NCBI GenBank assembly: GCA_029262735.1
Contig: JAJCYY010000013.1
Coordinates: 4,108 to 68,107 of the forward strand
Direction: 5' to 3'
Origin: Chloroflexota bacterium
Lineage (GTDB): Bacteria > Chloroflexota > Dehalococcoidia > Lucifugimonadales > Lucifugimonadaceae
Length of the DNA: 64,000 nt
The position numbers were made by a program, and so were the translations under genes. This document shows, piece after piece, positions 1-64,000 of the stretch. Every line of letters begins with the position of its first letter. Positions within the stretch are counted from its first letter, which is position 1. The notes beneath the pieces were generated by a model. The model did no database searches and was not told the DNA's origin. It was given only the letters and a program-made list of their open reading frames with translations.

Positions 1-28
1 ATCACATCTGTGGTGTGCGCAGCCAACT

Positions 29-1567
29 TCAGGAAAGTGTCAGACGGCGAGTTGTGTAGGCGGTATCGTCATCGTCTCCCGATCTGCGCCGCCTTCTCCT
101 CGCCACCTCCGTCTCCTGTGCCATGTTCGCCACAGCCTCGGCTACGTTCTGGGCCACACGCTCATCGAATACGCTCGGGATAATGAAGTCCTCAGAGACA
201 GCGTTCTCAGGGATCACGCTGGCAATCGCCTCGGCGGCTGCAATCTTCATCTCGTCGTTGATCTCCCTCGCCCTGACTTCCAGCACGCCGGCGAACAGTC
301 CGGGAAAACAGAGGGAGTTATTGACCTGGTTCGGATAGTCGGTCCGACCGGTCGCCATGATTCGGACGTTGGAGGGAACATCCTCGGGCCAGATCTCCGG
401 GTCAGGATTCGACAGTGCAAAGACGACGGCATCCTCCGTCATACTGGCGATCTGCTCCGACGTTACCAGCCCCGGACCTGCAAGTCCCAGGAACACGTCC
501 GCGTCCTGCAGACCTTCCGCCAGGGATCCTGTGAAGTGGTCAGGATTGGTGTTGCTTGCGTACCACTCCTTCATCACGTTGTTGCCGTAGTCACGCTGGA
601 GGGAGAGCGCGCCCTGCCGGTCGAAACCGACGATATTTTTCACGCCGTAGGAGAGCATTATCTTTGTGCAGGCCGTCCCCGATGCGCCAACCCCAGCAAC
701 CACAACTTTCAGGTCCTGCGGGCGTTTCTTCACCAGCCGCAACGCGTTGATGAGGCCTGCCAACACCACCACGGCTGTCCCATGCTGGTCATCGTGGAAC
801 ACCGGTATGTCAAGATCCTTCTTCAGGCGCTCCTCGATCTCGAAGCAACGCGGAGCGCTGATGTCTTCGAGGTTGATACCGCCGAACCCAGGAGCGATAG
901 CCTTGACGATGCTGATGATTTCTTCGGTTTCCTGGGTTTCGAGGACGATGGGCCAGGCGTCGACGCCACCGAACTCCTTGAACAGGAGCGCCTTACCTTC
1001 CATCACCGGCAGGGATGCTGCGGCGCCAATGTTGCCGAGACCAAGGACCGCGCTGCCATCGCTGACGACGGCAACCGTGTGTCCTTTCCCCGTGAGCGTC
1101 CAGACCGCCTCCGGGTCGTCGTGAATCGCCATGCAGACCCGTCCTACGCCCGGTGTGTAGGCCTTCGACATGTCGTCACGCGTATTGACCGGCTGTTTGC
1201 TGCGCATCTCGATCTTGCCACCGAGGTGCAGCAGGAATGTCGGGTCGGAAACCGTGCGAATTCGCACACTCTCCACGGCAGCGACGGCCTCCGTAACTTC
1301 TTCTCCATGCTCGATCGAACGGGCATTGATCGTGAAGTCTCTAACCATCATGCCGCTAGAGGTGGAGACGACATCGATAGCCGAGGCGTCGCCGCCGGCA
1401 TCGCCGATCGCTGATGTGATCCGGCCTAACATGCCGGGTGTGTTCGGGTACTCCGCCCGGACAACAATGCTGTATGCGACGCCTGGTGCTGGTCCAGCCA
1501 TGCCGAACATCCTCCTTGGACGCACCAGTGCTGGCGCGATTAAGACTTCACAAACTTGTCGAATCAA
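29..1567 (-). CDS. NAD(P)-dependent malic enzyme with N-terminal ACT domain
   Basis: 512-aa ORF. ACT-like N-terminus (VVRAEYPNTPGMLGRITSAIGDAGG). Malic-enzyme core FHDDQHGTAVVVLAG and Rossmann VVAGVGASGTA. True start may be an internal Met (MFGMAG...). The Arg/Asp-rich C-terminal tail is unusual. Confidence 0.85.
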   Translation of the reverse strand: MIRQVCEVLIAPALVRPRRMFGMAGPAPGVAYSIVVRAEYPNTPGMLGRITSAIGDAGGDASAIDVVSTSSGMMVRDFTINARSIEHGEEVTEAVAAVESVRIRTVSDPTFLLHLGGKIEMRSKQPVNTRDDMSKAYTPGVGRVCMAIHDDPEAVWTLTGKGHTVAVVSDGSAVLGLGNIGAAASLPVMEGKALLFKEFGGVDAWPIVLETQETEEIISIVKAIAPGFGGINLEDISAPRCFEIEERLKKDLDIPVFHDDQHGTAVVVLAGLINALRLVKKRPQDLKVVVAGVGASGTACTKIMLSYGVKNIVGFDRQGALSLQRDYGNNVMKEWYASNTNPDHFTGSLAEGLQDADVFLGLAGPGLVTSEQIASMTEDAVVFALSNPDPEIWPEDVPSNVRIMATGRTDYPNQVNNSLCFPGLFAGVLEVRAREINDEMKIAAAEAIASVIPENAVSEDFIIPSVFDERVAQNVAEAVANMAQETEVARRRRRRSGDDDDTAYTTRRLTLS

Positions 1568-1853
1568 AAAAGTGCGGACACCGGGACCTCAAAGAGAAGA
1601 ACAACTTTCTCTACGGTGCACCGGCCCATCGTAAGTTCAATTGGAACGAATCTTAACACCGCGCCCGGATTCCGAATGCAACAGTTCGCATCAGTGTGAT
1701 TCTTGAAACGGCGAATCGGTTGATTCCCCGCCAGTGGTGAACCTTGTCTGTCTTCAGCCGTGATCAGAAATTCTTCACGGCAGCGCCACTCAAAGATCGA
1801 AAAAATGTCGTAAAGTTCTGGTCAAGCGCACGAAGGAAAATCAGGAGGCGAGA

Positions 1854-2636
1854 ATGACCCAGGCCCAGAACCAGAAGCCGGCTATCAAAGGCAAGTTCAC
1901 AACTGCCACCATCACACGCAGAGTGGATATTGCCCACGACCTCTGGAAGATCTGGCTCAAACCCGAGCAATCGTTCGCTTTCAAGCCTGGACAGTACTGC
2001 ACCATCGGCGCTGCAGGAATAGAGCGACCGTACTCCATCGTGTCGTCACCGGACGAGCCGGAGATCGAACTCTTCGTCGAACTTGTCCCGCTCCCAGACG
2101 GCAACCTGACGCCTGTGCTGCACAAGATGGGCGTGGGTGAGACGGTGACGCTCAGGCCACGCCCCAAAGGCATTTTTGTCATTCAGCCGAAGTACAAGAA
2201 CCATGTGCTCGTGGGGACCGTCACCGGAACCGTGCCATATGTGAGCATGCTGCGAAAGTTCCTTGCCGACCCGGAATGGCCCGAAGACCAGGGAGTGCCG
2301 CGTTCGGAGCACCGCTTCTTTGTCCTGGAAGGCGCCAGTTATGTGCACGAACTCGGTTATGACGAGGAGTTGGGGAAACTGGCAGCAGAGCATGACTTCA
2401 TCGAGTTCATGCCGTCGATAAGCCGTCCCGACGAGGAGCCGAACAAGGGCTGGGATGGTGCGACAGGCCGAATCAACACACTTGTCGAAGACTACGTCGC
2501 AGAACGCGGTTTGAATCCGCTTGAGACCTGCGTCTACGCTTGCGGCCATCCGCAGATGATCGAGGACGTGCGGGCGCGGTTCGAGGGAACAGATTTCCAC
2601 TTCATCGAAGAGCGGTTCTGGAAAGACGACGACTAG
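1854..2636 (+). CDS. Ferredoxin-NADP+ reductase-like FAD/NAD(P)-binding oxidoreductase
   Basis: 260-aa ORF with the FAD-binding RPYSIVSSP (RxYS) motif, an NAD(P)-binding VGTVTGTVP segment and a C-terminal YACGHPQM motif typical of the FNR family. AGGAGG RBS at 1843-1848. Confidence 0.75.
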   Translation: MTQAQNQKPAIKGKFTTATITRRVDIAHDLWKIWLKPEQSFAFKPGQYCTIGAAGIERPYSIVSSPDEPEIELFVELVPLPDGNLTPVLHKMGVGETVTLRPRPKGIFVIQPKYKNHVLVGTVTGTVPYVSMLRKFLADPEWPEDQGVPRSEHRFFVLEGASYVHELGYDEELGKLAAEHDFIEFMPSISRPDEEPNKGWDGATGRINTLVEDYVAERGLNPLETCVYACGHPQMIEDVRARFEGTDFHFIEERFWKDDD

Positions 2637-2736
2637 ACGGTTGCTCACTGCTCAGACCGAGAATCGATGCGGTAGTATGCGCAGCGCGTTCTATTGCGTA
2701 TTTTTCAGATTGCGCTGACCGGTTCCAGTTGGCCAA

Positions 2737-2763
2737 TTCACAATTCACAGTTCACAGTCAACA
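2737..2763 (+). repeat. Tandem heptamer direct repeats TTCACA(A/G) x3 plus degenerate TCAACA
   Basis: Read directly: ttcacaa ttcacag ttcacag tcaaca, about 30 nt upstream of the garR-like start. Possible operator. Confidence 0.5.
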
Positions 2764-2793
2764 CAACAGCACACGTCATCAACGGAGACCAAC

Positions 2794-3687
2794 ATGGCAG
2801 AAAAGATCGGATTCGTCGGCCTCGGCATCATGGGAAAGCCGATGGCCCGCAACTTGATGAAGGCCGGGTACGATGTGACGGTGTTCGACCTCTTCCCCGA
2901 ACCTGTAAACGAACTCGTAGCGGAAGGCGCCACGAAAGGCGAGTCCGGAGCAGATGTCGCAAGCAAGTCCAGCATCGTCGTGACGATGGTCCAGAACAGC
3001 CCGCAGTCTGAGGCGGCGATTCTGGGTGAGCACGGCGTTCTCGCAGGCGCCAGCAAGGGCGATCTGATCGTCGACATGAGCTCGATAGAGCCGGGATCTT
3101 CGCAGAAGACCGGCGCGGCCTGTGACGAAGCAGGCGTCGGCTTCCTCGATGCGCCGGTTTCAGGCGGCGAGCCCTTCGCAGTGTCCGGCGACCTGGCGAT
3201 CATGGTCGGCGGAAACGCGGCAGACTTCGAGACTGCAAAACCGCTTTTCGATGTGATGGGCAAGTCTTCGGTGCTCTGTGGCGGGCACGGAGCTGGCAAC
3301 GTCGTGAAGCTGGCGAACCAGATCTGTGTCGCTTCCAACATCATGGGTCTTGCCGAAGCGATGACGTTGGCGGCGAAGGCGGGTGTGAATCCTGAGACGG
3401 TGTTCGATGCGATCAAGGGCGGGCTGGCCGGCAGCAACGTCATGAACGCTAAAGCGCCGATGATGTTCGACCGCAACTTTAATCCCGGTTTCAGGATTGA
3501 GCTGCACTACAAGGACCTGAACAACGCCATGTCCACGGCGAGTGCATTGAATGTGCCTCTCGTTATGACATCCCAGATGCAACAGATACTCGGCGCATTG
3601 ATGGAGTGGGGCCACGGCAAGGAGGACCACGCCGGTTTCCTCCACTTCCCGGAGCGCCTCTCCGGCGTTGAGGTTAAGAAGTTCTAG
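2794..3687 (+). CDS. garR: 2-hydroxy-3-oxopropionate (tartronate semialdehyde) reductase, 3-HIBADH family
   Basis: 297 aa. N-terminal KIGFVGLGIMGKPMARNLMKAGY, then DAPVSGGEP, GAGNVVKLANQ and DRNFNPGFRIELHYKDL. These align closely by eye with E. coli GarR/GlxR. Confidence 0.8.
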   Translation: MAEKIGFVGLGIMGKPMARNLMKAGYDVTVFDLFPEPVNELVAEGATKGESGADVASKSSIVVTMVQNSPQSEAAILGEHGVLAGASKGDLIVDMSSIEPGSSQKTGAACDEAGVGFLDAPVSGGEPFAVSGDLAIMVGGNAADFETAKPLFDVMGKSSVLCGGHGAGNVVKLANQICVASNIMGLAEAMTLAAKAGVNPETVFDAIKGGLAGSNVMNAKAPMMFDRNFNPGFRIELHYKDLNNAMSTASALNVPLVMTSQMQQILGALMEWGHGKEDHAGFLHFPERLSGVEVKKF

Positions 3688-3876
3688 TCGGATCGATAGA
3701 AAAATGGTGCGGCGGCGCAGGTTAGCGTCGCCGTTTCTGTTAGCTCGGATTTCTGTCTGCAAGTTGCTTGTCAATACCCGGATATCGGGTTGGCAGCGGC
3801 CAGGGATTTACGAGGGCATGAGATCATGCAAACTCGTCGGGGATGCCACAAGCTTCTGAGCCTATGAGATAGACCG

Positions 3877-4332
3877 ATGGATTTGATCGTAAATGGCGAA
3901 CGGCACAGCCTGGTCGTCGATCGCGAGCGCAGCCTTCTTAGCGTACTGCGCGATGAGGACGGGTTGACCGGCTCCAAATACGGGGGCGGCGAAGGTAACT
4001 GCGGCGCATGCACCGTCTTAATCGCCGGTGAGCCGGCGCAGTCTTGCGTCACTTCTGCCTCTGCGGCCGCCGAGCGCCATGTCACGACAATTGAAGGACT
4101 GGCGGACGGAGAATCCCTGCATCCTGTGCAGCAGGCGTTCGTCGACCACAGTGCGTTCCAGTGCGGATACTGCACGCCCGGTTTCATCATTAGCGCTGTG
4201 GGACTGTTGAAGCGAAATCCCCATCCGGACGAAAAAGAGATTCGCTCAGGCCTGAACGGCAACATCTGCCGCTGTGGCGCTTACGCAAGAATCGTGAAGG
4301 CGGTGCGCTCCGCGTCGGAGACGGCTGAGTGA
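3877..4332 (+). CDS. (2Fe-2S)-binding small subunit of a xanthine dehydrogenase/aldehyde oxidase-family molybdo-hydroxylase
   Basis: 151 aa. Plant-type cluster CGEGNCGACTV and second cluster QCGYCTPG...CRCGAY. Its stop overlaps the start of the downstream large subunit. Confidence 0.88.
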   Translation: MDLIVNGERHSLVVDRERSLLSVLRDEDGLTGSKYGGGEGNCGACTVLIAGEPAQSCVTSASAAAERHVTTIEGLADGESLHPVQQAFVDHSAFQCGYCTPGFIISAVGLLKRNPHPDEKEIRSGLNGNICRCGAYARIVKAVRSASETAE

Positions 4333-6386
4333 GCGAGAACTCAACGACTCCGATGTTCGCACTAACGGTGATCGGTCCGCCCCGCTGGACCGAACCTGGC
4401 GAACCGAATGACGCGGCAGGTGAACCTGCTGTGCTGCTCACTATCGACACCGGAGGCCACGTGGCCGTCTACTCCGGGAAAGTTGAGTACGGTCAGGCAA
4501 TTCGGCACGGTTTTGCGCTGGCCGCTACTGACGAGTTATCCCTGGAACCGTCCGAAATCGATGTGGTGCTTGCTGACACGGCAAGGGTGCCATGGGACCG
4601 CGCCACCGTCGGAAGCGCCTCTACCCGAACAACCGGTGTGCAACTGGGGAGAGCCGCCGCCACTGCGCGACGGGTTTTGTTGGAGTTGGGAGCCGAACGG
4701 TTTGGCGCGCCAGGCTCTGACCTGGAGCTTTCAACAGGTCACCTCCGGAATTCACGTAGCGGCGAAGCCGTCGCATTCAGCGAACTCCTCAGCGGCCTTA
4801 ATATCGAGCGGGAAATACCGGACGACATTCCTCCGGCAGCGGAGAAGCGAGATCTGACGAACGGCGACAGGGGTGTCAGGGTTGACGCAATTGAAAAGGT
4901 GACCGGGCGTGCTATTTATTCACGGGACTTTTCCATCCCCGGAATGCTGCACGGCAGGGTGATACGGCCGCCTTCGTACGGCGCAACCCTTGTGGACCTT
5001 GACGCTGGCAGGGCGGAACGCGTGCCGGGCTTCGTCGCGCTGGTGCGGGACGGGAACTTTACCGCGGTCGTTGCCGAAACGGAAAACGCGGCGGAAGACG
5101 CGGCCGAATCCGTGCGAGTGCGCTGGTCTGACGAGCGGGATAACTCGTCAGATTGGAACCTCCCTGCCCTGCTCAAGGAGCACGCCGGCGAAGAGGTTGT
5201 GCTGCAGGAATCCGGTTTATCAGATAGAGGTCTTGAGAATGCAGAGACGGCCCTTGATGGGACGTACTTCGCTCCCTATGTCTCAAACGCGCAGATGGAA
5301 CCCAGTGCTGCGGTAGCTCAGTGGACCGGCACGGCCGACACTGAAACTCTCACGGTCTGGTGCGGCAACCGGGGACCATTCACCGAGCGTTCATTGCTCG
5401 CCGACGCACTGGGAATAGACGAGCAGGCTGTTCGTGTCGTGACTCTTGCCGTCGGTGGCTCATTCGGCACCAAGACGCCAACCGTCAGCCTTGAGGCCGC
5501 GAGACTGGCGCGGCGCGTTGGCCGACCGGTCAAAGTGGTTTACAGCCGGGCTGAAGAGTTCGCGTGGAGCACCGTTCGGCCGGCAGCTTTGATCGAAATC
5601 AAGTCAGGATTCTCGTCCGACGGGCTGCTGACCGCCTGGGACTACAGCGCGTTTTATTCAGGGGAGAACGCCTTTCGCGGTCGCCGTGGCGCGACAACTC
5701 CGTATGACGTCTCCGATGTCCGCGTCGCAGTTTCAGGTTCGATATCACCACTGCAGTACGGCTCTTACCGCTCCCTCGGTGGCGCCACGAACCACTTCGC
5801 CCGTGAGACCCACATGGACCGCATCGCGCGCCAGCTGGAGATGGACCCGGCAGAGTTCCGGCTTAAGAACCTTTCCCACCCACGTTATGTCCGGGTGCTG
5901 AAAGAGGCGATGGAACGGTTTGGCTGGAGCGAGCGCCAAAAACGCAGCGACGGTGTCGGTTTCGGGCTGGCGGTCGGCTTCGACGCAGGAAGCTACGTTG
6001 CCCAGTGCGTGGAGGTGACTGTTGTTGACGGGCAGGTACGTGTGAACCGTGTTACGGCGGCATTCGACTGTGGCGCAATGTTCAACCCGGACGGTGTGCG
6101 AAACCAGGTTGAGGGCTCAATCATCATGGGAATGGGGACCGCTCTCTGGGAAACCGTTGAGTTTGACGGTGGGCGCGTTCTGAATACAGGTTTCAACAAA
6201 TACAGAGTCCCGCGCCTCATGGACGCGCCGGAGATCGATGTCGTCCTGATTGACGATCCTTCAAACCATGCGACCGGTGCCGGTGAGCCTGGCATCGTGC
6301 CAATCGCCGCGGCAATCGCAAATGCGGTTGCAGACGCCACGGGTACTGAAATCGAACGGTTGCCGATTGAGCCACTGCTTCAGTGA
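4329..6386 (+). CDS. Molybdopterin-binding large subunit of xanthine dehydrogenase-family oxidoreductase
   Basis: 685 aa. Translationally coupled to the 2Fe-2S subunit. Family-typical segments GGSFGTK, YRSLGGATNHFARE and GAGEPGIVP. No FAD-binding medium subunit lies adjacent. Confidence 0.85.
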   Translation: MSENSTTPMFALTVIGPPRWTEPGEPNDAAGEPAVLLTIDTGGHVAVYSGKVEYGQAIRHGFALAATDELSLEPSEIDVVLADTARVPWDRATVGSASTRTTGVQLGRAAATARRVLLELGAERFGAPGSDLELSTGHLRNSRSGEAVAFSELLSGLNIEREIPDDIPPAAEKRDLTNGDRGVRVDAIEKVTGRAIYSRDFSIPGMLHGRVIRPPSYGATLVDLDAGRAERVPGFVALVRDGNFTAVVAETENAAEDAAESVRVRWSDERDNSSDWNLPALLKEHAGEEVVLQESGLSDRGLENAETALDGTYFAPYVSNAQMEPSAAVAQWTGTADTETLTVWCGNRGPFTERSLLADALGIDEQAVRVVTLAVGGSFGTKTPTVSLEAARLARRVGRPVKVVYSRAEEFAWSTVRPAALIEIKSGFSSDGLLTAWDYSAFYSGENAFRGRRGATTPYDVSDVRVAVSGSISPLQYGSYRSLGGATNHFARETHMDRIARQLEMDPAEFRLKNLSHPRYVRVLKEAMERFGWSERQKRSDGVGFGLAVGFDAGSYVAQCVEVTVVDGQVRVNRVTAAFDCGAMFNPDGVRNQVEGSIIMGMGTALWETVEFDGGRVLNTGFNKYRVPRLMDAPEIDVVLIDDPSNHATGAGEPGIVPIAAAIANAVADATGTEIERLPIEPLLQ

Positions 6387-6469
6387 CGGCCAGTTCGCTG
6401 CCCTCCCGCCAGTATGTTGACTATCTTCCACGGCCGCATCTATCATTCCGGCGTTGTCGAATAGACATT

Positions 6470-6650
6470 GCCTCCCGGGTGCCGCCCGCCTCAACAGAAG
6501 GGCGAGCGGTGAAAAGGGAAAGCGGTAAGAATCCGCTGCGGTAGCGCCACTGTGATCGGCGAGTCTGTCTGCACGAGCCACTGCTCCGGCTAACGGGAGC
6601 GGGAAGGCGCAGACAGGCGTTGGAGCCGAGAGCCAGGAGACCTGCCCGAG
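6470..6650 (+). promoter_or_regulatory. Cobalamin (B12) riboswitch aptamer
   Basis: Conserved core read directly: GGTGAAAAGGGAAAGCGGTAAGAATCCGCTGCGG...GCGCCACTGTGA, ...GAGCCACTG...GGGAAGGC, and B12-box AGCCAGGAGACCTGCC at 6631-6646. It sits upstream of a btuCFD-like operon. Confidence 0.85.
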
Positions 6651-6761
6651 AGGCTGAGTGACTGCTTCCCGCCAAGGGGGTGGCTCTCGACTGTGGGTCT
6701 CCGGGACGGTCAGTGGGTTGCACTGGTTAGCCGGTTTTAATACAGATTCACGGCAAGAGAC

Positions 6762-6790
6762 AAAACCCTGGCGTAAGCGCCGGGGTTTTT
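6762..6790 (+). terminator. Intrinsic terminator / riboswitch expression platform
   Basis: 8-bp GC-rich stem (6766-6773 pairs with 6778-6785), tetraloop TAAG, followed by T5. An A-tract 5' of the stem can extend the pairing. Confidence 0.6.
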
Positions 6791-6793
6791 CGC

Positions 6794-7876
6794 GTGCTGC
6801 GATCTACGGTACGGAACACACGCGGCTCTCTTGCCGCGAATACGGTCATCCACCGGCTCATCGCGGGCTCGGTTGTGATCGGGCTATTGCTGCTAATCGC
6901 TTCACTCGTTGCACTTTCCACCGGTCCGGTGGTCATCTCGTTCTCCGAAACGCTGTCAGCGCTGTTCGAGTGGGTCAGAATCGGAGAGTCATCGGCCACG
7001 CGGACACAGCAGGCTGTCATTGAGAACATCCGGATTCCGAGAGTGCTGATGGCGCTGGGCGCGGGCGCTGGACTGGGCGTGGCTGGAGCGACGATGCAGG
7101 GGCTTTTCCGGAACCCGCTCGCTGATCCCGGGATTATTGGAGTCTCAGCAGGCGGCGCGCTTGGTGCGGTAATCGCAATCGCCACTGGCCTGGCGGTGAC
7201 TTCCACGCTCTTCCTGCCGCTCTTGGCATTCGTTGGAGCTGCGACTGCGACTGTGATCGTGTTCGCAGTTGGTATCGCCGCCGGAGGAAGGGCTTCGATG
7301 GCATCGCTGCTGCTGGCTGGCGTCGCCGTCAGTTCTTTCTTCGGTGCCATCACTTCAGCCGTAATCATCCTCACCGCCAACCTCGAGGCTCAGCGGCAGA
7401 TGGTGTTCTGGCTGGCCGGTGGACTTGAAGGAGCGCGCTGGGAATCGGTACGCATCGTTCTGCCAATAGCGCTGGCGGGGATCGCAGTTGTTGCGGTGTA
7501 CGCCAGGGACCTGAACCTGCTGCTTGTCGGCGAAGACGAGGCAAGGTCGTTGGGCGTGCGCGTCGGATTTGTCCGTGGCCTTCTGCTCAGTGTTGCCGCG
7601 CTATTGACCGGGACCGCTGTCGCATTCACCGGGACCATCGCCTTCGTCGGTTTGATCGTGCCGCACTCAATCAGGCTCTTGATCGGTCCGGATCACAGGG
7701 CGCTTGTTCCGTTGAGCGCGCTGGGCGGCGGATTGTTCCTGCTCATCGCAGACACGTTGGCACGAAACGTGGCCAATCCGGTCGAACTCAGGGTCGGGAT
7801 TATCACCGCCCTTGCAGGCGCGCCTTTCTTCCTGTTTCTACTCGTGAAACAGAGGTCTCGAGCAGGTCTGCTGTGA
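6794..7876 (+). CDS. FecCD-family ABC permease (BtuC-like corrinoid/iron-complex importer)
   Basis: 360 aa and polytopic. FecCD-typical RIPRVLMALGAGAGLGVAGATMQGLFRNPLADPGIIGVSAG and LVGEDEARSLG. Start codon uncertain: it lies only 4 nt after the terminator T-tract. Confidence 0.85.
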   Translation: MLRSTVRNTRGSLAANTVIHRLIAGSVVIGLLLLIASLVALSTGPVVISFSETLSALFEWVRIGESSATRTQQAVIENIRIPRVLMALGAGAGLGVAGATMQGLFRNPLADPGIIGVSAGGALGAVIAIATGLAVTSTLFLPLLAFVGAATATVIVFAVGIAAGGRASMASLLLAGVAVSSFFGAITSAVIILTANLEAQRQMVFWLAGGLEGARWESVRIVLPIALAGIAVVAVYARDLNLLLVGEDEARSLGVRVGFVRGLLLSVAALLTGTAVAFTGTIAFVGLIVPHSIRLLIGPDHRALVPLSALGGGLFLLIADTLARNVANPVELRVGIITALAGAPFFLFLLVKQRSRAGLL

Positions 7877-7896
7877 GCCACAATCTGGAGGATTAG

Positions 7897-8979
7897 ATGT
7901 CTGAGTCGAAACGAACCGGCCGGGGAAGACTGATCGTAATGCTCGGCCTCGCGGGACTGATACTTGCCACGATTACCATCTCGGCGTGTTCGAGCTCCGC
8001 GTCGTCGGCAGGCGCACCGCAGCCTACCGCCACAGCCCAGCAGGAAGCCCTGCCTGGAATGGCGCGGTTCGCCGCCGTGCCGGGAATCATCGATCCGACC
8101 AATTTCGGCTGGCCGCGGGAGGTAGAAACAGGGACAGGCCGCTTCCAGATTACAGCGGCACCGGAGCGAATTTACAGCCTCTCGCTCGGGCACGCTGAAA
8201 TCGTAGCCGCGCTGCGTGGCGGCGACGTGCTGGTCGCAGCAGCCAGCTTCTTCAAGGATCCCGGCACATCTGCCTCGTACGCAGAGTTTGAAGGATTGCC
8301 GGATGCAGGAAGCGATCCCGAGGAGATCATCGGGCTTGATCCCGAATGGGTGATCGCCTCGGCATTCACGTCAGCCGACCTTGTTGCCCAGCTTTCCGGG
8401 GTCGGCATCGACGTGGTCAGGGCAAACCTTGAAGATTCTGCGCTGGGAAACGTGCCGAATATTCTTCTACTTGGTTACATGCTGGGCGAGGAACAGCGAG
8501 CCCTGGAGCTGGCTGAAGAGGTGACAAGGCGTGTCAATGCGATCTCTGATCGAGTGAATTCGTCGAATCCGGCACGGCCCAGGGTGCTGGCCATGTCACG
8601 GTTTTCCGACATCTTCGCGGCCGGTGACGGCTCTACTGAAGGCGGGATCATCGAGGCGGCCGGGGCGGTCAATGTTGCTGCGGAGGGCGGCATCGCAGGG
8701 CACCAGACCATCGGTATCGAAGGCATCGCAGCCATGAGTCCCGACGTCATCCTGCTCACGCAACCCGAACAGTCGGCGTTGGAACTGGCGGATGAACTGT
8801 ACTCAGATCCGGCGCTCGCCGAAGTGCCTGCGATCCGGGACCGCCGCGTTCTCTACGCCGACCCGACGTTCTACACCACGCTGTCGCACTGGAACGTGCG
8901 GGGGATCGAGGAGTCGGCGAAGCTCTTCTACCCGGAGCTGTTCAGTGAAATGAGCTTCGTGCCGTTCACACACCCGTAG
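7897..8979 (+). CDS. ABC transporter periplasmic/lipoprotein substrate-binding protein (BtuF/FhuD-like)
   Basis: 360 aa. Signal peptide with lipobox (LATITISAC). Operon position is between the FecCD permease and the ATPase. Confidence 0.75.
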   Translation: MSESKRTGRGRLIVMLGLAGLILATITISACSSSASSAGAPQPTATAQQEALPGMARFAAVPGIIDPTNFGWPREVETGTGRFQITAAPERIYSLSLGHAEIVAALRGGDVLVAAASFFKDPGTSASYAEFEGLPDAGSDPEEIIGLDPEWVIASAFTSADLVAQLSGVGIDVVRANLEDSALGNVPNILLLGYMLGEEQRALELAEEVTRRVNAISDRVNSSNPARPRVLAMSRFSDIFAAGDGSTEGGIIEAAGAVNVAAEGGIAGHQTIGIEGIAAMSPDVILLTQPEQSALELADELYSDPALAEVPAIRDRRVLYADPTFYTTLSHWNVRGIEESAKLFYPELFSEMSFVPFTHP

Positions 8980-8985
8980 TTCGGA

Positions 8986-10293
8986 GTGAGATCGATGGCC
9001 CACATGATCGAGCAACATTCGGAACCGGACGTAGCCGGTGCCGCTTCGTCAGGAAAGGCACTGGAAGCCAGGAAAACTGTCGTGCGTTTCGGCGGTCACC
9101 GCGTGCTGGGTGGGGTAAGTGTTCGAGTCGTCCCGGGCAAAGTGGTCGGCATCGCCGGTCCGAACGGTAGTGGCAAGACCACGCTGCTTCGCGCAATGGC
9201 CGGCCTCATACGGCTGCACGAAGGCGCGACGCTGATCGGCGGGACAGATATGATCACCATCCCACCGAAGGAGCGCGCCCGTAAAATCGCCTACATGCCG
9301 CAGTCAACGGCCGACCATTCCTTCACGGTCCTTGAGTTTGTTTTGATGGGGCGATATCCACACCTGGGCCGGTTCAGGCTCGAAGGACGCTTGGACGTGG
9401 CACTGGCTGAGGCTGCAATGCGCCGGACTGAAACTCTGGAGTTCGCCGAACGCCGACTCCAGACGCTTTCAGGCGGTGAGAAACAGAGAGTTTCACTTGC
9501 GCGTCTCCTCGTTCAGCAGGCGGATTTCCTGTTGCTCGACGAGCCGACCGCCAGCCTGGACATGCGGCATCAACTGCTGACCATGGCGATGGCGCGTGAA
9601 GAGGCTAGAAGAGGTGCAGGAGTTGCAGTGGTGCTCCACGATCTGTCGTTGGCTGCACGCCATTGTGACCGGTTGGTACTGCTCAATGAAGGTAAAGTCA
9701 ACGGTGAAGGCGATCCGTGGGACGTAGTGACACTGGCAAACCTCAGGAACGTCTTTTCTGTTGATGCGGCTGTGGAACCGGAGCCGATTTCCGGCAAGCC
9801 TTCAGTGTCTGTTATTGGGCTGACGGGTCAGACTGGTGACAGGCGCGACGGTGAGCCTTCCCGCGTTCATATCATCTGTGGGGCCGGTTCCGGCCGAGAC
9901 CTGATGCACCGGCTGGCGCTGGCCGGTCATACGGTTTCTGCATGCGTCCTGGGCCAGGGCGATGCCGATAGCGAGACAGCCGTTCGCCTGAGTATCGAGC
10001 ACATCCCGTCTTCACCGTTTTCTGTAATTTCGCTTGAACAGGACGCGGCCCATCGCAATCTCGTGAGGGAGGCCGACGTCGTCGTGGTGTGTGAGATGGC
10101 CGTCGGACCGGGCAATCTCCGCAACCTGGAGGCGGCTGCTGAGGCGAAACGGCTGATGCTGATAGAGCGGCCAAAGGACAGCCAGTGGGACTACACCGAA
10201 GGGTATGCAGGCAGGGTGTACGACGAGCTTTTGACTCGTGGTGAGGTGGTGCAACGAGAAGACGTGCCGGATGCCGTTCACCGCGTCATTTGA
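8986..10293 (+). CDS. ABC transporter ATP-binding protein (BtuD/FepC-like) with an uncharacterised C-terminal extension of about 170 aa
   Basis: Walker A GPNGSGKTT, signature LSGGEKQR, Walker B FLLLDEPTASLD. The ABC domain ends near aa 265. The remainder (VHIICGAGSGRDLMHRLALAGHTV...) has no motif I recognise. Confidence 0.85.
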   Translation: MRSMAHMIEQHSEPDVAGAASSGKALEARKTVVRFGGHRVLGGVSVRVVPGKVVGIAGPNGSGKTTLLRAMAGLIRLHEGATLIGGTDMITIPPKERARKIAYMPQSTADHSFTVLEFVLMGRYPHLGRFRLEGRLDVALAEAAMRRTETLEFAERRLQTLSGGEKQRVSLARLLVQQADFLLLDEPTASLDMRHQLLTMAMAREEARRGAGVAVVLHDLSLAARHCDRLVLLNEGKVNGEGDPWDVVTLANLRNVFSVDAAVEPEPISGKPSVSVIGLTGQTGDRRDGEPSRVHIICGAGSGRDLMHRLALAGHTVSACVLGQGDADSETAVRLSIEHIPSSPFSVISLEQDAAHRNLVREADVVVVCEMAVGPGNLRNLEAAAEAKRLMLIERPKDSQWDYTEGYAGRVYDELLTRGEVVQREDVPDAVHRVI

Positions 10294-10876
10294 TTCGAAT
10301 CTCGATACCCGCAACCATGAGGTGCACCTCGTCACAGACCGCAGCGACGCGCTGGTTCACGATTCCCTGCAGGTCAGCGAAGACGTTGCCCAGGCGTGTG
10401 GGCGGCGCAACACCGGTGCCGACATCATTGGCTATCAAGACGACGTGTCTTCTGGCTCCTTCAACGGCGGTTGCCAGATCGTCCAGGGCAGGCATAACTT
10501 CTCCCTCCGCCATTGCATAAAAGCCGGGCGAATCCGAATCGCCGCACCTGGCAAGTAAATTTGAGATCCAGACTGTCAGGCAGTCGACAATGACGACCGG
10601 TTCAGGCCCCGGATGGGCCAGGATCTCGGCCAGGACTCCCGGCAAGTTGACAGGCTCTTCAACTGTCTCCCATTCCGCCGGTCGTTCGGACTGATGGCGG
10701 GTTATCCGCTGCTTCATCCCGGTGTCTGCGTCGCGCGAATCCGCAGTGGCGACAAACAGCACGGGCTTGCCGGCAGCCAGTGACCTCGCGTGCTCGGCGG
10801 CATACCGGCTCTTGCCGGACCGCACTCCGCCCAGCACAAAAACGCGGTGTAGAGCTGACTTCGGCTCGTCTTTCAC
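10286..10876 (-). CDS. cobU: Adenosylcobinamide kinase / adenosylcobinamide-phosphate guanylyltransferase
   Basis: 196 aa. P-loop GGVRSGKSRYAE near the N-terminus. Overlapping stop/start with cobS. Confidence 0.85.
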   Translation of the reverse strand: MKDEPKSALHRVFVLGGVRSGKSRYAAEHARSLAAGKPVLFVATADSRDADTGMKQRITRHQSERPAEWETVEEPVNLPGVLAEILAHPGPEPVVIVDCLTVWISNLLARCGDSDSPGFYAMAEGEVMPALDDLATAVEGARRHVVLIANDVGTGVAPPTRLGNVFADLQGIVNQRVAAVCDEVHLMVAGIEIRIK

Positions 10877-11652
10877 CAGATAGCTCCAATATCGAATCCG
10901 GCCTCGATGAGTGCCAGCAAGGTCAGCAATGCGGACAACTCCGAAAGCTCTACAACAGCTCCGTAGATATCACCCGTCACCCCACCGATCGCCCGCCGAG
11001 CATACATCGCAATAAGTGCTCCGATCACAAATGCCACGGCAGCCGCAATTAGCGACGCCGGGTTGCCGAAGACAGCCGTCAGGGCAAGCGCGGTCACGAC
11101 TGCGGTCATCACGGCAAGGCGGGAACTATTCGAGTAGACGGCTCCTATGCCCTGGGCGCGCACATACGGGAACAGGGCGACAACTGCCGACACGGCTCCT
11201 CGGGACAGGACGGCTGCGACCACGAGAACTGACCAGTTTGACGCGGGGTCGAGCTCTGAGACAACTGCCCACCTGACGAGCAAGGCAAGGACTATGGCAG
11301 CGACGCCAAACGCGCCGGTCCGCGGGTCTGCCATAATCTCGAGCTTTCGCTCCCTGGTGCGACCGCCGAGCAGGCCGTCAAAGGAGTCTCCGAGCCCGTC
11401 GATATGTAGCGCTCCTGTGAGAACTACTGGCGTAGTAACCGCCAGCGCCGCGGCCACGGCTACCGGGAATGCCTCTGCTGCTGCGACGAACACACCTGCT
11501 GATGCCAGGCCGATGAGCACTCCGACCAGCGGAAAAAAGGCGAGTGAGTTGGCAAGTGCCCGTTCACGCCCTTCGTCTGATTGGCGCGCTCCGACCGGCA
11601 GAACCGTAAGAAGCCGAAATGCGGCCCAGAATGCGGCCAGTGTTGAGTTCAA
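10873..11652 (-). CDS. cobS: Adenosylcobinamide-GDP ribazoletransferase (cobalamin synthase)
   Basis: 259 aa and polytopic. AFRLLTVLPV start and HIDGLGDSFDGL motif typical of CobS. 4-nt overlaps with both neighbours. Confidence 0.85.
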   Translation of the reverse strand: MNSTLAAFWAAFRLLTVLPVGARQSDEGRERALANSLAFFPLVGVLIGLASAGVFVAAAEAFPVAVAAALAVTTPVVLTGALHIDGLGDSFDGLLGGRTRERKLEIMADPRTGAFGVAAIVLALLVRWAVVSELDPASNWSVLVVAAVLSRGAVSAVVALFPYVRAQGIGAVYSNSSRLAVMTAVVTALALTAVFGNPASLIAAAVAFVIGALIAMYARRAIGGVTGDIYGAVVELSELSALLTLLALIEAGFDIGAIW

Positions 11653-12713
11653 GAGCCTTCGCCATCGGTATCTTGTGCCGGCCCACTCACACTCGCCTCT
11701 TCGAACGTTGCCATCCCATTGTGCAGCGCGAGTGCTGCATCTACGACCGCAAGCGCAAGCGCTGCGCCGGTTCCCTCACCGAGCCTCATGCCGAGGTCAA
11801 GAAGCGGCTCCAGACCCAGGTGAGCCAGTGCAATGCTGTGTCCTGGCTCAACCGAACTATGTCCTGCGATCATGAACTGCACTACCTGCCGATCCAGGTT
11901 TGCAGCAATCAATGCGGCGGAAGTAGAGATGTAGCCGTCGAGCACGACCACCCCCCGTTCAGACGCCGTCCCGATCATCAATCCTGCCAGGAAGCCGATC
12001 TCGAACCCACCGATGCTGGCCAGTACGTCCATGCCGTCTTTCGCTGTGGGCTGGTTCACCTGGATGGCTCGCTCGATGGCCGCGATCTTCAGATTGAGCG
12101 AGGCTTCGTCCACTCCGGTCCCGCGCCCTGTGACCTTGCGTGGCTGCGCTCCGGTGACCATGGCGGTGATCGCGGCCGCGGCGGTCGTGTTGCCAATCCC
12201 CATTTCTCCGGGAACCACCACTGCCCTGCCGTCTCGAGTCAGCGATGCACCCAACGTGGCGCCTGTTTCGACGATGGCTTCTGCCTGTTCCTGGCTCATG
12301 GCTGGACCCTGAGTGAAGTTCGCCGTGCCCTTCGCTGGTCCGACGCGCCTGATCCTGTCATCGGCTGGCAACTCTGATGCGACGCCAGCGTCCACGATGA
12401 CAACTTCCATACCGGCCACACCGGCGAGGACGTTGATCGCGGCGCCACCGGCCAGGAAGTTCGCCATCATCTGCCCGGTAACCGATTGCGGATAGGCGCT
12501 CACACCTTCTTCGGCCACTCCGTGGTCGGCGGCGGCGATAACGGCATATCGCCTGTCGAATCCTGGCCGGGTTGAACCCTGGATACCTGACACCTGTACT
12601 GCGATATCTTCAAGCCGTCCGAGGCTTCCCTGTGGCTTCGTCAACTTGTCTTGCCGGGCTCTTGCGGCGTCAAACACAGCCCGGTCGATACCTGGGATCA
12701 CGGGCAGTTTCAT
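11649..12713 (-). CDS. cobT: Nicotinate-nucleotide--dimethylbenzimidazole phosphoribosyltransferase
   Basis: 354 aa. LTKPQGSLGRLEDIA, AADHGV, GEMGIGNTT and LDLGMRLGEGTGAALA motifs of CobT. Confidence 0.88.
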   Translation of the reverse strand: MKLPVIPGIDRAVFDAARARQDKLTKPQGSLGRLEDIAVQVSGIQGSTRPGFDRRYAVIAAADHGVAEEGVSAYPQSVTGQMMANFLAGGAAINVLAGVAGMEVVIVDAGVASELPADDRIRRVGPAKGTANFTQGPAMSQEQAEAIVETGATLGASLTRDGRAVVVPGEMGIGNTTAAAAITAMVTGAQPRKVTGRGTGVDEASLNLKIAAIERAIQVNQPTAKDGMDVLASIGGFEIGFLAGLMIGTASERGVVVLDGYISTSAALIAANLDRQVVQFMIAGHSSVEPGHSIALAHLGLEPLLDLGMRLGEGTGAALALAVVDAALALHNGMATFEEASVSGPAQDTDGEGS

Positions 12714-12898
12714 CTGGGTCTCATGCCTTTGGGACAGATAATCGTGGTGGGGATAGCGGGTTTGATCTCACATTTTTCGCGAAACGTGATGTTATGCCAT
12801 GTCAGAGTGAATGGTAGAACCGCTTTCCGGTCCGTCGATATCACAGCAGTCCTGCCGACGCCGAAACCTACCCCGCAAGATTCGTTCGCCAACCGGCC

Positions 12899-15800
12899 TC
12901 AACCCCAGTCTTTTGTTTGCAGGATCGGCGTCTCAGACCCGATAGGCACGATGTCTTCCACCACTATGTTCAGCGTTCCTTCGCGTTTGGAGACGGTTCC
13001 TGTAGCCATCAGAAGCTGCGAAACGGTATTCAAGCGTACTCGCTTGTAGACATCCGGCCATATCACAAGCGGGTTGTGCCCGAACTCATCCTCAAGGGTT
13101 ATGAAGGTGGCTTTGCCTGAAGGTCGCTGGCGGCGAATGACAAGTCCGGCGACAGTGATGCGACTGCCCTCCTCGTAGTTCTGGACCTTATCGCTCCTGG
13201 CAACGTTCGCCGGGAGCGACGGCCTGAGACGCGCCATGATGTGGCTTTCCGGGTGCACGCCCATTGCCGCGTACTCGCCCATCATCTGCTCCCACTTCGT
13301 CTCATCAGGCAACGGGACCATGTTCTGATCTTCAGAGAAAGGAAGCACGTGCTGGCTGTTTACCGGTCGATAACGCAGGCCCGCCTCCCAGATCAACGCA
13401 CGCCTGTCTGGCATATCCTCGGCCTGCGCCACGTCATGCGTATTCGCCGATTCCGGAGTGGGATGTTGCCGCTGCTTTTCGTGTGACTCAAAACCCTGAT
13501 CAACGGCAACGGAACTGGAACTTCCAAATCGATCGAACGCTCCTGCTGATGCCATGCCGTCCAGGACCTTCTGCTGTACGCCTGTCCGACGAATGAAGTC
13601 AGCCAGCGATTCGAATTTTCCGAAACGCTCCCTGGTCGCCAGAACGACCTCAGCATTCGGCCTGGTCATTCCATGAACATGTCGGAGGCCCATCCGCATG
13701 ACGCCGTTCTCTATCGAGGCCCACTCTTCACTCAGGTTCGCATCAGGCGGTAGCACTTCTATGGCGTGTCGTTTCGCGTCCTCTTTCAGCGTCTCGAGGT
13801 TGTAGAAGCCCATCGGCTGGTTGTTGAAGATGGCTACGAAGAACTCCAGCGGATAGTGATGTTTGAGCCATGACATCTGGTACGCGGTGATGCCGAAGGC
13901 GTATGCGTGCGCTTCAGGAAACTGGTAAAGCCCGTGGAACTTTCCGAAGATCTTCTCCGCAGCGTCTTGCGGCACTCCTCTGCTGACGGCCCGCTGAATG
14001 AAATCATCCTTCCACTTTGCAACCAGCCGAATGCTGTTGCGGTGTGAGAAGGCGCGCCGCATCCGGTCGCCTTCCAGTGGAGTCATCCCTGCAACATGGA
14101 CCGCAAGCTCTGCAAGCTGGTCCTGGAAGAGCGGAACACCGAGAGTTCGCTCGAGGGCCTCCTTTTCGAAGGGATGGTCATAGACCACTGGCTCCTGGCC
14201 AAGGTGACGGCGTATCAGCATCGAGACGCCGTCGTTTACACCGACGCCCGGCCTGACCGCGCCAACTTCCCATGCCATCTCTTCCAGGTTTTTCGGCTTC
14301 AGCCTGACAACCGTTTGCATCTGGGCAGCCGATTCGATCTGGAAGATGCCAATGGTGTCCGCCCTGTGGATATCCCCGTACACCTCCATGTCCTTGAAGT
14401 TGATCCGTGACAGATCGACCGGACGCTCCCTGTTCCGACGAATCAGTTGCAGTGCCTCAACCATCTGCGAAAGAGCGCCCAACGCAAGGAAGTCGATCTT
14501 CACAAGACCTGCGTCTTCTGATCCGTTCTTCTCCCACTGGATGATGTAACGGCCTTCCATGGCGCTGTTCTGCATCGGCACCACTTCATCCAGCGGCACC
14601 GCGCTCAGGACCATGCCACCCGGGTGCTGCGCCAGGTATTTTGGAAAATTCCTCAGCTGGAGTGAAAGCTCAATCAGGTACTGCCAGACCGGCGCGTCGA
14701 GACGGTGACGGTAGTCCGAGAGCTGCCCCATCTCGCGCGCTATGTCCCTGATCCCGGCGTGGCCGTCCATCTTCTTGATCAGCTTGCCCAGGTCTTCTTC
14801 GGGCAGGTTCAGCGCTTTGCCAAGGTCCCTGATGGCGCCACGCACCTTGTACGTGGAGATCATCCCAGTGAGAGCGGCGAACTTCGGCCCTTTACGATTG
14901 TGGACTCGCAGGATCAGCTCCTCGCGGATCTCCCTGGGGAAGTCGAGATCGATATCCAGCGCGGGCAAATCTTCAGGATTAGCATCTTCTGGCAGGAACC
15001 GGTCCAGCCTGAGGCTGAACTGAAGCGGATCGATGTGAGAGAGGCCGATCAGGTACCCGATGACGAGCGATACGGACGAGCCGCGCCCCCTGCCCGGAGG
15101 GTGATCTTCTATCCTGGTGTCCGACGAGACGATTCCCAGGTCTATCTGGACCTGGTGGGCGATCTTGATAATGTCGTGGTACTGGAGCAGGAAGCCAGCC
15201 AGGTTGTACTTCTCAATCAGGTGGAACTCTCTATCCAGGCGCTCATGCAGCCGTTGCCAGGTGTCCCTGTCGACGTTTTCGTATTTGTAGGTCGCCGCCC
15301 TTTCGCAGATTTCGCGTAGCCATGTGAGTGGCGTGTAGCCTTCAGGCGCGTCGTAGTCCGGGAACTTGTAGATCTTCTTGATGTCGCGCGCCAGGTCAAA
15401 GCTGCAACGCTCTGCAATCAGAATGGAATTGGAGATCGCCTCCGGGTGTTCCCTGTGCAGATAGGACATCTCTTCGGGAGATTTCAGATGGAACTGGTCA
15501 TTGGGACGCCGTTCGCGATGTGTCTCCTCAAGTGACTTGTTGTGCTGAATCGAGACCAGCGCATCGTTGAGCCGGTGACGGTCCCGGGAGTTGTAGTGGA
15601 CGTTGTTGGTTGCGACGGTTCCAATGCCGAGTTCATCGGCTAATCGCACCAGTTGGCGATTGCGTTCCGTATCGCCACGAACAAGATTTTGCTGCAATTC
15701 GAGAAAGAAGCTTTGCTTCCCAAACCACTGGATGTACTGCTCGGCCACCTTCTTTGCTTCGCACTGCTCGCCCAAAAGCAACAGCTCAGATATCTGCCCG

Positions 15801-16459
15801 CGGCGGCATCCTGAAAGGCAGATCACGCCTTCTGAGAAAGTGGCAAAGTACGCCGGGTCAAGTGCGGGCTGGTTCCGCTCTTCAGGGTCCATGTGAGCGT
15901 GAGTGATCAGCTTGCAGATGTTGCTGTACCCGGTTGCTGTCTCGGCCAGGAGTGTGAGGTGATGGCCGCCGAGACCGCTGCCAGAATCTCCAGAACTCTG
16001 GCTGCTGAGAGTGACCTCAACGCCGATGACGGCCTTTATGCCGATCTCTTTCGCCATCTGCGAGAACTCCATCGCCCCGCAAAGGTTGTCGTGGTCGGTG
16101 ATAGCCAATGCATGAATGCCCAGCTTCTTCGCACGCACCAGCAGGTCCCACGCCTCGGAAGCGCCTTCCTTGAAGGAGTAGTTGGTGTGGCAGTGGAGTT
16201 CCGCGTATGGCGTTTCCGGAGGCTCTGACCGTTCTGGAAAATCTTCGCCCTCAGTATCTGAGTAACGAACAAGGCTTCGGCCGCCGCTTATCCAGCCGTC
16301 GTAGACCTTGTTCTCCCAGTTCGGACGCTTATATTCGTTCCTGTTGTCCTCGATCTTGCGTTTGGCAGGCGACGTCCTGTCTCCGCCGGGAGACCCGTTC
16401 ACATGATTTGCGCGCGGCAGCCCGTGCATCTCCTCCATCAATCCGCCTGCCTGAACCAC
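12899..16459 (-). CDS. dnaE2: Error-prone DNA polymerase III alpha-like subunit
   Basis: 1186 aa. N-terminal PHP domain YAELHCHTNYSFKEGAS. Pol III alpha palm/fingers segments and a C-terminal OB region. Located directly downstream of the imuB-like gene. Confidence 0.9.
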   Translation of the reverse strand: MVQAGGLMEEMHGLPRANHVNGSPGGDRTSPAKRKIEDNRNEYKRPNWENKVYDGWISGGRSLVRYSDTEGEDFPERSEPPETPYAELHCHTNYSFKEGASEAWDLLVRAKKLGIHALAITDHDNLCGAMEFSQMAKEIGIKAVIGVEVTLSSQSSGDSGSGLGGHHLTLLAETATGYSNICKLITHAHMDPEERNQPALDPAYFATFSEGVICLSGCRRGQISELLLLGEQCEAKKVAEQYIQWFGKQSFFLELQQNLVRGDTERNRQLVRLADELGIGTVATNNVHYNSRDRHRLNDALVSIQHNKSLEETHRERRPNDQFHLKSPEEMSYLHREHPEAISNSILIAERCSFDLARDIKKIYKFPDYDAPEGYTPLTWLREICERAATYKYENVDRDTWQRLHERLDREFHLIEKYNLAGFLLQYHDIIKIAHQVQIDLGIVSSDTRIEDHPPGRGRGSSVSLVIGYLIGLSHIDPLQFSLRLDRFLPEDANPEDLPALDIDLDFPREIREELILRVHNRKGPKFAALTGMISTYKVRGAIRDLGKALNLPEEDLGKLIKKMDGHAGIRDIAREMGQLSDYRHRLDAPVWQYLIELSLQLRNFPKYLAQHPGGMVLSAVPLDEVVPMQNSAMEGRYIIQWEKNGSEDAGLVKIDFLALGALSQMVEALQLIRRNRERPVDLSRINFKDMEVYGDIHRADTIGIFQIESAAQMQTVVRLKPKNLEEMAWEVGAVRPGVGVNDGVSMLIRRHLGQEPVVYDHPFEKEALERTLGVPLFQDQLAELAVHVAGMTPLEGDRMRRAFSHRNSIRLVAKWKDDFIQRAVSRGVPQDAAEKIFGKFHGLYQFPEAHAYAFGITAYQMSWLKHHYPLEFFVAIFNNQPMGFYNLETLKEDAKRHAIEVLPPDANLSEEWASIENGVMRMGLRHVHGMTRPNAEVVLATRERFGKFESLADFIRRTGVQQKVLDGMASAGAFDRFGSSSSVAVDQGFESHEKQRQHPTPESANTHDVAQAEDMPDRRALIWEAGLRYRPVNSQHVLPFSEDQNMVPLPDETKWEQMMGEYAAMGVHPESHIMARLRPSLPANVARSDKVQNYEEGSRITVAGLVIRRQRPSGKATFITLEDEFGHNPLVIWPDVYKRVRLNTVSQLLMATGTVSKREGTLNIVVEDIVPIGSETPILQTKDWG

Positions 16460-16797
16460 TCGTCATTGACAAGATCGTGGAACACAGTCAGGCGCTGACT
16501 GCTCTGCAACACAAGGTCGAAGTAGACCCTTTCGATCTCCTGCTCTTCGCCTCGCCACCACTCATCGTTGATCTTCCAGAAATCCTCGATCGAAACCACA
16601 TCCATCCACTGTCCGTCGCTGCGTATCGCCTCCAGCTTCTGGGCGGGACGAAGCTGCCTTCGCTGCCGTCTCCGATGCGGCGCGCCAGTCTGTTTCATGG
16701 CTCCGATCTGCACGCGCTCCGGCATCCCTGTCGGGCCAGTCTCCACCTGCACCGGCTGCGGAGCGTTCAACTGCTGGATTGTGCGAACCGTTGTCAC
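16438..16797 (-). CDS. Hypothetical small Arg/Trp-rich protein between imuB and dnaE2
   Basis: 119-aa ORF on the same strand. It starts 21 nt after the imuB stop and overlaps the annotated dnaE2 start by 22 nt. No motif recognised. Confidence 0.55.
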   Translation of the reverse strand: MTTVRTIQQLNAPQPVQVETGPTGMPERVQIGAMKQTGAPHRRRQRRQLRPAQKLEAIRSDGQWMDVVSIEDFWKINDEWWRGEEQEIERVYFDLVLQSSQRLTVFHDLVNDEWFRQAD

Positions 16798-16817
16798 CAG
16801 GATCTCCTCAATAGCCC

Positions 16818-18080
16818 TTAGTGGCTCAGTTGAACCAGCGCGTGCCGGCGTTCAGGTATGCGAGACCACGGCTCAAGTTCCTTTACCTGGTAGATGGGAG
16901 GCGCCAGCCTTAGCCTGGCCGCCAGCTGCGCAACGGCCTGTTGCAGGTTGTCCTCGCGCTGGACCTCCTTCCACATCGACTCCTGCCGCCACGGTTCTGA
17001 GCTCAGGTCGGCAAGTGTCAATCGGAGGTCTTCGAGGGCTCCCGGAAACTCGACTCCATCGAGCTTTGTCTTGATCCCGAACATGGCATGATTCTTCGCC
17101 CCGACAGGCTCTTTGAACGCTACCTCCATGACCCACGGCGGCTTGCGAAAGACCTGCGCCTGCAGACGTGCCTTGCGGGCGTAACGGCGCGTCATTTGAG
17201 ATTTCGTGAATGCCTTGCCAAGCAAACTTTCGATAGCGGAAACGATGGTCGCAATGCTGACGGTAGGATCGGGAAAGGCCAGGTACTCGGAGACCGATTC
17301 GATCAGTTTACGCGGGACCAGGGGCTGCTCGTCTATGCCGTTCGCAAGCCTCCATATCAGCCGTCCGGCCAGGCCGAACTGTGCCTCTACCGGACCCTGC
17401 CGGAGCTTTGCCAGGTCAGCCAGTGTGCGGAGCCCGAACCTGTAAAGCCTCTCGATGATCTTGAATGGCACAGGCAGAAGCTCTATCGAGAATCCGCCGA
17501 CGAACCGCGCCGGGTCACCTTTCACCATCTGTGCGGTATGCGGGCTGCTCAGAAGAGACGCCAGGTACGCCTGCCATTTGTTCTCACCAATGCCTATGCG
17601 CAGGTCAAAACTACCAGCGGTTTCAGCCAGTAGCCGGATCACTTCACCGGCCGTTCCGTAAAGCCGGTCTAGCCCGCTAAAGTCGATATACGCCACTCCC
17701 GGCCCGGCGTCCTCGACAGCCGGAATGAGCTGCTCGAACTCAATGAGCAGGCTCTCAAATCCAGAGACATAAAGAGGCAGGTCTCCCTGGATCAATAGAG
17801 CATTGCTGTGACGCGACAGGGCGATCCTCAGCGGCATTCCTACTGTCACGTCTGTGATCCCGGCTGAGAAGTCGAGAACGACCGGCTCAGAGAGGCTCAG
17901 GTCTTTGCGAGTGTTTATGCCGTTGCCGAAACTCGTCTGCGGAAGGTCCAGCGCCGAGCACGTCACAAGCACCGGCCGGTCCCCATCAAGAGACGGCTGT
18001 CTGCCAACTTCAACCTGCCAGCAGAAGTTAGGCACACGAACGCATGCCACCTGGCGTTTTTTTTGCTCTGGCCGTTGCAC
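16818..18080 (-). CDS. imuB: ImuB-like Y-family DNA polymerase homologue
   Basis: 420 aa. Y-family style N-terminus (VACVRVPNFCWQVE). Position is upstream of dnaE2 and downstream of an SOS box. Confidence 0.75.
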   Translation of the reverse strand: MQRPEQKKRQVACVRVPNFCWQVEVGRQPSLDGDRPVLVTCSALDLPQTSFGNGINTRKDLSLSEPVVLDFSAGITDVTVGMPLRIALSRHSNALLIQGDLPLYVSGFESLLIEFEQLIPAVEDAGPGVAYIDFSGLDRLYGTAGEVIRLLAETAGSFDLRIGIGENKWQAYLASLLSSPHTAQMVKGDPARFVGGFSIELLPVPFKIIERLYRFGLRTLADLAKLRQGPVEAQFGLAGRLIWRLANGIDEQPLVPRKLIESVSEYLAFPDPTVSIATIVSAIESLLGKAFTKSQMTRRYARKARLQAQVFRKPPWVMEVAFKEPVGAKNHAMFGIKTKLDGVEFPGALEDLRLTLADLSSEPWRQESMWKEVQREDNLQQAVAQLAARLRLAPPIYQVKELEPWSRIPERRHALVQLSH

Positions 18081-18178
18081 AGCTAAGGGCGCGTTCCGAA
18101 GGAGTGATCAGGTTGCAGCGATAGAGCCTTAGTAGCCAACGAGATGCTCCGAATACGGGTAATATTCATGGGTTACTG

Positions 18179-18206
18179 ATAATAGAACATGTGTTCTGTT
18201 TGTCAA
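18179..18206 (-). promoter_or_regulatory. Sigma-70-like promoter with embedded LexA (SOS) box
   Basis: Minus strand reads TTGACA-16 nt-TATTAT (-35 at 18201-18206, -10 at 18179-18184). The spacer holds the palindrome AGAACACATGTTCT (18184-18197), matching the GAAC-N4-GTTC Cheo-box core. Confidence 0.75.
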
Positions 18207-18354
18207 TGCGAGAAAGGGTCAATTAGGCGGTCTATTGAGCGACATCCGCCTGGCGAGGAATCTCTCAGGTGTAAGGCACTGTGAGGAGTTGACTCTCGCC
18301 CACAGTTTCTATGTGCCGGGCGGGTGGGTGCAGACGCGATAGCCGAATCCGCCG

Positions 18355-19368
18355 CTACTCCTGGTGGAGCGTTACCGATCGCATTGGAGGGGCGAACTGA
18401 TGCGGCTCCAGGTGTATGGCCTCTTTCTGATAGACCTGCACTCGATAAGAACCTGTATCTGCGATGAAAAGGTGGCCGTCCGAGTCGATCGCGATCGACC
18501 TTGGTTGGCGAAGGTATCTCTGGGGCTCTAAGACCGCCATGTCACGAATCCGGTTGGGACTGGCATTCGTCATCATGTATTCACGGCCGACCTTCGACAG
18601 AGTAGCCGCGCCCAGGAATTTTTCGACATACCGGGCTTCAGAATTGAACAGTTGGACACGATTGTTGCCCCGGTCACAGACATAGATGTCGCCGTCGGTA
18701 TCGACAGCTACGTCGGTTGGTCGATTGAACTCACCGTCGTCGGCGCCAGAACTCCCAAACTTCATGATGAACTCGCCGTCTCCGGTGAACTTCTGAACGC
18801 GGTCGTTCCTCCAGTCCGCAACGTAGACATCGCCCAGCTCGTCAACCGTGATGCCCCACGGCGAATCGAACTGTCCATCGCCTGTCCCCTTCTCGCCCCA
18901 GCTGAGAATGAACTGGCCATCGCTGGTGAGTTTTTGGACTCGATGATTTTGTGAGTCGACGACATAGATGTTCTCTTCGGAATCGAGCGCAAGCCCGGCC
19001 GGCCGATTGAGCTGGCCGTTGGCGGAACCTTGTTCCCCAAAAGAGCCCAGAAACTCTCCGTCGCTATTGAACGACGAGATTCTGTGAAGCGCTTCGTCCG
19101 AGACGAATAGATTCTCAGTTGAATCAGCGACGATGGAAACCGGCCACTGGAATTTTCCCTCTTCATCACCAAATCCACCGAAGTCGCCGCGGTCCTCATC
19201 ATCAAAGGTGTACTTCCTTACCAGTGCCGTACCCTCCTGGCGGCACAGAATGTACATCCTGCCTTCGGCACCGAGGGCGATGTCCACCGGGAAGTTGGTA
19301 AGACGGCGCATTCCCAGAGTTTTCAGGTACGGGAATCCCGCTCGTAGCAATCCATATGGTCTGGCCAT
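18355..19368 (-). CDS. NHL-repeat beta-propeller protein
   Basis: 337 aa with about six repeats of the pattern G.F..P.G.A.D..G.IYV.D..N.R.Q.F. Confidence 0.8.
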   Translation of the reverse strand: MARPYGLLRAGFPYLKTLGMRRLTNFPVDIALGAEGRMYILCRQEGTALVRKYTFDDEDRGDFGGFGDEEGKFQWPVSIVADSTENLFVSDEALHRISSFNSDGEFLGSFGEQGSANGQLNRPAGLALDSEENIYVVDSQNHRVQKLTSDGQFILSWGEKGTGDGQFDSPWGITVDELGDVYVADWRNDRVQKFTGDGEFIMKFGSSGADDGEFNRPTDVAVDTDGDIYVCDRGNNRVQLFNSEARYVEKFLGAATLSKVGREYMMTNASPNRIRDMAVLEPQRYLRQPRSIAIDSDGHLFIADTGSYRVQVYQKEAIHLEPHQFAPPMRSVTLHQE

Positions 19369-19442
19369 CTAGTCGTCTCCACGAATGACAGATCTGGATT
19401 TTTTTCCAATCGCCATTTACTCGCTAAACTCAGCAACCCGAC

Positions 19443-20612
19443 TCACGCGCCACCGAACGGCTGCAACTGCTCGTACTTGCCATTGACAATATCAACCGAA
19501 TCCACACCCATCCATTGTTCGAGAAGCGTCGCATAGACACCACGGAAATCGATCGTGTGGGCCAGGTCTTCACCGTTGGCGAATGTAGTCGGATCTAGCG
19601 ATGGGTATTCGGCGTAGAGACCGCCTTCGACCTGGTCGCCGATGATGAACGCTCCTCCGCCAGAGCCGTGATCGGTGCCGCTGCCGTTGTCCTGGACCCT
19701 GCGGCCGAACTCGGTGAAAACGTACACGACAACCTCTTCAGAAGCGTTGTGTTCCCGCAGGTCGTCCATGAAGTCTCGCAGCGCGCAACTCAGTTCGTCG
19801 AGCAGTTTTTCGTGAGCAGGCATCTCAACGGCATGATGGTCATAGCCTGCGTGCTGCACATAGAAGATGCGCGTGCCAAGCCCGGCGATATGGGTTCGCG
19901 CTACATCGCGCAAACTCTTCGCAATGGCGTTGTCAGCGTACTCGACGGTTGACTCGTACTTGCCAGCCACGGTCTGAAGCTGACCTATCCCTGCCAGGAC
20001 ATCATCACCGGTTTGCTGCAGGTAGTTCATGGTCGCCCCGCTGCCGATGGCAGGCGTGTAAAAGCGCCGGAATATGTTGAGTTCTTCAGCGCGCTGCTCT
20101 TGAACCTCGACCGACGTCATAAGCCCGTAGCTGTCGAGATCGCCAACTGACGTCACTCTCACTCCCGGCGCAGCCATTGCGCGTGGGAGACCACGCCCGA
20201 AGCTGACTCCGGTCAGGACATTTTTTCCTTCCGGATCCAACTGCTTGATCGCCCGTGCCAGCCAGCCCTCGGTTGAAATCTTCAGCGGCTCTGCCGTGTG
20301 CATGATGTCCATCGCGCGAAAGTGCGATCGATTCGAATCTTCATAACCAATGCCCTGAACTACGGCCACGTCGCCTGTATCGAACATCTCTTTTAGTGGA
20401 CCGGCAGACGGATGGAACCCCAGTTCATCATTGATCGTCAAAACACGGTCTTCGGTGATCCGGACCGTCTTTCGAGAGTCGTAGTAAAGCCCGGACGTGT
20501 ACGGCACCAGCGTGTTCATGAAGTCGTTGCCGCCCGTCAACTGAACGACCACAAGGACCGGGGCTTTGCCCGTCATACCGTTCCCATTGATGTTCATGTG
20601 AGACATCTCCAT
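19443..20612 (-). CDS. DUF1501 domain protein (sulfatase-like fold)
   Basis: 389 aa. VVVQLTGGNDFMNTLVPY near the N-terminus and FGRRVQDNGSGTDHG near the C-terminus. Paired with a DUF1800 gene, as is usual. Confidence 0.75.
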   Translation of the reverse strand: MEMSHMNINGNGMTGKAPVLVVVQLTGGNDFMNTLVPYTSGLYYDSRKTVRITEDRVLTINDELGFHPSAGPLKEMFDTGDVAVVQGIGYEDSNRSHFRAMDIMHTAEPLKISTEGWLARAIKQLDPEGKNVLTGVSFGRGLPRAMAAPGVRVTSVGDLDSYGLMTSVEVQEQRAEELNIFRRFYTPAIGSGATMNYLQQTGDDVLAGIGQLQTVAGKYESTVEYADNAIAKSLRDVARTHIAGLGTRIFYVQHAGYDHHAVEMPAHEKLLDELSCALRDFMDDLREHNASEEVVVYVFTEFGRRVQDNGSGTDHGSGGGAFIIGDQVEGGLYAEYPSLDPTTFANGEDLAHTIDFRGVYATLLEQWMGVDSVDIVNGKYEQLQPFGGA

Positions 20613-20629
20613 TGGTTGAATGGTCAGAG

Positions 20630-22015
20630 CTATGCGAACTGGAACTCTGGCGTTGTGACGATCAGGCGAATCATGCGGACGACCCTTGTCGCATCGTCGT
20701 CACCTTCAGAATCGGTGGCAAAGTTGACGAGCGCTTCGCGGGTTGATTCCTCAACCTCGATGGGTCCCATGACATCGAGCGTGTCCCGCACGAACGACTC
20801 CGGGTTCGAAAGAGAGTTTTGATCGATCAGCCGATTGATGACACGACGAATGCCCGGTGAATCGCCAGTGCCTATCTCACCAACGGCAAAGTTCACACGC
20901 TCGGTGAGGTTGCCGCCGTCAATCCATTCCTTCCCTGTGTGCCATCCCTCGACTGTCGGCGGGTCGAGTAGCTTTTGGCCCATGGCAACAGTGGTCGAAG
21001 AGACGTACTCGGCGAGTCCCGGTTTGTAGTCATCGTACTCACCGACCATCTTCAGTAATCCGACCACCAACTCAATTGGGCTCTTGACCTTTTTGAACCT
21101 TGCCTGTTTGAAAGAGTCAGAGTTGAACATGACCCGCAGCACCGGCGTGATTTCACCGTTTGAATCCAGGAACGCTTTCGCCATTTCGTTGATTAGTTCA
21201 GGATCGAGTGGCGGCAGGTCGTTCCATGTGGGAACCTGGGGTTCGTCGGCCACAAAGAAGTTGTATAGATGGCGGGAGATGAAGCGAGCACACGCGGGTT
21301 GTTTGACGATGATGTCAATGATGTCGCCGCCGTCCAGGTTTCCGGTGTGTCCCAGGAAGGTCTTCTCACCGTTGTCATGGTCTTCTTCGATATAGCGGAA
21401 TTGAGCCGGGTAGTAGCCATGTGGGTACAAAGGCGGAGGCTGGCCGAAGGTCCATCCAGTGAAGGCTCGAGCTGCGTTTTTTATGTCGATCTCGGTGTAG
21501 TTTCCGACGCCGAGCGAGAACAGCTCCAGAAGTTCTCTCCCGTAATTTTCGTTCGGTTCACCGATGTGGTTTTCGTTGTTGTCCAGCCAGAAAATCATGG
21601 CGGGATCGTGGGAGAGATCGAGAAGTATTGTGCGCATATCGGAAAGTCCGTTGCGCCTGAACATCTCGATCTGATTCGAGGACGACAGGATGTGCTCGTT
21701 CTTGACGAGTCCAGTGGCAAATACCTGGTGCCAGAAGAGTGCCATCTTCTCCTGCAACTGGCACCGAGAGTTGATCATCCGGTAAAGCCATATTGCCAGG
21801 TATGCATGCGGTGCCTCGCCGCCCATGTACCGCGTTAATTCATCGTCTGGAACTCCGGCATCAGCGGTGGGATTTAGCAGGAACTCAACAGTGTCTTCGT
21901 AGTCCTGGCCCGATAGCTGATCGATCTGCTCTCGTGCGGCGCCAAATCCTGTACGACGATACAGGTGTGCGAGCAGCGCAGGATCGGTTTTGGCCTCAAC
22001 CGAAGTCGTGCTCAT
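20630..22015 (-). CDS. DUF1800 domain protein
   Basis: 461 aa. LAHLYRRTGFGA start, MALFWHQVFAT and GREL(L)ELFSLG segments characteristic of DUF1800. Confidence 0.7.
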   Translation of the reverse strand: MSTTSVEAKTDPALLAHLYRRTGFGAAREQIDQLSGQDYEDTVEFLLNPTADAGVPDDELTRYMGGEAPHAYLAIWLYRMINSRCQLQEKMALFWHQVFATGLVKNEHILSSSNQIEMFRRNGLSDMRTILLDLSHDPAMIFWLDNNENHIGEPNENYGRELLELFSLGVGNYTEIDIKNAARAFTGWTFGQPPPLYPHGYYPAQFRYIEEDHDNGEKTFLGHTGNLDGGDIIDIIVKQPACARFISRHLYNFFVADEPQVPTWNDLPPLDPELINEMAKAFLDSNGEITPVLRVMFNSDSFKQARFKKVKSPIELVVGLLKMVGEYDDYKPGLAEYVSSTTVAMGQKLLDPPTVEGWHTGKEWIDGGNLTERVNFAVGEIGTGDSPGIRRVINRLIDQNSLSNPESFVRDTLDVMGPIEVEESTREALVNFATDSEGDDDATRVVRMIRLIVTTPEFQFA

Positions 22016-22255
22016 CTGTGTCTCCTATTGACTGATTCCTGGCCCCGCATACTAGCTGACGGCGAGTTTGGGAGTGGTGACAGGTCCAACCGCGGCCGCG
22101 TGCCTGTTTTGCCGCTGATTTACATCAGCCGCAACGGGCTCGTCAGAGGCAGTTTAACTCAGCGTTAAGACAACGACTGAAAGAAGGACAACGTCAGTCA
22201 GCTGATACACAGTGGAGTTTCCGATGTGGATGCCGGAGACCTACGCAATTTCACC

Positions 22256-22300
22256 GGGGTGCGGAATCCACACACCTGTTAAGACACATGCTCCGAAGAG
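22256..22300 (-). repeat. Degenerate tRNA-Leu 3' fragment (oldest att remnant)
   Basis: A 19-nt core, CTGTTAAGACACATGCTCC, is identical to the tRNA-Leu at 42494..42579 and to the fragment at 26157. The flanking T-arm and acceptor parts are decayed. Confidence 0.65.
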
Positions 22301-22552
22301 GTATAGCTACGATTCAGCAACATACACTCACATTCAATTCGGATTGAATTGCCTGGGCCGGCGAGCCCCAAAAGTGCGTCCAGGTTCGTGTAGGTTCAAC
22401 TCCGTTGCAGGCTCTCCCATTGCGCGGAGATATAGGATCCATGAACCGAGATCAAAGTGAACCACAACCCCGATACAAGACTCTCTAGAACCCGCCTCCG
22501 GCCCGGTCCGTTGCGCCGAATCCTCAGGCATTCACTGCCAGCTGGGCTCTCT

Positions 22553-24639
22553 TCACCTCAGGATTATTTCGCCAGTGGAATGTACTCGGGCGGCCCGTCG
22601 CCCCGGTGCCAAAACCGAAGGCGGGCCAGACACCACGCTGGTTCCGATCGCAGCTCCTGATCCGATTGACTCTCTATCAGCGTTGGCCTGCTCCAATGAT
22701 CGGCGTCTGACCTTGAACATCATCTCCTCTTCGGAGGCTATAGCCTCCGACTGTCGCAGCGCCTCAATCTTCAGATCGGACTCGTGCATGGCGTCTATCA
22801 GGTCTACAGCTCCCCGAGTGCTTGGCGCGTTCCGAACTGATTCACGCATTGTCTGCTGCAAGCTCTCTTCATCCCTAGCCGCAATTGCAGCCGACTCCCG
22901 CTTCGCACGCGCCTGCGCTTCGGCCTCACGGAGTTCTTGATCGCGCCTCTCTGCCCTGACGATTTCCTGTGCCTGCAGCAAGAACGGCGTCATCCCGTCG
23001 ACATCTTTTGCAAGTGCGATTTCGGATCGACGCTGAGCCTCACTAATAGGCTGCGCATCCAGCGTCTTTAAAATTGTTTCGCCCCTCGCCTGAAAATCCG
23101 CGGTGACAAACTCCGGCGGCCGCAGCTCAGATGGCAGCAGTTCGAACGATCGCCGCATTTCTGCTTCGATCGCGCTCGCACCGGCCTCGCGCTTGGCCTG
23201 GTCCGGGTCGACCACCGGAATTCCGAGATTCCGCAGGAAATCTCTTGCCCCTTCTTCAATGGCCTCAAATGCCCGGCGATGCCGCTCCTTTTCCTTGACC
23301 TGCGCTTCGGCTTCAAGTAAATCAGTGAACTCCTCAACCGCGTCCCGCCGCTCGCTTCTCCGCGCCGCGAAATCCGCACGCGCCAACTGAACCCTTAGAG
23401 ATCGATTGAACTCTTCCAGGCCGGTCAATCCGAAACCTCCCGGGCTGCCGATGGGACTGATACCACGCTGGCGGAACTGATCTCGGAGAAACAGATTGTC
23501 CTGCTCTGCAGGTGACAGATTCTCAAGCCCGGGATTGTTCATTGCGAACTCGGCGCGGGCCTCAGCCTCTTCCTGTGTAAGTGGACCTGCTTCGTCAAAA
23601 CCCAGGAACGTGGGAATATCGGGCATTGGCCCGATGAGTTCAACAGCCTTTTGCAGCAGCGGATCATCCAGGTCTTCTGCTCCTCCATTTATCAGCTCGT
23701 TGAGCCTTTCCGGATCACTGAGAAGCGCCGTCTCCCCTATACCGGCGAGGAGGCTGATTAAGTCTTCGCGGTTCCCCTGCAGAGCCATGTCCACCGCGAG
23801 GGGATTCAGTAAGGTCTGTGAGATTCCTCGTGTTGTAGCATCGTCGAAGATCTTGCCACCAAGAAGACCAGCGAGAGCCTCGACCAGTATCTGGGCTTCA
23901 GGTGATGCGCCCTGCTCGTCCGCTATACCACTGGCCGTACCCGCAACAATCTCTTGCGTTATCGTCCGGCTCAGACTGTCACTCCCGAACAACCGCTGTA
24001 TCGCCTTGCCACCGGGAATTCGGCTAGTAAATTTGAGTCCGAGAAGGAACGCGGGACCGCGACCCAGCGTAGGAACGCCGAGTGGAGAGGCTATGCTCTG
24101 CACCGCGTCCACAAATTCCCCTGTAGGCCCAGGCAAGCTGTCTAGCTGGTCCCGGGTGAAGCCGATGAACGGTGTCGAGAGATTTTCGAGGATGCCACCA
24201 CCGGTGGGATCTGTTTTTAATGGCAGGTCTGGAAAAGTCTGCCTGTCCAGAAAGCGAAAAAAAGCCGGTGCCGTGTTTCTCGTCGTATCTCAGCCAGCGA
24301 CCTTGGATCACCTTCCCTTCTGGGGCCGACGAGCTGCGCCAACCTTCTTTCCAATGCCGCGCTCTGGTTCTGTCTGCGTTCCTCAGAACCAGGAACGCCG
24401 ACGGCAGAATCGAGAATGCCTGCCGAATTACCTCCTAAGCTGTCTATCAAAAAAGCGGCAAGGAGGTCCTTTCGTTTATCGGAAGAGACGGTTTCTACGC
24501 CGCGAAGGCTGAGAAAGAATTCCCCGATAAGCGGGTCTTCAGCCCGCAAAATATCCATGAACTCTACCTCGCCGCCTTCTTCCGGCGGGAAGGCCAACAG
24601 TTTTTCCGCCACCTCGTCAATTCTGTCTCTTGTTACCAT
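22553..24639 (-). pseudogene. Frameshifted coiled-coil protein gene of about 690 codons, function unknown
   Basis: The 140-aa ORF (24217..24639) and the 527-aa ORF (22553..24136) join into one reading frame if the A7 run at 24257-24263 were A8. That gives ...RHRLFFRFLDRQTFPDLPLKTDPTGGGILENL...PGPTGEFVD. The C-terminal half is rich in E/R/A heptad-like sequence. Confidence 0.6.
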
Positions 24640-24741
24640 TTCTCACATCCTGATGGCTGCTGGCGTATTGCCGCTTTTTCCATATCTTTTCAACACATAC
24701 CTACACACTGGCCTACCGAAATCTCTTTCGAGGCTGTTTTA

Positions 24742-25108
24742 ATGAAATCCAGGTGGGAAATCGTTGGTTGGGTTCTGATTGTGATCGCCTTTTTTTGCAA
24801 TTTTGTGGACCCTGAACAGAGGCGGGGCGCCGCCGGGGATAGCCTTTGTTGTAGCCGGAATACTCACCGGGTTTCTGCTGGAAGGGATTGCGAGAGTGTT
24901 TCATCGCACCACGATCTTCCGCGTAGTGTTTCGGTATGAAGATGAAAAAGAGCCTGAAGAAGGTCCATCCAATCCCGGCATCACCCCTGATTCAGAAGAC
25001 CCGCGTAAGCTCATCCGAGGCGGCACCACAACAGGCATAAGAAGCGTCGACTCCCGTCGTGCCGATCTAAACTCCAATGACCCTCGTGACCATATAAACC
25101 GGCACTAG
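24742..25108 (+). pseudogene. Frameshifted paralogue of the small membrane protein at 25299..25688
   Basis: The 24742 ORF (MKSRWEIVGWVLIVIAFF...) and the 24803 ORF (...GIAFVVAGILTGFLLEG...GITPDSEDPRKLIRGGTTTGIRSVDSRRADLNSNDPRDHINRH) together align with the intact copy. The frame changes in the G/C-rich stretch around 24811-24838. Confidence 0.6.
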
Positions 25109-25298
25109 TATCCGAGTCAACGGGCAGCCTCAATTTCCTTCTCATATTCGTTTTCGGCTCCGCCCTCTCTTCATCTGACGTCAGTTCGGACACCAGCCGT
25201 TCTGCGATCTCGCTTTCTTCAACTCGCATATCTCAAATCCTGATCCCTAGTGCGTCGCCGTTTTTGAACTGATTCCGAACACATCTATGTAGACTGGC

Positions 25299-25688
25299 TT
25301 GATGCGACGATCTTCAAAAGCACGTTCAGTCAAAATTCGGTGGGAATTCGTTGGATCCATCCTGTTTTTCGGAACACTCACCGCTATTTGGTGGATCTTT
25401 GTCGACGGCGGAGTGGGGAGGATCATGGCTTTCTATAGCGCCGGATTGGTCACAACGCTACTGCTAGCGGGAGTGCTGTCCAAATTCAGTCACGTCAGAC
25501 TCGTCAGTAAAGTGTTTCCGCTCGATGAGGAAGAGCACCCCGACCCGGACCGTTCTGGCATCACGCCTGATTCAATTGATCCTCGGCAGCATATTCAAGG
25601 CGGAATAGCAACGGGCTTAAGAAGCATCGACTCCCGCCGCGCCGATCCAAACTCCAACGATCCTCGTGACTACATCAATCGGCTCTAA
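25299..25688 (+). CDS. Small two-TM protein with a conserved hydrophilic C-terminal motif
   Basis: 129 aa with two hydrophobic helices. The C-terminus GITPDSIDPRQHIQGGIATGLRSIDSRRADPNSNDPRDYINRL is conserved in the neighbouring paralogue. Confidence 0.55.
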   Translation: MMRRSSKARSVKIRWEFVGSILFFGTLTAIWWIFVDGGVGRIMAFYSAGLVTTLLLAGVLSKFSHVRLVSKVFPLDEEEHPDPDRSGITPDSIDPRQHIQGGIATGLRSIDSRRADPNSNDPRDYINRL

Positions 25689-26156
25689 AATCCAGGGCGC
25701 CGATCACAATTAAGAATCCTTCTCATAATCATTTCCGGCTCCTCTGTTTGTGTCCGTTCAAATGTGACTCCCTTTCGGGATGGCTAACATCGTCGTCTAG
25801 CTCACTCTCACACACACGCCTTTGCCTTTCGACGTTGCAGCCGGATGGGCTCGCCACCGCAAGCTCGTGCGTGGGGATTGTTGGGGCGCCGGATCACTCA
25901 AGACCGCAAACCCTCAAGCCTCTTCAGATTAAAAATACTGGGCATCGGGCACAACAGACATGTCAGGGAGAACAAAGGTGAGTATTGCCGTTGATGGGAG
26001 TCCGCAGGGATCTAACTCCTGGACTCGAAAAAAGTTCACTGGAGACGAGGTCGGGTCTCAAGTAACAGACACGTTCAAGCGTCGTGTCCAACGGTCACTA
26101 GACGCAAGTTTCGGAGCGGCAAATTAAGGTCTCGAAATGATCAACTCGAACGAAAC

Positions 26157-26212
26157 TGGTGGGGAAGGTGGGATTCGAACCCACACGTCTGTTAAGACAC
26201 ATGCTCCTAAGG
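26157..26212 (-). repeat. tRNA-Leu 3' fragment (att remnant)
   Basis: TGGTGGGGAAGGTGGGATTCGAACCCACACGTCTGTTAAGACACATGCTCCTAAGG. This runs from the CCA end to the anticodon loop of tRNA-Leu, with a compensated T-stem variant. Confidence 0.85.
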
Positions 26213-26335
26213 TATTTTCAACTGAGTGCTAGGCGTCCAGAACGACAATCCCAAGCGAAACAGCAATAATTATGTGGCCTAACTTCGGAGCGAAAATCGG
26301 CGGAGAGACAGCGCAGCCTGCTGGTGATACGCCCG

Positions 26336-27361
26336 CTACGCAGAGGCCGCTTGATAGAACTTCTTCGCGGCAAGGAACGCGCCGATGAACCCTTTGTTTC
26401 CTATGCCCCAACTGAAGGCACCTGACGCATCGACGGCGAGCAGTTGATTCGCCATACGCTCCGCCAGTGAATCGTACTCGGCAACAGATGCCCCGACATT
26501 TTCCCGAACCTCTGCTGGTGTCGTCGCGCCGATTTTCGCGGATCGTAGCACCTGGATCGATGCGTGGTTCGCAGCCTCCAGAATGCGATGGGGGAAGTCC
26601 GGGCTGTGTGGTAAAAGCGGGCTGATGGCGACCGAGACGAAGACGCCCTCGTCCTTCAGACGTCGCATGATTCGCAGTCGTCGGTCCGGAGTGATGCCGC
26701 CACGTTCGATCTTCCGTTGTTCAGGCAGAAGATCGGAGCTGATGCTGAAGCTGACACCGACACGCCCCTTCAGTCCTAGTGCAACAAGTCGCTCCAACAC
26801 CTGAGGGTCCTCAACCACTTTTGGTGAACGCGTCTGGCACATCAAGAACACGTTCGACTGGTCGAAGACCTCAAGGTTCTCACGAGTCGTCCGCAACGTT
26901 TCCGGCATTGACAAAAAAGGGTCTGTCTTGGGGCTCATGAACACAGATGCCCCCCCAAGCCCCTTTTTTGGACGTCCTGACGGATCGAGCAGCGCCTTTC
27001 GGAGTCTTGCCGTGATTTCCGGTTTGGGAAGAAGCCAGGATCCCCATTTCCTGAACCAGTAACCGTCTCTTCCACCCGGATAATGCCCTGTCATCAAGTC
27101 CGGCACGTAGCAGAAGCTGCAACTCTTGCCCCAGAGGCAACCAATCCACGGATCGAACGTGTAGATGTTCGCCGGCGCATCGGTCGCCTCGAACTCCGGG
27201 AACGCCCGCTCGCCCGAAAGTTGTCCCCAGAAACCTGACTTCTGGTGGTTGAGCACCACCTTCTGACCCGAAGGCAACAGATCATTTTCTGGGTGCGCCG
27301 GACCGCGGAGAATCGGCTCAAATGAACCGGATAACTGTAAGGGTAACTTGAGTTGCGGCAC
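26336..27361 (-). CDS. Radical-SAM-like enzyme, SplB/COG1533 (DNA repair photolyase)-like, with a Cx5Cx2C triad
   Basis: 341 aa. DPWIGCLWGKSCSFCYVPD (C75, C81, C84). Later strand-like segments VFMSPKTDPF, VGVSFSISS and VSVAISPLLP resemble the COG1533 layout. Confidence 0.5.
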   Translation of the reverse strand: MPQLKLPLQLSGSFEPILRGPAHPENDLLPSGQKVVLNHQKSGFWGQLSGERAFPEFEATDAPANIYTFDPWIGCLWGKSCSFCYVPDLMTGHYPGGRDGYWFRKWGSWLLPKPEITARLRKALLDPSGRPKKGLGGASVFMSPKTDPFLSMPETLRTTRENLEVFDQSNVFLMCQTRSPKVVEDPQVLERLVALGLKGRVGVSFSISSDLLPEQRKIERGGITPDRRLRIMRRLKDEGVFVSVAISPLLPHSPDFPHRILEAANHASIQVLRSAKIGATTPAEVRENVGASVAEYDSLAERMANQLLAVDASGAFSWGIGNKGFIGAFLAAKKFYQAASA

Positions 27362-28117
27362 TTAAGCATCCACACTGTCAGCCGATGATGGCGAGGGAGA
27401 TAACGAATCTCGATCTAGGTAATGCCTGGCAAGCGTCGCAAGAGCGCCGCCCCGGCGAGTCGTGTCGTTCGACCGATGCAAAGCGACATCGAGTGCGAGA
27501 TTCAGCACTCGGTACTCTTCGCTGTGCAGCATAAATCCCATCGAAACCGTTTCGTTCGGAGTTTCTGTCTCTTGTCGAACTTTCTCAGAAGTATCGAAGT
27601 TGGCGATCTCGAGCAGCCTCATGATCTGGCGTTCGCTGTCCGGCAACAGCTCGCAAAGCTCTTCGGTGGAACGCCCATCAAGCAGACCGCAGAGCAGCAC
27701 AGCTCGTCGTTCCGGAATGTCTTTCCCGGAGAGGCGGTTGATTGTAGCCAGGCAAAGCGCCGTTTCCCTATCGTTCAGATTCCAGACAATGCACTGAGCA
27801 GATTCTAGTTGGAGAGCCTGCAGGACCATTAACCGATTTCTTCCATCGATTACTTGGTACTGACCGCGTACTTTAGGGTAGGGACGCACGATGAGTGGTT
27901 CATGGTAACCGGTCAGCTCAATGATCCTCCTCAACTTTGTCAGTCTGTCGGCCGGCATATGATTCGGGCAGCCCACATGAGGAACTAAGCGTTCAAGATT
28001 GATTGAGCGTAGCCTCTCTCTTGAGCATCTTCTCAACCTCCACCAACTTGCCCGATCCCCAACACGCCAATTCTGACTAACGGCTTGCTCAAGAAGCTGG
28101 TACGAGCCTGCTTGCAT
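27362..28117 (-). CDS. ParB/Srx N-terminal-domain protein (ParB-like nuclease/NTPase fold plus HTH-like region)
   Basis: 251 aa. YHEPLIVRPYPKVRGQYQVIDGRNRLMVLQAL matches the ParB N-domain pattern (DG..R). It is followed by ETALCLATINRLSGKDIPERRAVLL. Its stop abuts the radical-SAM start. Confidence 0.6.
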   Translation of the reverse strand: MQAGSYQLLEQAVSQNWRVGDRASWWRLRRCSRERLRSINLERLVPHVGCPNHMPADRLTKLRRIIELTGYHEPLIVRPYPKVRGQYQVIDGRNRLMVLQALQLESAQCIVWNLNDRETALCLATINRLSGKDIPERRAVLLCGLLDGRSTEELCELLPDSERQIMRLLEIANFDTSEKVRQETETPNETVSMGFMLHSEEYRVLNLALDVALHRSNDTTRRGGALATLARHYLDRDSLSPSPSSADSVDA

Positions 28118-29708
28118 TCCTGATATTCAAATCGAGGCTATTCTCTCCGGGTTTCCAGAGCAGATATGCATGGTTGTCCCGAAGCCGGAGTGTTCTTGAA
28201 ACGTCGACTGCCGTGATACCACCGTCGCAGTGTTCAAGAATGTGGGCTTTTAATGTCTGAGGAAACAGGTCGTAGTCTTCGATGAAAAGTAAATCACAGA
28301 CGTCAAGTAACCCGTCCAGGATGCTGGCCCCGTTCGCGGACAACAGGGACTCCTCATTGAATATCCGAGCGGGCGCATAAAAATCGTGCTCACGGCCATC
28401 ATTCGAGTCGCATCCAGTGAGGCGATGCATGCTTCGGTAGAAAGCAGAGAGTGATAGCAGTATGCAAGAACAGCTCGAATCGGCAGCGATTTGGCGGTTT
28501 TGAAATGAAACTGCTCGATCACCGTCACCGAAGCCATAGCAAACTTGACCTAAAAACTTTTCGTTGTGCACGTCAGACTTTTCGAAGGACCTGCGGGCCT
28601 TGGGCTCCATGCACAGATCGGCCCAGGAGAGGCCGGTAATATCGAATTTGCTTAGATTGTTGAGCAGCTTAGAGATGATTCCGATGCGGATACCGTTGGA
28701 AGCTGGCAGCCTGTCGAAAGAATCCAGCCAGCGCCTGTTGTCCTCGGCAAAGAACGTTACGCAGTCAAATTTCTCCTTGATCGATTCGCCGCGAAGGAAT
28801 CGCAGCGGATCCCTCACAACCAGATCCACAGACCAAACACGTACGCGGCAGGAGCCGGATTCAGCAGAGAGTCGAGTCCGGGAGCGTTTGAGCGTCGTGG
28901 AAACCAGGCTCCCGCTACCGGCTCCTATATCCACGATCTCGACGCCTCGATAGGTGTCCTTCTCGGCAGACCACTGTCGTATTACCGGATCAATCACTTT
29001 GTTCACTATGCGCTTGGCTCGCTGCTCAGATCGCGGATCGACACCGCTCGTTGCGAAGTTCGAAAATGCGTCAACTGTCAAGAAACTAGCCGTCCGTGCG
29101 CGATTGGATGCTGCCGGGAAGATCAGCAGCGACAGTTGAGAATTAGGAACCAGCGTTAATTGCCGGTAGTGGTAGAACAGCTCGGCATCTTCGCTGGCAG
29201 CTAGCATGATCAATGGAAGATATCCTGTGCTGTCGGGACTGTTCGGAGCATTCAGCTTTGCCATCAGATAAGCCGGGTTTCTGAGAGTAGTCGTCGCCCC
29301 CGCCTTTCCGTGGCTGTCTGCAGGCGAGGTCAGAATCGCAAAGCACTCGAACGCTAGGACAGTCCTCAATGCAGCTCGGTACTTCATTTCAACGCTCGTC
29401 GACACCACGGCATCCACACTGTTAAGTAATCTGAAGTAGTTGTAGCAGTAGTCAGCTACGTGGGATGAATCGAAGCCACACGCAATATATTCCAGCCAGA
29501 TTCCACGAAGGGACTCCAGACGCTTATCGACTTCATGAATGTGCAAATCCGTCACAGGGGGCCAATACTCTGCCCAGTCGGCCGTATCTATGTGAAATTG
29601 ACCTGATTGATGAACCGTTACGCTCTTGATGAGAGTAGGTTCCTGCAATGCTGATAGAAGTGACCCGCGAAACAAGGATCTTACGGTCTTGTCGGCCATG
29701 CTTGGCAA
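28089..29708 (-). CDS. Large protein with a central class-I SAM-dependent methyltransferase-like domain
   Basis: 539 aa. Motif I VEIVDIGAGSGSL, followed by VRVWSVDLV. The N-terminal roughly 250 aa and C-terminal roughly 150 aa have no motif I recognise. The 3' end overlaps the ParB-like gene by 29 nt. Confidence 0.5.
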   Translation of the reverse strand: MPSMADKTVRSLFRGSLLSALQEPTLIKSVTVHQSGQFHIDTADWAEYWPPVTDLHIHEVDKRLESLRGIWLEYIACGFDSSHVADYCYNYFRLLNSVDAVVSTSVEMKYRAALRTVLAFECFAILTSPADSHGKAGATTTLRNPAYLMAKLNAPNSPDSTGYLPLIMLAASEDAELFYHYRQLTLVPNSQLSLLIFPAASNRARTASFLTVDAFSNFATSGVDPRSEQRAKRIVNKVIDPVIRQWSAEKDTYRGVEIVDIGAGSGSLVSTTLKRSRTRLSAESGSCRVRVWSVDLVVRDPLRFLRGESIKEKFDCVTFFAEDNRRWLDSFDRLPASNGIRIGIISKLLNNLSKFDITGLSWADLCMEPKARRSFEKSDVHNEKFLGQVCYGFGDGDRAVSFQNRQIAADSSCSCILLSLSAFYRSMHRLTGCDSNDGREHDFYAPARIFNEESLLSANGASILDGLLDVCDLLFIEDYDLFPQTLKAHILEHCDGGITAVDVSRTLRLRDNHAYLLWKPGENSLDLNIRNASRLVPAS

Positions 29709-30021
29709 ATGGAACCACCCGAGTGTCCGGTGAAGAAGAGAAATATACGAATCGGGAATCGAGCTCGAGCGCCGGGCTTTTCTTGCCGGTTACGCTCCTC
29801 TCCAACATAGAAACAGGTGACAGCAAGAACAACCGGCATGTCAGGTGAGCTGACTAAACAGCGCCGACAGAGTCTGACGGCAGCGATAAAGAAGATCGCT
29901 CCTAAACAGATGAAAAGAATCGGTGACGAGATCCATTCTCAATCGTCAAACATGCCTATGAAGTGACCAACAAGCGCTAGGCGACAATTTTCAACTCGCC
30001 ACCGAGCCCACTGAACAGCAA

Positions 30022-30075
30022 TGGTGGGGAAGGTGGGATTCGAACCCACACGGATTGCTCCACATGCTCCTAAGG
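30022..30075 (-). repeat. tRNA-Leu 3' fragment (att remnant)
   Basis: TGGTGGGGAAGGTGGGATTCGAACCCACACGGATTGCTCCACATGCTCCTAAGG. The acceptor, T-arm and anticodon arm match tRNA-Leu; the variable arm differs. Confidence 0.85.
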
Positions 30076-30180
30076 GATGAAGAGGTTGTTCACAGACATA
30101 CCACAACGTCCTTCCAAGTGCGCGGCGAATGGCAACAGGTCCACAAACGACCACCTGCGTCCAAGAGTGTCGCTCGTTGC

Positions 30181-30200
30181 TACTGTCAGATTGACTGTCT
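30181..30200 (+). repeat. Bipartite motif copy (degenerate): ACTGTCAG-ATTG-ACTGTCTG
   Basis: 13/16 match to ACTGTCAA-N4-ACTGTCAA. It lies 106 nt inside the distal end of island C. Confidence 0.45.
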
Positions 30201-30671
30201 GGTTTGCATCGAACCGTCCATGGAATCAGCACACGAGGGCCAAACACACGCGTCTTCGGGTTGACCTTGTATCTTCTTCGCTAACGTCGCCTGGATGGTG
30301 GCGTCGATGTGACCTTCTCCCCGAGATTCGCGCCGAATTAGGTGATAATTTTCAGGGAAGATTCTGAACCTAAGAATGGGAGATCATGTCGTGAAGAGAT
30401 CTCAGGTTACAAACGATCAGCCGTTCTTCTGGCGGATGTCCCGTACCGCTCCTGTCAGGATTGCTGTCATGTGGTTGCCGAAAACCATGAACGACAATTG
30501 TTACTCCAGTTGGCCCGGCTTGTGATGGAAGTTTTGGGACCATGAGCAGCGGCCGACGGCACATGCTTACCTGATATGAGGTGGACTTCGCGCTGGTTCC
30601 CTGAAGCAGCGATTTCGAATCCTTGTGTTTTCAGGTAATGAATACTGGGCCATGTATTTTTAGGAAACTCA

Positions 30672-30974
30672 TCACCCTCGCTGTATCGGACTCGCATTTA
30701 CTTTTTGCTCATCAATGATGATCTTTGCGGCTGATCCCCACAGGTAACCACCGAGTGCTCCAAACGGAATGCCAGCCACGAAGAGTCCCAGTCCGGCGCC
30801 AATACGAATGCCCATCTCGCCCCAGCCAACTCCGCCGCCCACATCGACGTCGTAATCGAGTGCGAACAGGAGGGCCATGCCGGCGAGGAAACCGGCGATG
30901 GCCACGATCCAGGCAATGACCGAAAGAATGCGGACGAACAGAAACGTCGGCCAGAGAACCAGGTAGCGGATCAT
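30672..30974 (-). CDS. Small Gly-rich integral membrane protein (3 predicted TM)
   Basis: 100 aa. Starts 6 nt after the flotillin-like stop, so it is probably co-transcribed. Confidence 0.6.
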   Translation of the reverse strand: MIRYLVLWPTFLFVRILSVIAWIVAIAGFLAGMALLFALDYDVDVGGGVGWGEMGIRIGAGLGLFVAGIPFGALGGYLWGSAAKIIIDEQKVNASPIQRG

Positions 30975-30980
30975 TACTCA

Positions 30981-33020
30981 CTAACCCTTTTCATCGATTT
31001 CCGCGTCACCGTCGGTTACAGCAACAACTTCATCACCGGGGATCTGATTTGGGACAGCTACACCTGGTTCTGCAGGGCTAGCTTCGGTGACTTCAGGATT
31101 CGAGCCTGGCTCCGCCTGAGGTCCATCTTCGTTCGCTATGTCAGTGATCTCGGATACACCTGATGCGTTCACTGACGGCCCAAGCGCTGTCGCCAACCAG
31201 GCGTTGAACAAACCGTTCCCGTCGCCGCCCCCGGTCACAGAAATTTCTGGGGTGATCTTCACGTTGCCCCTTGCGACCTCCTCCAGCACCTTCAAGACGG
31301 CCAACCGCTCCGAGCCGATCACGCCTGCCTGCGCCGAGAACGCCTCGGCAGTTGCAAGGCCAACCTGCTTCACCGCCTGCGCATCACCATCAGCACGGGT
31401 GCTGGTGGAATCACGGACACCTTCAGCCTCCCTCCGGGCCGCCTCCGCCCTGCTACCAGCAATCTCTACCGACAGCTTCGCCTCTACGACCTGTGTCTGC
31501 TGGTCGGCCCGCGCCCGTTGCTCCTGGACACCGATGCGCTCCGATTCGGCGAGCGCTTCCTGCTGATACTGAGCCTGCTGCTGGGTCGCGATTTCCTTCC
31601 TCGTCTGCGTGTCCAGCAAAGACTGGTCGACCGCGATGTATGCGATCAGTAGGTTCTGTGCTTCCACGAAGTAGTGAAGAAACTCTTCGCGAGCCCTTGC
31701 CAGCGCCTGCTGCTGCAACTCAGACCTGCCCTGTACAAAAGCGATAGCCTTCTCTTCACCTGCCCTATTCCGGAATGACGAGTCGATCAGTGGGTGAACG
31801 ATCTGCTCGATCAAGTTCTCAACCGAACCAAAACGAGCGATGACGAATGGTGCGTATTCCGGCCGGATCCGAATGATCATCCGGACATCCACGTCGAGGT
31901 GGAAACCGTCCATCGAAGTCACACGCAGCTGGTTGAACTTGAAGAACTCAGCGGCTCGGCCTTCGGTGCCCGGCTCGAATTCGATCGGCACCGGTGAAGG
32001 TAGGTCCATCCTCACGTGAGGACCTGAAGCCCAGTCGATCGTCACTGCACTGGTTGGAACCAGAAACGGGTTGTAGGCAATCGGGTTCAAGTTGTACGTT
32101 CCGGGTGCCACAGGATCACGGAGGATCCCGCGCCTTTCACGGTCGGTTATCAGAAGCCCTTCAATTCCCTCGTGAATCGGCTGGCGTAGGTCCTCAGTGC
32201 TTCCAGGAATACGCGGCGTTTCGATGTTGTCATCGAGCTCCTTTCCTACGTTCGATCTGAGTACTGCAACGTACCCGGGCGGCACATCGGCAACCGGGTG
32301 CGTCTGGATCTCGAACAGCAGCGGATTGATGTAGTAGCTACCGGGCTGAAGCGTGTCCAACTGCGGACCCCGATAACCCCCACCCTCTATGAACGACTGT
32401 CCATCCTGAAAGAACCGGTACTGACGAACGCGCGTGCCCTCGTCCGAAGCAGCATCCACAGGTTTAGGCGCCACGATGTATCCGGGTGCAAGCGCCATAC
32501 CGTCTAGCGCTATGGCGACTCCCACCTGCCCCGCTTCGATCTTCGTCGCACGCGCAGTTCGAATCCTGAACAGCTGCGTGTTTATCCGGTAGACGCCCGG
32601 GCGAATGATCTCGACCTGCGGGCCTTTTTTGCCTCCGCTCTGAAGGAAGGCGCGACCATCCTGGAACGAGTCACAGTCGACTGCGTCACCCAGCAATCTC
32701 CCGGCGGGAAGCGCTTCGCCGTCGATCGATTCGACGATACCAACCTCGTCAGGGTTGATCACCGTCACCGGAACGCTTTCAAACTTCCATGTCAGCGGAG
32801 ATCGCCAGTACAGCCCCGGCTTCAATACTGAAGCGAGAATGCCCACTTCCTGGTTCCGGGCGATTATGTGTCCCTGGGGCAGCTCTTTGCCGCCCATCTT
32901 CCGGGTCAGTATTCCGACCTGGTCGTCCCGAACCAACCTGACACCCGTCGCGACAAACGAAGCGAGCGAAAAGAACGCGATGCCGGACACAATTGCCAGG
33001 CCAACTATTTCGATAGCCAT
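30981..33020 (-). CDS. SPFH/Band-7 flotillin-like protein (YqiK-like)
   Basis: 679 aa. N-terminal TM anchor. Threefold internal repeat (..G.V.......G..L..G......PG.Y.IN...F.I). An SPFH core, then a long A/E/Q-rich coiled-coil flotillin-type tail. Confidence 0.75.
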   Translation of the reverse strand: MAIEIVGLAIVSGIAFFSLASFVATGVRLVRDDQVGILTRKMGGKELPQGHIIARNQEVGILASVLKPGLYWRSPLTWKFESVPVTVINPDEVGIVESIDGEALPAGRLLGDAVDCDSFQDGRAFLQSGGKKGPQVEIIRPGVYRINTQLFRIRTARATKIEAGQVGVAIALDGMALAPGYIVAPKPVDAASDEGTRVRQYRFFQDGQSFIEGGGYRGPQLDTLQPGSYYINPLLFEIQTHPVADVPPGYVAVLRSNVGKELDDNIETPRIPGSTEDLRQPIHEGIEGLLITDRERRGILRDPVAPGTYNLNPIAYNPFLVPTSAVTIDWASGPHVRMDLPSPVPIEFEPGTEGRAAEFFKFNQLRVTSMDGFHLDVDVRMIIRIRPEYAPFVIARFGSVENLIEQIVHPLIDSSFRNRAGEEKAIAFVQGRSELQQQALARAREEFLHYFVEAQNLLIAYIAVDQSLLDTQTRKEIATQQQAQYQQEALAESERIGVQEQRARADQQTQVVEAKLSVEIAGSRAEAARREAEGVRDSTSTRADGDAQAVKQVGLATAEAFSAQAGVIGSERLAVLKVLEEVARGNVKITPEISVTGGGDGNGLFNAWLATALGPSVNASGVSEITDIANEDGPQAEPGSNPEVTEASPAEPGVAVPNQIPGDEVVAVTDGDAEIDEKG

Positions 33021-33089
33021 CTTTCTTAAACCTCTTCACCACAATCAAAGTTGCAGCGGAGCGTCCGCTGTGTTGTCGAGCGATCCATC

Positions 33090-33437
33090 TCAGGTGCTAC
33101 TTCCGAGCTGCCACATCCGGGTACCGACAGCGAAAACCAGAACCGTCGGCACGAACAACGTGATGCCGAATGCCAACTGGAATGCGTAACTGGACCGAAG
33201 CTCTCGGAATCCGATAGCGCGGGAAATTGCCTCTGCGGCATGGAGCAACACCCACGACGTGATCCACATGACCGATGCAAGTGCCAGGACTGGCACTGCC
33301 ATGCAACGCGCTGTCGCCCTGGCAGGCCGCGAAATCAGCGATCTAACCGAAGAGGCCAACGTCGTTCCGGTTGATATGCGTGAAACGACCTCGACCAGTG
33401 TTGAACTTGATGCCTCAATTGCTGCACGGGACTGCAT
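33090..33437 (-). CDS. Hypothetical small membrane protein upstream of the flotillin-like gene
   Basis: 115-aa ORF with two hydrophobic helices in the C-terminal 70 aa. Start codon uncertain (internal Met at MAVPVLAL...). Confidence 0.4.
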   Translation of the reverse strand: MQSRAAIEASSSTLVEVVSRISTGTTLASSVRSLISRPARATARCMAVPVLALASVMWITSWVLLHAAEAISRAIGFRELRSSYAFQLAFGITLFVPTVLVFAVGTRMWQLGSST

Positions 33438-33496
33438 TGGTTTCTCCTTTAGCGGGCTGGTACTCGGTCATCGAGCACGACCTCCTGCGGACACAA

Positions 33497-33523
33497 CCCT
33501 GTGCCCCCTGTGCCCCCTTTGCC
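33497..33523 (+). repeat. Three tandem 9-mers: CCCTGTGCC CCCTGTGCC CCCTTTGCC
   Basis: Read directly in the divergent intergenic region between the flotillin operon and the STAND gene. Confidence 0.5.
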
Positions 33524-33684
33524 CTTTGAGAAACACACTAGCCACGGCCTAGTCCCATCTGTAGCTCGCCAGTCCCAGGAGCGTCCCAGAGTTCAATCCC
33601 GCAATCCCACGGAGTCGCGTCCGAGTCCTACAACAGGTGCCGGAGAATCCGCCCGTAAACTCATAGGCCTATAATCCCCGCCAG

Positions 33685-36600
33685 ATGACAGACCTGAATC
33701 AATCTGGATTCGTGACCAACGCTGCCGGTGCGCAGGAAAACGTTGAGCACGATGAAATCGAGTCCCAGCCTGCGAGAACAGATCCTCTGGCAAACCAGTT
33801 GCGGAGCGCGCTGGATGCTCTTCATGACATCAAGGAACTAGAACGGCATCCCCTCGCGTTCCGCCTGGCCGGTAAGTCCGAGAGCACGCCGGAGCTCCGT
33901 GCCCGTCGACTGCAAAGGTGGCTCGTAGACGCCATCAATAAGCTACGACCTGAGAATCCGGGCAGGGCACCCGATTCCCAGGAGAGCCGGTGGCATACGC
34001 TGCTGAACGCGCGGTACATCGAGGGTCTTGAGCCGGAGGTTGTGTGGAGGCGGATCGGGCACGGCCGATCAAGCTTCTTTCGACACGTAAGTAGTGGAAT
34101 TGATGAATTGGCCCGGCAGTTTCGAAACGAGACGTCCGGTGGACCCGACGCCATTCCTCCCCTGATCTCCGGCGGCTACGAATCAGAATTCGTTGGCCGA
34201 GAGCAGGAGTTCTCGGTTCTCAAGGCCCTCTACAACGAGGTCGCTTCAGGAGCCGGCGGCCGGGTCGCAATGATCACCGGTGAGGAAGGGATTGGGAAGA
34301 CCCGACTCGCTCGGGAGCTTGGCAAGTTTGTTGAGAAAGAGGGAGGCTTATTCCTCGAGGGCCGATGGGCCGCGTGGGAGGGCGCTGCTCCGTACGGCGC
34401 TCTTGCCGACAGCCTGAGACAGGGCATTCGTCAGCTTGATCCTGAGGAAGTCGATTTTGCTGTAGGTCCTTACAGGCGTGAACTGACCCGTATCCTGCCA
34501 GAACTGGCTGAAAAGCCAGAGAGCCGAACCGATGAGACGGCACAAGGTGTCGAGGGTGAACAGCTGCGCTTCTACGACGGCGTGTTCTGGCTCGTCCAGA
34601 ACCTGTCGCAGAAACAGCCGCTCGTCCTGCTTCTCGACGACCTCCACCTCGCCCCACAGATGAGTCTGCAGCTACATATCGCGCGACGCCTGCCGGAGCT
34701 GCGACTGCTCATTGTTTACGGATTCAGGGAGAACGAGTTAGCCGAGAAGACTGCCCTTTTTACCGGACGCAACGAGATGGTGCGGAACAGGCTAGTAACC
34801 GACATAGCGTTAATGCCAATCACTGAATCCCAGGTAGAGCAAATCATCGCAAACGCCTTCGAACCAGACATCGCAGCTCATCTGCGAAACCGGATTTTCG
34901 AAATTAATCGAGGCAACCCATTCTTTGTCGAAGAGGTCCTCCGATATCTGCTGCAGAACCAAATGATCCGCAGGTCCGACAGAGGATGGGAAGTCCAAGA
35001 CATCACGCATCTTGGCATTCCCGAAACAGTCAAGCGGCTTGTCCAGGATAGGGTCGACAGGCTGGGCGAAGAAGCAACAAGCGTCCTGCGGCAAGCGTCT
35101 GTGCTGGGAAGAGATTTCAGATTCGATGCTCTGACTGTGATGACCCAATTGCCCGAAGACGAGCTTGTCGAAGTAATTGAAAGGGCCGTCGCTGGCGGGG
35201 TGCTGGTCGACAGTACGCGCGCAGCTGCAGCCGAGGAGTACAGGTTCCGTGATGACCATGTCCGGGAAGCTCTGTACGACGGCATCACTTCACCCAGGCG
35301 GAGGCGATACCATCGGGCGGCTGGCGGCGCACTAGAAGAGACCGACCCGAGCAGACTCCAGGAGCTTGCATTTCACTTCACCACGGGCAGTGATCTGGAA
35401 CGTGGTGCGAAGTACTCATTCGAAGCGGCTGAACAAGCCAACGCAGCGTTCTCGTGGAACAGGGCCATACCACTATACCGTGATGCTCTCGACCTCTGGG
35501 ACGAGCTTGGCGATCACCGGGATGAACGAGCTTTGGCAGCGGAACGCCTCGGAAACGCCTGCTACAAATCAGGCATTCAAGCGCAGCGAGCTACAGGCTA
35601 CTTCCAGCAGTCCCTCGATCTCTACACGGAGCTTGGAAACGAATCCAAAGCGGCGACCATTCTCTCGGAACTCGGCCGCGAGCACATGCACAGCGGCAAC
35701 CTGGCTGCCCAGGACTTGAACTTGGCACTAAAGCACTTCACCGATGCAGAGGCGATCATCTCCCGAGAACCGGAGAGCATCAGGCACGGCATGGTGTACT
35801 GCGGACTTGCGATGGTGCACCTGGACAGGATGGAATTTCGTGACGCGCTCGAATGGGCGCACAGGGCGTTCGAAGTTGGCAAACGCATCAACGCTCCGGC
35901 TGTTATTGCGAACGCCAGCGTCCCTCTCGGCGCTGCGACGGCGATGGAGAGCGTGTCAGACGCTGCGGACATCCTGGAGCGTGGTTGGCGCACTGCCATC
36001 GAATCGGACCTCGGCTTTCAATCTGATCTATCCCGCGCTTATGCAGCGCGCGTCCTAGGAGCGATGCCGAAAGATCCGCGCACCGGCATCGAGTGGGTAA
36101 ACCGAGGTCCGCGATATGAGACTACCTATTCACTGTTCGATATTCCCGCTCACCTGGTTGCGTTCCATGCGCTGGCAGGTGAGTTCGATGAGGCAGAGAA
36201 ACACTTGGACGAGCTTCAGCGTAGGCTGGCAGCGCTCGGTCAGCCCACATTCGGGCCATGGCCGGATGAACTTGGCCTACTGTGGATCCGCACCGGACAG
36301 CTGGAACATGCCGAGGTTCAGCTTGGCAAAGCGCTGGATTGGGCGACAAATAGCGGGAACAGGCTGGTTGAAGCCGGGACGGCAAGGCGTCTTGGCGAGG
36401 TACTGACACACCTGGGTCATTACGAGGTGGCCGAAGAGAAATTCCTGCATTCGCTCAAGCTGAACCGGGCCGGCGGGAATCGGATAGGTGAGTTGGCACT
36501 TTTACCACAACTCGCGCAGCTGTACTGCGAAACCGGACGATTCAACGATGCGGAGAACACTTTGGTGCGTGCCCGCAAAGTTGAATCCGAAATCGATGCG

Positions 36601-36894
36601 CCCGGAGCGCTAAAAGGTGATCTCTTTCTCGCCAATGGAATTGTGAACGCAGGCTTCCGGCGAATAGAAGAGTCCGACAATGCATTCAGGAGCGCCCTGG
36701 ATATTTACCGAGAGTTCGATCGCCCATGGGACGAGGCTCGTGCCTACTATGCACTGGGACTGGTGACAAGAGCGATTTCAGTCAACGAGTCTGATGTCAG
36801 CCGCTCTCGGGAACTAGTAGGGAAAGCGGATTCGCTGTTCTCGTCCATCGGTGCGACATGGTGGGCGGAACGTTGTCGTCAAGGTCATGCATGA
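33685..36894 (+). CDS. STAND-type AAA ATPase with N-terminal sigma70-r4/LuxR-like HTH and C-terminal TPR array
   Basis: 1069 aa. HTH-like LNARYIEGLEPEVVWRRIGHGRSSFFRHVSSGIDELA. Walker A ITGEEGIGKTRLAREL and Walker B LVLLLDDLHLA. The roughly 450-aa C-terminal part has TPR-like repeats (A..Y...L.LY.ELG). TATAAT at 33670-33675 ends 9 nt before the ATG. Confidence 0.75.
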   Translation: MTDLNQSGFVTNAAGAQENVEHDEIESQPARTDPLANQLRSALDALHDIKELERHPLAFRLAGKSESTPELRARRLQRWLVDAINKLRPENPGRAPDSQESRWHTLLNARYIEGLEPEVVWRRIGHGRSSFFRHVSSGIDELARQFRNETSGGPDAIPPLISGGYESEFVGREQEFSVLKALYNEVASGAGGRVAMITGEEGIGKTRLARELGKFVEKEGGLFLEGRWAAWEGAAPYGALADSLRQGIRQLDPEEVDFAVGPYRRELTRILPELAEKPESRTDETAQGVEGEQLRFYDGVFWLVQNLSQKQPLVLLLDDLHLAPQMSLQLHIARRLPELRLLIVYGFRENELAEKTALFTGRNEMVRNRLVTDIALMPITESQVEQIIANAFEPDIAAHLRNRIFEINRGNPFFVEEVLRYLLQNQMIRRSDRGWEVQDITHLGIPETVKRLVQDRVDRLGEEATSVLRQASVLGRDFRFDALTVMTQLPEDELVEVIERAVAGGVLVDSTRAAAAEEYRFRDDHVREALYDGITSPRRRRYHRAAGGALEETDPSRLQELAFHFTTGSDLERGAKYSFEAAEQANAAFSWNRAIPLYRDALDLWDELGDHRDERALAAERLGNACYKSGIQAQRATGYFQQSLDLYTELGNESKAATILSELGREHMHSGNLAAQDLNLALKHFTDAEAIISREPESIRHGMVYCGLAMVHLDRMEFRDALEWAHRAFEVGKRINAPAVIANASVPLGAATAMESVSDAADILERGWRTAIESDLGFQSDLSRAYAARVLGAMPKDPRTGIEWVNRGPRYETTYSLFDIPAHLVAFHALAGEFDEAEKHLDELQRRLAALGQPTFGPWPDELGLLWIRTGQLEHAEVQLGKALDWATNSGNRLVEAGTARRLGEVLTHLGHYEVAEEKFLHSLKLNRAGGNRIGELALLPQLAQLYCETGRFNDAENTLVRARKVESEIDAPGALKGDLFLANGIVNAGFRRIEESDNAFRSALDIYREFDRPWDEARAYYALGLVTRAISVNESDVSRSRELVGKADSLFSSIGATWWAERCRQGHA

Positions 36895-36947
36895 AGCTCG
36901 AAATTTCATCTCCAATTCTGACGATCACTGGAGCTAGCGATCGTGAA

Positions 36948-36967
36948 ACTGTCAAACATACTGTCAA
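36948..36967 (+). repeat. Bipartite motif copy: ACTGTCAA-ACAT-ACTGTCAA
   Basis: Perfect 16/16 half-sites. It lies 54 nt after the STAND stop and about 270 nt upstream of the MFS gene. Confidence 0.7.
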
Positions 36968-37234
36968 AATAGCGTGATGGAGGGGCAACTCATACCAGCT
37001 AATGAGTTTCGCAATTGAGAAATGACGTTTCATATGTGTGCTGGAAATTAGCGTCACATGCCCCGGCACTATGAAGAGCCCACTCAGACGCGGATCTCTC
37101 ATCTTCTTATAATCTCTCTCGTCGAGAGATTGGACTGAATCAAACCAAGATATCGTGCCATCAATCGGACACGATCGATGAAAAGAAGCCTGGTCATCGG
37201 GACCGTCGCCTGGTGTTCATCAAGGAGCCGGTGA

Positions 37235-38554
37235 GTGGTCAAGACCGTTGCCGGAAGTTCTGATCAGGACACCACATCGACTGCAACCGCGCCATCTGTC
37301 ACTCACCCGTCTGGCCGCGCGGGCTTGTTCCACTCGTTCAGCTATCGCAGCTTCAGGATGCAGTGGATCGCCGATTCCCTGATGAGTTGGTCGAATGAGA
37401 TGGAGAACCTGATCCTGGGCTGGTTCGTCCTGGTGCAGACCGACTCCCCGTTCTTACTCGGCCTGTTCGGTGCACTGAAATTTCTCGGCACGCTAGTAGC
37501 ACCAATCTATGGCGTCATTGCAGACCGAATGGACCGACGCCACATGCTCATCGGCCTGCGTTCGATATTCGCCGTCCTTGCGTTGACTGTCACGACGCTG
37601 GCGCTGACCGGCACACTCGAAGTGTGGCACGTGTTCGTCATCGCCACCCTGACCGGCATGATTCGCGTGGCAGATAACGTAGCCCGGCAGGCGCTCATCG
37701 CCGACATTGTTCCCCGCGAATCCCTGCTGAACGCGTATGGCCTCACTCGCACCACACAGGACTCAGCGAAGATAGCGGGTTCGTTGATTGGCGCTGGACT
37801 ATTCGCCCAATTCGGTCTTGGCCTCGCCTATACAGGCGTAACCGTTCTATATGCCAGTTCCGTGGTGTTCATCGCTGCGGTGAGCATCGTGCGTCGGGCT
37901 GTTCCTTCGCAGCGTGATCCAGTCTTCCGTACGCTCAAGTCGGGAGTCTCATATATGCGCGATTCTCCGACCATCATGGCGGTGATGTTCCTGGCATTCC
38001 TGGTGAACCTCACTGCCTTCCCGCTCTCGAACGGCCTGATGCCAGTTGTAGCACGCGACCTGTTCAACACGGACGAGAACGGGCTGGCGAGGCTGCTGGC
38101 GGCAGTTGCCTCCGGGGCGCTGACGGGGTCTATCGCGATGGCTGCGTTGTCACGCATCGCGCGGCCTGACCGCGTGATGCTGTTTGGGGTAGTGGCGTGG
38201 CATCTGTTCCTGTTGTTGTTCGCCCAGTTTGACACCGCGGGGCCGGCGTTCCCCGTGCTGGCAACGGTGGGATTCGCCAGTTCAGTTTCAATGATCTCGA
38301 TGACCGTACTCCTCATGACCACAGTACAACGAGAGTTTCGCGGTCGCGTAATGGGCGTTCGGATGCTGGCGGTCTATGGGCTACCGATGGGACTGCTGAT
38401 AGGCGGTGCGCTTGCTGAAGTGTTCGGAATCCAGGCGACGATCACGATCTACGGCATTGTCGGCCTGGTGCTCACGGCGCTGTCAGTGGTCGTCTGGCCG
38501 CAGTTATTGCGAAGCGGAGCAGTGATAGGGAGCGATGCTCCGCCCCGCGAGTAA
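37235..38554 (+). CDS. MFS transporter
   Basis: 439 aa with about 12 predicted TM helices. MFS loop motif GVIADRMDRRHML between TM2 and TM3. Confidence 0.8.
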   Translation: MVKTVAGSSDQDTTSTATAPSVTHPSGRAGLFHSFSYRSFRMQWIADSLMSWSNEMENLILGWFVLVQTDSPFLLGLFGALKFLGTLVAPIYGVIADRMDRRHMLIGLRSIFAVLALTVTTLALTGTLEVWHVFVIATLTGMIRVADNVARQALIADIVPRESLLNAYGLTRTTQDSAKIAGSLIGAGLFAQFGLGLAYTGVTVLYASSVVFIAAVSIVRRAVPSQRDPVFRTLKSGVSYMRDSPTIMAVMFLAFLVNLTAFPLSNGLMPVVARDLFNTDENGLARLLAAVASGALTGSIAMAALSRIARPDRVMLFGVVAWHLFLLLFAQFDTAGPAFPVLATVGFASSVSMISMTVLLMTTVQREFRGRVMGVRMLAVYGLPMGLLIGGALAEVFGIQATITIYGIVGLVLTALSVVVWPQLLRSGAVIGSDAPPRE

Positions 38555-38630
38555 GGCCGTCATTGCCCGAACAGTTCCCGACCCACGATGGATTCTGCAA
38601 TCGCGGCATCGGTACCACCTTGCCCGCCCA

Positions 38631-38660
38631 TTCGCCTTCGCCTTCGCCTTCGCCTTCGCC
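38631..38660. repeat. Hexanucleotide microsatellite (TTCGCC)x5
   Basis: Read directly. Intergenic, between the MFS and KAP gene ends. Confidence 0.9.
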
Positions 38661-38678
38661 TGTCAAAGTTACTGTGAA
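38659..38678 (+). repeat. Bipartite motif copy (near-perfect): CCTGTCAA-AGTT-ACTGTGAA
   Basis: 14/16 match, immediately after the microsatellite. Confidence 0.5.
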
Positions 38679-38875
38679 ACGCGATCGAGGCCACTATTAT
38701 CCGTAGCATTGCATCTCGAACCGGTGTCTCATGGAGCTCCGAGCACATGCCTCTCGGCCATGACGGCCCTTTGATTCAGCGCATCTTCTGCCCACTACCA
38801 TTACGCTCCGTGGTGACCAGCCGACGGTCGGCACACGACCGATAGTCTGCGAGAGATCGCGAACTTTCGTGTGAC

Positions 38876-41659
38876 CTAGCTTTCGTCCGTTGATACTTCC
38901 GGTTCTTCCAACGGTACCTTCGGATTCGTACCGCTCGTCGGCGACGCCGGGGCGTTGAGAATGGAACTCTCGAACTGTTGTTTCGCCACCTCAGCCGACT
39001 TTTCTCCAAATATGACCACCTTCTGAAGATTCGCCGCCAACACAGGATTGACCAGATCCCGGGAGTGAGAGGCCATATAAGCAGCCACGCGGAGTCTCAG
39101 CAGCAACCTCCTCAACTCTTCTTTTCCATCCCGCAAGATGATTCCATCCACCCGCTTGGGGACAGAAGTGTTGGTCGATTGGAATGTCAACAAGTCACCG
39201 CTTTCGGAAGTCTCCTCGTCCGCGTAAGTTCTGGGGTTGGCCACAATTTGCTCAGAATCTGCGATAGTAACTTTTTCTCTGGAAAGGCCTTTCAATTTTG
39301 AATCCCAAAGTTCGGCTGGTGGATTGGCGAATCCGTCAATAAAGTACTTGGGATCCCAGTTGCTCTCGTTTCCCAGGTAGCTGAAAATCCTGTTCTTATC
39401 GTCGATATCCACATCTGGTGACCCGAGCACCTGCTGCAAGAAGGCATGCGACTCTTGCCTCAATACCAGTGGGATTACCATTGGCAGGCATCCATCATCC
39501 AGAGGTTGTTTGTCATCAGTAGATTTCAGTGCGATGTCGGCGATTCGCAGTATCTCCCGAGGAACACCGCCGGCAAGCACACAAATGCCGTGTCCGACGG
39601 CTTTTGGCAGCACGTTCCGCTTCGGCAGATTTGACCTCAGCCGATCGGAACCGGGATCTGTTCGATCACTCTGTGCTGGACTATACGATTTGCTAGATGC
39701 CGAACCTCTACTTCCTGTTGACGTTGGCTCAGGTTTGATCAACTTCGAAACTACGTCATTGACGCCCCGCCTCAGTGCATCTAACAACTGTGGAAAAGTC
39801 GCTGGCGGTTGTCGTTTAGATTCGGGCACCGGTTTGTGTAGTGATACAGCGATTCGCTCATCCAACAACTTCCACGCCTCTGCAGGTCGTAGGGGACCGA
39901 ACGCAAAGACCTGGTTGAACGAGCTACTAAATTCGTCGCGTCCCCGGAAGGATCCCATTCGGTACGCGCTGGCTGCCTCATCCGAGATGGACATCAGGAA
40001 GTGAACATTTTTGGCCGCAAAGATTCCCTTGATGTCCCTCAATAGCTTTCGAACGTCCTCTTCATCGTCGATTTTATCGAGCTCATCGATGCCGATCACG
40101 ACATTGCCAAGCATCGCTTCCTGCGCCCGTTCGGCAAGATCCGCGAACTCTTTCACGAGCGAAGTTACCGTATACGGTCTTTCCACGAGCTCCTTGCTGC
40201 GGGAAAACTTCACTAGCCCCGTTAACCATTTGCCGCCCTCGGCCCCGAACTCTGAACTGCGTCGTTCGCTGCTGGAGTAGCGAACCCACTCTTTTGCACG
40301 CTCAGCGCGCCTTTTCACGACACGGAGTTGCTGGTTTCTCTGTTTCTGGTTTGTGAAATTCTTGGCAGGAATTATCAACGAAAGAAACGGGATGAATGCC
40401 AGCGCGCCTCCAGAGACTGCCGCCAATATCGAAAAGGAGTTGTAGAGAGTCATTGGCGGAGCCTGATCGCCCTCGCGGACCAGAAAGGACCAATCATGGG
40501 ACGCGGTGTACCGAATCGCGACTACCAATCCGACCCAAACTACCACTGAAAATGATGTCACCCACAACGAATCTACATTGTCGAAATTAGTCCTGATTGA
40601 GGCGCCCCGCCCTTCATATCTTGAACTCCGGGCTAAACGTCTGAGATATGACCACGTCCTTGATGGCGTATTCCTGAGGAGGGAAGGAAAACCGTACTTT
40701 AGCAACCAGTTTTCTGATCTTGATGTGTCGGATTCTGATTGTTTAGCTTGCGGCGTGCCGGAGTCTGGTAGTTCAGCTTGTGCCCTGTCGGACCCTGACT
40801 GTTCAGAAGGCGAATTGTCGGACTTCTCGCTCGCCTCTGTACCCGTGGTGACCCATTTCCATGCGAGCTGCGAAGCTACTAAGCCTGACAAAAGTGTCGC
40901 AGCCACCAGGATCAGGAATTTTAGTATCTTGCTGATGTCTGCTTGCTGGTTCGAGAACTCCCAGCTCAGTGCCGCACCCATTGCGATCAACAACAGGATG
41001 GTGACTCCGAGCAACGCATCAAAACCTACCTGTGAATACCTGATGACTGCGAACCGGTTTGGCTGCCCGTCAAATTCGGATGCGTCCAGATCCGTGGCCC
41101 CTAGTGCTACGCGCTGCCTGTTTGACCGGCGTCCCATGTACTTAATTGCTTTGCCGGTCTTTGCAACCACCGCGTCAGCCAGCGTGTATATGAGGGTTTC
41201 CAGGAATGGCAGAGCCTTGTATTCGCTGGGAACCGGAGCCCAGATTCCGACTCCGTAGTCCTCTTTGCCGGATTCAGAATGATTTCGTTGCTGGTCATCA
41301 TCGCGGGATTTCTCGTTGCTGTTTGGCCCGTCCTTTCTATTATCGTTGTTCGAATCCGACAAGTTCACTGGTTGCTGGGCATTCGCCAGATCAACGGCCT
41401 GCTGTATGAACCAGGTCTTTCCGGCTCCTCTTGGTCCAGAAACTCCGAACGAGCCTCCTTCGATTTCCAGCAACGCATCCGGGCTCTGTGATCTGTCCCA
41501 TTTCTCGAAGCGATCAGAACGAAACGAGGTGAAGACATCCGCGTTTTTGATCTTCTTCCACGTCCGGTTGTTTTCCTGCCCGCCGTCTTCCGTGGTTTTT
41601 TCGTTATCAGGGGATGTGTTTTCCACCTCGGGACCCGTTGCACCATTAGGAATTGACAT
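38876..41659 (-). CDS. KAP-family P-loop NTPase with transmembrane helices inserted in the NTPase domain
   Basis: 927 aa. Walker A VSGPRGAGKTWF at about aa 75 and Walker B VVIGIDELDKIDDEED at about aa 520. Four hydrophobic helices lie between them (e.g. LLGVTILLLIAMGAALSW, FLILVAATLLSGLVASQLAW, SFSVVVWVGLVVAI, ILAAVSGGALAFIPFLSLII). Confidence 0.7.
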   Translation of the reverse strand: MSIPNGATGPEVENTSPDNEKTTEDGGQENNRTWKKIKNADVFTSFRSDRFEKWDRSQSPDALLEIEGGSFGVSGPRGAGKTWFIQQAVDLANAQQPVNLSDSNNDNRKDGPNSNEKSRDDDQQRNHSESGKEDYGVGIWAPVPSEYKALPFLETLIYTLADAVVAKTGKAIKYMGRRSNRQRVALGATDLDASEFDGQPNRFAVIRYSQVGFDALLGVTILLLIAMGAALSWEFSNQQADISKILKFLILVAATLLSGLVASQLAWKWVTTGTEASEKSDNSPSEQSGSDRAQAELPDSGTPQAKQSESDTSRSENWLLKYGFPSLLRNTPSRTWSYLRRLARSSRYEGRGASIRTNFDNVDSLWVTSFSVVVWVGLVVAIRYTASHDWSFLVREGDQAPPMTLYNSFSILAAVSGGALAFIPFLSLIIPAKNFTNQKQRNQQLRVVKRRAERAKEWVRYSSSERRSSEFGAEGGKWLTGLVKFSRSKELVERPYTVTSLVKEFADLAERAQEAMLGNVVIGIDELDKIDDEEDVRKLLRDIKGIFAAKNVHFLMSISDEAASAYRMGSFRGRDEFSSSFNQVFAFGPLRPAEAWKLLDERIAVSLHKPVPESKRQPPATFPQLLDALRRGVNDVVSKLIKPEPTSTGSRGSASSKSYSPAQSDRTDPGSDRLRSNLPKRNVLPKAVGHGICVLAGGVPREILRIADIALKSTDDKQPLDDGCLPMVIPLVLRQESHAFLQQVLGSPDVDIDDKNRIFSYLGNESNWDPKYFIDGFANPPAELWDSKLKGLSREKVTIADSEQIVANPRTYADEETSESGDLLTFQSTNTSVPKRVDGIILRDGKEELRRLLLRLRVAAYMASHSRDLVNPVLAANLQKVVIFGEKSAEVAKQQFESSILNAPASPTSGTNPKVPLEEPEVSTDES

Positions 41660-42182
41660 CGGCTGTGCCTTCTTTTTACATACGGCCCTCTAGCGCGAGG
41701 ACAACGCTGAGTTCACTGTGCGATCATATTCCAGGTTGGATCCTACGGATTGGAGAGAGTGACCGCCCGCTAGACGAATCAGAATCATTCCCATCGAATC
41801 CGCTGAGCGGATGGAACGGCATGATCGTAGTGAAACCGTCGATCCTAGTGGATTGTGTACAAACTTATCGTTGTTCACAACACATTGGCTATCCTAAAAG
41901 ACTCTCATCAGGAAGTCGAAACAACGATTCAGATCATGACTCTCCCATTGACCCACCGAGGTCGAGACCCTGGAACAAGGCCACAAGATTCTGGGAGGTC
42001 AGAGTCTGCTGCCGTTCTACGATTATCCCGTTCGTTGCAGGATCCCAACTTCCGAGTCGAACTCCGACCCTCGAGACACAATTGCCGATCAACTTTGTCT
42101 GTGTCGGTCAATGAATTCAACGTGCTCCTGGGAAGCGCCGAGAGCGGAACCCCTATGAATCGTGCCAATACCGATAACGTTG

Positions 42183-42202
42183 ACTGTCAACACTACTGTC
42201 AA
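42183..42202 (+). repeat. Bipartite motif copy: ACTGTCAA-CACT-ACTGTCAA
   Basis: Perfect 16/16, in the non-coding arm between the KAP gene and tRNA-Leu. Confidence 0.7.
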
Positions 42203-42424
42203 AAAACCTCATTTCCCGTGGACGGGCGATTGTTGCATCTCGATATCAGCTTCTGAAGGCTGCTTAGCACATGCTTCCCGATCTTGACAGCGATTGAAGT
42301 GGGGTTCTGGTCTGAACTTTCATCTCCGACAGGCCTAACAGTCCTTGAAATTGACCTGATCGGTGGAACTGAGGTAATACGAACTCCGAATCGAGATGCG
42401 CCCGTATTCATAGCCACAGGTGAA

Positions 42425-42444
42425 ACTGTCAAAACTACTGTCAA
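42425..42444 (+). repeat. Bipartite motif copy: ACTGTCAA-AACT-ACTGTCAA
   Basis: Perfect 16/16, 50 nt from the 3' end of the tRNA-Leu gene. Confidence 0.7.
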
Positions 42445-42493
42445 TCCGTGTTTCGGACGACCTCATGAATTCCTCGAAACAGCTAAGTTGAAC

Positions 42494-42579
42494 TGGTGGG
42501 GAAGGGGGGATTCGAACCCCCACGTCTGTTAAGACACATGCTCCTAAGGCATGCGCGTCTGCCATTTCGCCACTTCCCC
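42494..42579 (-). tRNA. tRNA-Leu, anticodon UAG, type II (long variable arm), CCA encoded
   Basis: The reverse complement folds by eye. Acceptor GGGGAAG/CTTCCCC. Anticodon arm CATGC-CTTAGGA-GCATG. Variable arm TGTCTTAACAGACGT. T-arm GGGGG-TTCGAAT-CCCCC. Ends in ACCA. Confidence 0.9.
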
Positions 42580-42913
42580 GACTGATCCGGTGCCGTCCTG
42601 CAGCAAGTTCGTTGCGTCTTGCACAAGCAGAGATATTTCACTCTCGGCCGTTAACCGAAATCGCCCTGTGCGGCTCTCAGGACGCCGCATATTCTTCCAA
42701 ATTGAGAGAAGAACCGACCTCTACAGAGCCCCAGATCTCCTGCATAGCCGAACGAATTCAGCGCGCTGTTCCGAATGAAGTCATGGTTCACGCGCGACCT
42801 GCATAGCGATGATAGATTTCTGCTTGCCGGTTGCCAAACGCGAACACGGCTCATCGACGGTGTCCGACGCTTTGTTCCAATGTCAGATCACTATAAGTCC
42901 GGAAGGCATTTCC

Positions 42914-43816
42914 ATGCAGTACGAAATCGAGATGCTCGCAGCCGAGAATGCGAAAGTTGGCGAAGGACCACTCTGGGTCTCGTCGGAGCAGGTTCTGTAC
43001 TGGACCGATATACAGACTGGCCGGTCCTTCAGATACAACCCGGCAGACGGTACCAACGAGACGATACACGACGGCGTTTTCGTGGGCGGAACGGCTGTCA
43101 ACAAAAACGGCGGGATGGTGTTCGGAACATGGGACGGCGTGATGCTCTGGCGGTCCGATAGCGATTGGCTCTGGTATCACAAGGACGACAGCGGTACAGG
43201 CCGCATGCGGTTCAACGATGTTGCAGCAGGTCCTGACGGTAGCTTCTATGGCGGACCGGTCTCTGAAGATAGCACAGGTGAGCTCCATCGCTTCCTGCCG
43301 GACGGCAGCCACGAGGTCGTTGCCGACGGTATCGGCATCAGCAACGGCATGGGCTGGTCACCTGACCTGTCCACGTTCTATTTCACAGACTCGCTCCCGA
43401 AGCAGATCTATGCCTACGACTATGACGCTGGACGCCACTCTGTCTCGAACCGGCGGATCTTTGTGCAACTGGGTGACGACCTCGGAGTGCCCGACGGCAT
43501 GACTGTGGATGCTGAAGGTTTCGTGTGGTCTGCAAACTGGGGTGGAAGCTGCATCATCCGCTTCGATCCGGACGGTAAAGAGGAGCGGCGCATAGCGATG
43601 CCCGCATCCCAGAGTTCCAGCGTGATGTTCGGCGGCCCGGACCTGACAGATATCTACGTCACCTCCGCAAACTTTGGCACAGGTGAGCCACCGGGGGAGC
43701 TAATGCCGAAGGGCTACGACAACCGGATTCACAGAGGCGGTGAGTTGTACGTGATCAGGCAGAACGAGATCAAGGGCAAGCTGGAGTTCGAGGCCGATCT
43801 CAAGTGGCCTGAGTAG
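42914..43816 (+). CDS. SMP-30/gluconolactonase/LRE-family lactonase
   Basis: Beta-propeller family segments VGEGPLW, FNDVAAGPDGSFYGG, SNGMGWSPD and PDGMTVDAEGFVWSA. Start set at the ATG at 42914, preceded by GGAAGG. The ORF track extends to 42809. Confidence 0.8.
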   Translation: MQYEIEMLAAENAKVGEGPLWVSSEQVLYWTDIQTGRSFRYNPADGTNETIHDGVFVGGTAVNKNGGMVFGTWDGVMLWRSDSDWLWYHKDDSGTGRMRFNDVAAGPDGSFYGGPVSEDSTGELHRFLPDGSHEVVADGIGISNGMGWSPDLSTFYFTDSLPKQIYAYDYDAGRHSVSNRRIFVQLGDDLGVPDGMTVDAEGFVWSANWGGSCIIRFDPDGKEERRIAMPASQSSSVMFGGPDLTDIYVTSANFGTGEPPGELMPKGYDNRIHRGGELYVIRQNEIKGKLEFEADLKWPE

Positions 43817-43856
43817 ATTCACGCGGTACCATAAGCCAGGTACAGCATCACTAAAT

Positions 43857-43898
43857 AAGAAGACCCTGCGGCGTGCATCCGCAGGGTCTTCTTTTCTT
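43857..43898. terminator. Bidirectional intrinsic terminator
   Basis: Perfect 11-bp stem AGACCCTGCGG / CCGCAGGGTCT with a 7-nt loop, a T-rich tract downstream and an A-rich tract upstream. It sits between the convergent lactonase and ftsZ genes. Confidence 0.8.
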
Positions 43899-43911
43899 GT
43901 CAGCCTGAACT

Positions 43912-45258
43912 CTATGCAGAGTCTTTGTGGCGCTGCAGGAACGGCGGCAGGTCAACGTCTTCGTCGACAGCCTCATCCATGTCCAGCGGTACCGGTTCGT
44001 CGTCAGAAGCGTCGGATGAATCGGACTCGGCTTCAGCAGAAGGGATTTCTGCGACCGGTTGCGCAATTTCCGCTTCTTCAGCCGGTGCTTCCTCAGCGGG
44101 CGCCTCCGGAGCTTCGGGAGCATCTTCGGCCTCGGGCTTCGGAACGTAGCCGGCAGCCGACGGGCCGTTGAGCTTGAGGACCTTTGCCGTCTCCTCAACC
44201 GGGAAGCCGGTCGCAATAACGGTGATCGTCACCTCATCTTGAATCTGCGGGTCAGTCACCATACCGAAGATGATGTTGGCGTCCGGGTCGACTTTACCTG
44301 AGATGATCTCCGAAGCGGTGTTGACCTCGTCCAGTGTCAGGTCACGGCCACCGGAGATGTTGAAAATCACTCCAGTTGCGCCCTCGATCGACACTTCAAG
44401 CATTGGGCTACTGAGGGCTGCTTCTGCAGCGATCTTCGACCGCTCATCGCCCTGGCCATGGCCGATCGCCATCCATGCAGGACCGGCGTTTTTCATGACC
44501 GATCGGACGTCAGCAAAGTCCAGGTTGATCTCACCTGGGACCAGGATCAGCTCTGCAATGGACTGAACACCCTGGCGCAGAACATCGTCTGCCATTCGGA
44601 ATGCCACATCCATCGTCATCGGCTCGCTACCGGCCGTTCGCAGTCGCTCGTTCGGAACCACAATTAGCGTATCCGCAATGTCGTTCAGCCGGCCAATACC
44701 CTCTTCGGCCTGCTTCATGCGACGGTTGCCCTCAAATTTGAACGGCTTGGTCACAACGCCTACTGTAAGAGCGCCGATTTCCTTGGCAACCTCGGCAATC
44801 ACCGGTGCGCCACCCGTCCCGGAGCCGCCACCCATACCGGCGGCGACGAACACAAGGTCCGCTCCCTCGAGCAGCTCGCGGACCTGGTCCCGGTCTTCCT
44901 CTACGCATTGCCGGCCACGCTCAGGGTCTCCGCCGACCCCGAGTCCTCGTGCCGTCTGGTCGCCAACGCGGATCGCAACGGGCATCTCGCTGCGAGAAAG
45001 AGCCTGCGCGTCGGTATTGACAATGATGTAGTCGACCTCTGGTATGCGGTCGCGGTACATGCGAGAGACCGCGTTCGAGCCACCGCCACCAACGCCGACG
45101 ACCATTATCTTTGCGGCGCCGATGTCACCTTCTGACTTTCTCTGGTCAAGCATTTTCGGTACTGCTCCTGAGTCCTGTCCTTGGAGAGCGAAATCTGCGG
45201 CTTCCGGAGCCGTGTCGTCGCTATTGGCACGCGGTCTGTCCCGCTTGCTCAATCTCAA
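43912..45258 (-). CDS. ftsZ: Cell division protein FtsZ
   Basis: IMVVGVGGGGSNAV, GLGVGGDP, AGMGGGSGTGGAPV and NLDFADV motifs. Acidic/Pro-rich linker and C-terminal DVDLPPFLQR peptide. An alternative start is at 45153. Confidence 0.95.
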   Translation of the reverse strand: MRLSKRDRPRANSDDTAPEAADFALQGQDSGAVPKMLDQRKSEGDIGAAKIMVVGVGGGGSNAVSRMYRDRIPEVDYIIVNTDAQALSRSEMPVAIRVGDQTARGLGVGGDPERGRQCVEEDRDQVRELLEGADLVFVAAGMGGGSGTGGAPVIAEVAKEIGALTVGVVTKPFKFEGNRRMKQAEEGIGRLNDIADTLIVVPNERLRTAGSEPMTMDVAFRMADDVLRQGVQSIAELILVPGEINLDFADVRSVMKNAGPAWMAIGHGQGDERSKIAAEAALSSPMLEVSIEGATGVIFNISGGRDLTLDEVNTASEIISGKVDPDANIIFGMVTDPQIQDEVTITVIATGFPVEETAKVLKLNGPSAAGYVPKPEAEDAPEAPEAPAEEAPAEEAEIAQPVAEIPSAEAESDSSDASDDEPVPLDMDEAVDEDVDLPPFLQRHKDSA

Positions 45259-45423
45259 ACTATTCGCTGCCCGTAAGAAAACAGGCCGCGATCAGTGTGG
45301 CAACGGTGTGGGTGAGGTTTGGGCCGCTTCCGCAAACCAAACACACGCTTTCCTCCAACGGCGGTGAGCCTCACGCACGCGAAACTGGATTACCGGCCAA
45401 TACTCCTTTTGCAGGAACGAGCA

Positions 45424-46842
45424 ATGCCCGTCAAATACACCGTCAAACGAAACTCTCTCTCGTCAAAGTGGGGCGTCTGGTCCACAGACACGACATCCAC
45501 CGTTGAGAAACAACTTGTTGAGCTAAAATCGAGCGAACAGGCAGATAAATACCTCGCACTGGCCGAGGCCGGTGAACCGCATGAGGTGATCATGGCTTCG
45601 TTGACCGCCAAGAAGCCAAAAAACGGCGGCGGTGGCCTTTTCGGGAAAATGTTCAAGCGCGGTGCAGCGCCAGCACAGGACGAGATTGCCGTTCTTCCTG
45701 TGAGCAACCCGGTGATCGAGATAGAGCCGGCCCGCAAGCAGGAAGATCAGCAAGAAGAGGCGGAGGTGGGCGAAACCACCCCGGAACCTGCGCCGGCTGT
45801 AGTTGCAGAGGCTCCCAGTCGGTTTCAGGTAATTGAGCAGGCGCCTGCGCCACCCACTGCCCCACCAACGCCAAAAATAACTCCTGTCGAAAAGAAGCCC
45901 ATCGAGGACATCGCCGTTGAGGCTGAGGTTGAGACTGAAGAAGCTCGGCCGGAGGGCGAGAGGATCAAGATGGTCGCCAACAAGGCGTCGCTCTCAACCG
46001 AGATCGAGTCAGCCTTCGGAGAAGAGAAGCCAGTTGACTCCTCAGTCCCGTTGGAGCCGGTAGTCCCGGTAGAGGCGACGGCCCCGATAGAGGCGACAGT
46101 CCCGGCGGAGCCGGAAAAATTGGCCGTCGAAGAAGAGAGCCAACCGGTTGCTGAGGTCGAAACTGTCGCCGCACCGGAGGAAATCATAACCCCGGAGCCT
46201 CCCGAACCGGTGGCACCGCCAATCGCTCAGCCTGAAGTGCCTACTGTCGTCACAGATGCTGTCATCCCCGAGCCTCCTGTGGCTGAGCCGCCAATGGAGC
46301 AGCCGGTTGGCCTTGCACCGGCCCCGGCACAGCCGCCTGTGGTCCCAAATGCCCCGGGCAAACCATCCGAGTCGCCGGCACGGGGAGAAAACGGTCTTCT
46401 AGTCGATTGGAGCTTCACGCCTCCACCTGATGTGACACCAGAGGAGCTTCGGGCTTCCGGCCAACAGCCTGCAATAAAACCCGCGCCATCAGCAGGCACA
46501 GAAGCCAAACCCGCCCGCAAAATCGACCCCGAGCTGTCGGAACCTGCGGCAGTGACGCCAAAGCAGCCGGTTGGCAAAAACCTCGATAGCGGCAAAGTCA
46601 GTGTCGAGATCTGCGTCTCCAAAGCTCTGAAGGATTCGGCGAGTGGGGATGCCAGTGTTTCTGACAAGAAATACAACTCCATCGCTTCGAAGGAGTACAC
46701 CGAGGTCAGCAAGGCGTTCGCTTCTGGCAACTCTCCGGACAACCTGCGAGAAGAGTTGACACACCTGGCGGCGGTCTGCATAGCGTGGGCCGATGCCATC
46801 GAAAAGCGCAAAGCGCAAAAGAAGAGGACCAACGCTGCCTGA
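45424..46842 (+). CDS. Hypothetical Pro/Glu/Ala/Val-rich protein divergent from ftsZ
   Basis: The ATG at 45424 gives about 472 aa. Layout: a roughly 60-aa ordered N-terminus, a roughly 330-aa low-complexity P/E/A/V region and a roughly 80-aa ordered C-terminus. The ORF track extends to 45319. Confidence 0.55.
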   Translation: MPVKYTVKRNSLSSKWGVWSTDTTSTVEKQLVELKSSEQADKYLALAEAGEPHEVIMASLTAKKPKNGGGGLFGKMFKRGAAPAQDEIAVLPVSNPVIEIEPARKQEDQQEEAEVGETTPEPAPAVVAEAPSRFQVIEQAPAPPTAPPTPKITPVEKKPIEDIAVEAEVETEEARPEGERIKMVANKASLSTEIESAFGEEKPVDSSVPLEPVVPVEATAPIEATVPAEPEKLAVEEESQPVAEVETVAAPEEIITPEPPEPVAPPIAQPEVPTVVTDAVIPEPPVAEPPMEQPVGLAPAPAQPPVVPNAPGKPSESPARGENGLLVDWSFTPPPDVTPEELRASGQQPAIKPAPSAGTEAKPARKIDPELSEPAAVTPKQPVGKNLDSGKVSVEICVSKALKDSASGDASVSDKKYNSIASKEYTEVSKAFASGNSPDNLREELTHLAAVCIAWADAIEKRKAQKKRTNAA

Positions 46843-46861
46843 GTTCCAGCAGGAGAGCCGA

Positions 46862-47377
46862 ATGTCACCAAGCCACGCCGACCGTGACGTGAACAGTAGC
46901 CGCATGCAACTGCATAGCGATATGGCTTCACCTGCCGACCGGGGCACGTCAGAGTTCGCTCAACAGGAAACAGTTTTCATCATTGGCAATCACGCGTTCT
47001 TCCAGGCCGTCAAAAGAGCGCTGGACGTTGCCGGTGGGTTCCATATTGTCGGCGCATTCAAGATGGATGACCTCGACACCAGCCTTCGTCGTAGCACCAT
47101 GCTGGGTCAGACTCCGAGCGTCGCCGTTATTCACGAACCTCCGGGTGAGCGAGTGTTGACGGACGATGCTGCGCACGGTGTTCTGAAGGTGTATCCATCG
47201 TGCGGAATTGTGCTCATCTCAGGTGGAGAGCTTGAGGCTGAGACGGAGCGCAAAATGGCTGTTCACGACTTCAACGCCATCGTGGTTCCTGAATCCGTCA
47301 TCAAGAATCCGAACGCGCTCGCAAAAGGCATGCATGCCGCCATCAACGAAGCGGGCACCGCTGAGCGAGTCGGTTAA
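46862..47377 (+). CDS. Hypothetical protein (possible receiver-like alpha/beta fold)
   Basis: ATG at 46862 preceded by AGGAG. The pattern VFIIGNH...FHIVGAF...VAVIHEPP...GIVLISG resembles alternating beta-strands of a CheY-like fold. This is a weak call. Confidence 0.4.
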   Translation: MSPSHADRDVNSSRMQLHSDMASPADRGTSEFAQQETVFIIGNHAFFQAVKRALDVAGGFHIVGAFKMDDLDTSLRRSTMLGQTPSVAVIHEPPGERVLTDDAAHGVLKVYPSCGIVLISGGELEAETERKMAVHDFNAIVVPESVIKNPNALAKGMHAAINEAGTAERVG

Positions 47378-47387
47378 GTACAGCCGG

Positions 47388-48473
47388 TTAGTCTAGTGGA
47401 ACGAACTTCAGACAGACCGGCATTGGACAGCGGATCTCTCGGCCCATCGGCGTCAGTTCGCCCGTCGCCGCGTCGACCTCAAACTGGATGATGTTGTCGC
47501 TGTCCTGATTCGCCGCGTAGAGATACTTGCCTTCCGGGTGGAAGCCGAAGTTGCGAGGCGTCTTGCCACCGGTGGACTGGTCGGCAACCGACTCGATGCT
47601 CCCGTCCGATTCGTCGATGCGGAAAATCGCAAGCGTATTGTGGCCACGGTTTGAGCCATACAGGAACTTCCCATCCGGGCTGACATGTACGTCAGCCGTC
47701 GTGTTGTCTCCCTGGTATCCCTCGGGCAGCGTCGATAACGAATTAATCTCCGTCAGCTTGCCGGAGGCGGCATCGTAGTTGTATGCGGTCACCGTGCAGC
47801 CCAATTCGTTGATCGCGTAGGCGTAGCGGCCATTCGGGTGGAAATCGAGGTGACGGGGTCCCGCCCCAGGCGCAGACGTAACCGACGACTCCTGGCTGAA
47901 CTTCAGCTTGCCGGCCTCAAGGTCCATCTCGTAGACACGAATCTGGTCGAGCCCCAGGTCGTTGATGACGGCGAACCGGTTGTCCGGAGATAGATTGGCC
48001 GAATGAGCGTGCGCCTTTTCCTGGCGCTGTGGATTCACCTTCGTCCCGCCATAGTGCTGGATAAAGTGAGAACTCCGCCCAAGCGAACCGTCCTCGGCAA
48101 TTGGGAGCATGCAGACGCTGCCGCCGTTGTAGTTTGCCACGACAGCGTACTTACCGGTCGCATCTATCGAGACATGACAGGGTCCTGGCCCGCCGGTCGA
48201 CTGGTGATTGATCCGGCTGAGGGCGCCCGAGGAATGGTCGATTGAGTAAGCGGTGAGCGCGCCACCGGGAACCCCAGACGACTCCGCCACCTCGTTAACT
48301 GCATACAGGAATTTCCTGTTCGGATGGATCGCCAGGAAAGATGGATTTATGATCCCATCTTCAAAGTTGACCTGCGTCATTCCGCCAGTCTCACCGTCCA
48401 TACGGAATGCGTAGATGCCTTTGCTTGCGCCAGCACTCGTATACGTTCCGACAAACATCAGCCAATCCGACAT
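47388..48473 (-). CDS. Lactonase, 7-bladed beta-propeller (6-phosphogluconolactonase YbhE/Pgl-like)
   Basis: 361 aa. GIYAFRMD start. Repeated HP.G.(F/Y)(L/A)Y..NE... blades and GAGPRH. Confidence 0.75.
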   Translation of the reverse strand: MSDWLMFVGTYTSAGASKGIYAFRMDGETGGMTQVNFEDGIINPSFLAIHPNRKFLYAVNEVAESSGVPGGALTAYSIDHSSGALSRINHQSTGGPGPCHVSIDATGKYAVVANYNGGSVCMLPIAEDGSLGRSSHFIQHYGGTKVNPQRQEKAHAHSANLSPDNRFAVINDLGLDQIRVYEMDLEAGKLKFSQESSVTSAPGAGPRHLDFHPNGRYAYAINELGCTVTAYNYDAASGKLTEINSLSTLPEGYQGDNTTADVHVSPDGKFLYGSNRGHNTLAIFRIDESDGSIESVADQSTGGKTPRNFGFHPEGKYLYAANQDSDNIIQFEVDAATGELTPMGREIRCPMPVCLKFVPLD

Positions 48474-48666
48474 TGCGGCCTCCAGTGTTTGGAGCAGGTC
48501 TGCAGGTAGTAGAGCGACCGTGATTGAATTGCGTGGCCGACCATTGGACCGTCCAATTCAAGACATTGCCCTGAGAGTGATGGCCGCTACACTACCACCG
48601 CGCAGCAACCCTGTGTGCACCACCTCATCGGAAATCCGGTCACGACGATAGATAACGGAGCAGCAA

Positions 48667-49809
48667 TTGGCAGATATCAGGGCGTCTGTACGCACAAAGA
48701 TCACCGACGTGAAGTCTGTCCAGCTCAGAGTCGTCAAGAGCGTTGGCGAGATTACGCCTGCTTGGAGCCCCGACCGTCCGATGCCGGTTCAGATCGGCGG
48801 AGGCTCCTACGTTGAGATCCACACTGACCAGGGACTCGTCGGCATCGGTCCCGCGGTAAGCAGCGAACTGATCCCGGCGATCAAGGAGTACCTGGTTGGG
48901 AAAGATCCGTTTGACGTCGAACAGCACGCGCACGCGCTCCGCTACTACGTTCGAGGCACGCCGTACTCGGGAACCGCGGGCGTCGATATCGCTCTCTGGG
49001 ACCTGATCGGGAAGTTGTGCGAGCAGCCGCTCTACAAGCTGTGGGGCGGTGGCAAAGATCGCGTGATGCCGTATGCGAGCACGATATTGCTTTCGACGCC
49101 CGAGGAGCGGGCTGAGTTCGCGTCTGCTCGAGCAGATGAGGGCTGGAAGGCGATCAAACTACGTATTCATCATGAGACGATGGCCGAAGACCTGCGGACG
49201 GTCGAGATGGTGATAGATGCTGTTGGCGACCGCATGGACGTGGCGGTGGACGCAAACCAGGCACAGTCGAGCGGTACGTGGCAGCCGGGAGTGATCTGGG
49301 ACTTTCGGAGGGCGATGGACACAGCGATCGAGCTGGATCAGATGGGGGCGTACTGGCTGGAGGAGCCGCTCCCCCGGCACCAGTTCGACAAGATCATCGT
49401 GATGTGCCAGAAAGTGGAGATGCCAATCGCTGGCGGCGAGAACAATCGCGGCCTCCACGAGTTCGTAGATATGGTGACAAACGGCGTCTACGATCTGCTG
49501 CAGCCTGAGAGCATGGTGATGGACGGCGTGACGGCGCTGCGCAAGGTCGGGACGCTGGCTGAACTGTGGGGCAAGCAGATTGTGCCGCACCACGGAGGAG
49601 GCAACATCGGCGTGATTGCACATCTGCACCTCGTGGCCTCGTGGCCAAACGCGCCGTACCTGGAGCTACTGCACGACCCGCCGATCGGCGACTACCGACA
49701 CAAGTTCGCAATGATGGCCAACGCGCCAGAGGTCAAAGACGGCTGGATAGAGGTGCCGCAAGGCCCAGGACTGGGTGTGGAGATCGACAAGAGCATGGTG
49801 GCGGGGTAG
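48667..49809 (+). CDS. Enolase-superfamily enzyme (mandelate racemase/muconate lactonizing family; sugar-acid dehydratase-like)
   Basis: 380 aa. Metal-ligand context VAVDANQA, WLEEPL, IAGGEN and catalytic HHGG. Confidence 0.8.
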   Translation: MADIRASVRTKITDVKSVQLRVVKSVGEITPAWSPDRPMPVQIGGGSYVEIHTDQGLVGIGPAVSSELIPAIKEYLVGKDPFDVEQHAHALRYYVRGTPYSGTAGVDIALWDLIGKLCEQPLYKLWGGGKDRVMPYASTILLSTPEERAEFASARADEGWKAIKLRIHHETMAEDLRTVEMVIDAVGDRMDVAVDANQAQSSGTWQPGVIWDFRRAMDTAIELDQMGAYWLEEPLPRHQFDKIIVMCQKVEMPIAGGENNRGLHEFVDMVTNGVYDLLQPESMVMDGVTALRKVGTLAELWGKQIVPHHGGGNIGVIAHLHLVASWPNAPYLELLHDPPIGDYRHKFAMMANAPEVKDGWIEVPQGPGLGVEIDKSMVAG

Positions 49810-49897
49810 AGGACGGAGCCGTTCAACTTGTCACCCTGAGCGAGGACGCGTCATCCCGCGGTCGGAATGACAAACCAAGGGCTTCCCAGCCAACCCC

Positions 49898-51043
49898 TTA
49901 CGGCCGCACTATCGTCCTTGCTACCTCGCCTGAGAGCATGTCCTCGAAGGCCTCGTTTATCTCGTCGAGCGGCCGGAACCGGGACTGCAACTCGTCCAGC
50001 TTCAGACGGCCCTGGCGGTACATCTCGATAAACCACGGGAAGTCCACTCTTGGGCTTCCGGTCCCGGCAGACGAGCCGATCAGACGGCGGTCACGGAAAA
50101 GCAGCTCCATAGGGACACTGACCTCGCCACCGGATGGCGGAACTCCAACCATGCAGGCGGTGCCTCCAGGGCAGGTCGCGTCGAATGCCTGCCGCAGAGT
50201 CGACGGATTGCCGATCACCTCAAAGGTGTAGTCGGCGCCGCCGCCGGTCAGGTCCATCACCGCTTCCACAGGGTCGTTTTTCGATGCGTCAACGGTGTCT
50301 GTTGCCCCGAACTGCTTCGCAAACGTGAGTTTCGACTCGGCTATGTCGATGGCGATGATCTTCGTCGCGCCGGCTATCGCCGCGCCCTGAATCACGTTCA
50401 AGCCCACGCCGCCACATCCCCAGACGGCGACCGCCGAGCCGGCCTTGACCTGTGCTGTGTTGACCACTGCGCCTACCCCGGTTACCACGGCACAGCCAAG
50501 CGAAGCCAGTCTCTCTATCGGAACGTCGTTTCTAACCTTCACGAGATTCCACTCGGCAACGACTGTGTGTTGCGAGAACGCCGCGAGAGCATGACTCATG
50601 TAGAGGACAGTGCCGTCCAGCTTCTTAAATCGCGTAGTTCCGTCGACCATATGGCCGCGCTTCGCCTGTATTCCATCGCAGAGGTTCCATCGGCCCGTCG
50701 AGCAATACTTGCACTTACCGCACATAGGCCGGATGGTGAACACCACGTGATCACCAGGAGCGAAAGCCGTGACTCCCGGTCCGATCTCTTCAACGATTCC
50801 CGATGCCTCATGACCCATAACCGTCGGGGATAGCCTGGCGTTAATGTGTCCGTCCACCGCGTGGTAGTCGCTATGGCAAACCCCGGTGGCCGCAACCCTA
50901 ACCAGCACCTCGCCCGTCTTCGGACCTTGCAACTCGACATCTTCGACACTGATCGGCTGATTCGGTCCGTAAAAAATGGCTGAGCGTGTGCGCATTGTTC
51001 TCACCTGGTGGATTGACGACGTAGTCTGTTCGTTGTCGGCCAA
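49898..51043 (-). CDS. Zinc-dependent alcohol dehydrogenase (class III-like)
   Basis: 381 aa. GVCHSDYH, GHEASGIVEE, structural-zinc CGKCKYC and Rossmann VWGCGGVGL. Confidence 0.85.
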   Translation of the reverse strand: MADNEQTTSSIHQVRTMRTRSAIFYGPNQPISVEDVELQGPKTGEVLVRVAATGVCHSDYHAVDGHINARLSPTVMGHEASGIVEEIGPGVTAFAPGDHVVFTIRPMCGKCKYCSTGRWNLCDGIQAKRGHMVDGTTRFKKLDGTVLYMSHALAAFSQHTVVAEWNLVKVRNDVPIERLASLGCAVVTGVGAVVNTAQVKAGSAVAVWGCGGVGLNVIQGAAIAGATKIIAIDIAESKLTFAKQFGATDTVDASKNDPVEAVMDLTGGGADYTFEVIGNPSTLRQAFDATCPGGTACMVGVPPSGGEVSVPMELLFRDRRLIGSSAGTGSPRVDFPWFIEMYRQGRLKLDELQSRFRPLDEINEAFEDMLSGEVARTIVRP

Positions 51044-51153
51044 TTTGCGTATCAGAACTAGTGGCCGCGGCGAGATGATATACCGGGTTCCCAGGCGAAA
51101 ACACGATTCTTTGCGGCAACTCGGGCGATGAGGCAGCGATCAAGGAGAACACA

Positions 51154-52029
51154 GTGGCTGAGAAGATCCTGTTCGACACTGACATCGGCTCGGACATCGA
51201 TGACGCCGTCGCGCTGGCATGGCTGCTGGCGAATCCTGACTGCGATCTGGTCGGCATCACAACGGTGTCGGGTCAACCGGAGGTCCGGGCCAGGCTTGCA
51301 AGTGCGTTGTGCCATGTGGCAGGCAAGCGGGTGCCAATCGTGCCTGGCGCGGCTCGGCCGTTGCAGGTGGAGACGAGGCAGCCGATCGCGCAGCAGGCGC
51401 CGTCACTGGAACGGTGGGCTCACGACGAAACGTTCATCTCAGAGGACGCTATCGACTTCATGGCTGACCTGATCGATCGCAATCCCGGCGAGATCACGTT
51501 GCTGGCTGTCGGGCCGATGACAAACGTTGCGAAGCTGTTTGAGCACAGCCCCGAGGTGCCGATGCAGCTGAAACAGGTGGTGCTCATGTGCGGCCGATTC
51601 GGACAGGAGCAACTTGGCAGCAGACCGTCTGAGTGGAACGTCTACTGCGATCCGCACGCCGCAGACATTGTGCTGAACACCGAGACCCGCCGGACCCGAG
51701 CGCACGGACTGGACGTGACGATGCAGGTCCAGATGGATGCCGGTGAGGTCCGCAGCAGGTTTGACGCACCACTGCTTCATCCGGTGCTGGACATGGCGGA
51801 AGAGTGGTTCAACCGCAGGCCACTGATCACTTTTCATGACCCGCTTGCAGCGATCGCAACGTTTGACGAGGAGGTCTGCGTCTATGAGCGAGGATCCGCG
51901 AACGTTTGCACAGACAGTGGCGCTGACCAGGGATTGACCGAGTGGCAGTCTGGCCGGAGCGGGAACCTCGAGATCGGAACCGCGGTCGATGCGAACCGCT
52001 TCTTCGAACGCTACTTCGAGATGTTTTAA
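51154..52029 (+). CDS. Nucleoside hydrolase (IUNH family)
   Basis: 291 aa. N-terminal DTDIGSDIDDAVAL matches the DxDxxxDD signature. Confidence 0.8.
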   Translation: MAEKILFDTDIGSDIDDAVALAWLLANPDCDLVGITTVSGQPEVRARLASALCHVAGKRVPIVPGAARPLQVETRQPIAQQAPSLERWAHDETFISEDAIDFMADLIDRNPGEITLLAVGPMTNVAKLFEHSPEVPMQLKQVVLMCGRFGQEQLGSRPSEWNVYCDPHAADIVLNTETRRTRAHGLDVTMQVQMDAGEVRSRFDAPLLHPVLDMAEEWFNRRPLITFHDPLAAIATFDEEVCVYERGSANVCTDSGADQGLTEWQSGRSGNLEIGTAVDANRFFERYFEMF

Positions 52030-52250
52030 TCCGAGACCAGTCTCGCCTTAGCGGACGTGGGCAGGCCGGGGGGACACCAGACCCGTTCATCGCCAAACGT
52101 GTTTTCCGAGTTCGCCGATTGGTGATACAGCGAGTATTCTAGCCCCGCTCATACCACCGGATGCCACGGCGGTCGTTTGTTGGCCGTTGCTCGGTTACTC
52201 ACGTCCGACCAGCTGGCGTGAGACCGGCTGATTGACCTAGATTCGGAGTT

Positions 52251-53297
52251 GTGACCGTGCGAGTTGTTCAGTTCGTTAACCCGGGAAAGGGCAGGCGGGT
52301 CGGAGTTGTCGAGGACGAATCGGTTGCGGACATAACGTCTGTGTCGCCTGCTTTGCAGAGTGTCTATGACGTTGCGCAATCGGCTTTCGAGAACGGGAGT
52401 TCCTTTGAGCAGGAACTGTCGTCGAACCTGCCCAACGCTGTCCGCTTGCCGTATGCAGAGCTGCTTTCAGCGAAGATCGGCGGCGAATCGCCTTACTTGA
52501 TCTCACCAGTGGCGCATGCAGATCCGCACCGCGTACTTGTTTCTGGGACAGGACTCACGCACACCGGCTCAATGAAGTCCCGCGACCAGATGCACTCATC
52601 CGACAGCGAAGAGTCGGCCGAGCCGCAGAGCGATTCAGCGAAGATGTTCCAGATGGGTCTCGATGGCGGCAAGCCTCCGGCGGGCACCCGCGGCACATCA
52701 CCTGAGTGGTTCTACAAAGGGGACGGCACCGCCATAAAAGGACCGGGCGACGCGCTGGAGCTACCTGCATTCGCACTTGATGGCGGCGAAGAACCGGAGC
52801 TTGCAGCCTGCTACCTGGTCGACCCCGATGGAGCACCTCGGAGGCTCGGATTCGCCCTCGGTAATGAATGGTCGGACCACGAAACCGAACGGATTAATTA
52901 CCTGTATCTTGCGCCGTCGAAACTGCGTGAGTGTGCAGTCGGACCAGAGCTCGTGACGGGATTCGACTTCATGGAGCTCGAGTTGACCTGCATAGTCCGA
53001 CGCAACGGAGAGGTGATCTACGACTCTGGCGCGCTGTTCACCGGTGAGAACTACATGAGCCATACGCTTGCGAACTGTGAAGATCACCACTTCAAGTACC
53101 CTCAGCACAGGATTCCCGGCGACGCCCATGTCCACTTCTTCGGCACCAGCCAGCTGTCTTTCAGCAGCCGTGATTGGAAGTTCCAGGCTGGGGACGAGAT
53201 AGAGGTAGCATCAACGGGGTTCTCCGAGACGCTTCGCAACTATGTCGCAAACGGCGCACCGGATGCGGGACGAGTCATTCCCGTCACCAACGCATAA
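52251..53297 (+). CDS. FAH-superfamily protein, GguC/AraD1-like (putative 2-keto-3-deoxy sugar-acid dehydratase)
   Basis: 348 aa. The N-terminal VRVVQFVNPGKGRRVGVV pattern and overall length resemble the AraD1/GguC family as I recall it. Not verified. Confidence 0.45.
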   Translation: MTVRVVQFVNPGKGRRVGVVEDESVADITSVSPALQSVYDVAQSAFENGSSFEQELSSNLPNAVRLPYAELLSAKIGGESPYLISPVAHADPHRVLVSGTGLTHTGSMKSRDQMHSSDSEESAEPQSDSAKMFQMGLDGGKPPAGTRGTSPEWFYKGDGTAIKGPGDALELPAFALDGGEEPELAACYLVDPDGAPRRLGFALGNEWSDHETERINYLYLAPSKLRECAVGPELVTGFDFMELELTCIVRRNGEVIYDSGALFTGENYMSHTLANCEDHHFKYPQHRIPGDAHVHFFGTSQLSFSSRDWKFQAGDEIEVASTGFSETLRNYVANGAPDAGRVIPVTNA

Positions 53298-53334
53298 AAA
53301 AGATGGAACCCTGAGAGCCAAAGGATAACGACAA

Positions 53335-53655
53335 ATGGAGCCTGTGATTAGAAATGTTTCCGGCAGTACGAACCCACTGCTCGGTCCTGCCGACGGATCG
53401 GCTACTTCCGTACTGCTTATGGTTCGGCATGAGCCCGGCGAATCGAGTCCTGATCATGTACACCCATGGGAGCACATGGCCTTCATCACCGAAGGCTCAG
53501 GTGTGCTGACGGTTGAGGACAACCAGTATCCGGTAAAGACCGGGGATGCCGTGCTTGTTCCGGGAGGAGCCAGGCACCAGTTCACAAATACTGGCGATGT
53601 CACTCTGAGCCGGGTAACCGTGAACCCGCTGGAGTCGGTGCAAGGCGGAAGCTGA
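53335..53655 (+). CDS. Cupin domain protein
   Basis: 106 aa. Cupin motifs HVHPWEH...F and GDAVLVPGGARHQFTN. Confidence 0.75.
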   Translation: MEPVIRNVSGSTNPLLGPADGSATSVLLMVRHEPGESSPDHVHPWEHMAFITEGSGVLTVEDNQYPVKTGDAVLVPGGARHQFTNTGDVTLSRVTVNPLESVQGGS

Positions 53656-53690
53656 AATCCGGCCGTCAGGACCGCTGACCGTCTCGACAG

Positions 53691-53728
53691 ATGAGAACAG
53701 GGTGCTCGTACGAGTATCCCGTTCTCAT
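53691..53728. terminator. Long hairpin between convergent genes (possible terminator, no clear U-tract)
   Basis: ATGAGAAC(A)GGG ... TCCCGTTCTCAT: a stem of about 11 bp with one bulge and a 14-nt loop. Confidence 0.35.
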
Positions 53729-53753
53729 ATCAGTCGATGCAGCAGCCGTACGA

Positions 53754-54908
53754 CTAGCACCTGCTGATATTTGAGCTCACAGACATTATTGAGCCTGCAG
53801 GTTCGAACACCCACCAGGACTCGACGCTCTCCGATGTTGGAGCCGAAATCTGCCAGAGACCTCCACCGAGGTACACCGGCTCGATGATCATATCGTTGTA
53901 GATGTCGCGGCATGTGAACTCGAAACGCCTGCGGAGTGCATCGTTTCGGCCATAGATATTGCTCGGCCGCTCATCCATCCGTTCAAACATGATCGCCAGT
54001 ACTTCCTCACTTGTGAGCATGTTCGTCTCATCATGAGGTTTGAAGGATCCGGTTACGGTGTTGACCATCGTTCTTACGCTTGGACCGAAGTTCCAGTCGA
54101 ACGCCGGAACCTCCGTTGAAACCTGGACCTGCAAATCACCCCATGCGTACCAGTGCACGAAGTTCAAGTACTGTTCGCCATTCTTCTCACCACCGAACTG
54201 GTATTCCCAGGCAGTGTTGAACTTTATTGCGCCTGCTGAAGTATTGGACCAAACATCCCAACCAGAAGGGCGATCGGGAAAGTTTGCGACTCCGTACGAG
54301 ATGATGTTCTGGTAGCGCCATCTTTCAAACGGCTGTTCCGTGATAGTCACACTGATTTTGCCCGAAGGATCGGACAACACCATTGATGAATCGGTCAGGC
54401 GCTCCGACCATCCTGGTGGAAGATTGAACTGGTAGTTTAGAAGTGACTGAAATTGGCCCTCTGCGGCACCCGTGACCGTAGGAACAATGAAAGGTGTAGC
54501 TGTTGGTGCCGGGAGAACCGTTGACAGTGGTCTCGGCGTCCACAATGGAGTAGGCGTTGCGTTCCTGTCAATCCTGATCGGAGTGGCAACCGGTTGCCGG
54601 GTGGCGACAGGTCCCGGTGAAGGAACGGTTTCGACTGGCCGGGGAGCGACAGTTGGCGCAGGTTGTCGAGTCGAAATGGGTTGTCTAGTTGGCGCAGGTA
54701 GAACTCTCGTCACCACGGTTGCAGTCGGGGCTGGTTGAATTGAGTCCAGGCGAGTCACGGTTGCAGGCTGACGAGTCGCAATTCCTGAACCGGTGTCGCT
54801 CGCTCCTGTACGTGCAGGATCAGTTGCACTCACGCTCTCCGAGCAGGCCACAGCCGCAATTGCAACTAAAAACATCGACGCCAGGATTTTTGCTTTCATC
54901 AGAGCCAA
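53754..54908 (-). CDS. Secreted lipoprotein with a Pro/Thr-rich repeat linker, function unknown
   Basis: 384 aa. Signal peptide plus lipobox (AIAAVAC). The linker has reiterated TRQP(A/V/I) and PAPTAT units. Globular C-terminal domain of about 240 aa. Confidence 0.6.
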   Translation of the reverse strand: MALMKAKILASMFLVAIAAVACSESVSATDPARTGASDTGSGIATRQPATVTRLDSIQPAPTATVVTRVLPAPTRQPISTRQPAPTVAPRPVETVPSPGPVATRQPVATPIRIDRNATPTPLWTPRPLSTVLPAPTATPFIVPTVTGAAEGQFQSLLNYQFNLPPGWSERLTDSSMVLSDPSGKISVTITEQPFERWRYQNIISYGVANFPDRPSGWDVWSNTSAGAIKFNTAWEYQFGGEKNGEQYLNFVHWYAWGDLQVQVSTEVPAFDWNFGPSVRTMVNTVTGSFKPHDETNMLTSEEVLAIMFERMDERPSNIYGRNDALRRRFEFTCRDIYNDMIIEPVYLGGGLWQISAPTSESVESWWVFEPAGSIMSVSSNISRC

Positions 54909-55584
54909 CCGTCCATAGTCTTAGTGCTGAGTCAGGCTACAACGGAACGTTTTAACGATATGACGCTTGCCCTGCAAGCCATCGGCCTGTGGTATCGCTC
55001 GATGGCACACTGCCACTAGTACCAGGCCACACGTCCGCTCGATCTAGATTGCGCTGTGTCGGTAGGTGTTACGTGTGCAAGAGGGTTGAACAGGCGGTGA
55101 GACGAGTTGGAGATCGGGTGGAAAAGGTGTGGCAGCGTGTGAAAAAAGATCGGCGGCTCTTAGGGTGCACACGAGAACCGGGTAATTTGTCGATCCCTGC
55201 CGGTTTCTGGCGGAGCACCGTGTACCTGACGCAAACTGACTACGCCGCTGTCAGAGTGGTCGCGCGAATCGATCCCGCTGTGCGTTCATAGGATGGCGTA
55301 CAACATCCGCTTCTTCGCCCGCGATCTTCAGCAGCGCAAAAGTACTGATGTCGCAGCCTCGATCTTTTCGGCCTCATTGACCGCGGGGTCGAGCCGGCGA
55401 CCGAAAACGGGCTCGCGGAGCACAGATGAATTCTTATCTATGTGTCTCGGCACTGCTAGTGAAAAACAAACCGCTCGGGCCGTTCTGTGGCTCGCCGGTG
55501 TCGATCAAAGGCACGGAGGTAAAGATCACTCTGAAGACGACGGCTCCCGGAACTACGATCTTGAGATGTTCCTAAAAACAACTG

Positions 55585-56172
55585 CTACCGTCGTAATATG
55601 TCGGGTTCGCCCTCAATCACGACGCTTATCACATCACCACCGTCCTGTATCTCCATTGAGCCTGACGACGGGAACAGTCCAAACAGATTCGACACCTGCG
55701 TAATGTTGATGAACTCGCCGCTCCTGACACCGAAGTAGCCTGTACCGACGACATCGAGCGACAGGATTTCTACGACTTCTCCTGTCTGCGCAATCTCCCA
55801 GGACAATCCACCCTGCGATATCCAGAATCCACTGATGTCCAACGCTCCCGGTGAACTCACATTGAGATCGACGCGTGGCGTCGCCTGTGGAGCGGCTTCA
55901 AACGGAGCGGTAGTCGGCGTTGCCTGGGCTGCTGCGACCGGTGATGCTCCTGCGTTTATTGCCGGTTGAGGCTGGCTATCAGAGCCGCCGATCACCCCCG
56001 CTGCAAACAGCGCACCGACCAGACCTCCTATCGATCCGATCACAGCTGCAACACCGGTTAAGATACCCGGTATCGATGTCCAAAATCCGGATTTGTGACC
56101 GCCTCGGTGGTTACCGTCAGGCGAATAATTCTGCATCATCGATACCCCTGAAGGACTAAAAATTCCCTTCAA
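55585..56172 (-). CDS. Hypothetical single-pass membrane protein
   Basis: 195 aa. One Gly-rich TM helix (ILTGVAAVIGSIGGLVGALFAAGVIGG), a Pro/Ala linker and a C-terminal domain of about 100 aa. Confidence 0.5.
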   Translation of the reverse strand: MKGIFSPSGVSMMQNYSPDGNHRGGHKSGFWTSIPGILTGVAAVIGSIGGLVGALFAAGVIGGSDSQPQPAINAGASPVAAAQATPTTAPFEAAPQATPRVDLNVSSPGALDISGFWISQGGLSWEIAQTGEVVEILSLDVVGTGYFGVRSGEFINITQVSNLFGLFPSSGSMEIQDGGDVISVVIEGEPDILRR

Positions 56173-56530
56173 GTCTACTTGGTCGCGTCACTCAGTTCTT
56201 CACGGTTTCCCGCCAGCGTTTTCTTTGCCCGCCCTGCCAGTTGACGAAATCGACCAGCAAAATTGACGGTGCTCCATGTTCGTGGCGAGTATCTCGGAAT
56301 CTATATCAGACCCGGAGCTATTGAATATACCCCCTGTGCTTTGCGGGCTGGACTGGGAGGATAAGTAAGCAGAAATTGCCGGCACAGACAATAATCCGGT
56401 TCTTAGACCCCCCACCGGTCCTAGCATCGGGGACTGGGGGGACTGGAAGGTGGCACGGAAGTCAACTACACAAAAAGCGGATGGCAGGACTAATCCTGCC
56501 ATCCGCCTCTTTACCCGCCGTCGGAAGCAG

Positions 56531-58762
56531 CTAGTCAGCAGCTCCTGAAGGAACAACACCGGGCAGCGAAACGGTTTCGTGGCTTTCGCCCTCAACGTCA
56601 AGGCGTGGGAGCCATTCGAGCCAGGACGGGAAGTACCAGTTCTTGTCGCCCAGCAGAACCATGCTTGCCGGAACCAGGACCGAACGGACCAGAGTAGCGT
56701 CGATGATGACCGCTGCTGCAAGGCCGAATCCCATCTGCTGGAACATGGCCATGTCACCGATGGCGAAACCACCGAACACTCCGACCATGATCAGCGCCGC
56801 GCCGGTGATGATTCCGGCAGTCGAGCGAAGACCGAATGCCACTGAAGCCTTGTTGTCACCGGTCCGGTCGTAGTGCTCCTTGATCCGGCTCAGTAGGAAA
56901 ACGTGGTAGTCCATCGACAGTCCGAACAGGATGCTGAAGAGGAACAGCGGCAGCCAGAACTCGATCACTGGCGATTCCTGGAACCCGAGAATGTCAGCGC
57001 CGATGCCCTGTTGGAAGACCAGGACGAGCAGGCCGTATGCTGCGCCAACCGAAAGTACGTTCATCAACACCGCTTTGATCGGAACGACCACGCTCCGGAA
57101 CACGATCATCAGGAGCAGGAAACTGCTGCCGAGCACGAGCCCGAACACGATCGGCAGCCAGCCGGTGATCATGCCGACGCTGTCAACCGTTTCAGCTGTC
57201 GGTCCCGTCACGTAGACGGCTGCAATTCCGTCGAACGCCGCAGGGATGTAGTCATCACGAAGCCTCGACAGAGCTTCCTCCGCAGGCTTGCCTGAGAAGT
57301 CACCCTGGATGACCGCACTGACCACCGCAAGGTCGTCGTTGGGCGCTATCGTCACCCGGGTGTCTCCATAGAAGTCGTCTCCTGCCAGATCGGATTCAAG
57401 CTGAGAAATGCCAGCCTGAATCTCTGGCGAGGTAACGTCCCGAGCATCGATCACGACGTCGGATGTGATAAGTCCATCACTGAACTCCGCAATCACTACC
57501 TCGAAAGCCTGCCGAGTCGAGTTGTCTTCGGGAAGCGAGGAGATCCCACTTGAACCCAGGTCCATCGTGAACACGGCGGTTGAAACTGCTATCAGCGCCC
57601 CACCCGTCACCACGATGCTCAGCACCGGCTTTGCAGTCACCACACTCGTAATCTTGTCCCAGATCCCGCCTTCGTTTGATTCTGTGTCTCCAGCCTCGGC
57701 CTTCCGACTCACGAATGGAATTCGCAGCCAGTAGACGCGGTGCCCGAGCAAGCTGACCAGGGCAGGTAGCAATGTCGATGCTGCCGCCACTGCTGCAATA
57801 ACCACCACAATTGCACCGAGACCGAAGCTCCGGAATGTCATGTCAGGAATGATCAGGAGACCTGTGAGAGCGATCATCACTGCGACGCCTGAGACCATGA
57901 CGGTCCTGCCAGCTGTGTTTCCAGCAGCCGTGATCGCTGTGATTTTGTCCTTGCCCTTTGCGAGTTCTTCTCCGTATCGCTTCACGATAAACAGTGCGTA
58001 GTCAATGCCAACGGCCAGTCCGATCATGGTAATGATCTGGACGACGAACTGGTCAAGGTCCATCACCCGCCCGATAGTTGCACTGAGCGCGATGGCGACC
58101 AGGATTGATGCGATTGCCAGGAGAATCGGCAACCCCGCTGCGACCGCTGCACCGAACACGATCAAGAGAACCACGAGTGCGAAGACGATGCCAATCGACT
58201 CGCCTTTCGCAAGGGTCTCTTCGGCAAGACTCGCGAACTCAGTCTCAACGCTGCCCTGTCCAACGGAAGTGACAGAGAACTCCGGTGCTTCGTCCGCTCC
58301 GTTCAGGACGTCGAGAACCGGTTCAATAACATCTACGGCTTCATCGTCCGGTACAGACAACGACGTAATAAGGAGGGCCGTGCTGCCGTCCGATGTAACC
58401 AGCCCATCCCCGCCGTTGACGTAGCTCTCCACACCTATCACGTCTTCTAACGCCAGCAGGTCATCTGCCAAGGAAGAGACAAAGGCTCGATTTGCAGAGT
58501 CCTCAGCTCCGCCAGACCCAAACTCAACCAGGACGAATTCCTTCGATGCCTCGTCTGAATTGATCCGCTCGTCGATCAGATTTCTCGCTATCCCAGATTC
58601 CAAGTTTGTGCTTCCGGAACCGTCGTTCGTCGTTGCATCTCCTATGCCACCCGCCAGGAAGAATGCCACTACGAGAATCGCCATCCAGGCTCCCAGGACT
58701 TTCAGGCGGTTCCGTGCGCTGAAGTTCGCCAACCTTCCGGTGATATTGCTGCTGCTGCCCAT
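56531..58762 (-). CDS. MMPL-family (RND superfamily) transporter
   Basis: 743 aa. Two 6-TM bundles, each preceded by a soluble loop. GIDYALFIV and GLSMDYHVFLLSRIKE motifs. Confidence 0.85.
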   Translation of the reverse strand: MGSSSNITGRLANFSARNRLKVLGAWMAILVVAFFLAGGIGDATTNDGSGSTNLESGIARNLIDERINSDEASKEFVLVEFGSGGAEDSANRAFVSSLADDLLALEDVIGVESYVNGGDGLVTSDGSTALLITSLSVPDDEAVDVIEPVLDVLNGADEAPEFSVTSVGQGSVETEFASLAEETLAKGESIGIVFALVVLLIVFGAAVAAGLPILLAIASILVAIALSATIGRVMDLDQFVVQIITMIGLAVGIDYALFIVKRYGEELAKGKDKITAITAAGNTAGRTVMVSGVAVMIALTGLLIIPDMTFRSFGLGAIVVVIAAVAAASTLLPALVSLLGHRVYWLRIPFVSRKAEAGDTESNEGGIWDKITSVVTAKPVLSIVVTGGALIAVSTAVFTMDLGSSGISSLPEDNSTRQAFEVVIAEFSDGLITSDVVIDARDVTSPEIQAGISQLESDLAGDDFYGDTRVTIAPNDDLAVVSAVIQGDFSGKPAEEALSRLRDDYIPAAFDGIAAVYVTGPTAETVDSVGMITGWLPIVFGLVLGSSFLLLMIVFRSVVVPIKAVLMNVLSVGAAYGLLVLVFQQGIGADILGFQESPVIEFWLPLFLFSILFGLSMDYHVFLLSRIKEHYDRTGDNKASVAFGLRSTAGIITGAALIMVGVFGGFAIGDMAMFQQMGFGLAAAVIIDATLVRSVLVPASMVLLGDKNWYFPSWLEWLPRLDVEGESHETVSLPGVVPSGAAD

Positions 58763-58963
58763 CTCTAAATCCCTCCTGTGCTTCCCGACACAATGGCCGA
58801 AAGCGTGCTTGTTGCTTGGACACCAAGTTAGGCGGGTTGGTCAGGAGCGTCGTCATACTGAGGGAGCGCAGGCGGTCTGCTGAGAGGTGAAATCCGCTGT
58901 CGCCTTTTGACAGAGGTCTAGGACGCGAAGTAGTCCTATTGAGGTATGGACCGGAGCGGCGGG

Positions 58964-59647
58964 CTAGTGGCTGTTGGTTCCCGGCTGAACCAATCCTGCG
59001 TTGTAGGCGAAGATCACAGCCTGGGTGCGGTCTCGGACGCCGAGCTTTGCCAGCACCCTCTGAACATGAGTTTTTACTGTGCCTTCGGTCACAACAAGCT
59101 CCGTCGCAAGCTCCTGGTTTGAAAGTCCGCGGGCTACTAAGTGAAGTACCTCGGTCTCACGTTCAGTCAACAGTTCAAGTTTGCCAGCGGTGTTGGGATC
59201 TACAGACGAAGACGGCGACTGTGCGAACTCGTTGATAAGTCTTTTCGTGACTGAAGGCGACAGGAGTGAATCTCCTGCCGAAATTACCTTGATGCCGCTA
59301 ATCAACTCATCAGCCGGGGTTCGCTTCAGCAAAAATCCGCTGGCACCCGCCCGCAAGGCCTGAAAGACGAATTCATCTTGCTCGAACGTTGTCAGCATGA
59401 GGATTCGTGGACCTTCATCTCCCGTTGAGCGATTAGCAATGAGCCGTGTCGCCTCAATTCCGTCCATTTCTGGCATCTGGATATCCATCAGCACAACATC
59501 TGGATTGAGCTGCTCGACGAGCGTTACAGCGACTGCACCGTCTGGCGCCTCACCAACCACTTCAAGCTCATTGTCAGACTCAAGGATCATCTTGAGGCCC
59601 ATGCGCACCAGATCGTCGTCGTCCACCAGAAGTAGCCGTATTGACAT
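58964..59647 (-). CDS. Two-component response regulator, NarL/LuxR family
   Basis: MSIRLLLVDDDDLV...DVVLMDIQMPEMDG receiver plus a C-terminal LTERETEVLHLVARGLSNQELA HTH. Start set at 59647, which overlaps the kinase stop. The ORF track extends to 59704. Confidence 0.9.
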   Translation of the reverse strand: MSIRLLLVDDDDLVRMGLKMILESDNELEVVGEAPDGAVAVTLVEQLNPDVVLMDIQMPEMDGIEATRLIANRSTGDEGPRILMLTTFEQDEFVFQALRAGASGFLLKRTPADELISGIKVISAGDSLLSPSVTKRLINEFAQSPSSSVDPNTAGKLELLTERETEVLHLVARGLSNQELATELVVTEGTVKTHVQRVLAKLGVRDRTQAVIFAYNAGLVQPGTNSH

Positions 59648-59649
59648 TG

Positions 59650-60885
59650 CTAAACTCCTGCCGAACCGGTCGAGTTGATTGGGAACGTCGCGAAAACCCG
59701 CCATCCACCGTCGTCGGTCTGACCCGCCTCGAACTTGCCATTGAACATAGCGACCCGCTCTCGCATCCCGACCATGCCTCGCCCACCGCTCGTGCGACCG
59801 GAATTTCGGTCGTTTCCGGAGCCATCGTTCAGGACGGTAAGCGCGATCAGGTTTTCTGAATAAGAGATCTTTGCGACGGCATATGAGCCGGCAGCGTGCG
59901 TCATCACATTTGTAAGCGCTTCTTGCATCACCCGGTATGCCGACAGGTCGACGCTCGGTGCCAACGAGATCGGAGTTCCCGCCATCTCCATCTCGACGGC
60001 TTGACCAGCAGCTCGGACCTCCTCGATCAATGAGTTGACTCGGCTCATTGACGGCCTGCCTTCGAGCGCTTTGACGGAGTCTTGCATGTCTTCGGTGTCT
60101 TCCGGATCTTGCAGAATGCCAAGCATCCGATCGACATCTGAGAGAGCCTGTCGGCCTGTCGATTCAATCGATTTAAGTGTCTCGAACGCCTTATCAGGAG
60201 ACGCCGTGAAAATCTTTTGCGCTGCTCCTGCCTGGATCACAACGAGATTTAGTGTGTGCCCGACAACATCGTGGAGTTCGCGAGCAATGCGAGCTCGTTC
60301 AAATTGAGCCGCCTCTCGCCTGACGCGCACCTGCTCGTCCGAAAGTTCCGAGACCGTAAGTTCGGCGATCTCCAGTCTCGTTCGCCGAGAGCGAACAACG
60401 CTACCTGCGATCCACACACCTGCGAACAGAATGTTGATGACGATCGCGTTATCGGTCTCTTCATGTATGAAACCAAATACTGCAATGACGATAGCGAATA
60501 TGATCAAGCCACCGATCATCGACTGCCGGTCGTCGGTGGTGCTCGTAACCACATACAACCCGATTATGGTGGTCAGTTGTACGACCCATACGGTGTCGTA
60601 GTCGAGCGCCGCATGAGCGACGAACGCGGACCCAATAACCGTCAGTACAGCTAGCGGCGCGCGGCGTACGAAAACGAGAGGCAGGACCTGCGCCACTGCA
60701 AGAAACCCACCCAGCACACTTTCCTGCTTAAACCCGCTTTCTGGCGTCGGCTCTATCCGAAGATCAAGGGCTAAAAAGATGAGGAATACGATTGTCGCCA
60801 AACTCGGCGAAACGTACGGATTTCGCTGGTCTAACTTCCGATACCGATCCCAGGTTGTTTCGAGCCAATTCATATTGGGCACCAT
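59650..60885 (-). CDS. Sensor histidine kinase, HisKA_3 (NarX/LiaS/DesK type)
   Basis: 411 aa. N-terminal TM helices, H-box ARELHDVVGHTLN and an ATPase domain (NDGSG...GRGMVGMRERV). Confidence 0.9.
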   Translation of the reverse strand: MVPNMNWLETTWDRYRKLDQRNPYVSPSLATIVFLIFLALDLRIEPTPESGFKQESVLGGFLAVAQVLPLVFVRRAPLAVLTVIGSAFVAHAALDYDTVWVVQLTTIIGLYVVTSTTDDRQSMIGGLIIFAIVIAVFGFIHEETDNAIVINILFAGVWIAGSVVRSRRTRLEIAELTVSELSDEQVRVRREAAQFERARIARELHDVVGHTLNLVVIQAGAAQKIFTASPDKAFETLKSIESTGRQALSDVDRMLGILQDPEDTEDMQDSVKALEGRPSMSRVNSLIEEVRAAGQAVEMEMAGTPISLAPSVDLSAYRVMQEALTNVMTHAAGSYAVAKISYSENLIALTVLNDGSGNDRNSGRTSGGRGMVGMRERVAMFNGKFEAGQTDDGGWRVFATFPINSTGSAGV

Positions 60886-60967
60886 ACTCCAGAGGCAGTA
60901 GTCATGAAGCCACGAACACCTCTTCGGGTGTTAGTGGCTTCGTTGACCGGTTGAGTGTTGAACGGGT

Positions 60968-61570
60968 TCACTGGCTCCGAGCGATCATCGCTTTCTCAAA
61001 CGTGACGCTCACACTGCCAAGCCAGTTCAGCAGATGCAGCGAGACGAAGAACAGGAACACTCCTGGGACCAGGAACATCAGAGCTTCGCTTGCCGTGTCA
61101 ACTTGCCAATTACCAACTTCCCAATCAACCCATCGGTAGAAGATCCACAGTGTGGCTGTTGCGCCACTCACCGCCAGGGTCGTGACCGCGACCGTGAATG
61201 TCGCGATCCCGAGCGGGAACCTGGCAAGCAGGTACACGATGCCGGACCAGGTGGTTCTGTCGCTGAACAGTGCTTTGAGTTTTGCGATCCAGTTCCCTGT
61301 TGCCGGTGGCATCAATGGGACCTCGTCCATGTCCGCACCGAGCAACCCAACGGCAAGTTCTCGCTCAAACCGCATCATAGCCCTGGTTCCGATTGCGACC
61401 AGCATCAAGATTGGAATCCCCACTAAGGCGAGCGGCATTAGACCGGTTCCGAGAGACACCCCTGTAACGAGAAATGTGAAGTAGGCGATCCCGAGTGGGA
61501 GGCCTAAAAGCATGTAAACCGCCGTTGTCCACGTTTTTGGTTTTGCGACGACTGAGAAGAAGCTGCTCAT
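60968..61570 (-). CDS. Polytopic membrane 'sensor-domain' protein associated with the LiaS-type kinase
   Basis: 200 aa with two pairs of TM helices of similar sequence (internal duplication). Lies directly upstream of the kinase on the same strand. Confidence 0.55.
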   Translation of the reverse strand: MSSFFSVVAKPKTWTTAVYMLLGLPLGIAYFTFLVTGVSLGTGLMPLALVGIPILMLVAIGTRAMMRFERELAVGLLGADMDEVPLMPPATGNWIAKLKALFSDRTTWSGIVYLLARFPLGIATFTVAVTTLAVSGATATLWIFYRWVDWEVGNWQVDTASEALMFLVPGVFLFFVSLHLLNWLGSVSVTFEKAMIARSQ

Positions 61571-62081
61571 TGGAACGATCCTCGATTGGTTGATTCAATT
61601 CGATATGAACCAGCCTATTCAGGTCCGCGCCAAACAGCGTCTGTCGAGGGTGGGATCATTCCGTAAGCACTTTGACGTACATCGATCGACCCGTAAGTTA
61701 GACCGGGCAGCGTGCCTCATACTCAAATCAGGTCAAAGCTTCATTCACGATCGGTATGAATCGTTTGCGGACCCGGCTCACAGGAGTGCGACGTCGCTCA
61801 GATTTCACGTGCCTTGAGAGAGCGCAACAGTAGTACCAGTTGCTCTGTCTGTTTGTCGCTCATTCCAGCGATTGCGGGGCTTTTTCCAAGGACTCGAGCG
61901 TCGAGGTTTCGGCACTAATCGGCATTCCTGTGCAGCCTTGTGATCCCATAATAGCCACGTACAAGATAGGGAGTGTCAGGGATTGTCAGGGTTTGGTTGT
62001 ACAGTACGGTCATCCCACGGGCGTGTGAATACGAAAGCAATGGATTCCATACGGAATGCAACAGGACAAGGAGTAAGGCTG

Positions 62082-62339
62082 ATGCGATTTCTTATCGAGG
62101 AGACATTTAAAGCACCGCCAACGGCAGAAGTTCAAGCCCTCGTTCCAGCTGAGCAAGCGAGAGTCAAAGAACTGACAGAACAAGGGCTGATAGCCGCTGT
62201 GTACATAGCGGCTGATCAATCACGTGCGTGGGCGTTGTGGAATGTCGATTCTGAAGCTGCCTTAGAAGAAGCACACAATTCCCTGCCGCTCCATCCGCAT
62301 ATGAACAGCGAGATTACGGTGCTGGCTGAGGAGGCGTAA
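62082..62339 (+). CDS. Muconolactone delta-isomerase-like small protein
   Basis: The ATG at 62082, preceded by AAGGAG, gives 85 aa. MRFLIEETFK...RVKELTEQGLIAAVY...AWALWNVDSEAALEE fits the ferredoxin-like MIase family pattern as I recall it. Confidence 0.5.
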   Translation: MRFLIEETFKAPPTAEVQALVPAEQARVKELTEQGLIAAVYIAADQSRAWALWNVDSEAALEEAHNSLPLHPHMNSEITVLAEEA

Positions 62340-62375
62340 CCCCAAAGAGGATGACGGTGGTAGCCGAGTGTGAGC

Positions 62376-62425
62376 TGGTGACGCGCCGGGGGCTCGAACC
62401 CCGAACCTAGTGATTAAGAGTCACC
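62376..62425 (-). repeat. tRNA-Lys(CUU) 3' fragment (att remnant). No 5' half present
   Basis: Reverse complement GGTGACTCTTAATCACTAGGTTCGGGGTTCGAGCCCCCGGCGCGTCACCA. This gives an anticodon arm with CTT, a T-arm CGGGG-TTCGAGC-CCCCG, acceptor 3' strand and ACCA. No complementary GACGCGC or D-arm lies upstream. Confidence 0.7.
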
Positions 62426-62485
62426 TTGTCGAGCCATCTCAAAATGCGGCGAAAGGGACTTTTGTGAGCGGATACAATCGCACCT

Positions 62486-63166
62486 GTGCTAACTCGAATT
62501 CGCCGTTTCCTGCAGACGATCGATAGGCGACAACCGACGAGGTTGACCTGGATCGTAGTTTCGGTTGTCGCATTGCTGGGTGGCCTGTTTTGGATGGTTT
62601 ACCTACTCCCTCCCCCTTCGAGCTGGCCGGACAAAACGGTTGCCGAGCGATTTGCTTTAGTCGGTGCTCTCGTTTCCTTCTTTGGCTTGATCGCAGCGGT
62701 CGTCGCCCTGCTCTATGCGGTCGAGGAGGTGCGCCAGATTTTTCCGGGACAGGATCTTAAGGTCATTTCTGTGATGCAAGCGGACACCACAGAAAGAGAA
62801 GGTATGACGGCATTCGTCGAGGTCATGAACGACGCCTCAGGTTCAATCGTGAATGCACTAAGAATCGAACTCACGGTTCACATGCCAAGCGACAGTGCAA
62901 TCAAGTTGTCCGATTTCGACGGCATGTATAGCCAACCTGCGCAGCCCCGTCCCGGCAGATGGGAGTTCCAGGCACCAGACATCTGGGTATTTCAGTCTGA
63001 ATCGAGATTGTTCCCAGGTGCATCGATCGTTGGACCCGAACTTCACGTTCCCGGTGAATTTGAGATCGACACCATCGACCAAATCCGGTGGTCTGGTCAA
63101 TGGTGGACGGACCGACGCGGTCCAGAACCGTTCACGACCGGCAAAGCGGGAATTCGCACATCGTGA
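62486..63166 (+). CDS. Hypothetical membrane-anchored protein (island cargo)
   Basis: 226 aa. Two N-terminal TM helices and a soluble C-terminal domain. No motif recognised. Confidence 0.45.
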   Translation: MLTRIRRFLQTIDRRQPTRLTWIVVSVVALLGGLFWMVYLLPPPSSWPDKTVAERFALVGALVSFFGLIAAVVALLYAVEEVRQIFPGQDLKVISVMQADTTEREGMTAFVEVMNDASGSIVNALRIELTVHMPSDSAIKLSDFDGMYSQPAQPRPGRWEFQAPDIWVFQSESRLFPGASIVGPELHVPGEFEIDTIDQIRWSGQWWTDRRGPEPFTTGKAGIRTS

Positions 63167-63232
63167 GTGCGGTTATTTCGGCTTTGATGCTAGAGTAGAA
63201 ACCGACCGGCCAAGTCACAAAGGTGGCACCTC

Positions 63233-63946
63233 ATGGGTGGACCACGTAGGCCGGTGCCGCGCCGCCATTGTCCGCAGTGCGACCCGCCGGTTTCAGCCGG
63301 CACTCCCCCGCCCGAACTGACCGGAAAATCCTGCACTGCAACGCTCGGGAAAGACGGTCCAACGTGCAGCAGACCAGCCGTCCAGCTCGACAAGCACAAT
63401 CGCCCCATCTGCAACGCGAAGGTGTGGACCAACGTACGGTCGCATGAGACCGGCGCTCACAGCCAGGTCACCAGCGTTGCGGCTCTGGATTCCGAACCTG
63501 CAGCCGAACCGGTCCTCGCGTCAGTAGCTCAGGATCTACCGGACCAGGTCGACGCCGGCGATGTCACACATCCGGTATTCGCCGAGGAGCTGGTTCGGAC
63601 TGTGGTTCGGCAAGAGCTGACCAGCTTCGCAACCGACGTACTCGGGTTACCGGCGACGATGGCCCAGGGCGATGCTCCGGTAGCACTTCACCCTGTCGGA
63701 CTCTGCACCGATGGGCGCTGCCAGCCGTGCCGAGCGCAGCGCAGCGGCGAGCACAACCAAGCGAAAAAGCTGCTCGCCGGCGACATCGGAAAAGCGATCG
63801 AACACACCGGCCGAGATGCGGTTGCGGAGATGATCCGCAACGATGGTTCGGATGCCCTGGCAGACGTGCTTGAGGACTGGAAAGAGGCCGGCCGGCCGGA
63901 TCCTGCAGCTGCGCCAGCTGAGCAGGTCCAGGTGGTGGCGTCGTGA
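63233..63946 (+). CDS. Hypothetical protein with an N-terminal Cys-rich (possible zinc-ribbon) segment
   Basis: 237-aa ORF. HCPQC...C...C...C spacing in the first 60 aa. Start uncertain. A further ORF (GTG at 63943, VSDNPPEDQLPDED...) runs off the window. Confidence 0.35.
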   Translation: MGGPRRPVPRRHCPQCDPPVSAGTPPPELTGKSCTATLGKDGPTCSRPAVQLDKHNRPICNAKVWTNVRSHETGAHSQVTSVAALDSEPAAEPVLASVAQDLPDQVDAGDVTHPVFAEELVRTVVRQELTSFATDVLGLPATMAQGDAPVALHPVGLCTDGRCQPCRAQRSGEHNQAKKLLAGDIGKAIEHTGRDAVAEMIRNDGSDALADVLEDWKEAGRPDPAAAPAEQVQVVAS

Positions 63947-64000
63947 GCGACAACCCACCCGAGGACCAGCTGCCCGACGAGGACCAGCAGCAAGATCCGG

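What the first reader, a model, noticed from the sequence alone, without database searches (positions are those of the whole stretch)
27110..27139. Atypical Cx5Cx2C cysteine triad in the radical-SAM-like protein
The presumed cluster-binding segment reads GC(75)LWGKSC(81)SFC(84)Y. This is Cx5Cx2C rather than the canonical CxxxCxxC of most radical SAM enzymes, including SplB-type proteins. Non-canonical spacings are known in a few radical SAM branches (HmdB is one I recall with Cx5Cx2C). The aromatic residue after the third Cys is retained. This may mark a distinct subfamily with different cluster geometry or chemistry.
Basis: partly seen in the sequence, partly recalled or inferred. Interest (0 to 1): 0.5.

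Follow-up and report, generated by a model that had tools for sequence, protein, structure and literature searches.

The report
Radical SAM enzyme with widened cysteine loop
The unusual Cx5Cx2C cysteine spacing is real and is the fixed signature of a small, unnamed branch of DNA-repair-like radical SAM enzymes that travel with a ParB-type DNA-binding partner, and in some relatives the middle cysteine appears to be replaced by selenocysteine.

Summary
The 341-aa ORF at window 26336..27361 (-) carries C75-x5-C81-x2-C84-Y at 27110..27139. The motif is not a lesion: 69 of the 70 family sequences that cover the site read GC[LVI][WFY]GxSCxFCYV. More distant relatives have the canonical CxxxCxxC or other loop lengths (Cx6, Cx7, Cx11).

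HcgA/HmdB and QueE show that a longer first loop still gives an ordinary SAM-cleaving [4Fe-4S] site. "Distinct subfamily" is therefore supported. "Different chemistry" is not.

The context is more interesting than the spacing. The gene is translationally coupled to a ParB_N protein. That partner is adjacent in ten related loci and fused in at least one protein. A family of unannotated methyltransferase-fold proteins often sits in the same operon. In one subclade the C81 codon is an in-frame TGA followed by a SECIS-like hairpin. That would be a candidate selenocysteine ligand in the radical SAM cluster motif.

The parts
27110..27139 (-). Codons for C75-LWGKS-C81-SF-C84, the Cx5Cx2C putative [4Fe-4S]/SAM cluster-binding loop.
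   Evidence: Translation. Conserved in 69 of 70 family sequences. Aligns with the CxxxCxxC of canonical outgroups.
26336..27361 (-). Radical SAM gene, 341 aa, a divergent COG1533/PA0069-like protein.
27362..28117 (-). ParB_N-domain protein of 251 aa as listed; the true start may lie about 35 codons downstream. Its stop codon abuts the GTG start of the radical SAM gene.
   Evidence: Pfam ParB_N scores 26.9 bits against a cut-off of 26.3. Orthologues lie next to the rSAM gene in L002, L003, L027, L028/L029 and L034. Homologues align from residue ~35 onwards.
28089..29708 (-). 539-aa protein of an unannotated family with a Rossmann methyltransferase-like core (VDIGAGSGS motif I). It is the first gene of the operon and overlaps the ParB ORF by 29 nt.
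   Evidence: 32 homologues were found, none with a Pfam domain. D260, G262, G264, G266 and D295 are invariant. Pfam Methyltransf_28 is a weak hit. The AF2 model has pLDDT 80, with weak Foldseek hits to MidA/COG1565, GRAS and histamine methyltransferase. It is co-located with ParB and rSAM in L003, L028, L034, L033, L035 and L036.

Best explanation
The segment is the cluster-binding loop of a genuine radical SAM enzyme. The enzyme belongs to a small, previously unnamed clade of the SPL/COG1533 ("DNA repair photolyase", PA0069-like) branch.

C75, C81 and C84 are inferred to hold the SAM-binding [4Fe-4S] cluster. The two extra residues form a fixed aromatic-Gly turn after the first Cys. They lengthen the C1-C2 loop without changing the chemistry. 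HcgA/HmdB and QueE are the precedents for that.

The enzyme is inferred to work with a ParB-family partner. That partner is encoded immediately upstream and is fused to the enzyme in some relatives. In one lineage, which includes this window, a Rossmann methyltransferase-fold protein is encoded in the same operon.

The most likely role is a DNA-directed radical reaction, either repair or modification. The ParB-type partner would place the enzyme on DNA. The module is carried on a mobile, horizontally moving unit.

What is shown: the motif and its conservation, the fold, the family placement, and the gene linkage and fusion. What is inferred: cluster binding, SAM cleavage, DNA as the substrate, and the roles of the partners.
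For: Motif and conservation.

Discrete clade: in the exhaustive search, 11 representatives reach E<=1e-30, and scores then drop to about 100 bits.

Shared COG1533 core: W106, G107, K113, S143, D147, P148, T177, R178, S179, R228 and P248 are invariant together with the canonical outgroups. The best NCBIfam hits are PA0069, mobile pair B and Rv2578c.

Loop length is free among relatives: 104 Cx3, with others at Cx6, Cx7 and Cx11.

Precedents for normal chemistry with longer loops: PMC10100467, PMC4389238 and PMC9477430.

ParB linkage:
- ParB is adjacent in the window and in L002, L003, L027, L028/L029 and L034.
- A second ParB type (ParB_N plus HTH_ParB) is adjacent in L037, L013, L009 and L007.
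- P0170 is an in-frame ParB-rSAM fusion.
- P0022 shares P0170's pre-rSAM region and is fused to the full rSAM.

The methyltransferase-fold/ParB module also recruits a canonical-motif COG1533 rSAM in L033, L035 and L036. Both loop types therefore serve the same operon slot.

COG1533 genes are LexA-regulated in many phyla (PMC4951493), and SPL acts on DNA.

Mobility:
- IS elements flank L002.
- ParA and TraG are present in L032.
- An integrase fragment and PIN/VapB are present in L036.
- G+C dips at about 24-30.5 kb in the window.
- Only two of 185,579 species genomes carry the family.
Against: There is no biochemical evidence that this protein binds a cluster or cleaves SAM.

The AF2 confidence is lowest in the motif region (pLDDT 68-73 for residues 71-90). 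I could not obtain coordinates to measure Cys-Cys distances.

No COG1533 member other than SPL has a known substrate. DNA as the substrate therefore rests on linkage and analogy.

Several family members lack a ParB neighbour: L001/L004 stand alone, L031 follows a DUF5677 gene, and L032 differs again.

The ParB_N score in the window is only just above Pfam's cut-off.

The methyltransferase-fold assignment rests on motif I and on weak structural hits (TM about 0.2).
Confidence: 0.7

Rival explanations
1. The insertion is a lineage-specific lesion. On this view the protein is a decaying or non-catalytic radical SAM relic that no longer binds the cluster.
For: Scores against all named families are very low. 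Two related loci carry damaged copies: the rSAM is frameshifted in L034, and the methyltransferase-fold gene is interrupted by an IS element in L002.
Against: 69 of 70 sequences at about 50% identity keep all three Cys plus the flanking G, Y and V. Codon differences are biased towards synonymous changes on both sides of the motif. The COG1533 core motifs are intact. The model is a confident barrel.
Confidence: 0.04
2. The longer loop marks a genuinely different cofactor site or chemistry. Examples would be a different cluster type, a different SAM binding mode, or C81-x-x-C84 acting as a thiol/selenol redox pair (UxxC-like) rather than as Fe ligands.
For: In a subclade the C81 codon appears to be TGA/Sec, giving U-x-x-C. 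That is the commonest redox motif of selenoproteins (table in PMC13188914). Some nearby relatives even alter the normally fixed Cx2C to Cx3C (GCGFGKTACGAYCYA). The loop is the least confident part of the model.
Against: The three Cys align column for column with the canonical triad, and the aromatic residue after the third Cys is retained. There is no fourth conserved Cys that could replace C81 as a ligand. The same spacing in HcgA gives a normal [4Fe-4S]/5'-dA enzyme. A canonical-motif paralogue fills the same operon slot.
Confidence: 0.12
3. The enzyme does not act on DNA. ParB adjacency merely reflects carriage next to plasmid partition genes. The real substrate would then be a protein, a small molecule or an RNA, possibly one made or modified by the methyltransferase-fold protein.
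For: The second ParB type (ParB_N plus HTH_ParB) looks like an ordinary partition protein, and L032 carries ParA and TraG. The structural neighbours of the 539-aa protein are protein and small-molecule methyltransferases (MidA, histamine methyltransferase, EgtD), not DNA methyltransferases.
Against: In-frame ParB-rSAM fusions exist. Two unrelated ParB types and two rSAM types keep the pairing in chromosomal islands that have no other partition genes. The stop and start codons abut in the window.
Confidence: 0.2

Closest known systems
Spore photoproduct lyase (SplB/SPL; TIGR04070; PDB 4FHC)
   Different: The TIGR04070 model gives no hit at E<=1. Identity in the structural alignment is 12-13%. 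SPL has CxxxCxxC. SPL has no ParB or methyltransferase-fold partners.
PA0069 / Rv2578c / radical SAM mobile pair protein B (COG1533, MJ0683-like, uncharacterised "DNA repair photolyases")
   Same: These are the best sequence matches. They share the WGxW..K, S..TDP, QTRS, R228 and P248 core. COG1533 genes are SOS-regulated in many phyla. Some are associated with mobile elements.
   Different: Scores are 57, 31 and 40 bits against cut-offs of 360, 430 and 410. Those families have the canonical GCxHxCxYCY. This clade has a 70-residue N-terminal extension and its own C-terminal motif (SWGIGNKGFIGAFLAA).
HcgA (HmdB), FeGP-cofactor biosynthesis radical SAM enzyme
   Same: It has the identical CX5CX2C spacing. 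It is shown to bind a [4Fe-4S] cluster and to produce 5'-deoxyadenosine.
   Different: HcgA is related to HydE, HydG and BioB. The window protein's neighbours are COG1533, SPL and LipA. The shared spacing is therefore convergent, not inherited.
DUF5131 (RadicalSAM.org Megacluster-5-2, CX6CX2C) and QueE (CX14CX2C)
   Same: These are precedents for an expanded C1-C2 loop. DUF5131 sits in the same megacluster as SPL and the MJ0683-like proteins. In QueE the cluster site remains canonical despite the extended loop.
   Different: They have different loop lengths and belong to different families. I made no direct comparison with DUF5131 sequences here.
Known radical SAM selenoproteins (TIGR04167 GxxU family, TrsS NF045646, CUAEP/CCAEP-tail NF040546)
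   Same: They are radical SAM proteins in which Sec replaces Cys in some members.
   Different: None of these models hits the window protein at E<=1. In TIGR04167 and NF040546 the listed Sec motifs (GxxU; CU in a CUAEP/CCAEP tail) are not the cluster triad. No motif is listed for TrsS, and I did not check its Sec position. In the L037-type relatives the TGA sits at the second Cys of the triad.

Membership tests
Radical SAM superfamily (PF04055) | Score at or above Pfam's gathering threshold. | tested here: met
   33.8 bits against a cut-off of 29.5, over residues 74-254.
Radical SAM superfamily (PF04055) | Three-Cys cluster motif at the start of the barrel, canonically CX3CX2C. | tested here: met
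   The motif is present as the variant CX5CX2C. It aligns with the canonical triads of the outgroups, and the aromatic residue after the third Cys is retained. Variant spacings are accepted in the superfamily.
Radical SAM superfamily (PF04055) | Partial (beta/alpha)6 TIM-barrel fold. | tested here: met
Radical SAM superfamily (PF04055) | Binds a [4Fe-4S] cluster and reductively cleaves SAM. | not testable with these tools
   This needs anaerobic reconstitution, UV-vis or EPR, and a 5'-deoxyadenosine assay.
Spore photoproduct lyase (TIGR04070) | Score at or above the NCBIfam cut-off of 400 bits, with the CxxxCxxC motif. | tested here: not met
   The window protein gives no hit at E<=1. The motif is Cx5Cx2C.
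PA0069 family (NF033668) | Score at or above the cut-off of 360 bits. | tested here: not met
   56.9 bits, as a partial match over residues 67-267.
Radical SAM mobile pair protein B (TIGR04470) | Score at or above the cut-off of 410 bits, with an adjacent pair protein A. | tested here: not met
   39.9 bits. The neighbours are ParB_N and a methyltransferase-fold protein, not a second radical SAM protein.
Rv2578c family (NF038135) | Score at or above the cut-off of 430 bits. | tested here: not met
   31 bits.
HcgA/HmdB | CX5CX2C spacing. | tested here: met
   for this protein. for HcgA/HmdB.
HcgA/HmdB | Homology to the HydE/HydG/BioB-like HcgA lineage. | tested here: inconclusive
Bacterial selenoprotein (applies to relatives such as L037, not to the window gene) | An in-frame UGA aligned with Cys in homologues, with the ORF conserved on both sides. 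| tested here: met
   L037 reads GCLWGLS-TGA-QFCYV where L009 has TGC. Codon differences split 13 synonymous to 14 non-synonymous before the TGA, and 70 to 42 after it. Six N-terminal fragments end at ...GCLWG[VL]S, and 13 C-terminal fragments start at V86. TGA is an ordinary stop in six other L037 genes.
Bacterial selenoprotein (applies to relatives such as L037, not to the window gene) | A SECIS hairpin about 11 nt downstream of the UGA, with G and U in the apical loop. | tested here: inconclusive
   An 8+3 bp hairpin starts 11 nt after the UGA, with G23 and U24 in the loop. This is the geometry described for E. coli fdhF. Of 18 loci, only L037 and its nearest Cys relative L009 have it. Against this, the folding z-score is only -1.0, U17 is not bulged, only one TGA-bearing DNA sequence is in hand, and there is no Rfam SECIS match.
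Bacterial selenoprotein (applies to relatives such as L037, not to the window gene) | The host encodes selA, selB, selC and selD. | not testable with these tools
   L037 is an 8-kb metagenomic contig.

The most novel reading that the evidence does not exclude
This clade would be a new two- or three-component system. A ParB-type DNA clamp or DNA-binding protein, adjacent to the enzyme or fused to it, would deliver an SPL-like radical SAM enzyme to DNA. In one subclade the enzyme's SAM-activating [4Fe-4S] cluster would be ligated by selenocysteine (Cx5Ux2C). That would be the first natural radical SAM enzyme with Sec in the cluster triad. It would also be a previously unlisted selenoprotein family.
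Probability: 0.35. Interest if true: 0.85.

Novelty: new variant of a known kind. Interest (0 to 1): 0.55.

Why it matters
The spacing on its own adds one more entry to the known list of non-canonical radical SAM motifs.

The family behind it is a well-delimited, completely unannotated branch of the large COG1533 "DNA repair photolyase" group. No member of that group other than SPL has a known substrate.

The fixed pairing with ParB-family proteins, including fusion, gives a concrete and testable hypothesis for what such enzymes act on: DNA, reached through a ParB partner.

If the TGA-containing relatives are confirmed, the Cys and Sec forms would be a natural matched pair. They could be used to ask how a selenolate ligand tunes the radical SAM cluster. 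So far that question has been approached only with artificial substitutions.

Tried and rejected
- A sequence search of the PDB with the family profile found nothing relevant. The only hit was an OmpA porin at E 0.89.
- PADLOC gave no defence-system assignment for the rSAM or the 539-aa protein. The ParB gave only a weak match to ParB-fused type II methyltransferases.
- The viral contig scan found only distant canonical relatives. A plasmid tblastn found only distant relatives at 29-34% identity. The family is therefore not evidently phage- or plasmid-borne in curated collections.
- Literature searches for a radical SAM + ParB-like + DNA modification system returned nothing. The closest paper, a reappraisal of Dnd systems, does not describe this module.
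- An Rfam search of the L037 TGA region found no SECIS family.
- The promoter and terminator scan of 25600-31000 found no more than chance would give.
- The 99-aa ORF after the rSAM gene in L028 and the 136-aa gene of the L033-type operons have no counterpart in the window.
- A short-query search for more N-terminal, Sec-truncated fragments returned only two proteins, because of the word index.
- I could not obtain model coordinates, so Cys-Cys distances were not measured.
- I considered HcgA homology as the explanation for the spacing and rejected it. The protein's neighbours are COG1533-type proteins, SPL and LipA.

Full report
**1. The observation**

The minus-strand ORF 26336..27361 (GTG start, 341 aa) reads ...IYTFDPWIGC75LWGKSC81SFC84Y85VPDL.... 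Codons C75 to C84 occupy 27139..27110, exactly the coordinates given. Three of the protein's four cysteines lie in this segment. The Pfam Radical_SAM match (33.8 bits against a cut-off of 29.5) starts at residue 74, at profile position 6, which is where the cluster motif belongs.

**2. Is the spacing a lesion or a signature?**

A search of 5.8 billion proteins returned 95 close relatives at about 50% identity, plus four distant ones.
- 69 of the 70 family sequences that cover the site have GC[LVI][WFY]GxSCxFCYV.
- The exception is P0038, a single-member cluster, which has one extra residue (Cx5Cx3C).
- The distant outgroups P0096, P0098 and P0099 have the canonical GCQxxCxYCY. P0097 has Cx11Cx2C.
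- In a joint alignment C75, C81, C84 and Y85 are invariant. So is the COG1533 core: W106, G107, K113, S143, D147, P148, T177, R178, S179, R228 and P248.

An exhaustive HMM search of 1.84 billion representatives shows that the clade is discrete. Eleven representatives reach E<=1e-30, most of them fragments. Scores then fall to about 100 bits for the broad COG1533 population, with 2,020 hits at E<=1e-3.

I tabulated the motif in the 146 newly listed representatives (P0132-P0277):
- 104 are canonical.
- The two family members among them (P0132 and P0133) are Cx5Cx2C.
- A related set reads GCAFGRGGCPFCYVR, with Cx6, Cx7 or Cx11.
- About eight read GCGFGKTACGAYCYA, which is Cx6Cx3C.

Loop length after the first Cys is therefore evolutionarily labile in this corner of the superfamily, but it is fixed at five within this clade.

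**3. Fold and family**

AlphaFold2 on the family alignment gives pLDDT 85 and pTM 0.85. The motif loop is the least confident part of the core, at 68-73.
- Foldseek against the PDB finds LipA, spore photoproduct lyase and Elp3.
- A sequence search of the PDB finds nothing.
- NCBIfam's best hits are PA0069 (57 bits, cut-off 360), mobile pair protein B (40, cut-off 410) and Rv2578c (31, cut-off 430). The SPL model gives no hit.

The protein is therefore a radical SAM enzyme of the COG1533 ("DNA repair photolyase") neighbourhood. It is not a member of any named family. Its nearest non-family relatives are equally unnamed.

**4. Does the spacing imply new chemistry?**

The literature held here says no.
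- HcgA/HmdB has CX5CX2C, binds a [4Fe-4S] cluster and makes 5'-deoxyadenosine (PMC10100467; PMC4389238).
- QueE (CX14CX2C) has a canonical cluster site with one extended loop.
- RadicalSAM.org lists CX4 to CX11 variants. These include CX6CX2C in DUF5131, which shares Megacluster 5 with SPL and the MJ0683-like proteins (PMC9477430).

HcgA is HydE/BioB-like. The identical spacing here is therefore convergent.

Within the present data there is a further argument. The same operon type uses a canonical-motif COG1533 enzyme in other genomes (see section 5). That again points to ordinary chemistry.

**5. Context**

The gene is the last of three co-directional, tightly packed genes:
- a 539-aa protein at 28089..29708;
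- a ParB_N protein at 27362..28117, overlapping the previous gene by 29 nt;
- the rSAM gene, whose GTG start abuts the ParB stop codon.

The trio recurs in L003 (a Dehalococcoidia MAG), L028/L029 and L034 (where the rSAM is frameshifted). In L028 the identities are 33%, 37% and 54%. In L002 the first gene is broken by IS elements. In L027 only a stub of it remains.

A second branch of the Cx5 clade has a different ParB type (ParB_N plus HTH_ParB, 277 aa). It lies directly upstream in L037, L013, L009 and L007.

P0170 is an in-frame fusion of a full ParB to the rSAM N-terminus. P0022 carries P0170's pre-rSAM region fused to the full rSAM.

The 539-aa family has 32 members, all annotated as hypothetical with no Pfam domain. 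In L033, L035 and L036 it also occurs in a differently ordered operon: 539-aa protein, then rSAM, then ParB, then a 136-aa protein. There the rSAM is a 316-aa canonical-motif enzyme (SGCAHDCIYCYA) only 22% identical to the window protein.

The 539-aa protein has an invariant methyltransferase motif I (D260, G262, G264, G266) and an invariant D295. Its model (pLDDT 80) gives only weak matches, all to Rossmann methyltransferase folds: MidA/COG1565, GRAS and histamine methyltransferase.

Some family members lack these partners (L001/L004, L031, L032).

The module looks mobile:
- IS elements flank L002.
- ParA and TraG are present in L032.
- An integrase fragment and PIN/VapB are present in L036.
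- G+C in the window is about 0.51-0.53 across roughly 24-30.5 kb, against 0.57-0.59 in the flanks.
- Only two of 185,579 species genomes carry the family.

**6. Mechanism**

This part is inference. SPL is the only characterised enzyme of this branch, and it acts on DNA. COG1533 genes are LexA-regulated across phyla (PMC4951493). The partner here is a ParB-family protein, sometimes fused to the enzyme.

The most economical reading is a DNA-directed radical SAM reaction, either repair or modification, with ParB supplying DNA targeting. The methyltransferase-fold protein would be an accessory subunit of unknown role. Nothing here identifies the substrate.

**7. An unexpected relative: TGA at the second Cys**

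Thirteen homologue clusters (P0069-P0081), 66-89% identical to one another, all begin at V86. Six N-terminal fragments (P0162, P0163, P0167, P0170, P0283, P0284) all end at ...GCLWG[VL]S.

I could fetch the DNA for one of these, L037. It reads GGG TGT CTG TGG GGG CTG AGT TGA CAG TTC TGC TAT GTG. That is an in-frame TGA exactly at the C81 position, and the reading frame is otherwise intact.
- Its closest Cys homologue, L009, has TGC at that codon.
- Codon differences between the two split 13 synonymous to 14 non-synonymous before the TGA, and 70 to 42 after it. Both halves are therefore under purifying selection.
- TGA is an ordinary stop in six other L037 genes, including the ParB gene, whose length matches its homologues.

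Downstream of the TGA, an 8-bp upper stem starts 11 nt after the UGA, extended by 3 more pairs. G23 and U24 lie in the apical loop. This is the geometry described for the E. coli fdhF SECIS (PMC8659212). Among the 17 related loci plus the window, only L037 and L009 have this hairpin.

Several caveats apply:
- Only one TGA-bearing DNA sequence is in hand.
- The folding z-score is unremarkable (-1.0).
- U17 is paired rather than bulged.
- No Rfam SECIS model matches.
- The host's Sec machinery cannot be checked.

A 2026 review lists three radical SAM selenoproteins: TIGR04167 (GxxU), TrsS and, by way of the Haft preprint, the CUAEP-tail family. None of their NCBIfam models hits this protein. To my knowledge, which is not a tested result, Sec within the radical SAM cluster triad has not been described.

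This does not change what the window gene is, because it has Cys at that position. It does mark C81 as a functionally critical residue, and it makes the family more interesting than its spacing alone.

**8. Verdict**

The window feature is a new variant of a known kind. It is an unnamed COG1533-type radical SAM clade with a fixed Cx5Cx2C loop, operonically tied to ParB and to a methyltransferase-fold protein.

Interest is moderate for the spacing alone. The ParB fusion evidence and the candidate Sec-for-Cys substitution in the cluster motif raise it.

Noticed in passing
L037:4583-4585 (TGA) and L037:4593-4619 (hairpin); proteins P0069-P0081, P0162, P0163, P0167, P0170, P0283, P0284: In one subclade of the family the codon for the second motif Cys (C81) is an in-frame TGA. 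A SECIS-like hairpin follows it, starting 11 nt downstream, with G23 and U24 in the loop. Gene callers split these genes into an N-terminal fragment ending ...GCLWG[VL]S and a C-terminal fragment starting at V86. This is a candidate Cx5Ux2C selenoprotein.
   Followed up: partly
P0170 (386 aa) and P0022 (541 aa): P0170 is an in-frame fusion of a ParB-family protein (ParB_N, followed by a Cys-rich CCNRVLKL segment) to the N-terminus of the Cx5 radical SAM enzyme. P0022 carries the same pre-rSAM region fused to the full rSAM. This is Rosetta-stone evidence that the two act together.
   Followed up: partly
L033:4930-8506, L035:5001-8595, L036:5001-8602: This is a second operon architecture: 539-aa methyltransferase-fold protein, then a 316-aa canonical-motif (CxxxCxxC) COG1533 rSAM, then ParB_N, then a conserved 136-aa protein with no Pfam or NCBIfam match. 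It occurs in Chloroflexi/Dehalococcoidales MAGs, next to smpB or to an integrase fragment and PIN/VapB.
   Followed up: partly
P0145, P0151, P0168, P0176, P0224, P0228, P0270 (relatives): Some COG1533 relatives read GC[GA]FGxxxCGxYCYA, which is Cx6Cx3C. Even the normally fixed Cx2C spacing is altered in these proteins. P0038, inside the family, has Cx5Cx3C.
   Followed up: no
window 24803..25108 (+) and 25299..25688 (+): Two tandem paralogous small ORFs of 101 and 129 aa are 49% identical (E 5e-31). Each has a hydrophobic N-terminal part. They share the C-terminal motif GITPDSxDPRxxIxGGxxTGxRSxDSRRADxNSNDPRDxINR. Neither has a Pfam match. They converge on the rSAM operon.
   Followed up: partly
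window ~24000..30500: G+C dips to about 0.51-0.53, against 0.57-0.59 in the flanks. The dip spans the small paralogous ORFs and the three-gene operon, which is consistent with a horizontally acquired island.
   Followed up: no
window 12899..18080 (-): A DnaE2-like polymerase gene (PHP, DNA_pol3_alpha, finger, HHH_6 and OB domains; 1186 aa) lies next to an IMS (ImuB/Y-family-like) gene. Together they look like an SOS mutagenesis cassette. They sit about 9 kb from the rSAM operon. COG1533 genes are co-regulated with imuA-imuB-dnaE2 by LexA in other phyla (PMC4951493).
   Followed up: no
window 6460..6663 (+): Cobalamin riboswitch (Rfam RF00174, 110 bits).
   Followed up: no
window 18355..22015 (-) and L002:15207-17038: DUF1800, DUF1501 and NHL-repeat genes flank the island. 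This gene set is typical of Planctomycetota (from memory). L002 has similar neighbours.
   Followed up: no
L034:6497-7452 and L002:4388-6865: Two related loci carry damaged copies of the module. In L034 the rSAM is split into 170-aa and 134-aa pieces by a frameshift or an assembly error. In L002 the methyltransferase-fold gene is interrupted by DDE transposases.
   Followed up: no

What the first reader, a model, noticed from the sequence alone, without database searches (positions are those of the whole stretch)
30181..42444. Bipartite direct-repeat motif ACTGTCAA-N4-ACTGTCAA present five times, only in intergenic parts of island C
Three perfect copies lie at 36948-36967, 42183-42202 and 42425-42444. 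Two degenerate copies lie at 38659-38678 (14/16) and 30181-30200 (13/16). All have the same orientation and the same 12-nt half-site phasing, and all are non-coding. Three perfect 16-of-16 matches with fixed spacing cannot be chance in 64 kb. Copies sit 50 nt and 292 nt from the tRNA (proximal arm) and 106 nt from the distal att remnant. They also flank both the MFS gene and the KAP NTPase gene. I see two readings. (a) They are arm-type binding sites for a now-missing or trans-acting integrase or recombination directionality factor. (b) They are operators for an island-encoded regulator. The STAND protein with an N-terminal HTH (33685..36894) is the obvious candidate.
Basis: partly seen in the sequence, partly recalled or inferred. 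Interest (0 to 1): 0.6.

Follow-up and report, generated by a model that had tools for sequence, protein, structure and literature searches.

The report
Orphan integrase arm sites in island
The repeated ACTGTCAA-N4-ACTGTCAA motif is most likely the docking ('arm') site of a lambda-type integrase. It marks recombination sites in a 20-kb, integrase-less stack of genomic islands inserted in a tRNA-Leu gene, a known kind of feature seen here in an uncharacterised Chloroflexota-like lineage.

Summary
There are three perfect and two degenerate copies, all on the + strand, all intergenic, and all inside the island next to tRNA-Leu(TAG) (0.43 expected by chance). I found a sixth degenerate copy at 30451.

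Each copy is followed, 43, 65 or 87-90 nt downstream, by CACATGC-N7-nnATG. This has the same form as the anticodon stem-loop of the tRNA (CATGC-TCCTAAG-GCATG), a classic tyrosine-recombinase core. So each motif belongs to an att-like module made of an arm site plus a core.

Three tRNA 3' remnants (30022, 26157, 22256) show a tandem stack of three islands. No integrase is present anywhere in the 64 kb.

A relative (84% identity in a neighbouring protein) carries a perfect copy at the same 50-nt offset from its tRNA-Leu. Its island differs and encodes a 385-aa integrase and an HTH_17 excisionase-like protein. A homologue of that integrase models with a three-strand-plus-helix N-terminal domain, as in lambda Int. 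More distant relatives with empty tRNA-Leu sites lack the motif.

The same motif lies beside tRNA 3' ends or integrase genes in several other phyla.

Reading (a), arm-type recombination sites, is supported. Reading (b), a STAND operator, is not. This is a new member of a known kind. The internal modules at gene boundaries remain unexplained.

The parts
42425..42444 (+). Motif copy M1 (perfect), 50 nt from the tRNA-Leu 3' end. Arm site of the tRNA-proximal att junction (unit U1).
   Evidence: The same offset and orientation occur in relative L121.
42494..42579 (-). tRNA-Leu(TAG), the integration target. Its anticodon stem-loop 42535-42553 (CACATGC TCCTAAG GCATG on the + strand) is the inferred core C'-O-C.
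   Evidence: Rfam tRNA 60.5 bits. All three remnants end at the anticodon loop.
42183..42202 (+). Motif copy M2 (perfect), unit U2.
42268..42286 (+). Core-like site of U2: CACATGC TTCCCGA TCTTG, 65 nt after M2.
38659..38678 (+). Motif copy M3 (14/16), unit U3. It abuts a (GCCTTC)n microsatellite.
38744..38762 (+). Core-like site of U3: CACATGC CTCTCGG CCATG, 65 nt after M3. U2 and U3 also share the 11-mer TTGCATCTCGA at nearly the same offset (38709-38719 and 42233-42243).
36948..36967 (+). Motif copy M4 (perfect), unit U4.
37055..37073 (+). Core-like site of U4: CACATGC CCCGGCA CTATG(AAGAG), 87 nt after M4. It closely matches the L121 distal site CACATGC CCCGGTC TTATGAAC.
30451..30470 (+). 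New degenerate motif copy (12/16) CCTGTCAGgattGCTGTCAT, unit U5.
   Evidence: It was found by searching upstream of CACATGC at 30560.
30560..30578 (+). Core-like site of U5: CACATGC TTACCTG ATATG, 89 nt after the degenerate copy.
30182..30201 (+). Motif copy M5 (13/16) in the distal arm of island C, 103 nt inside remnant R1. It is followed 43 nt later by CACACGC GTCTTCG GGTTG (30245-30263).
   Evidence: L121 has a similar distal copy ACTGTCAGaacaACTGTGCT.
30022..30079 (+). Remnant R1 of the tRNA-Leu 3' half, forming the distal boundary of island C.
   Evidence: local score 37; null maximum 14.
26157..26215 (+). Remnant R2 of the tRNA-Leu 3' half, forming the boundary between islands A and B.
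   Evidence: score 53.
22256..22298 (+). Remnant R3, an older and more decayed tRNA-Leu 3' half. It is the outer boundary of the about 20-kb island stack.
   Evidence: score 26.
38876..41659 (-). Cargo: KAP-family P-loop NTPase (927 aa), lying between U2 and U3.
37235..38554 (+). Cargo: MFS_3 transporter (439 aa), lying between U4 and U3. In relatives it sits elsewhere without the motif.
33685..36894 (+). Cargo: STAND-type AAA_16 + TPR protein (1069 aa). No HTH was detected by Pfam.
30981..33020 (-). Cargo: SPFH/Band 7 protein (679 aa), with a 100-aa ORF downstream at 30672-30974.

Best explanation
ACTGTCAA-N4-ACTGTCAA (on the tRNA strand, TTGACAGT-N4-TTGACAGT; extended unit T-TTGACAGT-A at 12-nt phasing) is the arm-type recognition element of the att sites of a family of integrative elements that target tRNA-Leu.

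Inferred mechanism: two N-terminal arm-binding domains of a lambda/Tn916-type (heterobivalent) tyrosine integrase dock on the two half-sites. The catalytic body of the same protein binds the core, which is the anticodon stem-loop CATGC-TCCTAAG-GCATG. The intervening 43-90 nt is bent so that arm and core are bridged.

The window holds a stack of three islands built by repeated integration into this tRNA. It has lost, or never had, its own integrase. The sites are therefore orphans. They could still be used by a related integrase made elsewhere in the genome (a CIME-like, cis- or trans-mobilisable state).

Shown:
- The motif, its pairing with core-like sites, and the tRNA remnants.
- The absence of an integrase from the window.
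- The element-borne origin of the motif.
- Its co-occurrence with an arm-domain integrase in a homologous island.

Inferred:
- That the integrase N-domain, rather than the excisionase, is the binder.
- That the sites are still active.
For: (1) Statistics and strand bias.

(2) Pairing with a core. CACATGC occurs 11 times on the + strand and once on the - strand. Seven of the + strand sites are not tRNA-derived, and four of these have a motif copy (4 or fewer mismatches) 65-89 nt upstream. The background rate for such a copy is about 1.2% of positions. The gaps fall into classes 43 / 65, 65, 66 / 87, 89, 90, 90, with steps of about two helical turns. The sequence between motif and core is not conserved, which is the pattern expected of protein-binding sites.

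(3) The core is an inverted repeat around a 7-nt loop. All three tRNA remnants end there, which marks it as the crossover site.

(4) In relative L121, homology to the window covers exactly the motif, the 49-nt spacer and the tRNA (83% identity) and stops at the far edge of the motif. The half-sites are 16/16 identical, while all four N4 spacer positions differ.

(5) The L121 island has different cargo. It also has a 385-aa integrase whose N-terminus reads GEGSIYRRKDGRW...GK.KYRFAKTK, and an HTH_17 protein.

(6) An AlphaFold model of a 46%-identical homologue (pLDDT 91) has strand-strand-strand-helix at residues 13-57, ahead of the core-binding and catalytic domains. Foldseek aligns it to Tn1549 Int and to full-length lambda Int.

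(7) Empty tRNA-Leu(TAG) sites in L123 and L124 have no motif.

(8) Among 119 genome hits to the motif, about 10 lie 50-240 nt downstream of a tRNA 3' end. Seven have a homologue of the L121 integrase within a few kb; four of these are close by (L052 directly upstream of int, L080 26 nt and L036 about 240 nt downstream of int, L051 an int fragment at the far end of a tRNA-Thr island), while in L017, L047 and L056 the motif is 1.3-4.7 kb from int. In addition, two copies flank a P4-type int in L084, and L075 has a homologue of that int.

(9) In viral contigs the motif is 48-49 nt from tRNA-Met and tRNA-Asn. In L187 it flanks the tRNA-like core on both sides, directly upstream of int. In L232 it lies about 11-30 nt downstream of int.

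(10) Flanking bases outside the searched 8-mer are also conserved: T before and A after.
Against: - No integrase, integrase fragment or excisionase homologue is present in the 64-kb window (tblastn), so function here cannot be tied to a local protein.
- The N-terminal domain gives only sub-threshold Pfam hits: AP2 in 7 of 19 members (best E 5e-4), and Integrase_DNA and Arm-DNA-bind_4 in one member each.
- The internal units U2-U5 are not explained by simple integration into the tRNA. They carry no tRNA remnant beyond the heptamer, and their 7-nt overlaps all differ. Yet their motifs are better preserved than those next to the true remnants R1-R3.
- The motif occurs next to three different integrase N-domain families (Int121-like, Arm-DNA-bind_3, Arm-DNA-bind_5). 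This is odd for one arm specificity and could point to a shared accessory protein instead.
- No control motif was scanned, so the cross-phylum enrichment is judged only against rough expectations.
Confidence: 0.62

Rival explanations
1. The motif is a recombination-arm site, but its binder is the recombination directionality factor: a small HTH_17/Xis-type excisionase that oligomerises on direct repeats and bends the arm. The integrase N-domain is not the binder.
For: L121 and the island of the closest integrase homologue (L128) each encode an HTH_17 protein near int. Tandem direct repeats between the core and the outer arm are typical of Xis-type sites (general knowledge of lambda, L5 and Tn916). 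The motif occurs next to three unrelated integrase N-domain families. A shared accessory protein would explain that more easily.
Against: In L187 the motif lies on both arms, and in L052 and L187 it abuts the int start, which is more like Int arm sites. No HTH_17 gene was seen next to most other motif loci, though contigs are short. Xis sites usually lie on one arm only.
Confidence: 0.2
2. The internal modules are active, not relics. Island C would be an array of integrase-less gene cassettes, each bounded by a complete att-like module, which a trans-acting integrase can excise, insert or shuffle.
For: Motif-plus-core modules sit at every gene-block boundary (KAP between U2 and U3; MFS between U3 and U4; STAND plus SPFH between U4 and U5). 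The motifs in U2 and U4 are perfect although the flanking sequence is unrelated, which suggests selection. U2 and U3 share the motif, an 11-mer and a similar core, and their three overlap differences are all transitions. The MFS gene sits in four other contexts in relatives.
Against: The 7-nt overlaps differ between all modules, so present-day recombination between them should be inefficient. MFS homologues elsewhere are never flanked by the motif. The L121 island has no internal modules. No circular or alternative junctions were examined.
Confidence: 0.1
3. The motif is an operator for an island-encoded regulator, the STAND protein with a putative N-terminal HTH, or for a host factor such as a PhoB-like response regulator that recognises CTGTCA direct repeats.
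For: The direct-repeat half-sites resemble sites for tandemly binding winged-helix regulators. The core CTGTCA resembles the E. coli Pho box (from memory). By eye, STAND residues about 105-150 look like a sigma-70 region-4-type HTH.
Against: The motif is kept at the same offset in L121, whose island has no STAND gene. Pfam finds nothing in STAND residues 1-172. The copies lie downstream of convergent genes or next to a tRNA 3' end, and none has a -10 box at promoter spacing. Phasing is 12 nt, not the 11 nt of Pho boxes. The pairing with the core-like heptamer has no place in an operator model.
Confidence: 0.05
4. The motif is a generic dispersed repeat (REP- or MITE-like) or a chance cluster with no function.
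For: Only 64 kb of the source genome was seen. The public genome scan returned many single hits in unrelated taxa, some of them coding 12-nt tandem repeats.
Against: Chance is excluded. About 128 kb from eight related loci holds a single copy, at the tRNA-Leu of L121. The flanks of the copies share no extended homology, unlike MITEs. The motif is a direct repeat, not a palindrome.
Confidence: 0.03

Closest known systems
Arm-type (P/P') sites of lambda-family heterobivalent tyrosine integrases (lambda, L5, Tn916, P2/HP1)
   Same: Short direct repeats lie in the att arms, tens of bp from a core made of an inverted repeat around a 7-bp overlap. They are carried by the element and absent from the empty target. 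The cognate integrase in the homologous island has an extra three-strand-plus-helix N-terminal domain, and its model aligns to full-length lambda Int.
   Different: The sequence TTGACAGT is not one I know as a described arm consensus (from memory; the literature string search was uninformative). No integrase is present here. Extra motif-plus-core modules sit inside the island. The same 8-mer appears beside three different integrase N-domain families in several phyla.
CIMEs and tandem accretion of integrative elements at one att site (Streptococcus ICESt1/3, Streptomyces; reviewed in PMC5704250)
   Same: The island stack lies at one tRNA gene and is bounded by repeated att remnants. It lacks integration genes but keeps att sites, so a related incoming element could mobilise it.
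   Different: No conjugation or helper element was seen. Mobility is untested. The lineage is Chloroflexota-like rather than Firmicutes or Actinobacteria. The internal modules are not simple attL/attR copies.
Tycheposon island arrays at tRNA genes in marine bacteria (bioRxiv 10.1101/2020.12.28.424599)
   Same: Successive integrations at a tRNA push older elements inward and leave partial tRNAs and degraded elements behind. The cargo consists of accessory genes.
   Different: I did not compare the integrase with tycheposon recombinases. No replication module or element-specific hallmark genes were found, and no arm motif was compared.
Xis/RDF binding sites (lambda X1-X2, L5 gp36 sites)
   Same: Tandem direct repeats lie in one arm between the core and the distal arm. 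An HTH_17 excisionase-like gene is present in the homologous island.
   Different: In some loci (L187, L084) the motif occurs on both sides of the core or of int. The binder has not been identified.
Pho box (PhoB operator, CTGTCAT-N4-CTGTCAT)
   Same: A direct repeat with a CTGTCA core and an A/T-rich 4-5 nt spacer.
   Different: The phasing is 12 nt rather than 11. There is no promoter context. The motif is linked to att sites and integrases rather than to phosphate genes.

Membership tests
Arm-type sites of a heterobivalent tyrosine-integrase att site | Short repeated sites in the arms, separate from and unlike the core, within about 150-300 bp of it | tested here: met
   Copies lie 50 and 292 nt from the tRNA 3' end. 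Gaps to the core or core-like heptamer are 43-90 nt.
Arm-type sites of a heterobivalent tyrosine-integrase att site | A core with inverted integrase-binding half-sites around a 6-8 bp overlap where crossover occurs | tested here: met
   CATGC-TCCTAAG-GCATG is the anticodon stem-loop, and all three tRNA remnants end at this loop. Internal units have CACATGC-N7-nnATG, so the second half-site is only partly kept.
Arm-type sites of a heterobivalent tyrosine-integrase att site | A cognate integrase with an N-terminal arm-binding domain encoded by the element | tested here: not met
   No integrase or fragment is in the window (tblastn, all E > 0.3). The feature is met only in the homologous island L121: a 385-aa Int whose homologue models with a strand-strand-strand-helix N-domain, with Foldseek hits to full-length lambda Int. 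Pfam support for the N-domain is sub-threshold.
Arm-type sites of a heterobivalent tyrosine-integrase att site | Sites belong to the element and are absent from the unoccupied target | tested here: met
   Empty tRNA-Leu(TAG) sites in L123 and L124 lack the motif. L121 carries it with a different island.
Arm-type sites of a heterobivalent tyrosine-integrase att site | Sites on both arms of attP | tested here: inconclusive
   The distal arm has only degenerate copies (30182; L121 1013). In viral contig L187, perfect copies flank the tRNA-like core on both sides.
Arm-type sites of a heterobivalent tyrosine-integrase att site | Physical binding by the integrase N-domain, and a requirement for it in recombination | not testable with these tools
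   Needs EMSA or footprinting and a recombination assay.
CIME / tandem accretion array | Flanked by att sites produced by site-specific recombination at one target | tested here: met
   An intact tRNA plus remnants R1, R2 and R3 in direct orientation.
CIME / tandem accretion array | Lacks its own integration and transfer genes | tested here: met
   Pfam on all large island ORFs and tblastn with three integrases.
CIME / tandem accretion array | Mobilised in cis or trans by a related functional element | not testable with these tools
   The rest of the source genome was not available, and there are no excision data.
RDF (Xis) binding sites | Tandem direct repeats in one arm, bound by a small excisionase encoded by the element | tested here: inconclusive
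   An HTH_17 gene is present in L121 and L128 but none in the window. The binder is unknown.
Pho box / OmpR-family operator | Two 7-bp repeats at 11-bp phasing overlapping the -35 of a regulated promoter | tested here: not met
   The phasing is 12 nt in all window copies. No promoter-like site was found at any copy. One copy lies between convergent 3' ends.
REP/MITE-type dispersed repeat | Many copies dispersed across the genome, sharing extended or palindromic sequence | tested here: not met
   The motif is confined to the island in the 64-kb window. There is one copy in about 128 kb of relatives. The flanks are unrelated. The whole source genome was not scanned.
Integron attC cassette array | Imperfect inverted repeats that fold as single strands, with an adjacent intI and attI | tested here: not met
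   The motif is a direct repeat, no intI-like gene is present, and no inverted-repeat structure appears at the sites.

The most novel reading that the evidence does not exclude
Island C is not a graveyard of old junctions. It would be a working cassette array: gene blocks (KAP NTPase, MFS, STAND plus SPFH) each bounded by a complete lambda-type att module (bipartite arm site plus core). A heterobivalent integrase made elsewhere could insert, excise and reorder them, much as an integron does but on arm-plus-core sites. A linked possibility is that T-TTGACAGT-A is a very widely shared arm code, used across phyla by integrases with different N-domain families or by a common accessory protein.
Probability: 0.15. 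Interest if true: 0.7.

Novelty: new member of a known kind. Interest (0 to 1): 0.4.

Why it matters
The finding turns a bare repeat into a readable map. The motif plus the CACATGC heptamer mark every recombination junction in a 20-kb integrase-less island stack in a poorly studied, apparently marine Chloroflexota-like lineage. They also point to the integrase family (L121-type) that should act on it. That gives a concrete, testable pair of protein and DNA site.

It also gives a simple sequence signature (motif, then 43-90 nt, then an anticodon-stem heptamer) for finding such islands and their orphan remnants in metagenomes. If the internal modules prove active, or if the 8-mer really is shared by distinct integrase families across phyla, this would bear on how accessory-gene islands are assembled and moved without their own recombinase.

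Tried and rejected
It did not return the source genome, so the genome-wide distribution in the source remains untested.
- Exact-protein look-ups for the STAND and SMP-30 ORFs gave only a 3.7-kb contig or nothing.
- The metagenome scan for relatives of the L121 integrase gave three distant loci without the motif.
- The closest integrase homologue (P0122, contig L128) has no att site or tRNA on its contig.
- I tested the cassette idea by fetching four MFS homologues at 77-86% DNA identity. All lie in other contexts, with no motif and no nearby + strand heptamer.
- The last look-up (P0006) ended 263 nt short of the tRNA.
- A literature search for the motif string returned only primer and siRNA hits.
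- Rfam found nothing at the sites.
- The promoter scan found no -35/-10 pair at any copy, despite the TTGACA in the motif.
- PADLOC found no known defence system in the cargo.
- I considered U2-U5 as decayed tRNA junctions and rejected this. The older junctions R1-R3 still align to the tRNA (scores 26-53), whereas U2-U5 do not (scores 8-10).
- I considered the motif as ancestral host flank and rejected this because of the empty sites.
- The cluster look-up for the 100% MFS match gave no accession or name.

Full report
**1. Observation**

A search for ACTGTCAA-N4-ACTGTCAA with up to three mismatches returns six hits in the 64-kb window, all on the + strand.
- Perfect copies lie at 36948, 42183 and 42425.
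- A three-mismatch hit at 45427 sits inside a long ORF outside the island.

Dinucleotide-preserving shuffles give 0.43 hits on average and never six. The exact 8-mer occurs 8 times against 1.57 expected. The five island copies are all intergenic. ARAGORN finds one tRNA, tRNA-Leu(TAG), at 42494-42579 on the minus strand. The copies lie 50 and 292 nt beyond its 3' end.

**2. The locus**

The 3' half of the tRNA is repeated three times in direct orientation:
- R1 at 30022-30079
- R2 at 26157-26215
- R3, more decayed, at 22256-22298

Their local alignment scores to the tRNA are 37, 53 and 26, against a null maximum of 14. All three end at the anticodon loop. The region 22.3-42.5 kb is therefore a stack of three islands laid down by successive integrations into the anticodon loop of this tRNA.

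Gene content:
- Island C (30080-42493): an SPFH protein, a STAND-type AAA_16/TPR protein, an MFS transporter and a KAP NTPase.
- Island B: a radical-SAM protein, a ParB_N protein and a 539-aa unknown.

No integrase domain was found in any large ORF. tblastn with three integrases and an excisionase-like protein finds nothing in the window (all E > 0.1). Neighbouring host genes and their homologues place the organism in or near the Chloroflexota/Dehalococcoidia.

**3. Each motif copy is paired with a core-like site**

On the + strand the tRNA reads CACATGC-TCCTAAG-GCATG across its anticodon arm. This is a 5-bp inverted repeat around the 7-nt loop, the standard layout of a tyrosine-recombinase core.

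The heptamer CACATGC occurs 11 times on the + strand and once on the - strand.
- Four of the + strand sites are the tRNA and its remnants.
- Of the other seven, four are preceded by a motif copy with 4 or fewer mismatches: 42268, 38744, 37055 and 30560.
- The copy before 30560 is a previously unnoticed degenerate one, CCTGTCAGgattGCTGTCAT at 30451.
- Such a copy occurs in only about 1.2% of comparable 80-nt stretches.

The gaps from motif to heptamer are 65, 65, 87 and 89 nt, and 90 nt at the tRNA. The copy at 30182 is followed 43 nt later by CACACGC. The gaps therefore fall into three classes about two helical turns apart.

After the heptamer and seven variable bases, most sites read nnATGA. 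This is also what follows the true remnant R1 (GGATGAAGAG; compare CTATGAAGAG at 37055).

The sequence between motif and heptamer is not conserved, apart from an 11-mer shared by the 42183 and 38659 units. Conserved short blocks at set spacings, with free sequence between them, are what bound proteins leave behind. Descent from a common repeat would not give this pattern.

**4. The motif is carried by the element, and a homologous island has the integrase**

A relative was reached through the neighbouring SMP-30 protein (84% identity). It is syntenic to the right of the tRNA (locus L121). It has tRNA-Leu(TAG) with a perfect copy, ACTGTCAAtctgACTGTCAA, again 50 nt from the 3' end.

DNA homology with the window covers exactly the motif, the 49-nt spacer and the tRNA (83% identity) and stops at the outer edge of the motif. 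The 16 half-site bases are identical, while all four N4 spacer positions differ.

Beyond that point the L121 island is unrelated. It carries an SMC-like ATPase and a methyltransferase. At the far end it has an HTH_17 excisionase-like gene and an integrase ORF of 385 aa. Next to that end lies a degenerate copy, ACTGTCAGaacaACTGTGCT. It resembles the window's distal copy and is followed 66 nt later by CACATGC CCCGGTC TTATGAAC, close to the window's 37055 site.

Two more distant relatives (64-65% identity) have the same tRNA beside SMP-30 with an empty site. The upstream ABC-transporter gene ends 9-38 nt from the tRNA, and there is no motif. So the motif arrives with the islands and is not host flank.

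**5. The integrase is of the arm-binding kind**

The L121 integrase has about 75 residues ahead of its SAM-like core-binding domain. This N-terminus is conserved in hundreds of homologues (consensus KRANGEGSIY.RKDGRW...GKRK..YGKT).

Pfam gives only sub-threshold hits on these N-termini: AP2 in 7 of 19 members, and the Tn916 integrase DNA-binding domain and Arm-DNA-bind_4 once each.

An AlphaFold model of the closest full-length homologue (46% identity, mean pLDDT 91) shows three strands and a helix at residues 13-57, followed by the core-binding and catalytic domains. Foldseek aligns the model best to Tn1549 Int, whose crystal construct lacks the arm domain. It also aligns to full-length lambda Int over 354-371 columns. 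This supports, but does not prove, an arm-binding N-domain.

**6. The same motif elsewhere**

The genome-collection scan was cut at 119 loci, and most hits are singletons in unrelated taxa. Even so:
- About ten lie 50-240 nt downstream of a tRNA 3' end. Two of these are other Chloroflexota, both at tRNA-Leu genes (L088, L094).
- Seven have a homologue of the L121 integrase within a few kb.
  - L052: the motif is directly upstream of int, and that integrase is 35% identical to L121's, N-terminus included.
  - L080, a Ktedonobacteraceae MAG: the motif is 26 nt downstream of int.
  - L036: the motif is about 240 nt downstream of int.
  - L051: an int fragment lies at the far end of a small AbiE island whose tRNA-proximal end carries the motif.
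  - L017, L047 and L056: the motif lies 1.3-4.7 kb from int.
- In L084, two perfect copies flank a P4-type integrase gene. L075 has a homologue of that integrase.
- In viral contigs the motif lies 48-49 nt from tRNA-Met and tRNA-Asn. In L187 it sits on both sides of the tRNA-like core, directly before a Bacteroidota-type integrase. In L232 it lies about 11-30 nt downstream of an L121-type integrase.

Positions outside the searched 8-mer are also biased: T before and A after each half-site. That argues for a real shared recognition sequence rather than coincidence.

I ran no control motif, so the size of this enrichment is judged only against rough expectation.

**7. Alternatives**

*Operator for the STAND protein.* The motif keeps its place in L121 without any STAND gene. 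The window copies are not in operator positions, and none has a -10 box. Pfam sees no HTH in STAND residues 1-172, although a region-4-like stretch can be read by eye.

*Pho-box reading.* This fails on phasing (12 nt, not 11) and on context.

*Dispersed repeat.* About 128 kb from eight related loci contains one copy, at the L121 tRNA.

*Known RNA.* No Rfam family overlaps the sites.

*Excisionase versus integrase.* Whether the binder is the integrase N-domain or the HTH_17 excisionase cannot be settled by sequence. I favour the integrase, because in some loci the motif lies on both arms and abuts int. However, its appearance beside three different integrase N-domain families keeps the excisionase option open.

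**8. What remains unexplained**

The internal modules (42183, 38659, 36948, 30451) are not ordinary junction relics.
- They lack any tRNA remnant beyond the heptamer, whereas the older junctions R1-R3 keep theirs.
- Their motifs are better preserved than the barely recognisable ones beside R1-R3.
- Their 7-nt overlaps all differ.

The two modules flanking the KAP gene are mutually similar: same gap, a shared 11-mer, and overlaps that differ only by transitions. This looks like an old pair of junctions from recombination between two att-like sites. They may record element-into-element insertions, or they may be sites still under selection.

A test of cassette mobility through MFS homologues was negative. 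The gene lies in four other contexts in relatives and is never flanked by the motif.

**9. Comparison with known systems and verdict**

The motif behaves like the arm-type sites of lambda-family integrases. The island stack matches what the ICE/IME literature calls tandem accretion and CIMEs, meaning elements that kept att sites but lost their integration genes (PMC5704250). It also resembles the tRNA-anchored island arrays described for marine bacteria (10.1101/2020.12.28.424599).

Membership in 'arm-type sites' fails one defining test inside the window itself, because no cognate integrase is encoded there. That test is met in the homologous island.

I rate this a new member of a known kind. 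It is of moderate interest because of the neat motif-plus-core signature, the unexplained internal modules, and the apparent spread of one 8-mer across phyla.

Noticed in passing
window 22256-22298, 26157-26215, 30022-30079: Three direct remnants of the tRNA-Leu 3' half define a stack of three islands (about 20 kb) with no integrase. The two inner remnants share the same two substitutions relative to the live tRNA.
   Followed up: yes
window 38633-38660: A (GCCTTC)n hexamer microsatellite of about five units abuts the degenerate motif copy at 38659.
   Followed up: no
window 37198-38557; L249, L250, L251, L252: The MFS_3 transporter gene occurs in four different genomic contexts in relatives. 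In L250 it is 86% identical at the DNA level, while the DUF1800/DUF1501/NHL genes on the same contig are 75% identical. Homology always starts 23-37 nt upstream of the start codon. This may mean the gene moves often, or it may just reflect fast-diverging intergenic DNA.
   Followed up: partly
window 26336-29708: Island B looks like a three-gene operon on the minus strand: a 539-aa protein with no family hit, a ParB_N-domain protein (251 aa) and a radical-SAM protein (341 aa). PADLOC gave no defence-system match beyond a weak type II MTase hit on the ParB_N protein. This could be an uncharacterised system.
   Followed up: partly
window 29593-29612 and 42346-42365: A 20-nt direct repeat TGAAATTGACCTGATYGRTG (90% identity). 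One copy is in the gene-free stretch between units U2 and U1. The other is inside the 5' part of the 539-aa ORF of island B. Its meaning is unknown.
   Followed up: no
window 42268-42292: Just after the core-like heptamer of U2 the + strand reads TCTTGACAGCG. This is an inverted, near-perfect half-site (TTGACAGc) next to the core. It may be chance.
   Followed up: no
window 33685-34200: The STAND protein's first about 170 residues have no Pfam match even at E = 1. By eye, residues about 105-150 (RYIEGLEPEVVWRRIGHGRSSFFRHVSSGIDEL) look like a sigma-70 region-4-type helix-turn-helix.
   Followed up: partly
L071 5158-5357 (Bacillota MAG): Three bipartite copies of the same motif (spacers of 3, 4 and 5 nt) lie 54, 141 and 233 nt downstream of a tRNA-Met, next to a cytosine methylase island. 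This is a denser arm than in the window.
   Followed up: partly
L187 6103-6351 (viral contig) and L084 3005-4742 (Betaproteobacteria): In L187, perfect motif copies flank a tRNA-Asn-like core, directly upstream of a Bacteroidota-type integrase. In L084, perfect copies flank a P4-type integrase gene. The same 8-mer therefore accompanies at least three integrase N-domain families.
   Followed up: partly
L051 2254-4631 (Bryobacterales MAG) and L088 2466-3958 (Chloroflexota MAG): Very small tRNA-adjacent islands keep the motif at the tRNA-proximal end. One carries an AbiEi/AbiEii pair plus an integrase fragment. The other carries a truncated HTH_3-STAND gene. They look like decayed relatives of the window's arrangement.
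   Followed up: partly
window 18355-22015: DUF1501, DUF1800 and NHL-repeat genes, which as far as I recall are usually linked with Planctomycetota/Verrucomicrobiota, sit beside FtsZ in a genome whose closest named relatives are Dehalococcoidia/Chloroflexota MAGs.
   Followed up: no
window 45427-45446: A three-mismatch match to the motif (CCCGTCAAatacACCGTCAA) lies inside a 507-aa ORF outside the island. It is at the level expected by chance and has no core-like heptamer checked nearby.
   Followed up: no

What the first reader, a model, noticed from the sequence alone, without database searches (positions are those of the whole stretch)
62376..64000. tRNA-Lys(CUU) 3' fragment marks the distal edge of a second integrated element running off the window
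The 50 nt at 62376..62425 are, on the minus strand, a complete anticodon arm (CTT), T-arm, acceptor 3' strand and CCA. No D-arm or 5' acceptor strand is present. By analogy with the tRNA-Leu array (same orientation logic), the intact tRNA-Lys should lie beyond 64000, and the genes from 62486 onward would be island cargo. Those genes are a membrane-anchored hypothetical, a Cys-rich hypothetical, and an acidic ORF starting at 63943. The core genome (MIase-like gene) ends 37 nt before the fragment.
Basis: partly seen in the sequence, partly recalled or inferred. Interest (0 to 1): 0.5.

Follow-up and report, generated by a model that had tools for sequence, protein, structure and literature searches.

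The report
tRNA-Lys fragment bordering an integrated element
A 49-base leftover of a lysine tRNA gene marks where a roughly 27-31 kb mobile element (virus- or plasmid-like) inserted into the chromosome; this is the ordinary scar of tRNA-targeted integration, although the element's family seems undescribed.

Summary
Window 62376..62424 (minus strand) is 49/49 identical to the 3' part, from the second base of the anticodon stem through CCA, of intact tRNA-Lys(CUU) genes in two Chloroflexota MAGs. It is not a full tRNA: ARAGORN makes no call and the Rfam tRNA model scores 20.4 bits against a threshold of 29.

- **Mobile-element genes.** The genes right of the fragment belong to a conserved family. 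A relative assembled as a 27,627-bp circle carries a full tRNA-Thr and a tyrosine integrase directly beside the homologue of the window's 63233 gene. Orientation matches the window and the spacing is similar (860 vs 808 nt).
- **The element continues off the window.** Three further element proteins lie on the source contig but outside the window.
- **Boundary.** A co-occurring variant is identical up to 62319, carries a decayed copy of the fragment, and loses all homology at 62430.

The fragment is therefore best read as attR. The integrase and intact tRNA-Lys are predicted about 27-31 kb further on.

This is a new member of a known kind and of low interest. The one side point is that the element family is absent from IMG/VR and GenBank phages.

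The parts
62082..62339 (+). MIase-like gene (85 aa), the last chromosomal gene. It lies downstream of the tRNA-Lys target as read on the tRNA's own (minus) strand.
   Evidence: Pfam PF02426 3.7e-15. It is 100% identical to Logan contig L005 up to 62319.
62340..62375 (.). 36-nt spacer, the native 3' flank of the tRNA-Lys target.
   Evidence: It aligns with L005 but with 12/36 differences. It does not resemble the flanks of tRNA-Lys in L006 or L007.
62376..62424 (-). Displaced 3' portion of tRNA-Lys(CUU), running from the second base of the anticodon stem through CCA. This is the core of the attR junction.
   Evidence: 49/49 identity to intact tRNA-Lys in L006/L007. It is unique in the window. 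It is not a full tRNA.
62425..62430 (-). Non-tRNA hexamer GACAAG (minus strand), the element-side edge of the junction. It is the last sequence shared with the variant allele L005.
   Evidence: Alignments; homology to L005 ends at 62430.
62486..63166 (+). Accessory gene at the end of the element (226 aa). It has two predicted N-terminal membrane helices and a conserved WWTDR motif, and is not found in related elements.
   Evidence: ORF. About 25 distant full-length relatives among 1.84 billion representatives. No Pfam, PHROG or PADLOC family. GC 54.6% against 64.8% for the next gene. Terminator-like hairpin at 63154-63172.
63175..63232 (+). Conserved upstream region of the first conserved element gene. 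Nucleotide homology to related elements begins here.
   Evidence: blastn of the window tail against L001/L002/L003/L010 starts at about window 63175; 63188-63225 matches L010 1330-1366 at 84%.
63233..63946 (+). Cys-rich 237-aa protein (P0001), the first gene of the conserved element module.
   Evidence: Homologues at 45-60% identity in L001, L002, L003 and L010, always followed by the same genes.
63943..64000 (+). Start of the acidic protein, the second conserved element gene, which runs off the window.
   Evidence: The N-terminus VSDNPPEDQLPDEDQQQDP resembles the N-termini of the 296-aa (L001) and 300-aa (L002) proteins. In L001 the gene has the same 4-nt overlap with the preceding gene.

Best explanation
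The 49 nt at 62376..62424 are the displaced 3' piece of a chromosomal tRNA-Lys(CUU) gene. They form the attR junction of an integrative element of roughly 27-31 kb.

Proposed mechanism:
- The element carried an attachment site (attP) that copies the tRNA from the anticodon stem to the CCA end.
- A tyrosine integrase recombined attP with the tRNA gene, probably with the crossover at the anticodon loop.
- The element's copy of the 3' half now completes the tRNA at the far end (attL).
- The junction at the MIase side (attR) holds the matching 49 nt, which lead into the tRNA gene's own downstream flank.

The element occupies everything right of 62430. It starts with an accessory membrane-protein gene, then the conserved module beginning at 63233, and it runs off the window.

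Prediction: the integrase gene and then the intact tRNA-Lys(CUU), both on the minus strand, lie about 27-31 kb beyond the fragment, at roughly window-equivalent 89-94 kb.

Shown: the fragment's identity, the mobile nature and synteny of the genes, the int-tRNA-gene arrangement in a circular relative, and the homology break at the fragment.
Inferred: the integrase type in this genome, the far junction, the crossover position, and whether the element is still active.
For: 1. The fragment is 49/49 identical to real tRNA-Lys(CUU) genes and is not a tRNA itself.

2. The geometry fits an attR. The fragment's 3' end faces the chromosomal gene and its 5' end faces the foreign genes. The tRNA-Leu array in the same window is laid out the same way.

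3. The gene at 63233 (P0001) and the ORF at 63943 are the first two genes of a module conserved in L001/L009, L002 and L010. The module continues with a 59-aa gene, a RadC/ParB-like protein of about 1100 aa (518 aa with RadC only in L002), and then a run of genes, including a 351-353-aa protein, conserved in L001/L009, L002 and L010.

4. L010 and L012/L013 are two circularly permuted assemblies of 27,754 and 27,748 bp. Their coordinates imply an exact 127-nt terminal overlap of the k127 contig, hence a 27,627-bp circle. In that circle the P0001 homologue is followed, 860 nt upstream, by a full tRNA-Thr(CGT) scoring 67.6 bits, and then by a 113-aa gene and a 385-aa tyrosine integrase (PF00589; phrog_1 1.3e-32). 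The tRNA has the same orientation relative to the P0001-type gene as the window's fragment, and a similar distance (808 nt).

5. Proteins P0131, P0150 and P0151 are orthologues of genes about 9 kb further along the module. They sit on the same 154,418-bp source contig but not in the window.

6. Contig L005 is identical to the window for 1,597 nt, has a decayed copy of the fragment, and shares nothing beyond 62430.

7. In both MAGs that carry this tRNA-Lys intact, a tyrosine integrase lies directly 3' of it, so this tRNA is a used target.

8. The general principle is set out in the Islander paper (PMC4383910). A regenerated tDNA and its displaced fragment mark island ends. Of 3919 islands, 3760 have a 3' fragment and 2083 have an anticodon-centred attP.
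Against: - The intact tRNA-Lys and the integrase of this particular island were never seen.
- A profile of the two MAG integrases found no protein from the source contig among the 120 listed hits. This is weak evidence: 425 proteins passed the threshold, and the relative's integrase is unrelated to that profile.
- One relative (L001/L009) ends in a large serine recombinase rather than a tyrosine integrase, so the integration module varies within the family.
- The gene next to the fragment (62486-63166) is absent from all relatives and has a different GC content. Nucleotide homology to relatives starts only at about 63175.
- The tRNA-Leu islands in the same window have no integrase among the ORFs tested, so stranded fragments do occur in this genome.
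- No true empty site (intact tRNA-Lys next to the MIase gene) was found.
Confidence: 0.68

Rival explanations
1. Stranded relic. The fragment is a genuine old attachment-site scar, but the island is no longer a bounded, excisable unit. Its far end, integrase or intact tRNA partner has been lost or rearranged, as seems to be the case for the tRNA-Leu islands in the same window.
For: The tRNA-Leu array has three fragments and no PF00589 integrase among the ORFs tested. A diverged lineage (L005) keeps a decayed copy of this same fragment next to unrelated DNA, so such scars do persist here. No integrase from the source contig was recovered.
Against: The fragment is pristine (49/49), whereas the L005 copy has 10 changes. 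The element genes seen are full length and collinear with relatives over at least 9 kb. This points to a recent, intact insertion.
Confidence: 0.17
2. Two different elements. The fragment and the unique gene at 62486-63166 are the remains of an older tRNA-Lys island. The conserved module starting near 63175 would then belong to a separate element that arrived by another route, for example a serine recombinase as in L001/L009.
For: Homology to relatives begins only at about 63175. The 62486-63166 gene is unique, has lower GC and its own terminator-like hairpin. L009 carries a 496-aa large serine recombinase.
Against: In the circular relative the tRNA-type site sits at the same side, orientation and distance from the P0001 homologue. 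Accessory genes next to attachment sites are common in integrated elements (general knowledge).
Confidence: 0.1
3. Assembly artefact. The join between the MIase flank and the element is a chimera made at a repeated tRNA sequence in a metagenome-assembled genome.
For: The source is a draft contig. The same sample (SRR15505512) yields a contig, L005, with a different continuation after the MIase gene.
Against: The window's version of the spacer and fragment differs from L005's at 22 positions before the break. The window therefore did not simply switch paths from the L005 sequence. A 49-nt repeat is also exactly what a real junction contains.
Confidence: 0.04
4. An unusual or degenerate full-length tRNA gene, or a tRNA pseudogene, rather than an attachment scar.
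For: The Rfam model can be forced over 62379..62450. There is faint 5'-half resemblance (ATGG, CAAG, a 5/7-paired acceptor).
Against: The score of 20.4 bits is below the 29-bit threshold, there is no D arm and the acceptor is mispaired. ARAGORN makes no call. The variant L005 shares nothing upstream of GACAAG.
Confidence: 0.01

Closest known systems
tRNA-gene-integrated genomic islands and prophages as catalogued by Islander (tyrosine integrase, 3' tDNA fragment, anticodon-centred 'A' attP class)
   Same: A 3' tDNA fragment in the correct orientation borders foreign DNA. The identity block runs from the anticodon stem to the 3' end. A relative of the element has a tyrosine integrase next to a tRNA-type attP (PMC4383910).
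   Different: The regenerated tRNA and the island's own integrase were not observable here. The element's genes match no catalogued phage or IMG/VR contig.
Integrative elements whose attP carries a long tRNA-derived segment (recalled from general knowledge, not tested here: pSAM2 with tRNA-Pro, SLP1 with tRNA-Tyr, mycobacteriophage L5 with tRNA-Gly)
   Same: There is a long identity block between attP and the 3' part of a tRNA. The circular relative carries a whole tRNA-Thr beside its integrase.
   Different: There is no sequence relationship to those elements. The host appears to be a marine Chloroflexota-like bacterium, judged only from tRNA identity.
P1-type DdrB and ParB-like/RadC proteins of phages and conjugative plasmids
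   Same: The roughly 1100-aa protein of the relatives' module matches DdrB-like phage proteins at 34-37% identity over about 330-370 aa. It also matches 2841 plasmid records.
   Different: Only the central domain matches, and the gene itself lies beyond the window.

Membership tests
tDNA-integrated genomic island (Islander criteria) | A fragment of a tRNA gene, identical or near-identical to the 3' part of the cognate tRNA | tested here: met
   49/49 identity to tRNA-Lys(CUU) of L006/L007. The host's own tRNA-Lys was not seen.
tDNA-integrated genomic island (Islander criteria) | An intact cognate tRNA gene on the same replicon, in the same orientation, at the other end of the island | not testable with these tools
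   The source contig (154,418 bp, NCBI) is not retrievable. The window holds no tRNA-Lys.
tDNA-integrated genomic island (Islander criteria) | A tyrosine integrase gene inside the island, usually beside the intact tRNA | tested here: inconclusive
   There is none in the window and none from the source contig in the top 120 hits of an integrase profile search. The circular relative L013 has one next to its tRNA.
tDNA-integrated genomic island (Islander criteria) | Fragment orientation consistent with the island lying on its 5' side | tested here: met
   The CCA end faces the MIase gene and the foreign genes lie on the 5' side. The tRNA-Leu array follows the same layout.
tDNA-integrated genomic island (Islander criteria) | The island is absent from close relatives (an empty or alternative site) | tested here: inconclusive
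   L005 lacks the element and loses homology at 62430, but it has a decayed fragment rather than an intact tRNA. L004 has different synteny.
Anticodon-centred ('A') attP sublocation class | [quoted passage not shown] | tested here: met
   Identity covers linear positions 27-75. The class definition is from PMC4383910. The crossover point itself is inferred.
Functional tRNA gene (Rfam RF00005) | Full cloverleaf scoring at or above the gathering threshold | tested here: not met
   20.4 bits against 29. ARAGORN makes no call.
Tailed-phage (Caudoviricetes) prophage | Recognisable terminase, portal and HK97-fold capsid genes | tested here: inconclusive
   Relatives give only weak PHROG hits, such as a tail-fibre-like or Ig-like domain. 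The 353-aa conserved protein has no PHROG, PDB-sequence or GenBank-phage match. The fold search of the 204-aa protein is not significant. IMG/VR has no relatives.

The most novel reading that the evidence does not exclude
The island may belong to an undescribed family of roughly 27-31 kb temperate elements of marine or sediment bacteria, probably Chloroflexota.

- The family can exist as a free circle.
- It swaps its integration module between members: tyrosine integrase with a full tRNA-Thr, tyrosine-type with a tRNA-Lys 3' half, or a large serine recombinase.
- Its highly conserved 351-353-aa protein and neighbours could be a virion module with no detectable similarity to known capsid, portal or terminase families.

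The pristine fragment, set against the decayed copy in a co-occurring variant, would then mean the element is currently active in that population.
Probability: 0.3. Interest if true: 0.5.

Novelty: new member of a known kind. Interest (0 to 1): 0.25.

Why it matters
For annotating this genome, the fragment fixes the left boundary of a horizontally acquired region at 62430/62431. It also predicts where to find the other boundary, the integrase and the functional tRNA-Lys(CUU).

Biologically it is one more example of the commonest way islands enter bacterial chromosomes, so it changes no concept.

The modest added value lies in the element. The family is seen integrated here and as a free 27.6-kb circle in Loki's Castle sediment. 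It has no relatives in IMG/VR or among GenBank phages, so it is a candidate new mobile-element or virus lineage for a poorly studied phylum. The co-occurring variant with a decayed scar also offers a natural test of recent activity.

Tried and rejected
**Retrieving the source contig beyond 64000**
- Exact-protein look-ups for four window proteins failed.
- The single genome-contig scan with a 45-mer of the fragment returned only two Chloroflexota MAGs, not the source.
- Both metagenome scans found nothing: the junction-specific 22-mer GACAAGGTGACTCTTAATCACT and the 45-mer.
- The viral-contig scans with the same patterns also found nothing.

**Fingerprinting the source contig by its length (154,418) in homology tables**
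- This worked for the element gene P0131.
- It did not work for an integrase when a profile of the two MAG integrases was used.

**Classifying the element as a phage**
- PHROGs gave only weak or partial hits.
- PADLOC gave none.
- IMG/VR has no relatives of the P0001 family or the 353-aa family.
- GenBank phages do not match the 353-aa protein.
- A PDB sequence profile search found nothing.
- The AlphaFold model of the 204-aa family has pLDDT 65.6 and gave no significant fold match.
- The P0001 model was unusable at pLDDT 41.

**Rejected readings**
- A full-length or unusual tRNA.
- A chance match.
- A second copy inside the window.

**Empty site**
- L004 has the MIase gene in a different neighbourhood with no fragment, so it is uninformative.

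Full report
**1. Observation**

Read on the minus strand, window 62425..62376 is GGTGA CTCTTAA TCACT AGGTT CGGGG TTCGAGC CCCCG GCGCGTC A CCA. That is an anticodon arm with CTT, a variable loop, a T arm, a 3' acceptor strand, a discriminator and CCA.

A 45-mer from it, scanned against one genome per species of GTDB, hit only two contigs, both Chloroflexota MAGs. In both, the match lies inside an intact 75-nt tRNA-Lys(CUU).

BLAST of that tRNA against the window gives 49/49 identity, tRNA positions 27-75 to window 62424..62376.

The sequence is unique in the window even with three mismatches allowed, with none expected by chance.

It is not a whole tRNA. ARAGORN reports only tRNA-Leu at 42494-42579. 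Rfam's tRNA model passes threshold only there. Forced over 62379..62450, it scores 20.4 bits against a threshold of 29, with two mispaired acceptor positions and no D arm.

The MIase-like gene (PF02426) ends at 62339, 36 nt before the fragment.

**2. Geometry**

The fragment's CCA end points to the chromosomal MIase gene and its 5' end points to the downstream ORFs. In a tRNA-targeted integration, the displaced 3' fragment lies next to the tRNA's original downstream flank, and the island lies on the fragment's 5' side. The regenerated tRNA sits at the island's other end (principle as stated in PMC4383910).

The tRNA-Leu array in the same window obeys this layout. The intact gene is at 42494-42579(-), with 3' fragments at 30022-30075, 26157-26212 and 22276-22294.

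**3. What lies to the right**

- **62486-63166.** This ORF encodes a 226-aa protein with two N-terminal hydrophobic helices. It has no Pfam, PHROG or PADLOC family. It does have about 25 distant, full-length relatives among 1.84 billion representatives, sharing a WWTDR motif, so it is a real but rare gene. Its GC content is 54.6%, and a terminator-like hairpin sits at its end.
- **63233-63946 (P0001).** This gene has 64.8% GC and conserved cysteines. It has homologues at 54-59% identity (P0002-P0004) and at about 45-49% identity in L010.
- **Conserved neighbours.** In every contig long enough to show it, the homologue is followed by an acidic protein of about 300 aa. That protein's N-terminus matches the window's ORF at 63943. 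Next come a 59-aa gene, a RadC/ParB-like protein (about 1100 aa in L001/L009 and L010, 518 aa with RadC only in L002), and then further conserved genes.
- **Start of homology.** Nucleotide similarity to these contigs starts at about 63175, just after the 226-aa gene.
- **Mobile-element marker.** The central domain of the large protein resembles P1-type DdrB and phage virion proteins, and it occurs on 2841 plasmid records.

**4. The element continues on the source contig**

A search with a gene that lies 9.4 kb further along the module in L001 returned P0131, at 76% identity.

P0131 and its neighbours P0150 and P0151 also occur on Logan contig L008, and all three are recorded on the 154,418-bp contig. 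L008 does not match the window.

The island is therefore at least about 11 kb long, if it is collinear with its relatives.

**5. The key comparison**

Three assemblies of a Loki's Castle sediment sample carry a relative of the element. Two of the contigs are 27,754 and 27,748 bp and are circular permutations of each other. Mapping L010 and L014 onto L013 places position 1 of the k127 contig at L013 4918 and its last base at L013 4792. That is exactly a 127-nt terminal overlap, the signature of a 27,627-bp circle. This assumes the unseen first 2.4 kb of that record is collinear.

In this circle the layout is as follows:
- The P0001 homologue lies at L013 389-1102(-).
- A full tRNA-Thr(CGT) lies 860 nt upstream, at 1963-2037(+), scoring 67.6 bits in Rfam.
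- A 113-aa gene follows.
- A 385-aa tyrosine integrase follows (PF00589; phrog_1 1.3e-32).
- Small genes and a primase/helicase-like pair follow.

The tRNA's 5' end faces the P0001 homologue and its 3' end faces the integrase. If such a circle recombines through its tRNA sequence with a chromosomal tRNA, the product has two ends:
- The P0001-type gene lies next to the displaced tRNA copy and the tRNA's downstream flank.
- The integrase lies next to the regenerated tRNA.

The first end is what the window shows, with the same orientation and a similar distance (808 nt). This is the strongest support for reading the fragment as the attR of this element. It predicts the integrase and intact tRNA-Lys about 27-31 kb further on.

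Another relative (L001/L009, 31.5 kb) ends in a 496-aa large serine recombinase instead. The integration module is therefore exchangeable within the family, which tempers the prediction.

**6. Relatives of the host locus**

Logan contig L005 comes from the same sample as L008. Its similarity to the window changes along its length:

| Window interval | Comparison with L005 |
|---|---|
| 60723-62319 (1,597 nt) | no differences |
| last 20 nt of the MIase gene | 4 differences |
| 36-nt spacer | 12 differences |
| 49-nt fragment | 10 differences |
| beyond 62430 | no similarity; a methyltransferase-like gene follows |

The last shared bases are the non-tRNA hexamer GACAAG.

So a diverged lineage carries a decayed copy of the same scar with the same junction, followed by unrelated DNA. 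That lineage reached L005 either by real homologous recombination or through a k-mer chimera in the Logan assembly.

This places the boundary of variable DNA at 62430/62431 and shows the site has a history of occupation. It is not a true empty site.

The pristine state of the window's copy is best explained by a recent integration whose junction is dictated by the element's attP. That explanation is inference.

L004, a more distant relative, has the MIase gene in a different neighbourhood.

In both MAGs with the intact tRNA-Lys, a tyrosine integrase lies immediately 3' of it. The two integrases are 42% identical to each other. This tRNA is thus a recurrent target.

**7. What could not be done**

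The source contig is not retrievable. The metagenome and viral scans for the fragment or its junction found nothing. An integrase profile search did not surface a source-contig protein, but that query turned out to be unrelated to the family's integrase. The far junction therefore remains a prediction.

**8. Nature of the element**

It has a tyrosine integrase, a replication module and a DdrB/ParB/RadC protein. It also has a block of conserved genes of unknown function, including a 351-353-aa protein that is 69-74% identical across members.

None of these proteins matches a terminase, portal or capsid family. IMG/VR holds no relatives. A model of the 204-aa protein is a beta-sandwich with only non-significant similarity to phage tail or spike domains. 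Whether the element is a virus or a plasmid-like integrative element is open.

**9. Verdict**

The feature is a textbook att scar of the anticodon-centred class. It is a new member of a known kind and of low general interest. The side note is that the integrated element belongs to an apparently uncatalogued family.

Noticed in passing
window 22276-42579: The tRNA-Leu(UAG) array is real. The intact gene is at 42494-42579(-). 3' fragments lie at 30022-30052 plus 30061-30075, at 26157-26212 (56 nt, 96%) and at 22276-22294. The large ORFs between them are a KAP NTPase, an AAA_16/TPR protein, an MFS transporter, an SPFH protein, and a ParB_N plus radical-SAM pair. None of those tested is a PF00589 integrase, so these look like fixed, defence-island-like remnants.
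   Followed up: partly
window 6460-6663 (+): Cobalamin riboswitch, 110 bits, full length.
   Followed up: no
window 62320-62430 vs L005 1598-1707: Identity to a contig from the same sample falls abruptly from 100% over 1,597 nt to about 75-80%, starting 20 nt before the MIase stop codon. This is either a homologous-recombination breakpoint that imported the island with its flank, or a k-mer chimera in the Logan assembly.
   Followed up: partly
L013 1-20300, L010, L014 (Loki's Castle sediment contigs): A 27,627-bp circular element carries a full-length tRNA-Thr(CGT) beside a tyrosine integrase. It also has a primase/helicase-like pair, a PAPS-reductase-like gene, a small resolvase and a DdrB/ParB/RadC giant protein. 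No relatives exist in IMG/VR or GenBank phages, so it is a possible undescribed virus-like or plasmid-like family.
   Followed up: partly
L009 19568-20615 (L001 contig, record end): A relative of the same element family carries a 496-aa large serine recombinase and a Prim-Pol gene where the Loki's Castle relative has a tyrosine integrase. Integration modules are therefore swapped within the family.
   Followed up: no
L006 2213-3031 and L007 4897-6291: Both Chloroflexota MAGs with the identical tRNA-Lys(CUU) have a tyrosine integrase gene immediately 3' of it on the opposite strand. The two integrases are 42% identical to each other. This tRNA is a recurrent integration hotspot.
   Followed up: partly
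L013 1134-1182 and 1592-1640: A 49-nt direct repeat (90% identical) lies between the tRNA-type attP and the P0001 homologue. The copy nearest the gene (L013 1134-1182) adjoins and slightly overlaps the stretch conserved with window 63188-63225. It is a candidate regulatory or integrase arm-type site. The window has only one copy.
   Followed up: no
window 62486-63166: This singleton accessory gene encodes a two-helix membrane protein with an invariant W..WWTDR motif. Only about 25 distant relatives exist among 1.84 billion representatives. It has its own terminator-like hairpin at 63154-63172. Its function is unknown.
   Followed up: partly
window 62425-62450 (-): The 26 nt upstream of the fragment show faint resemblance to a tRNA 5' half (G.CGC, ATGG, GA.CAAG). 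This may be a decayed remnant of a once-complete tRNA copy in the element's attP, as in the Loki's Castle relative, or it may be chance.
   Followed up: no
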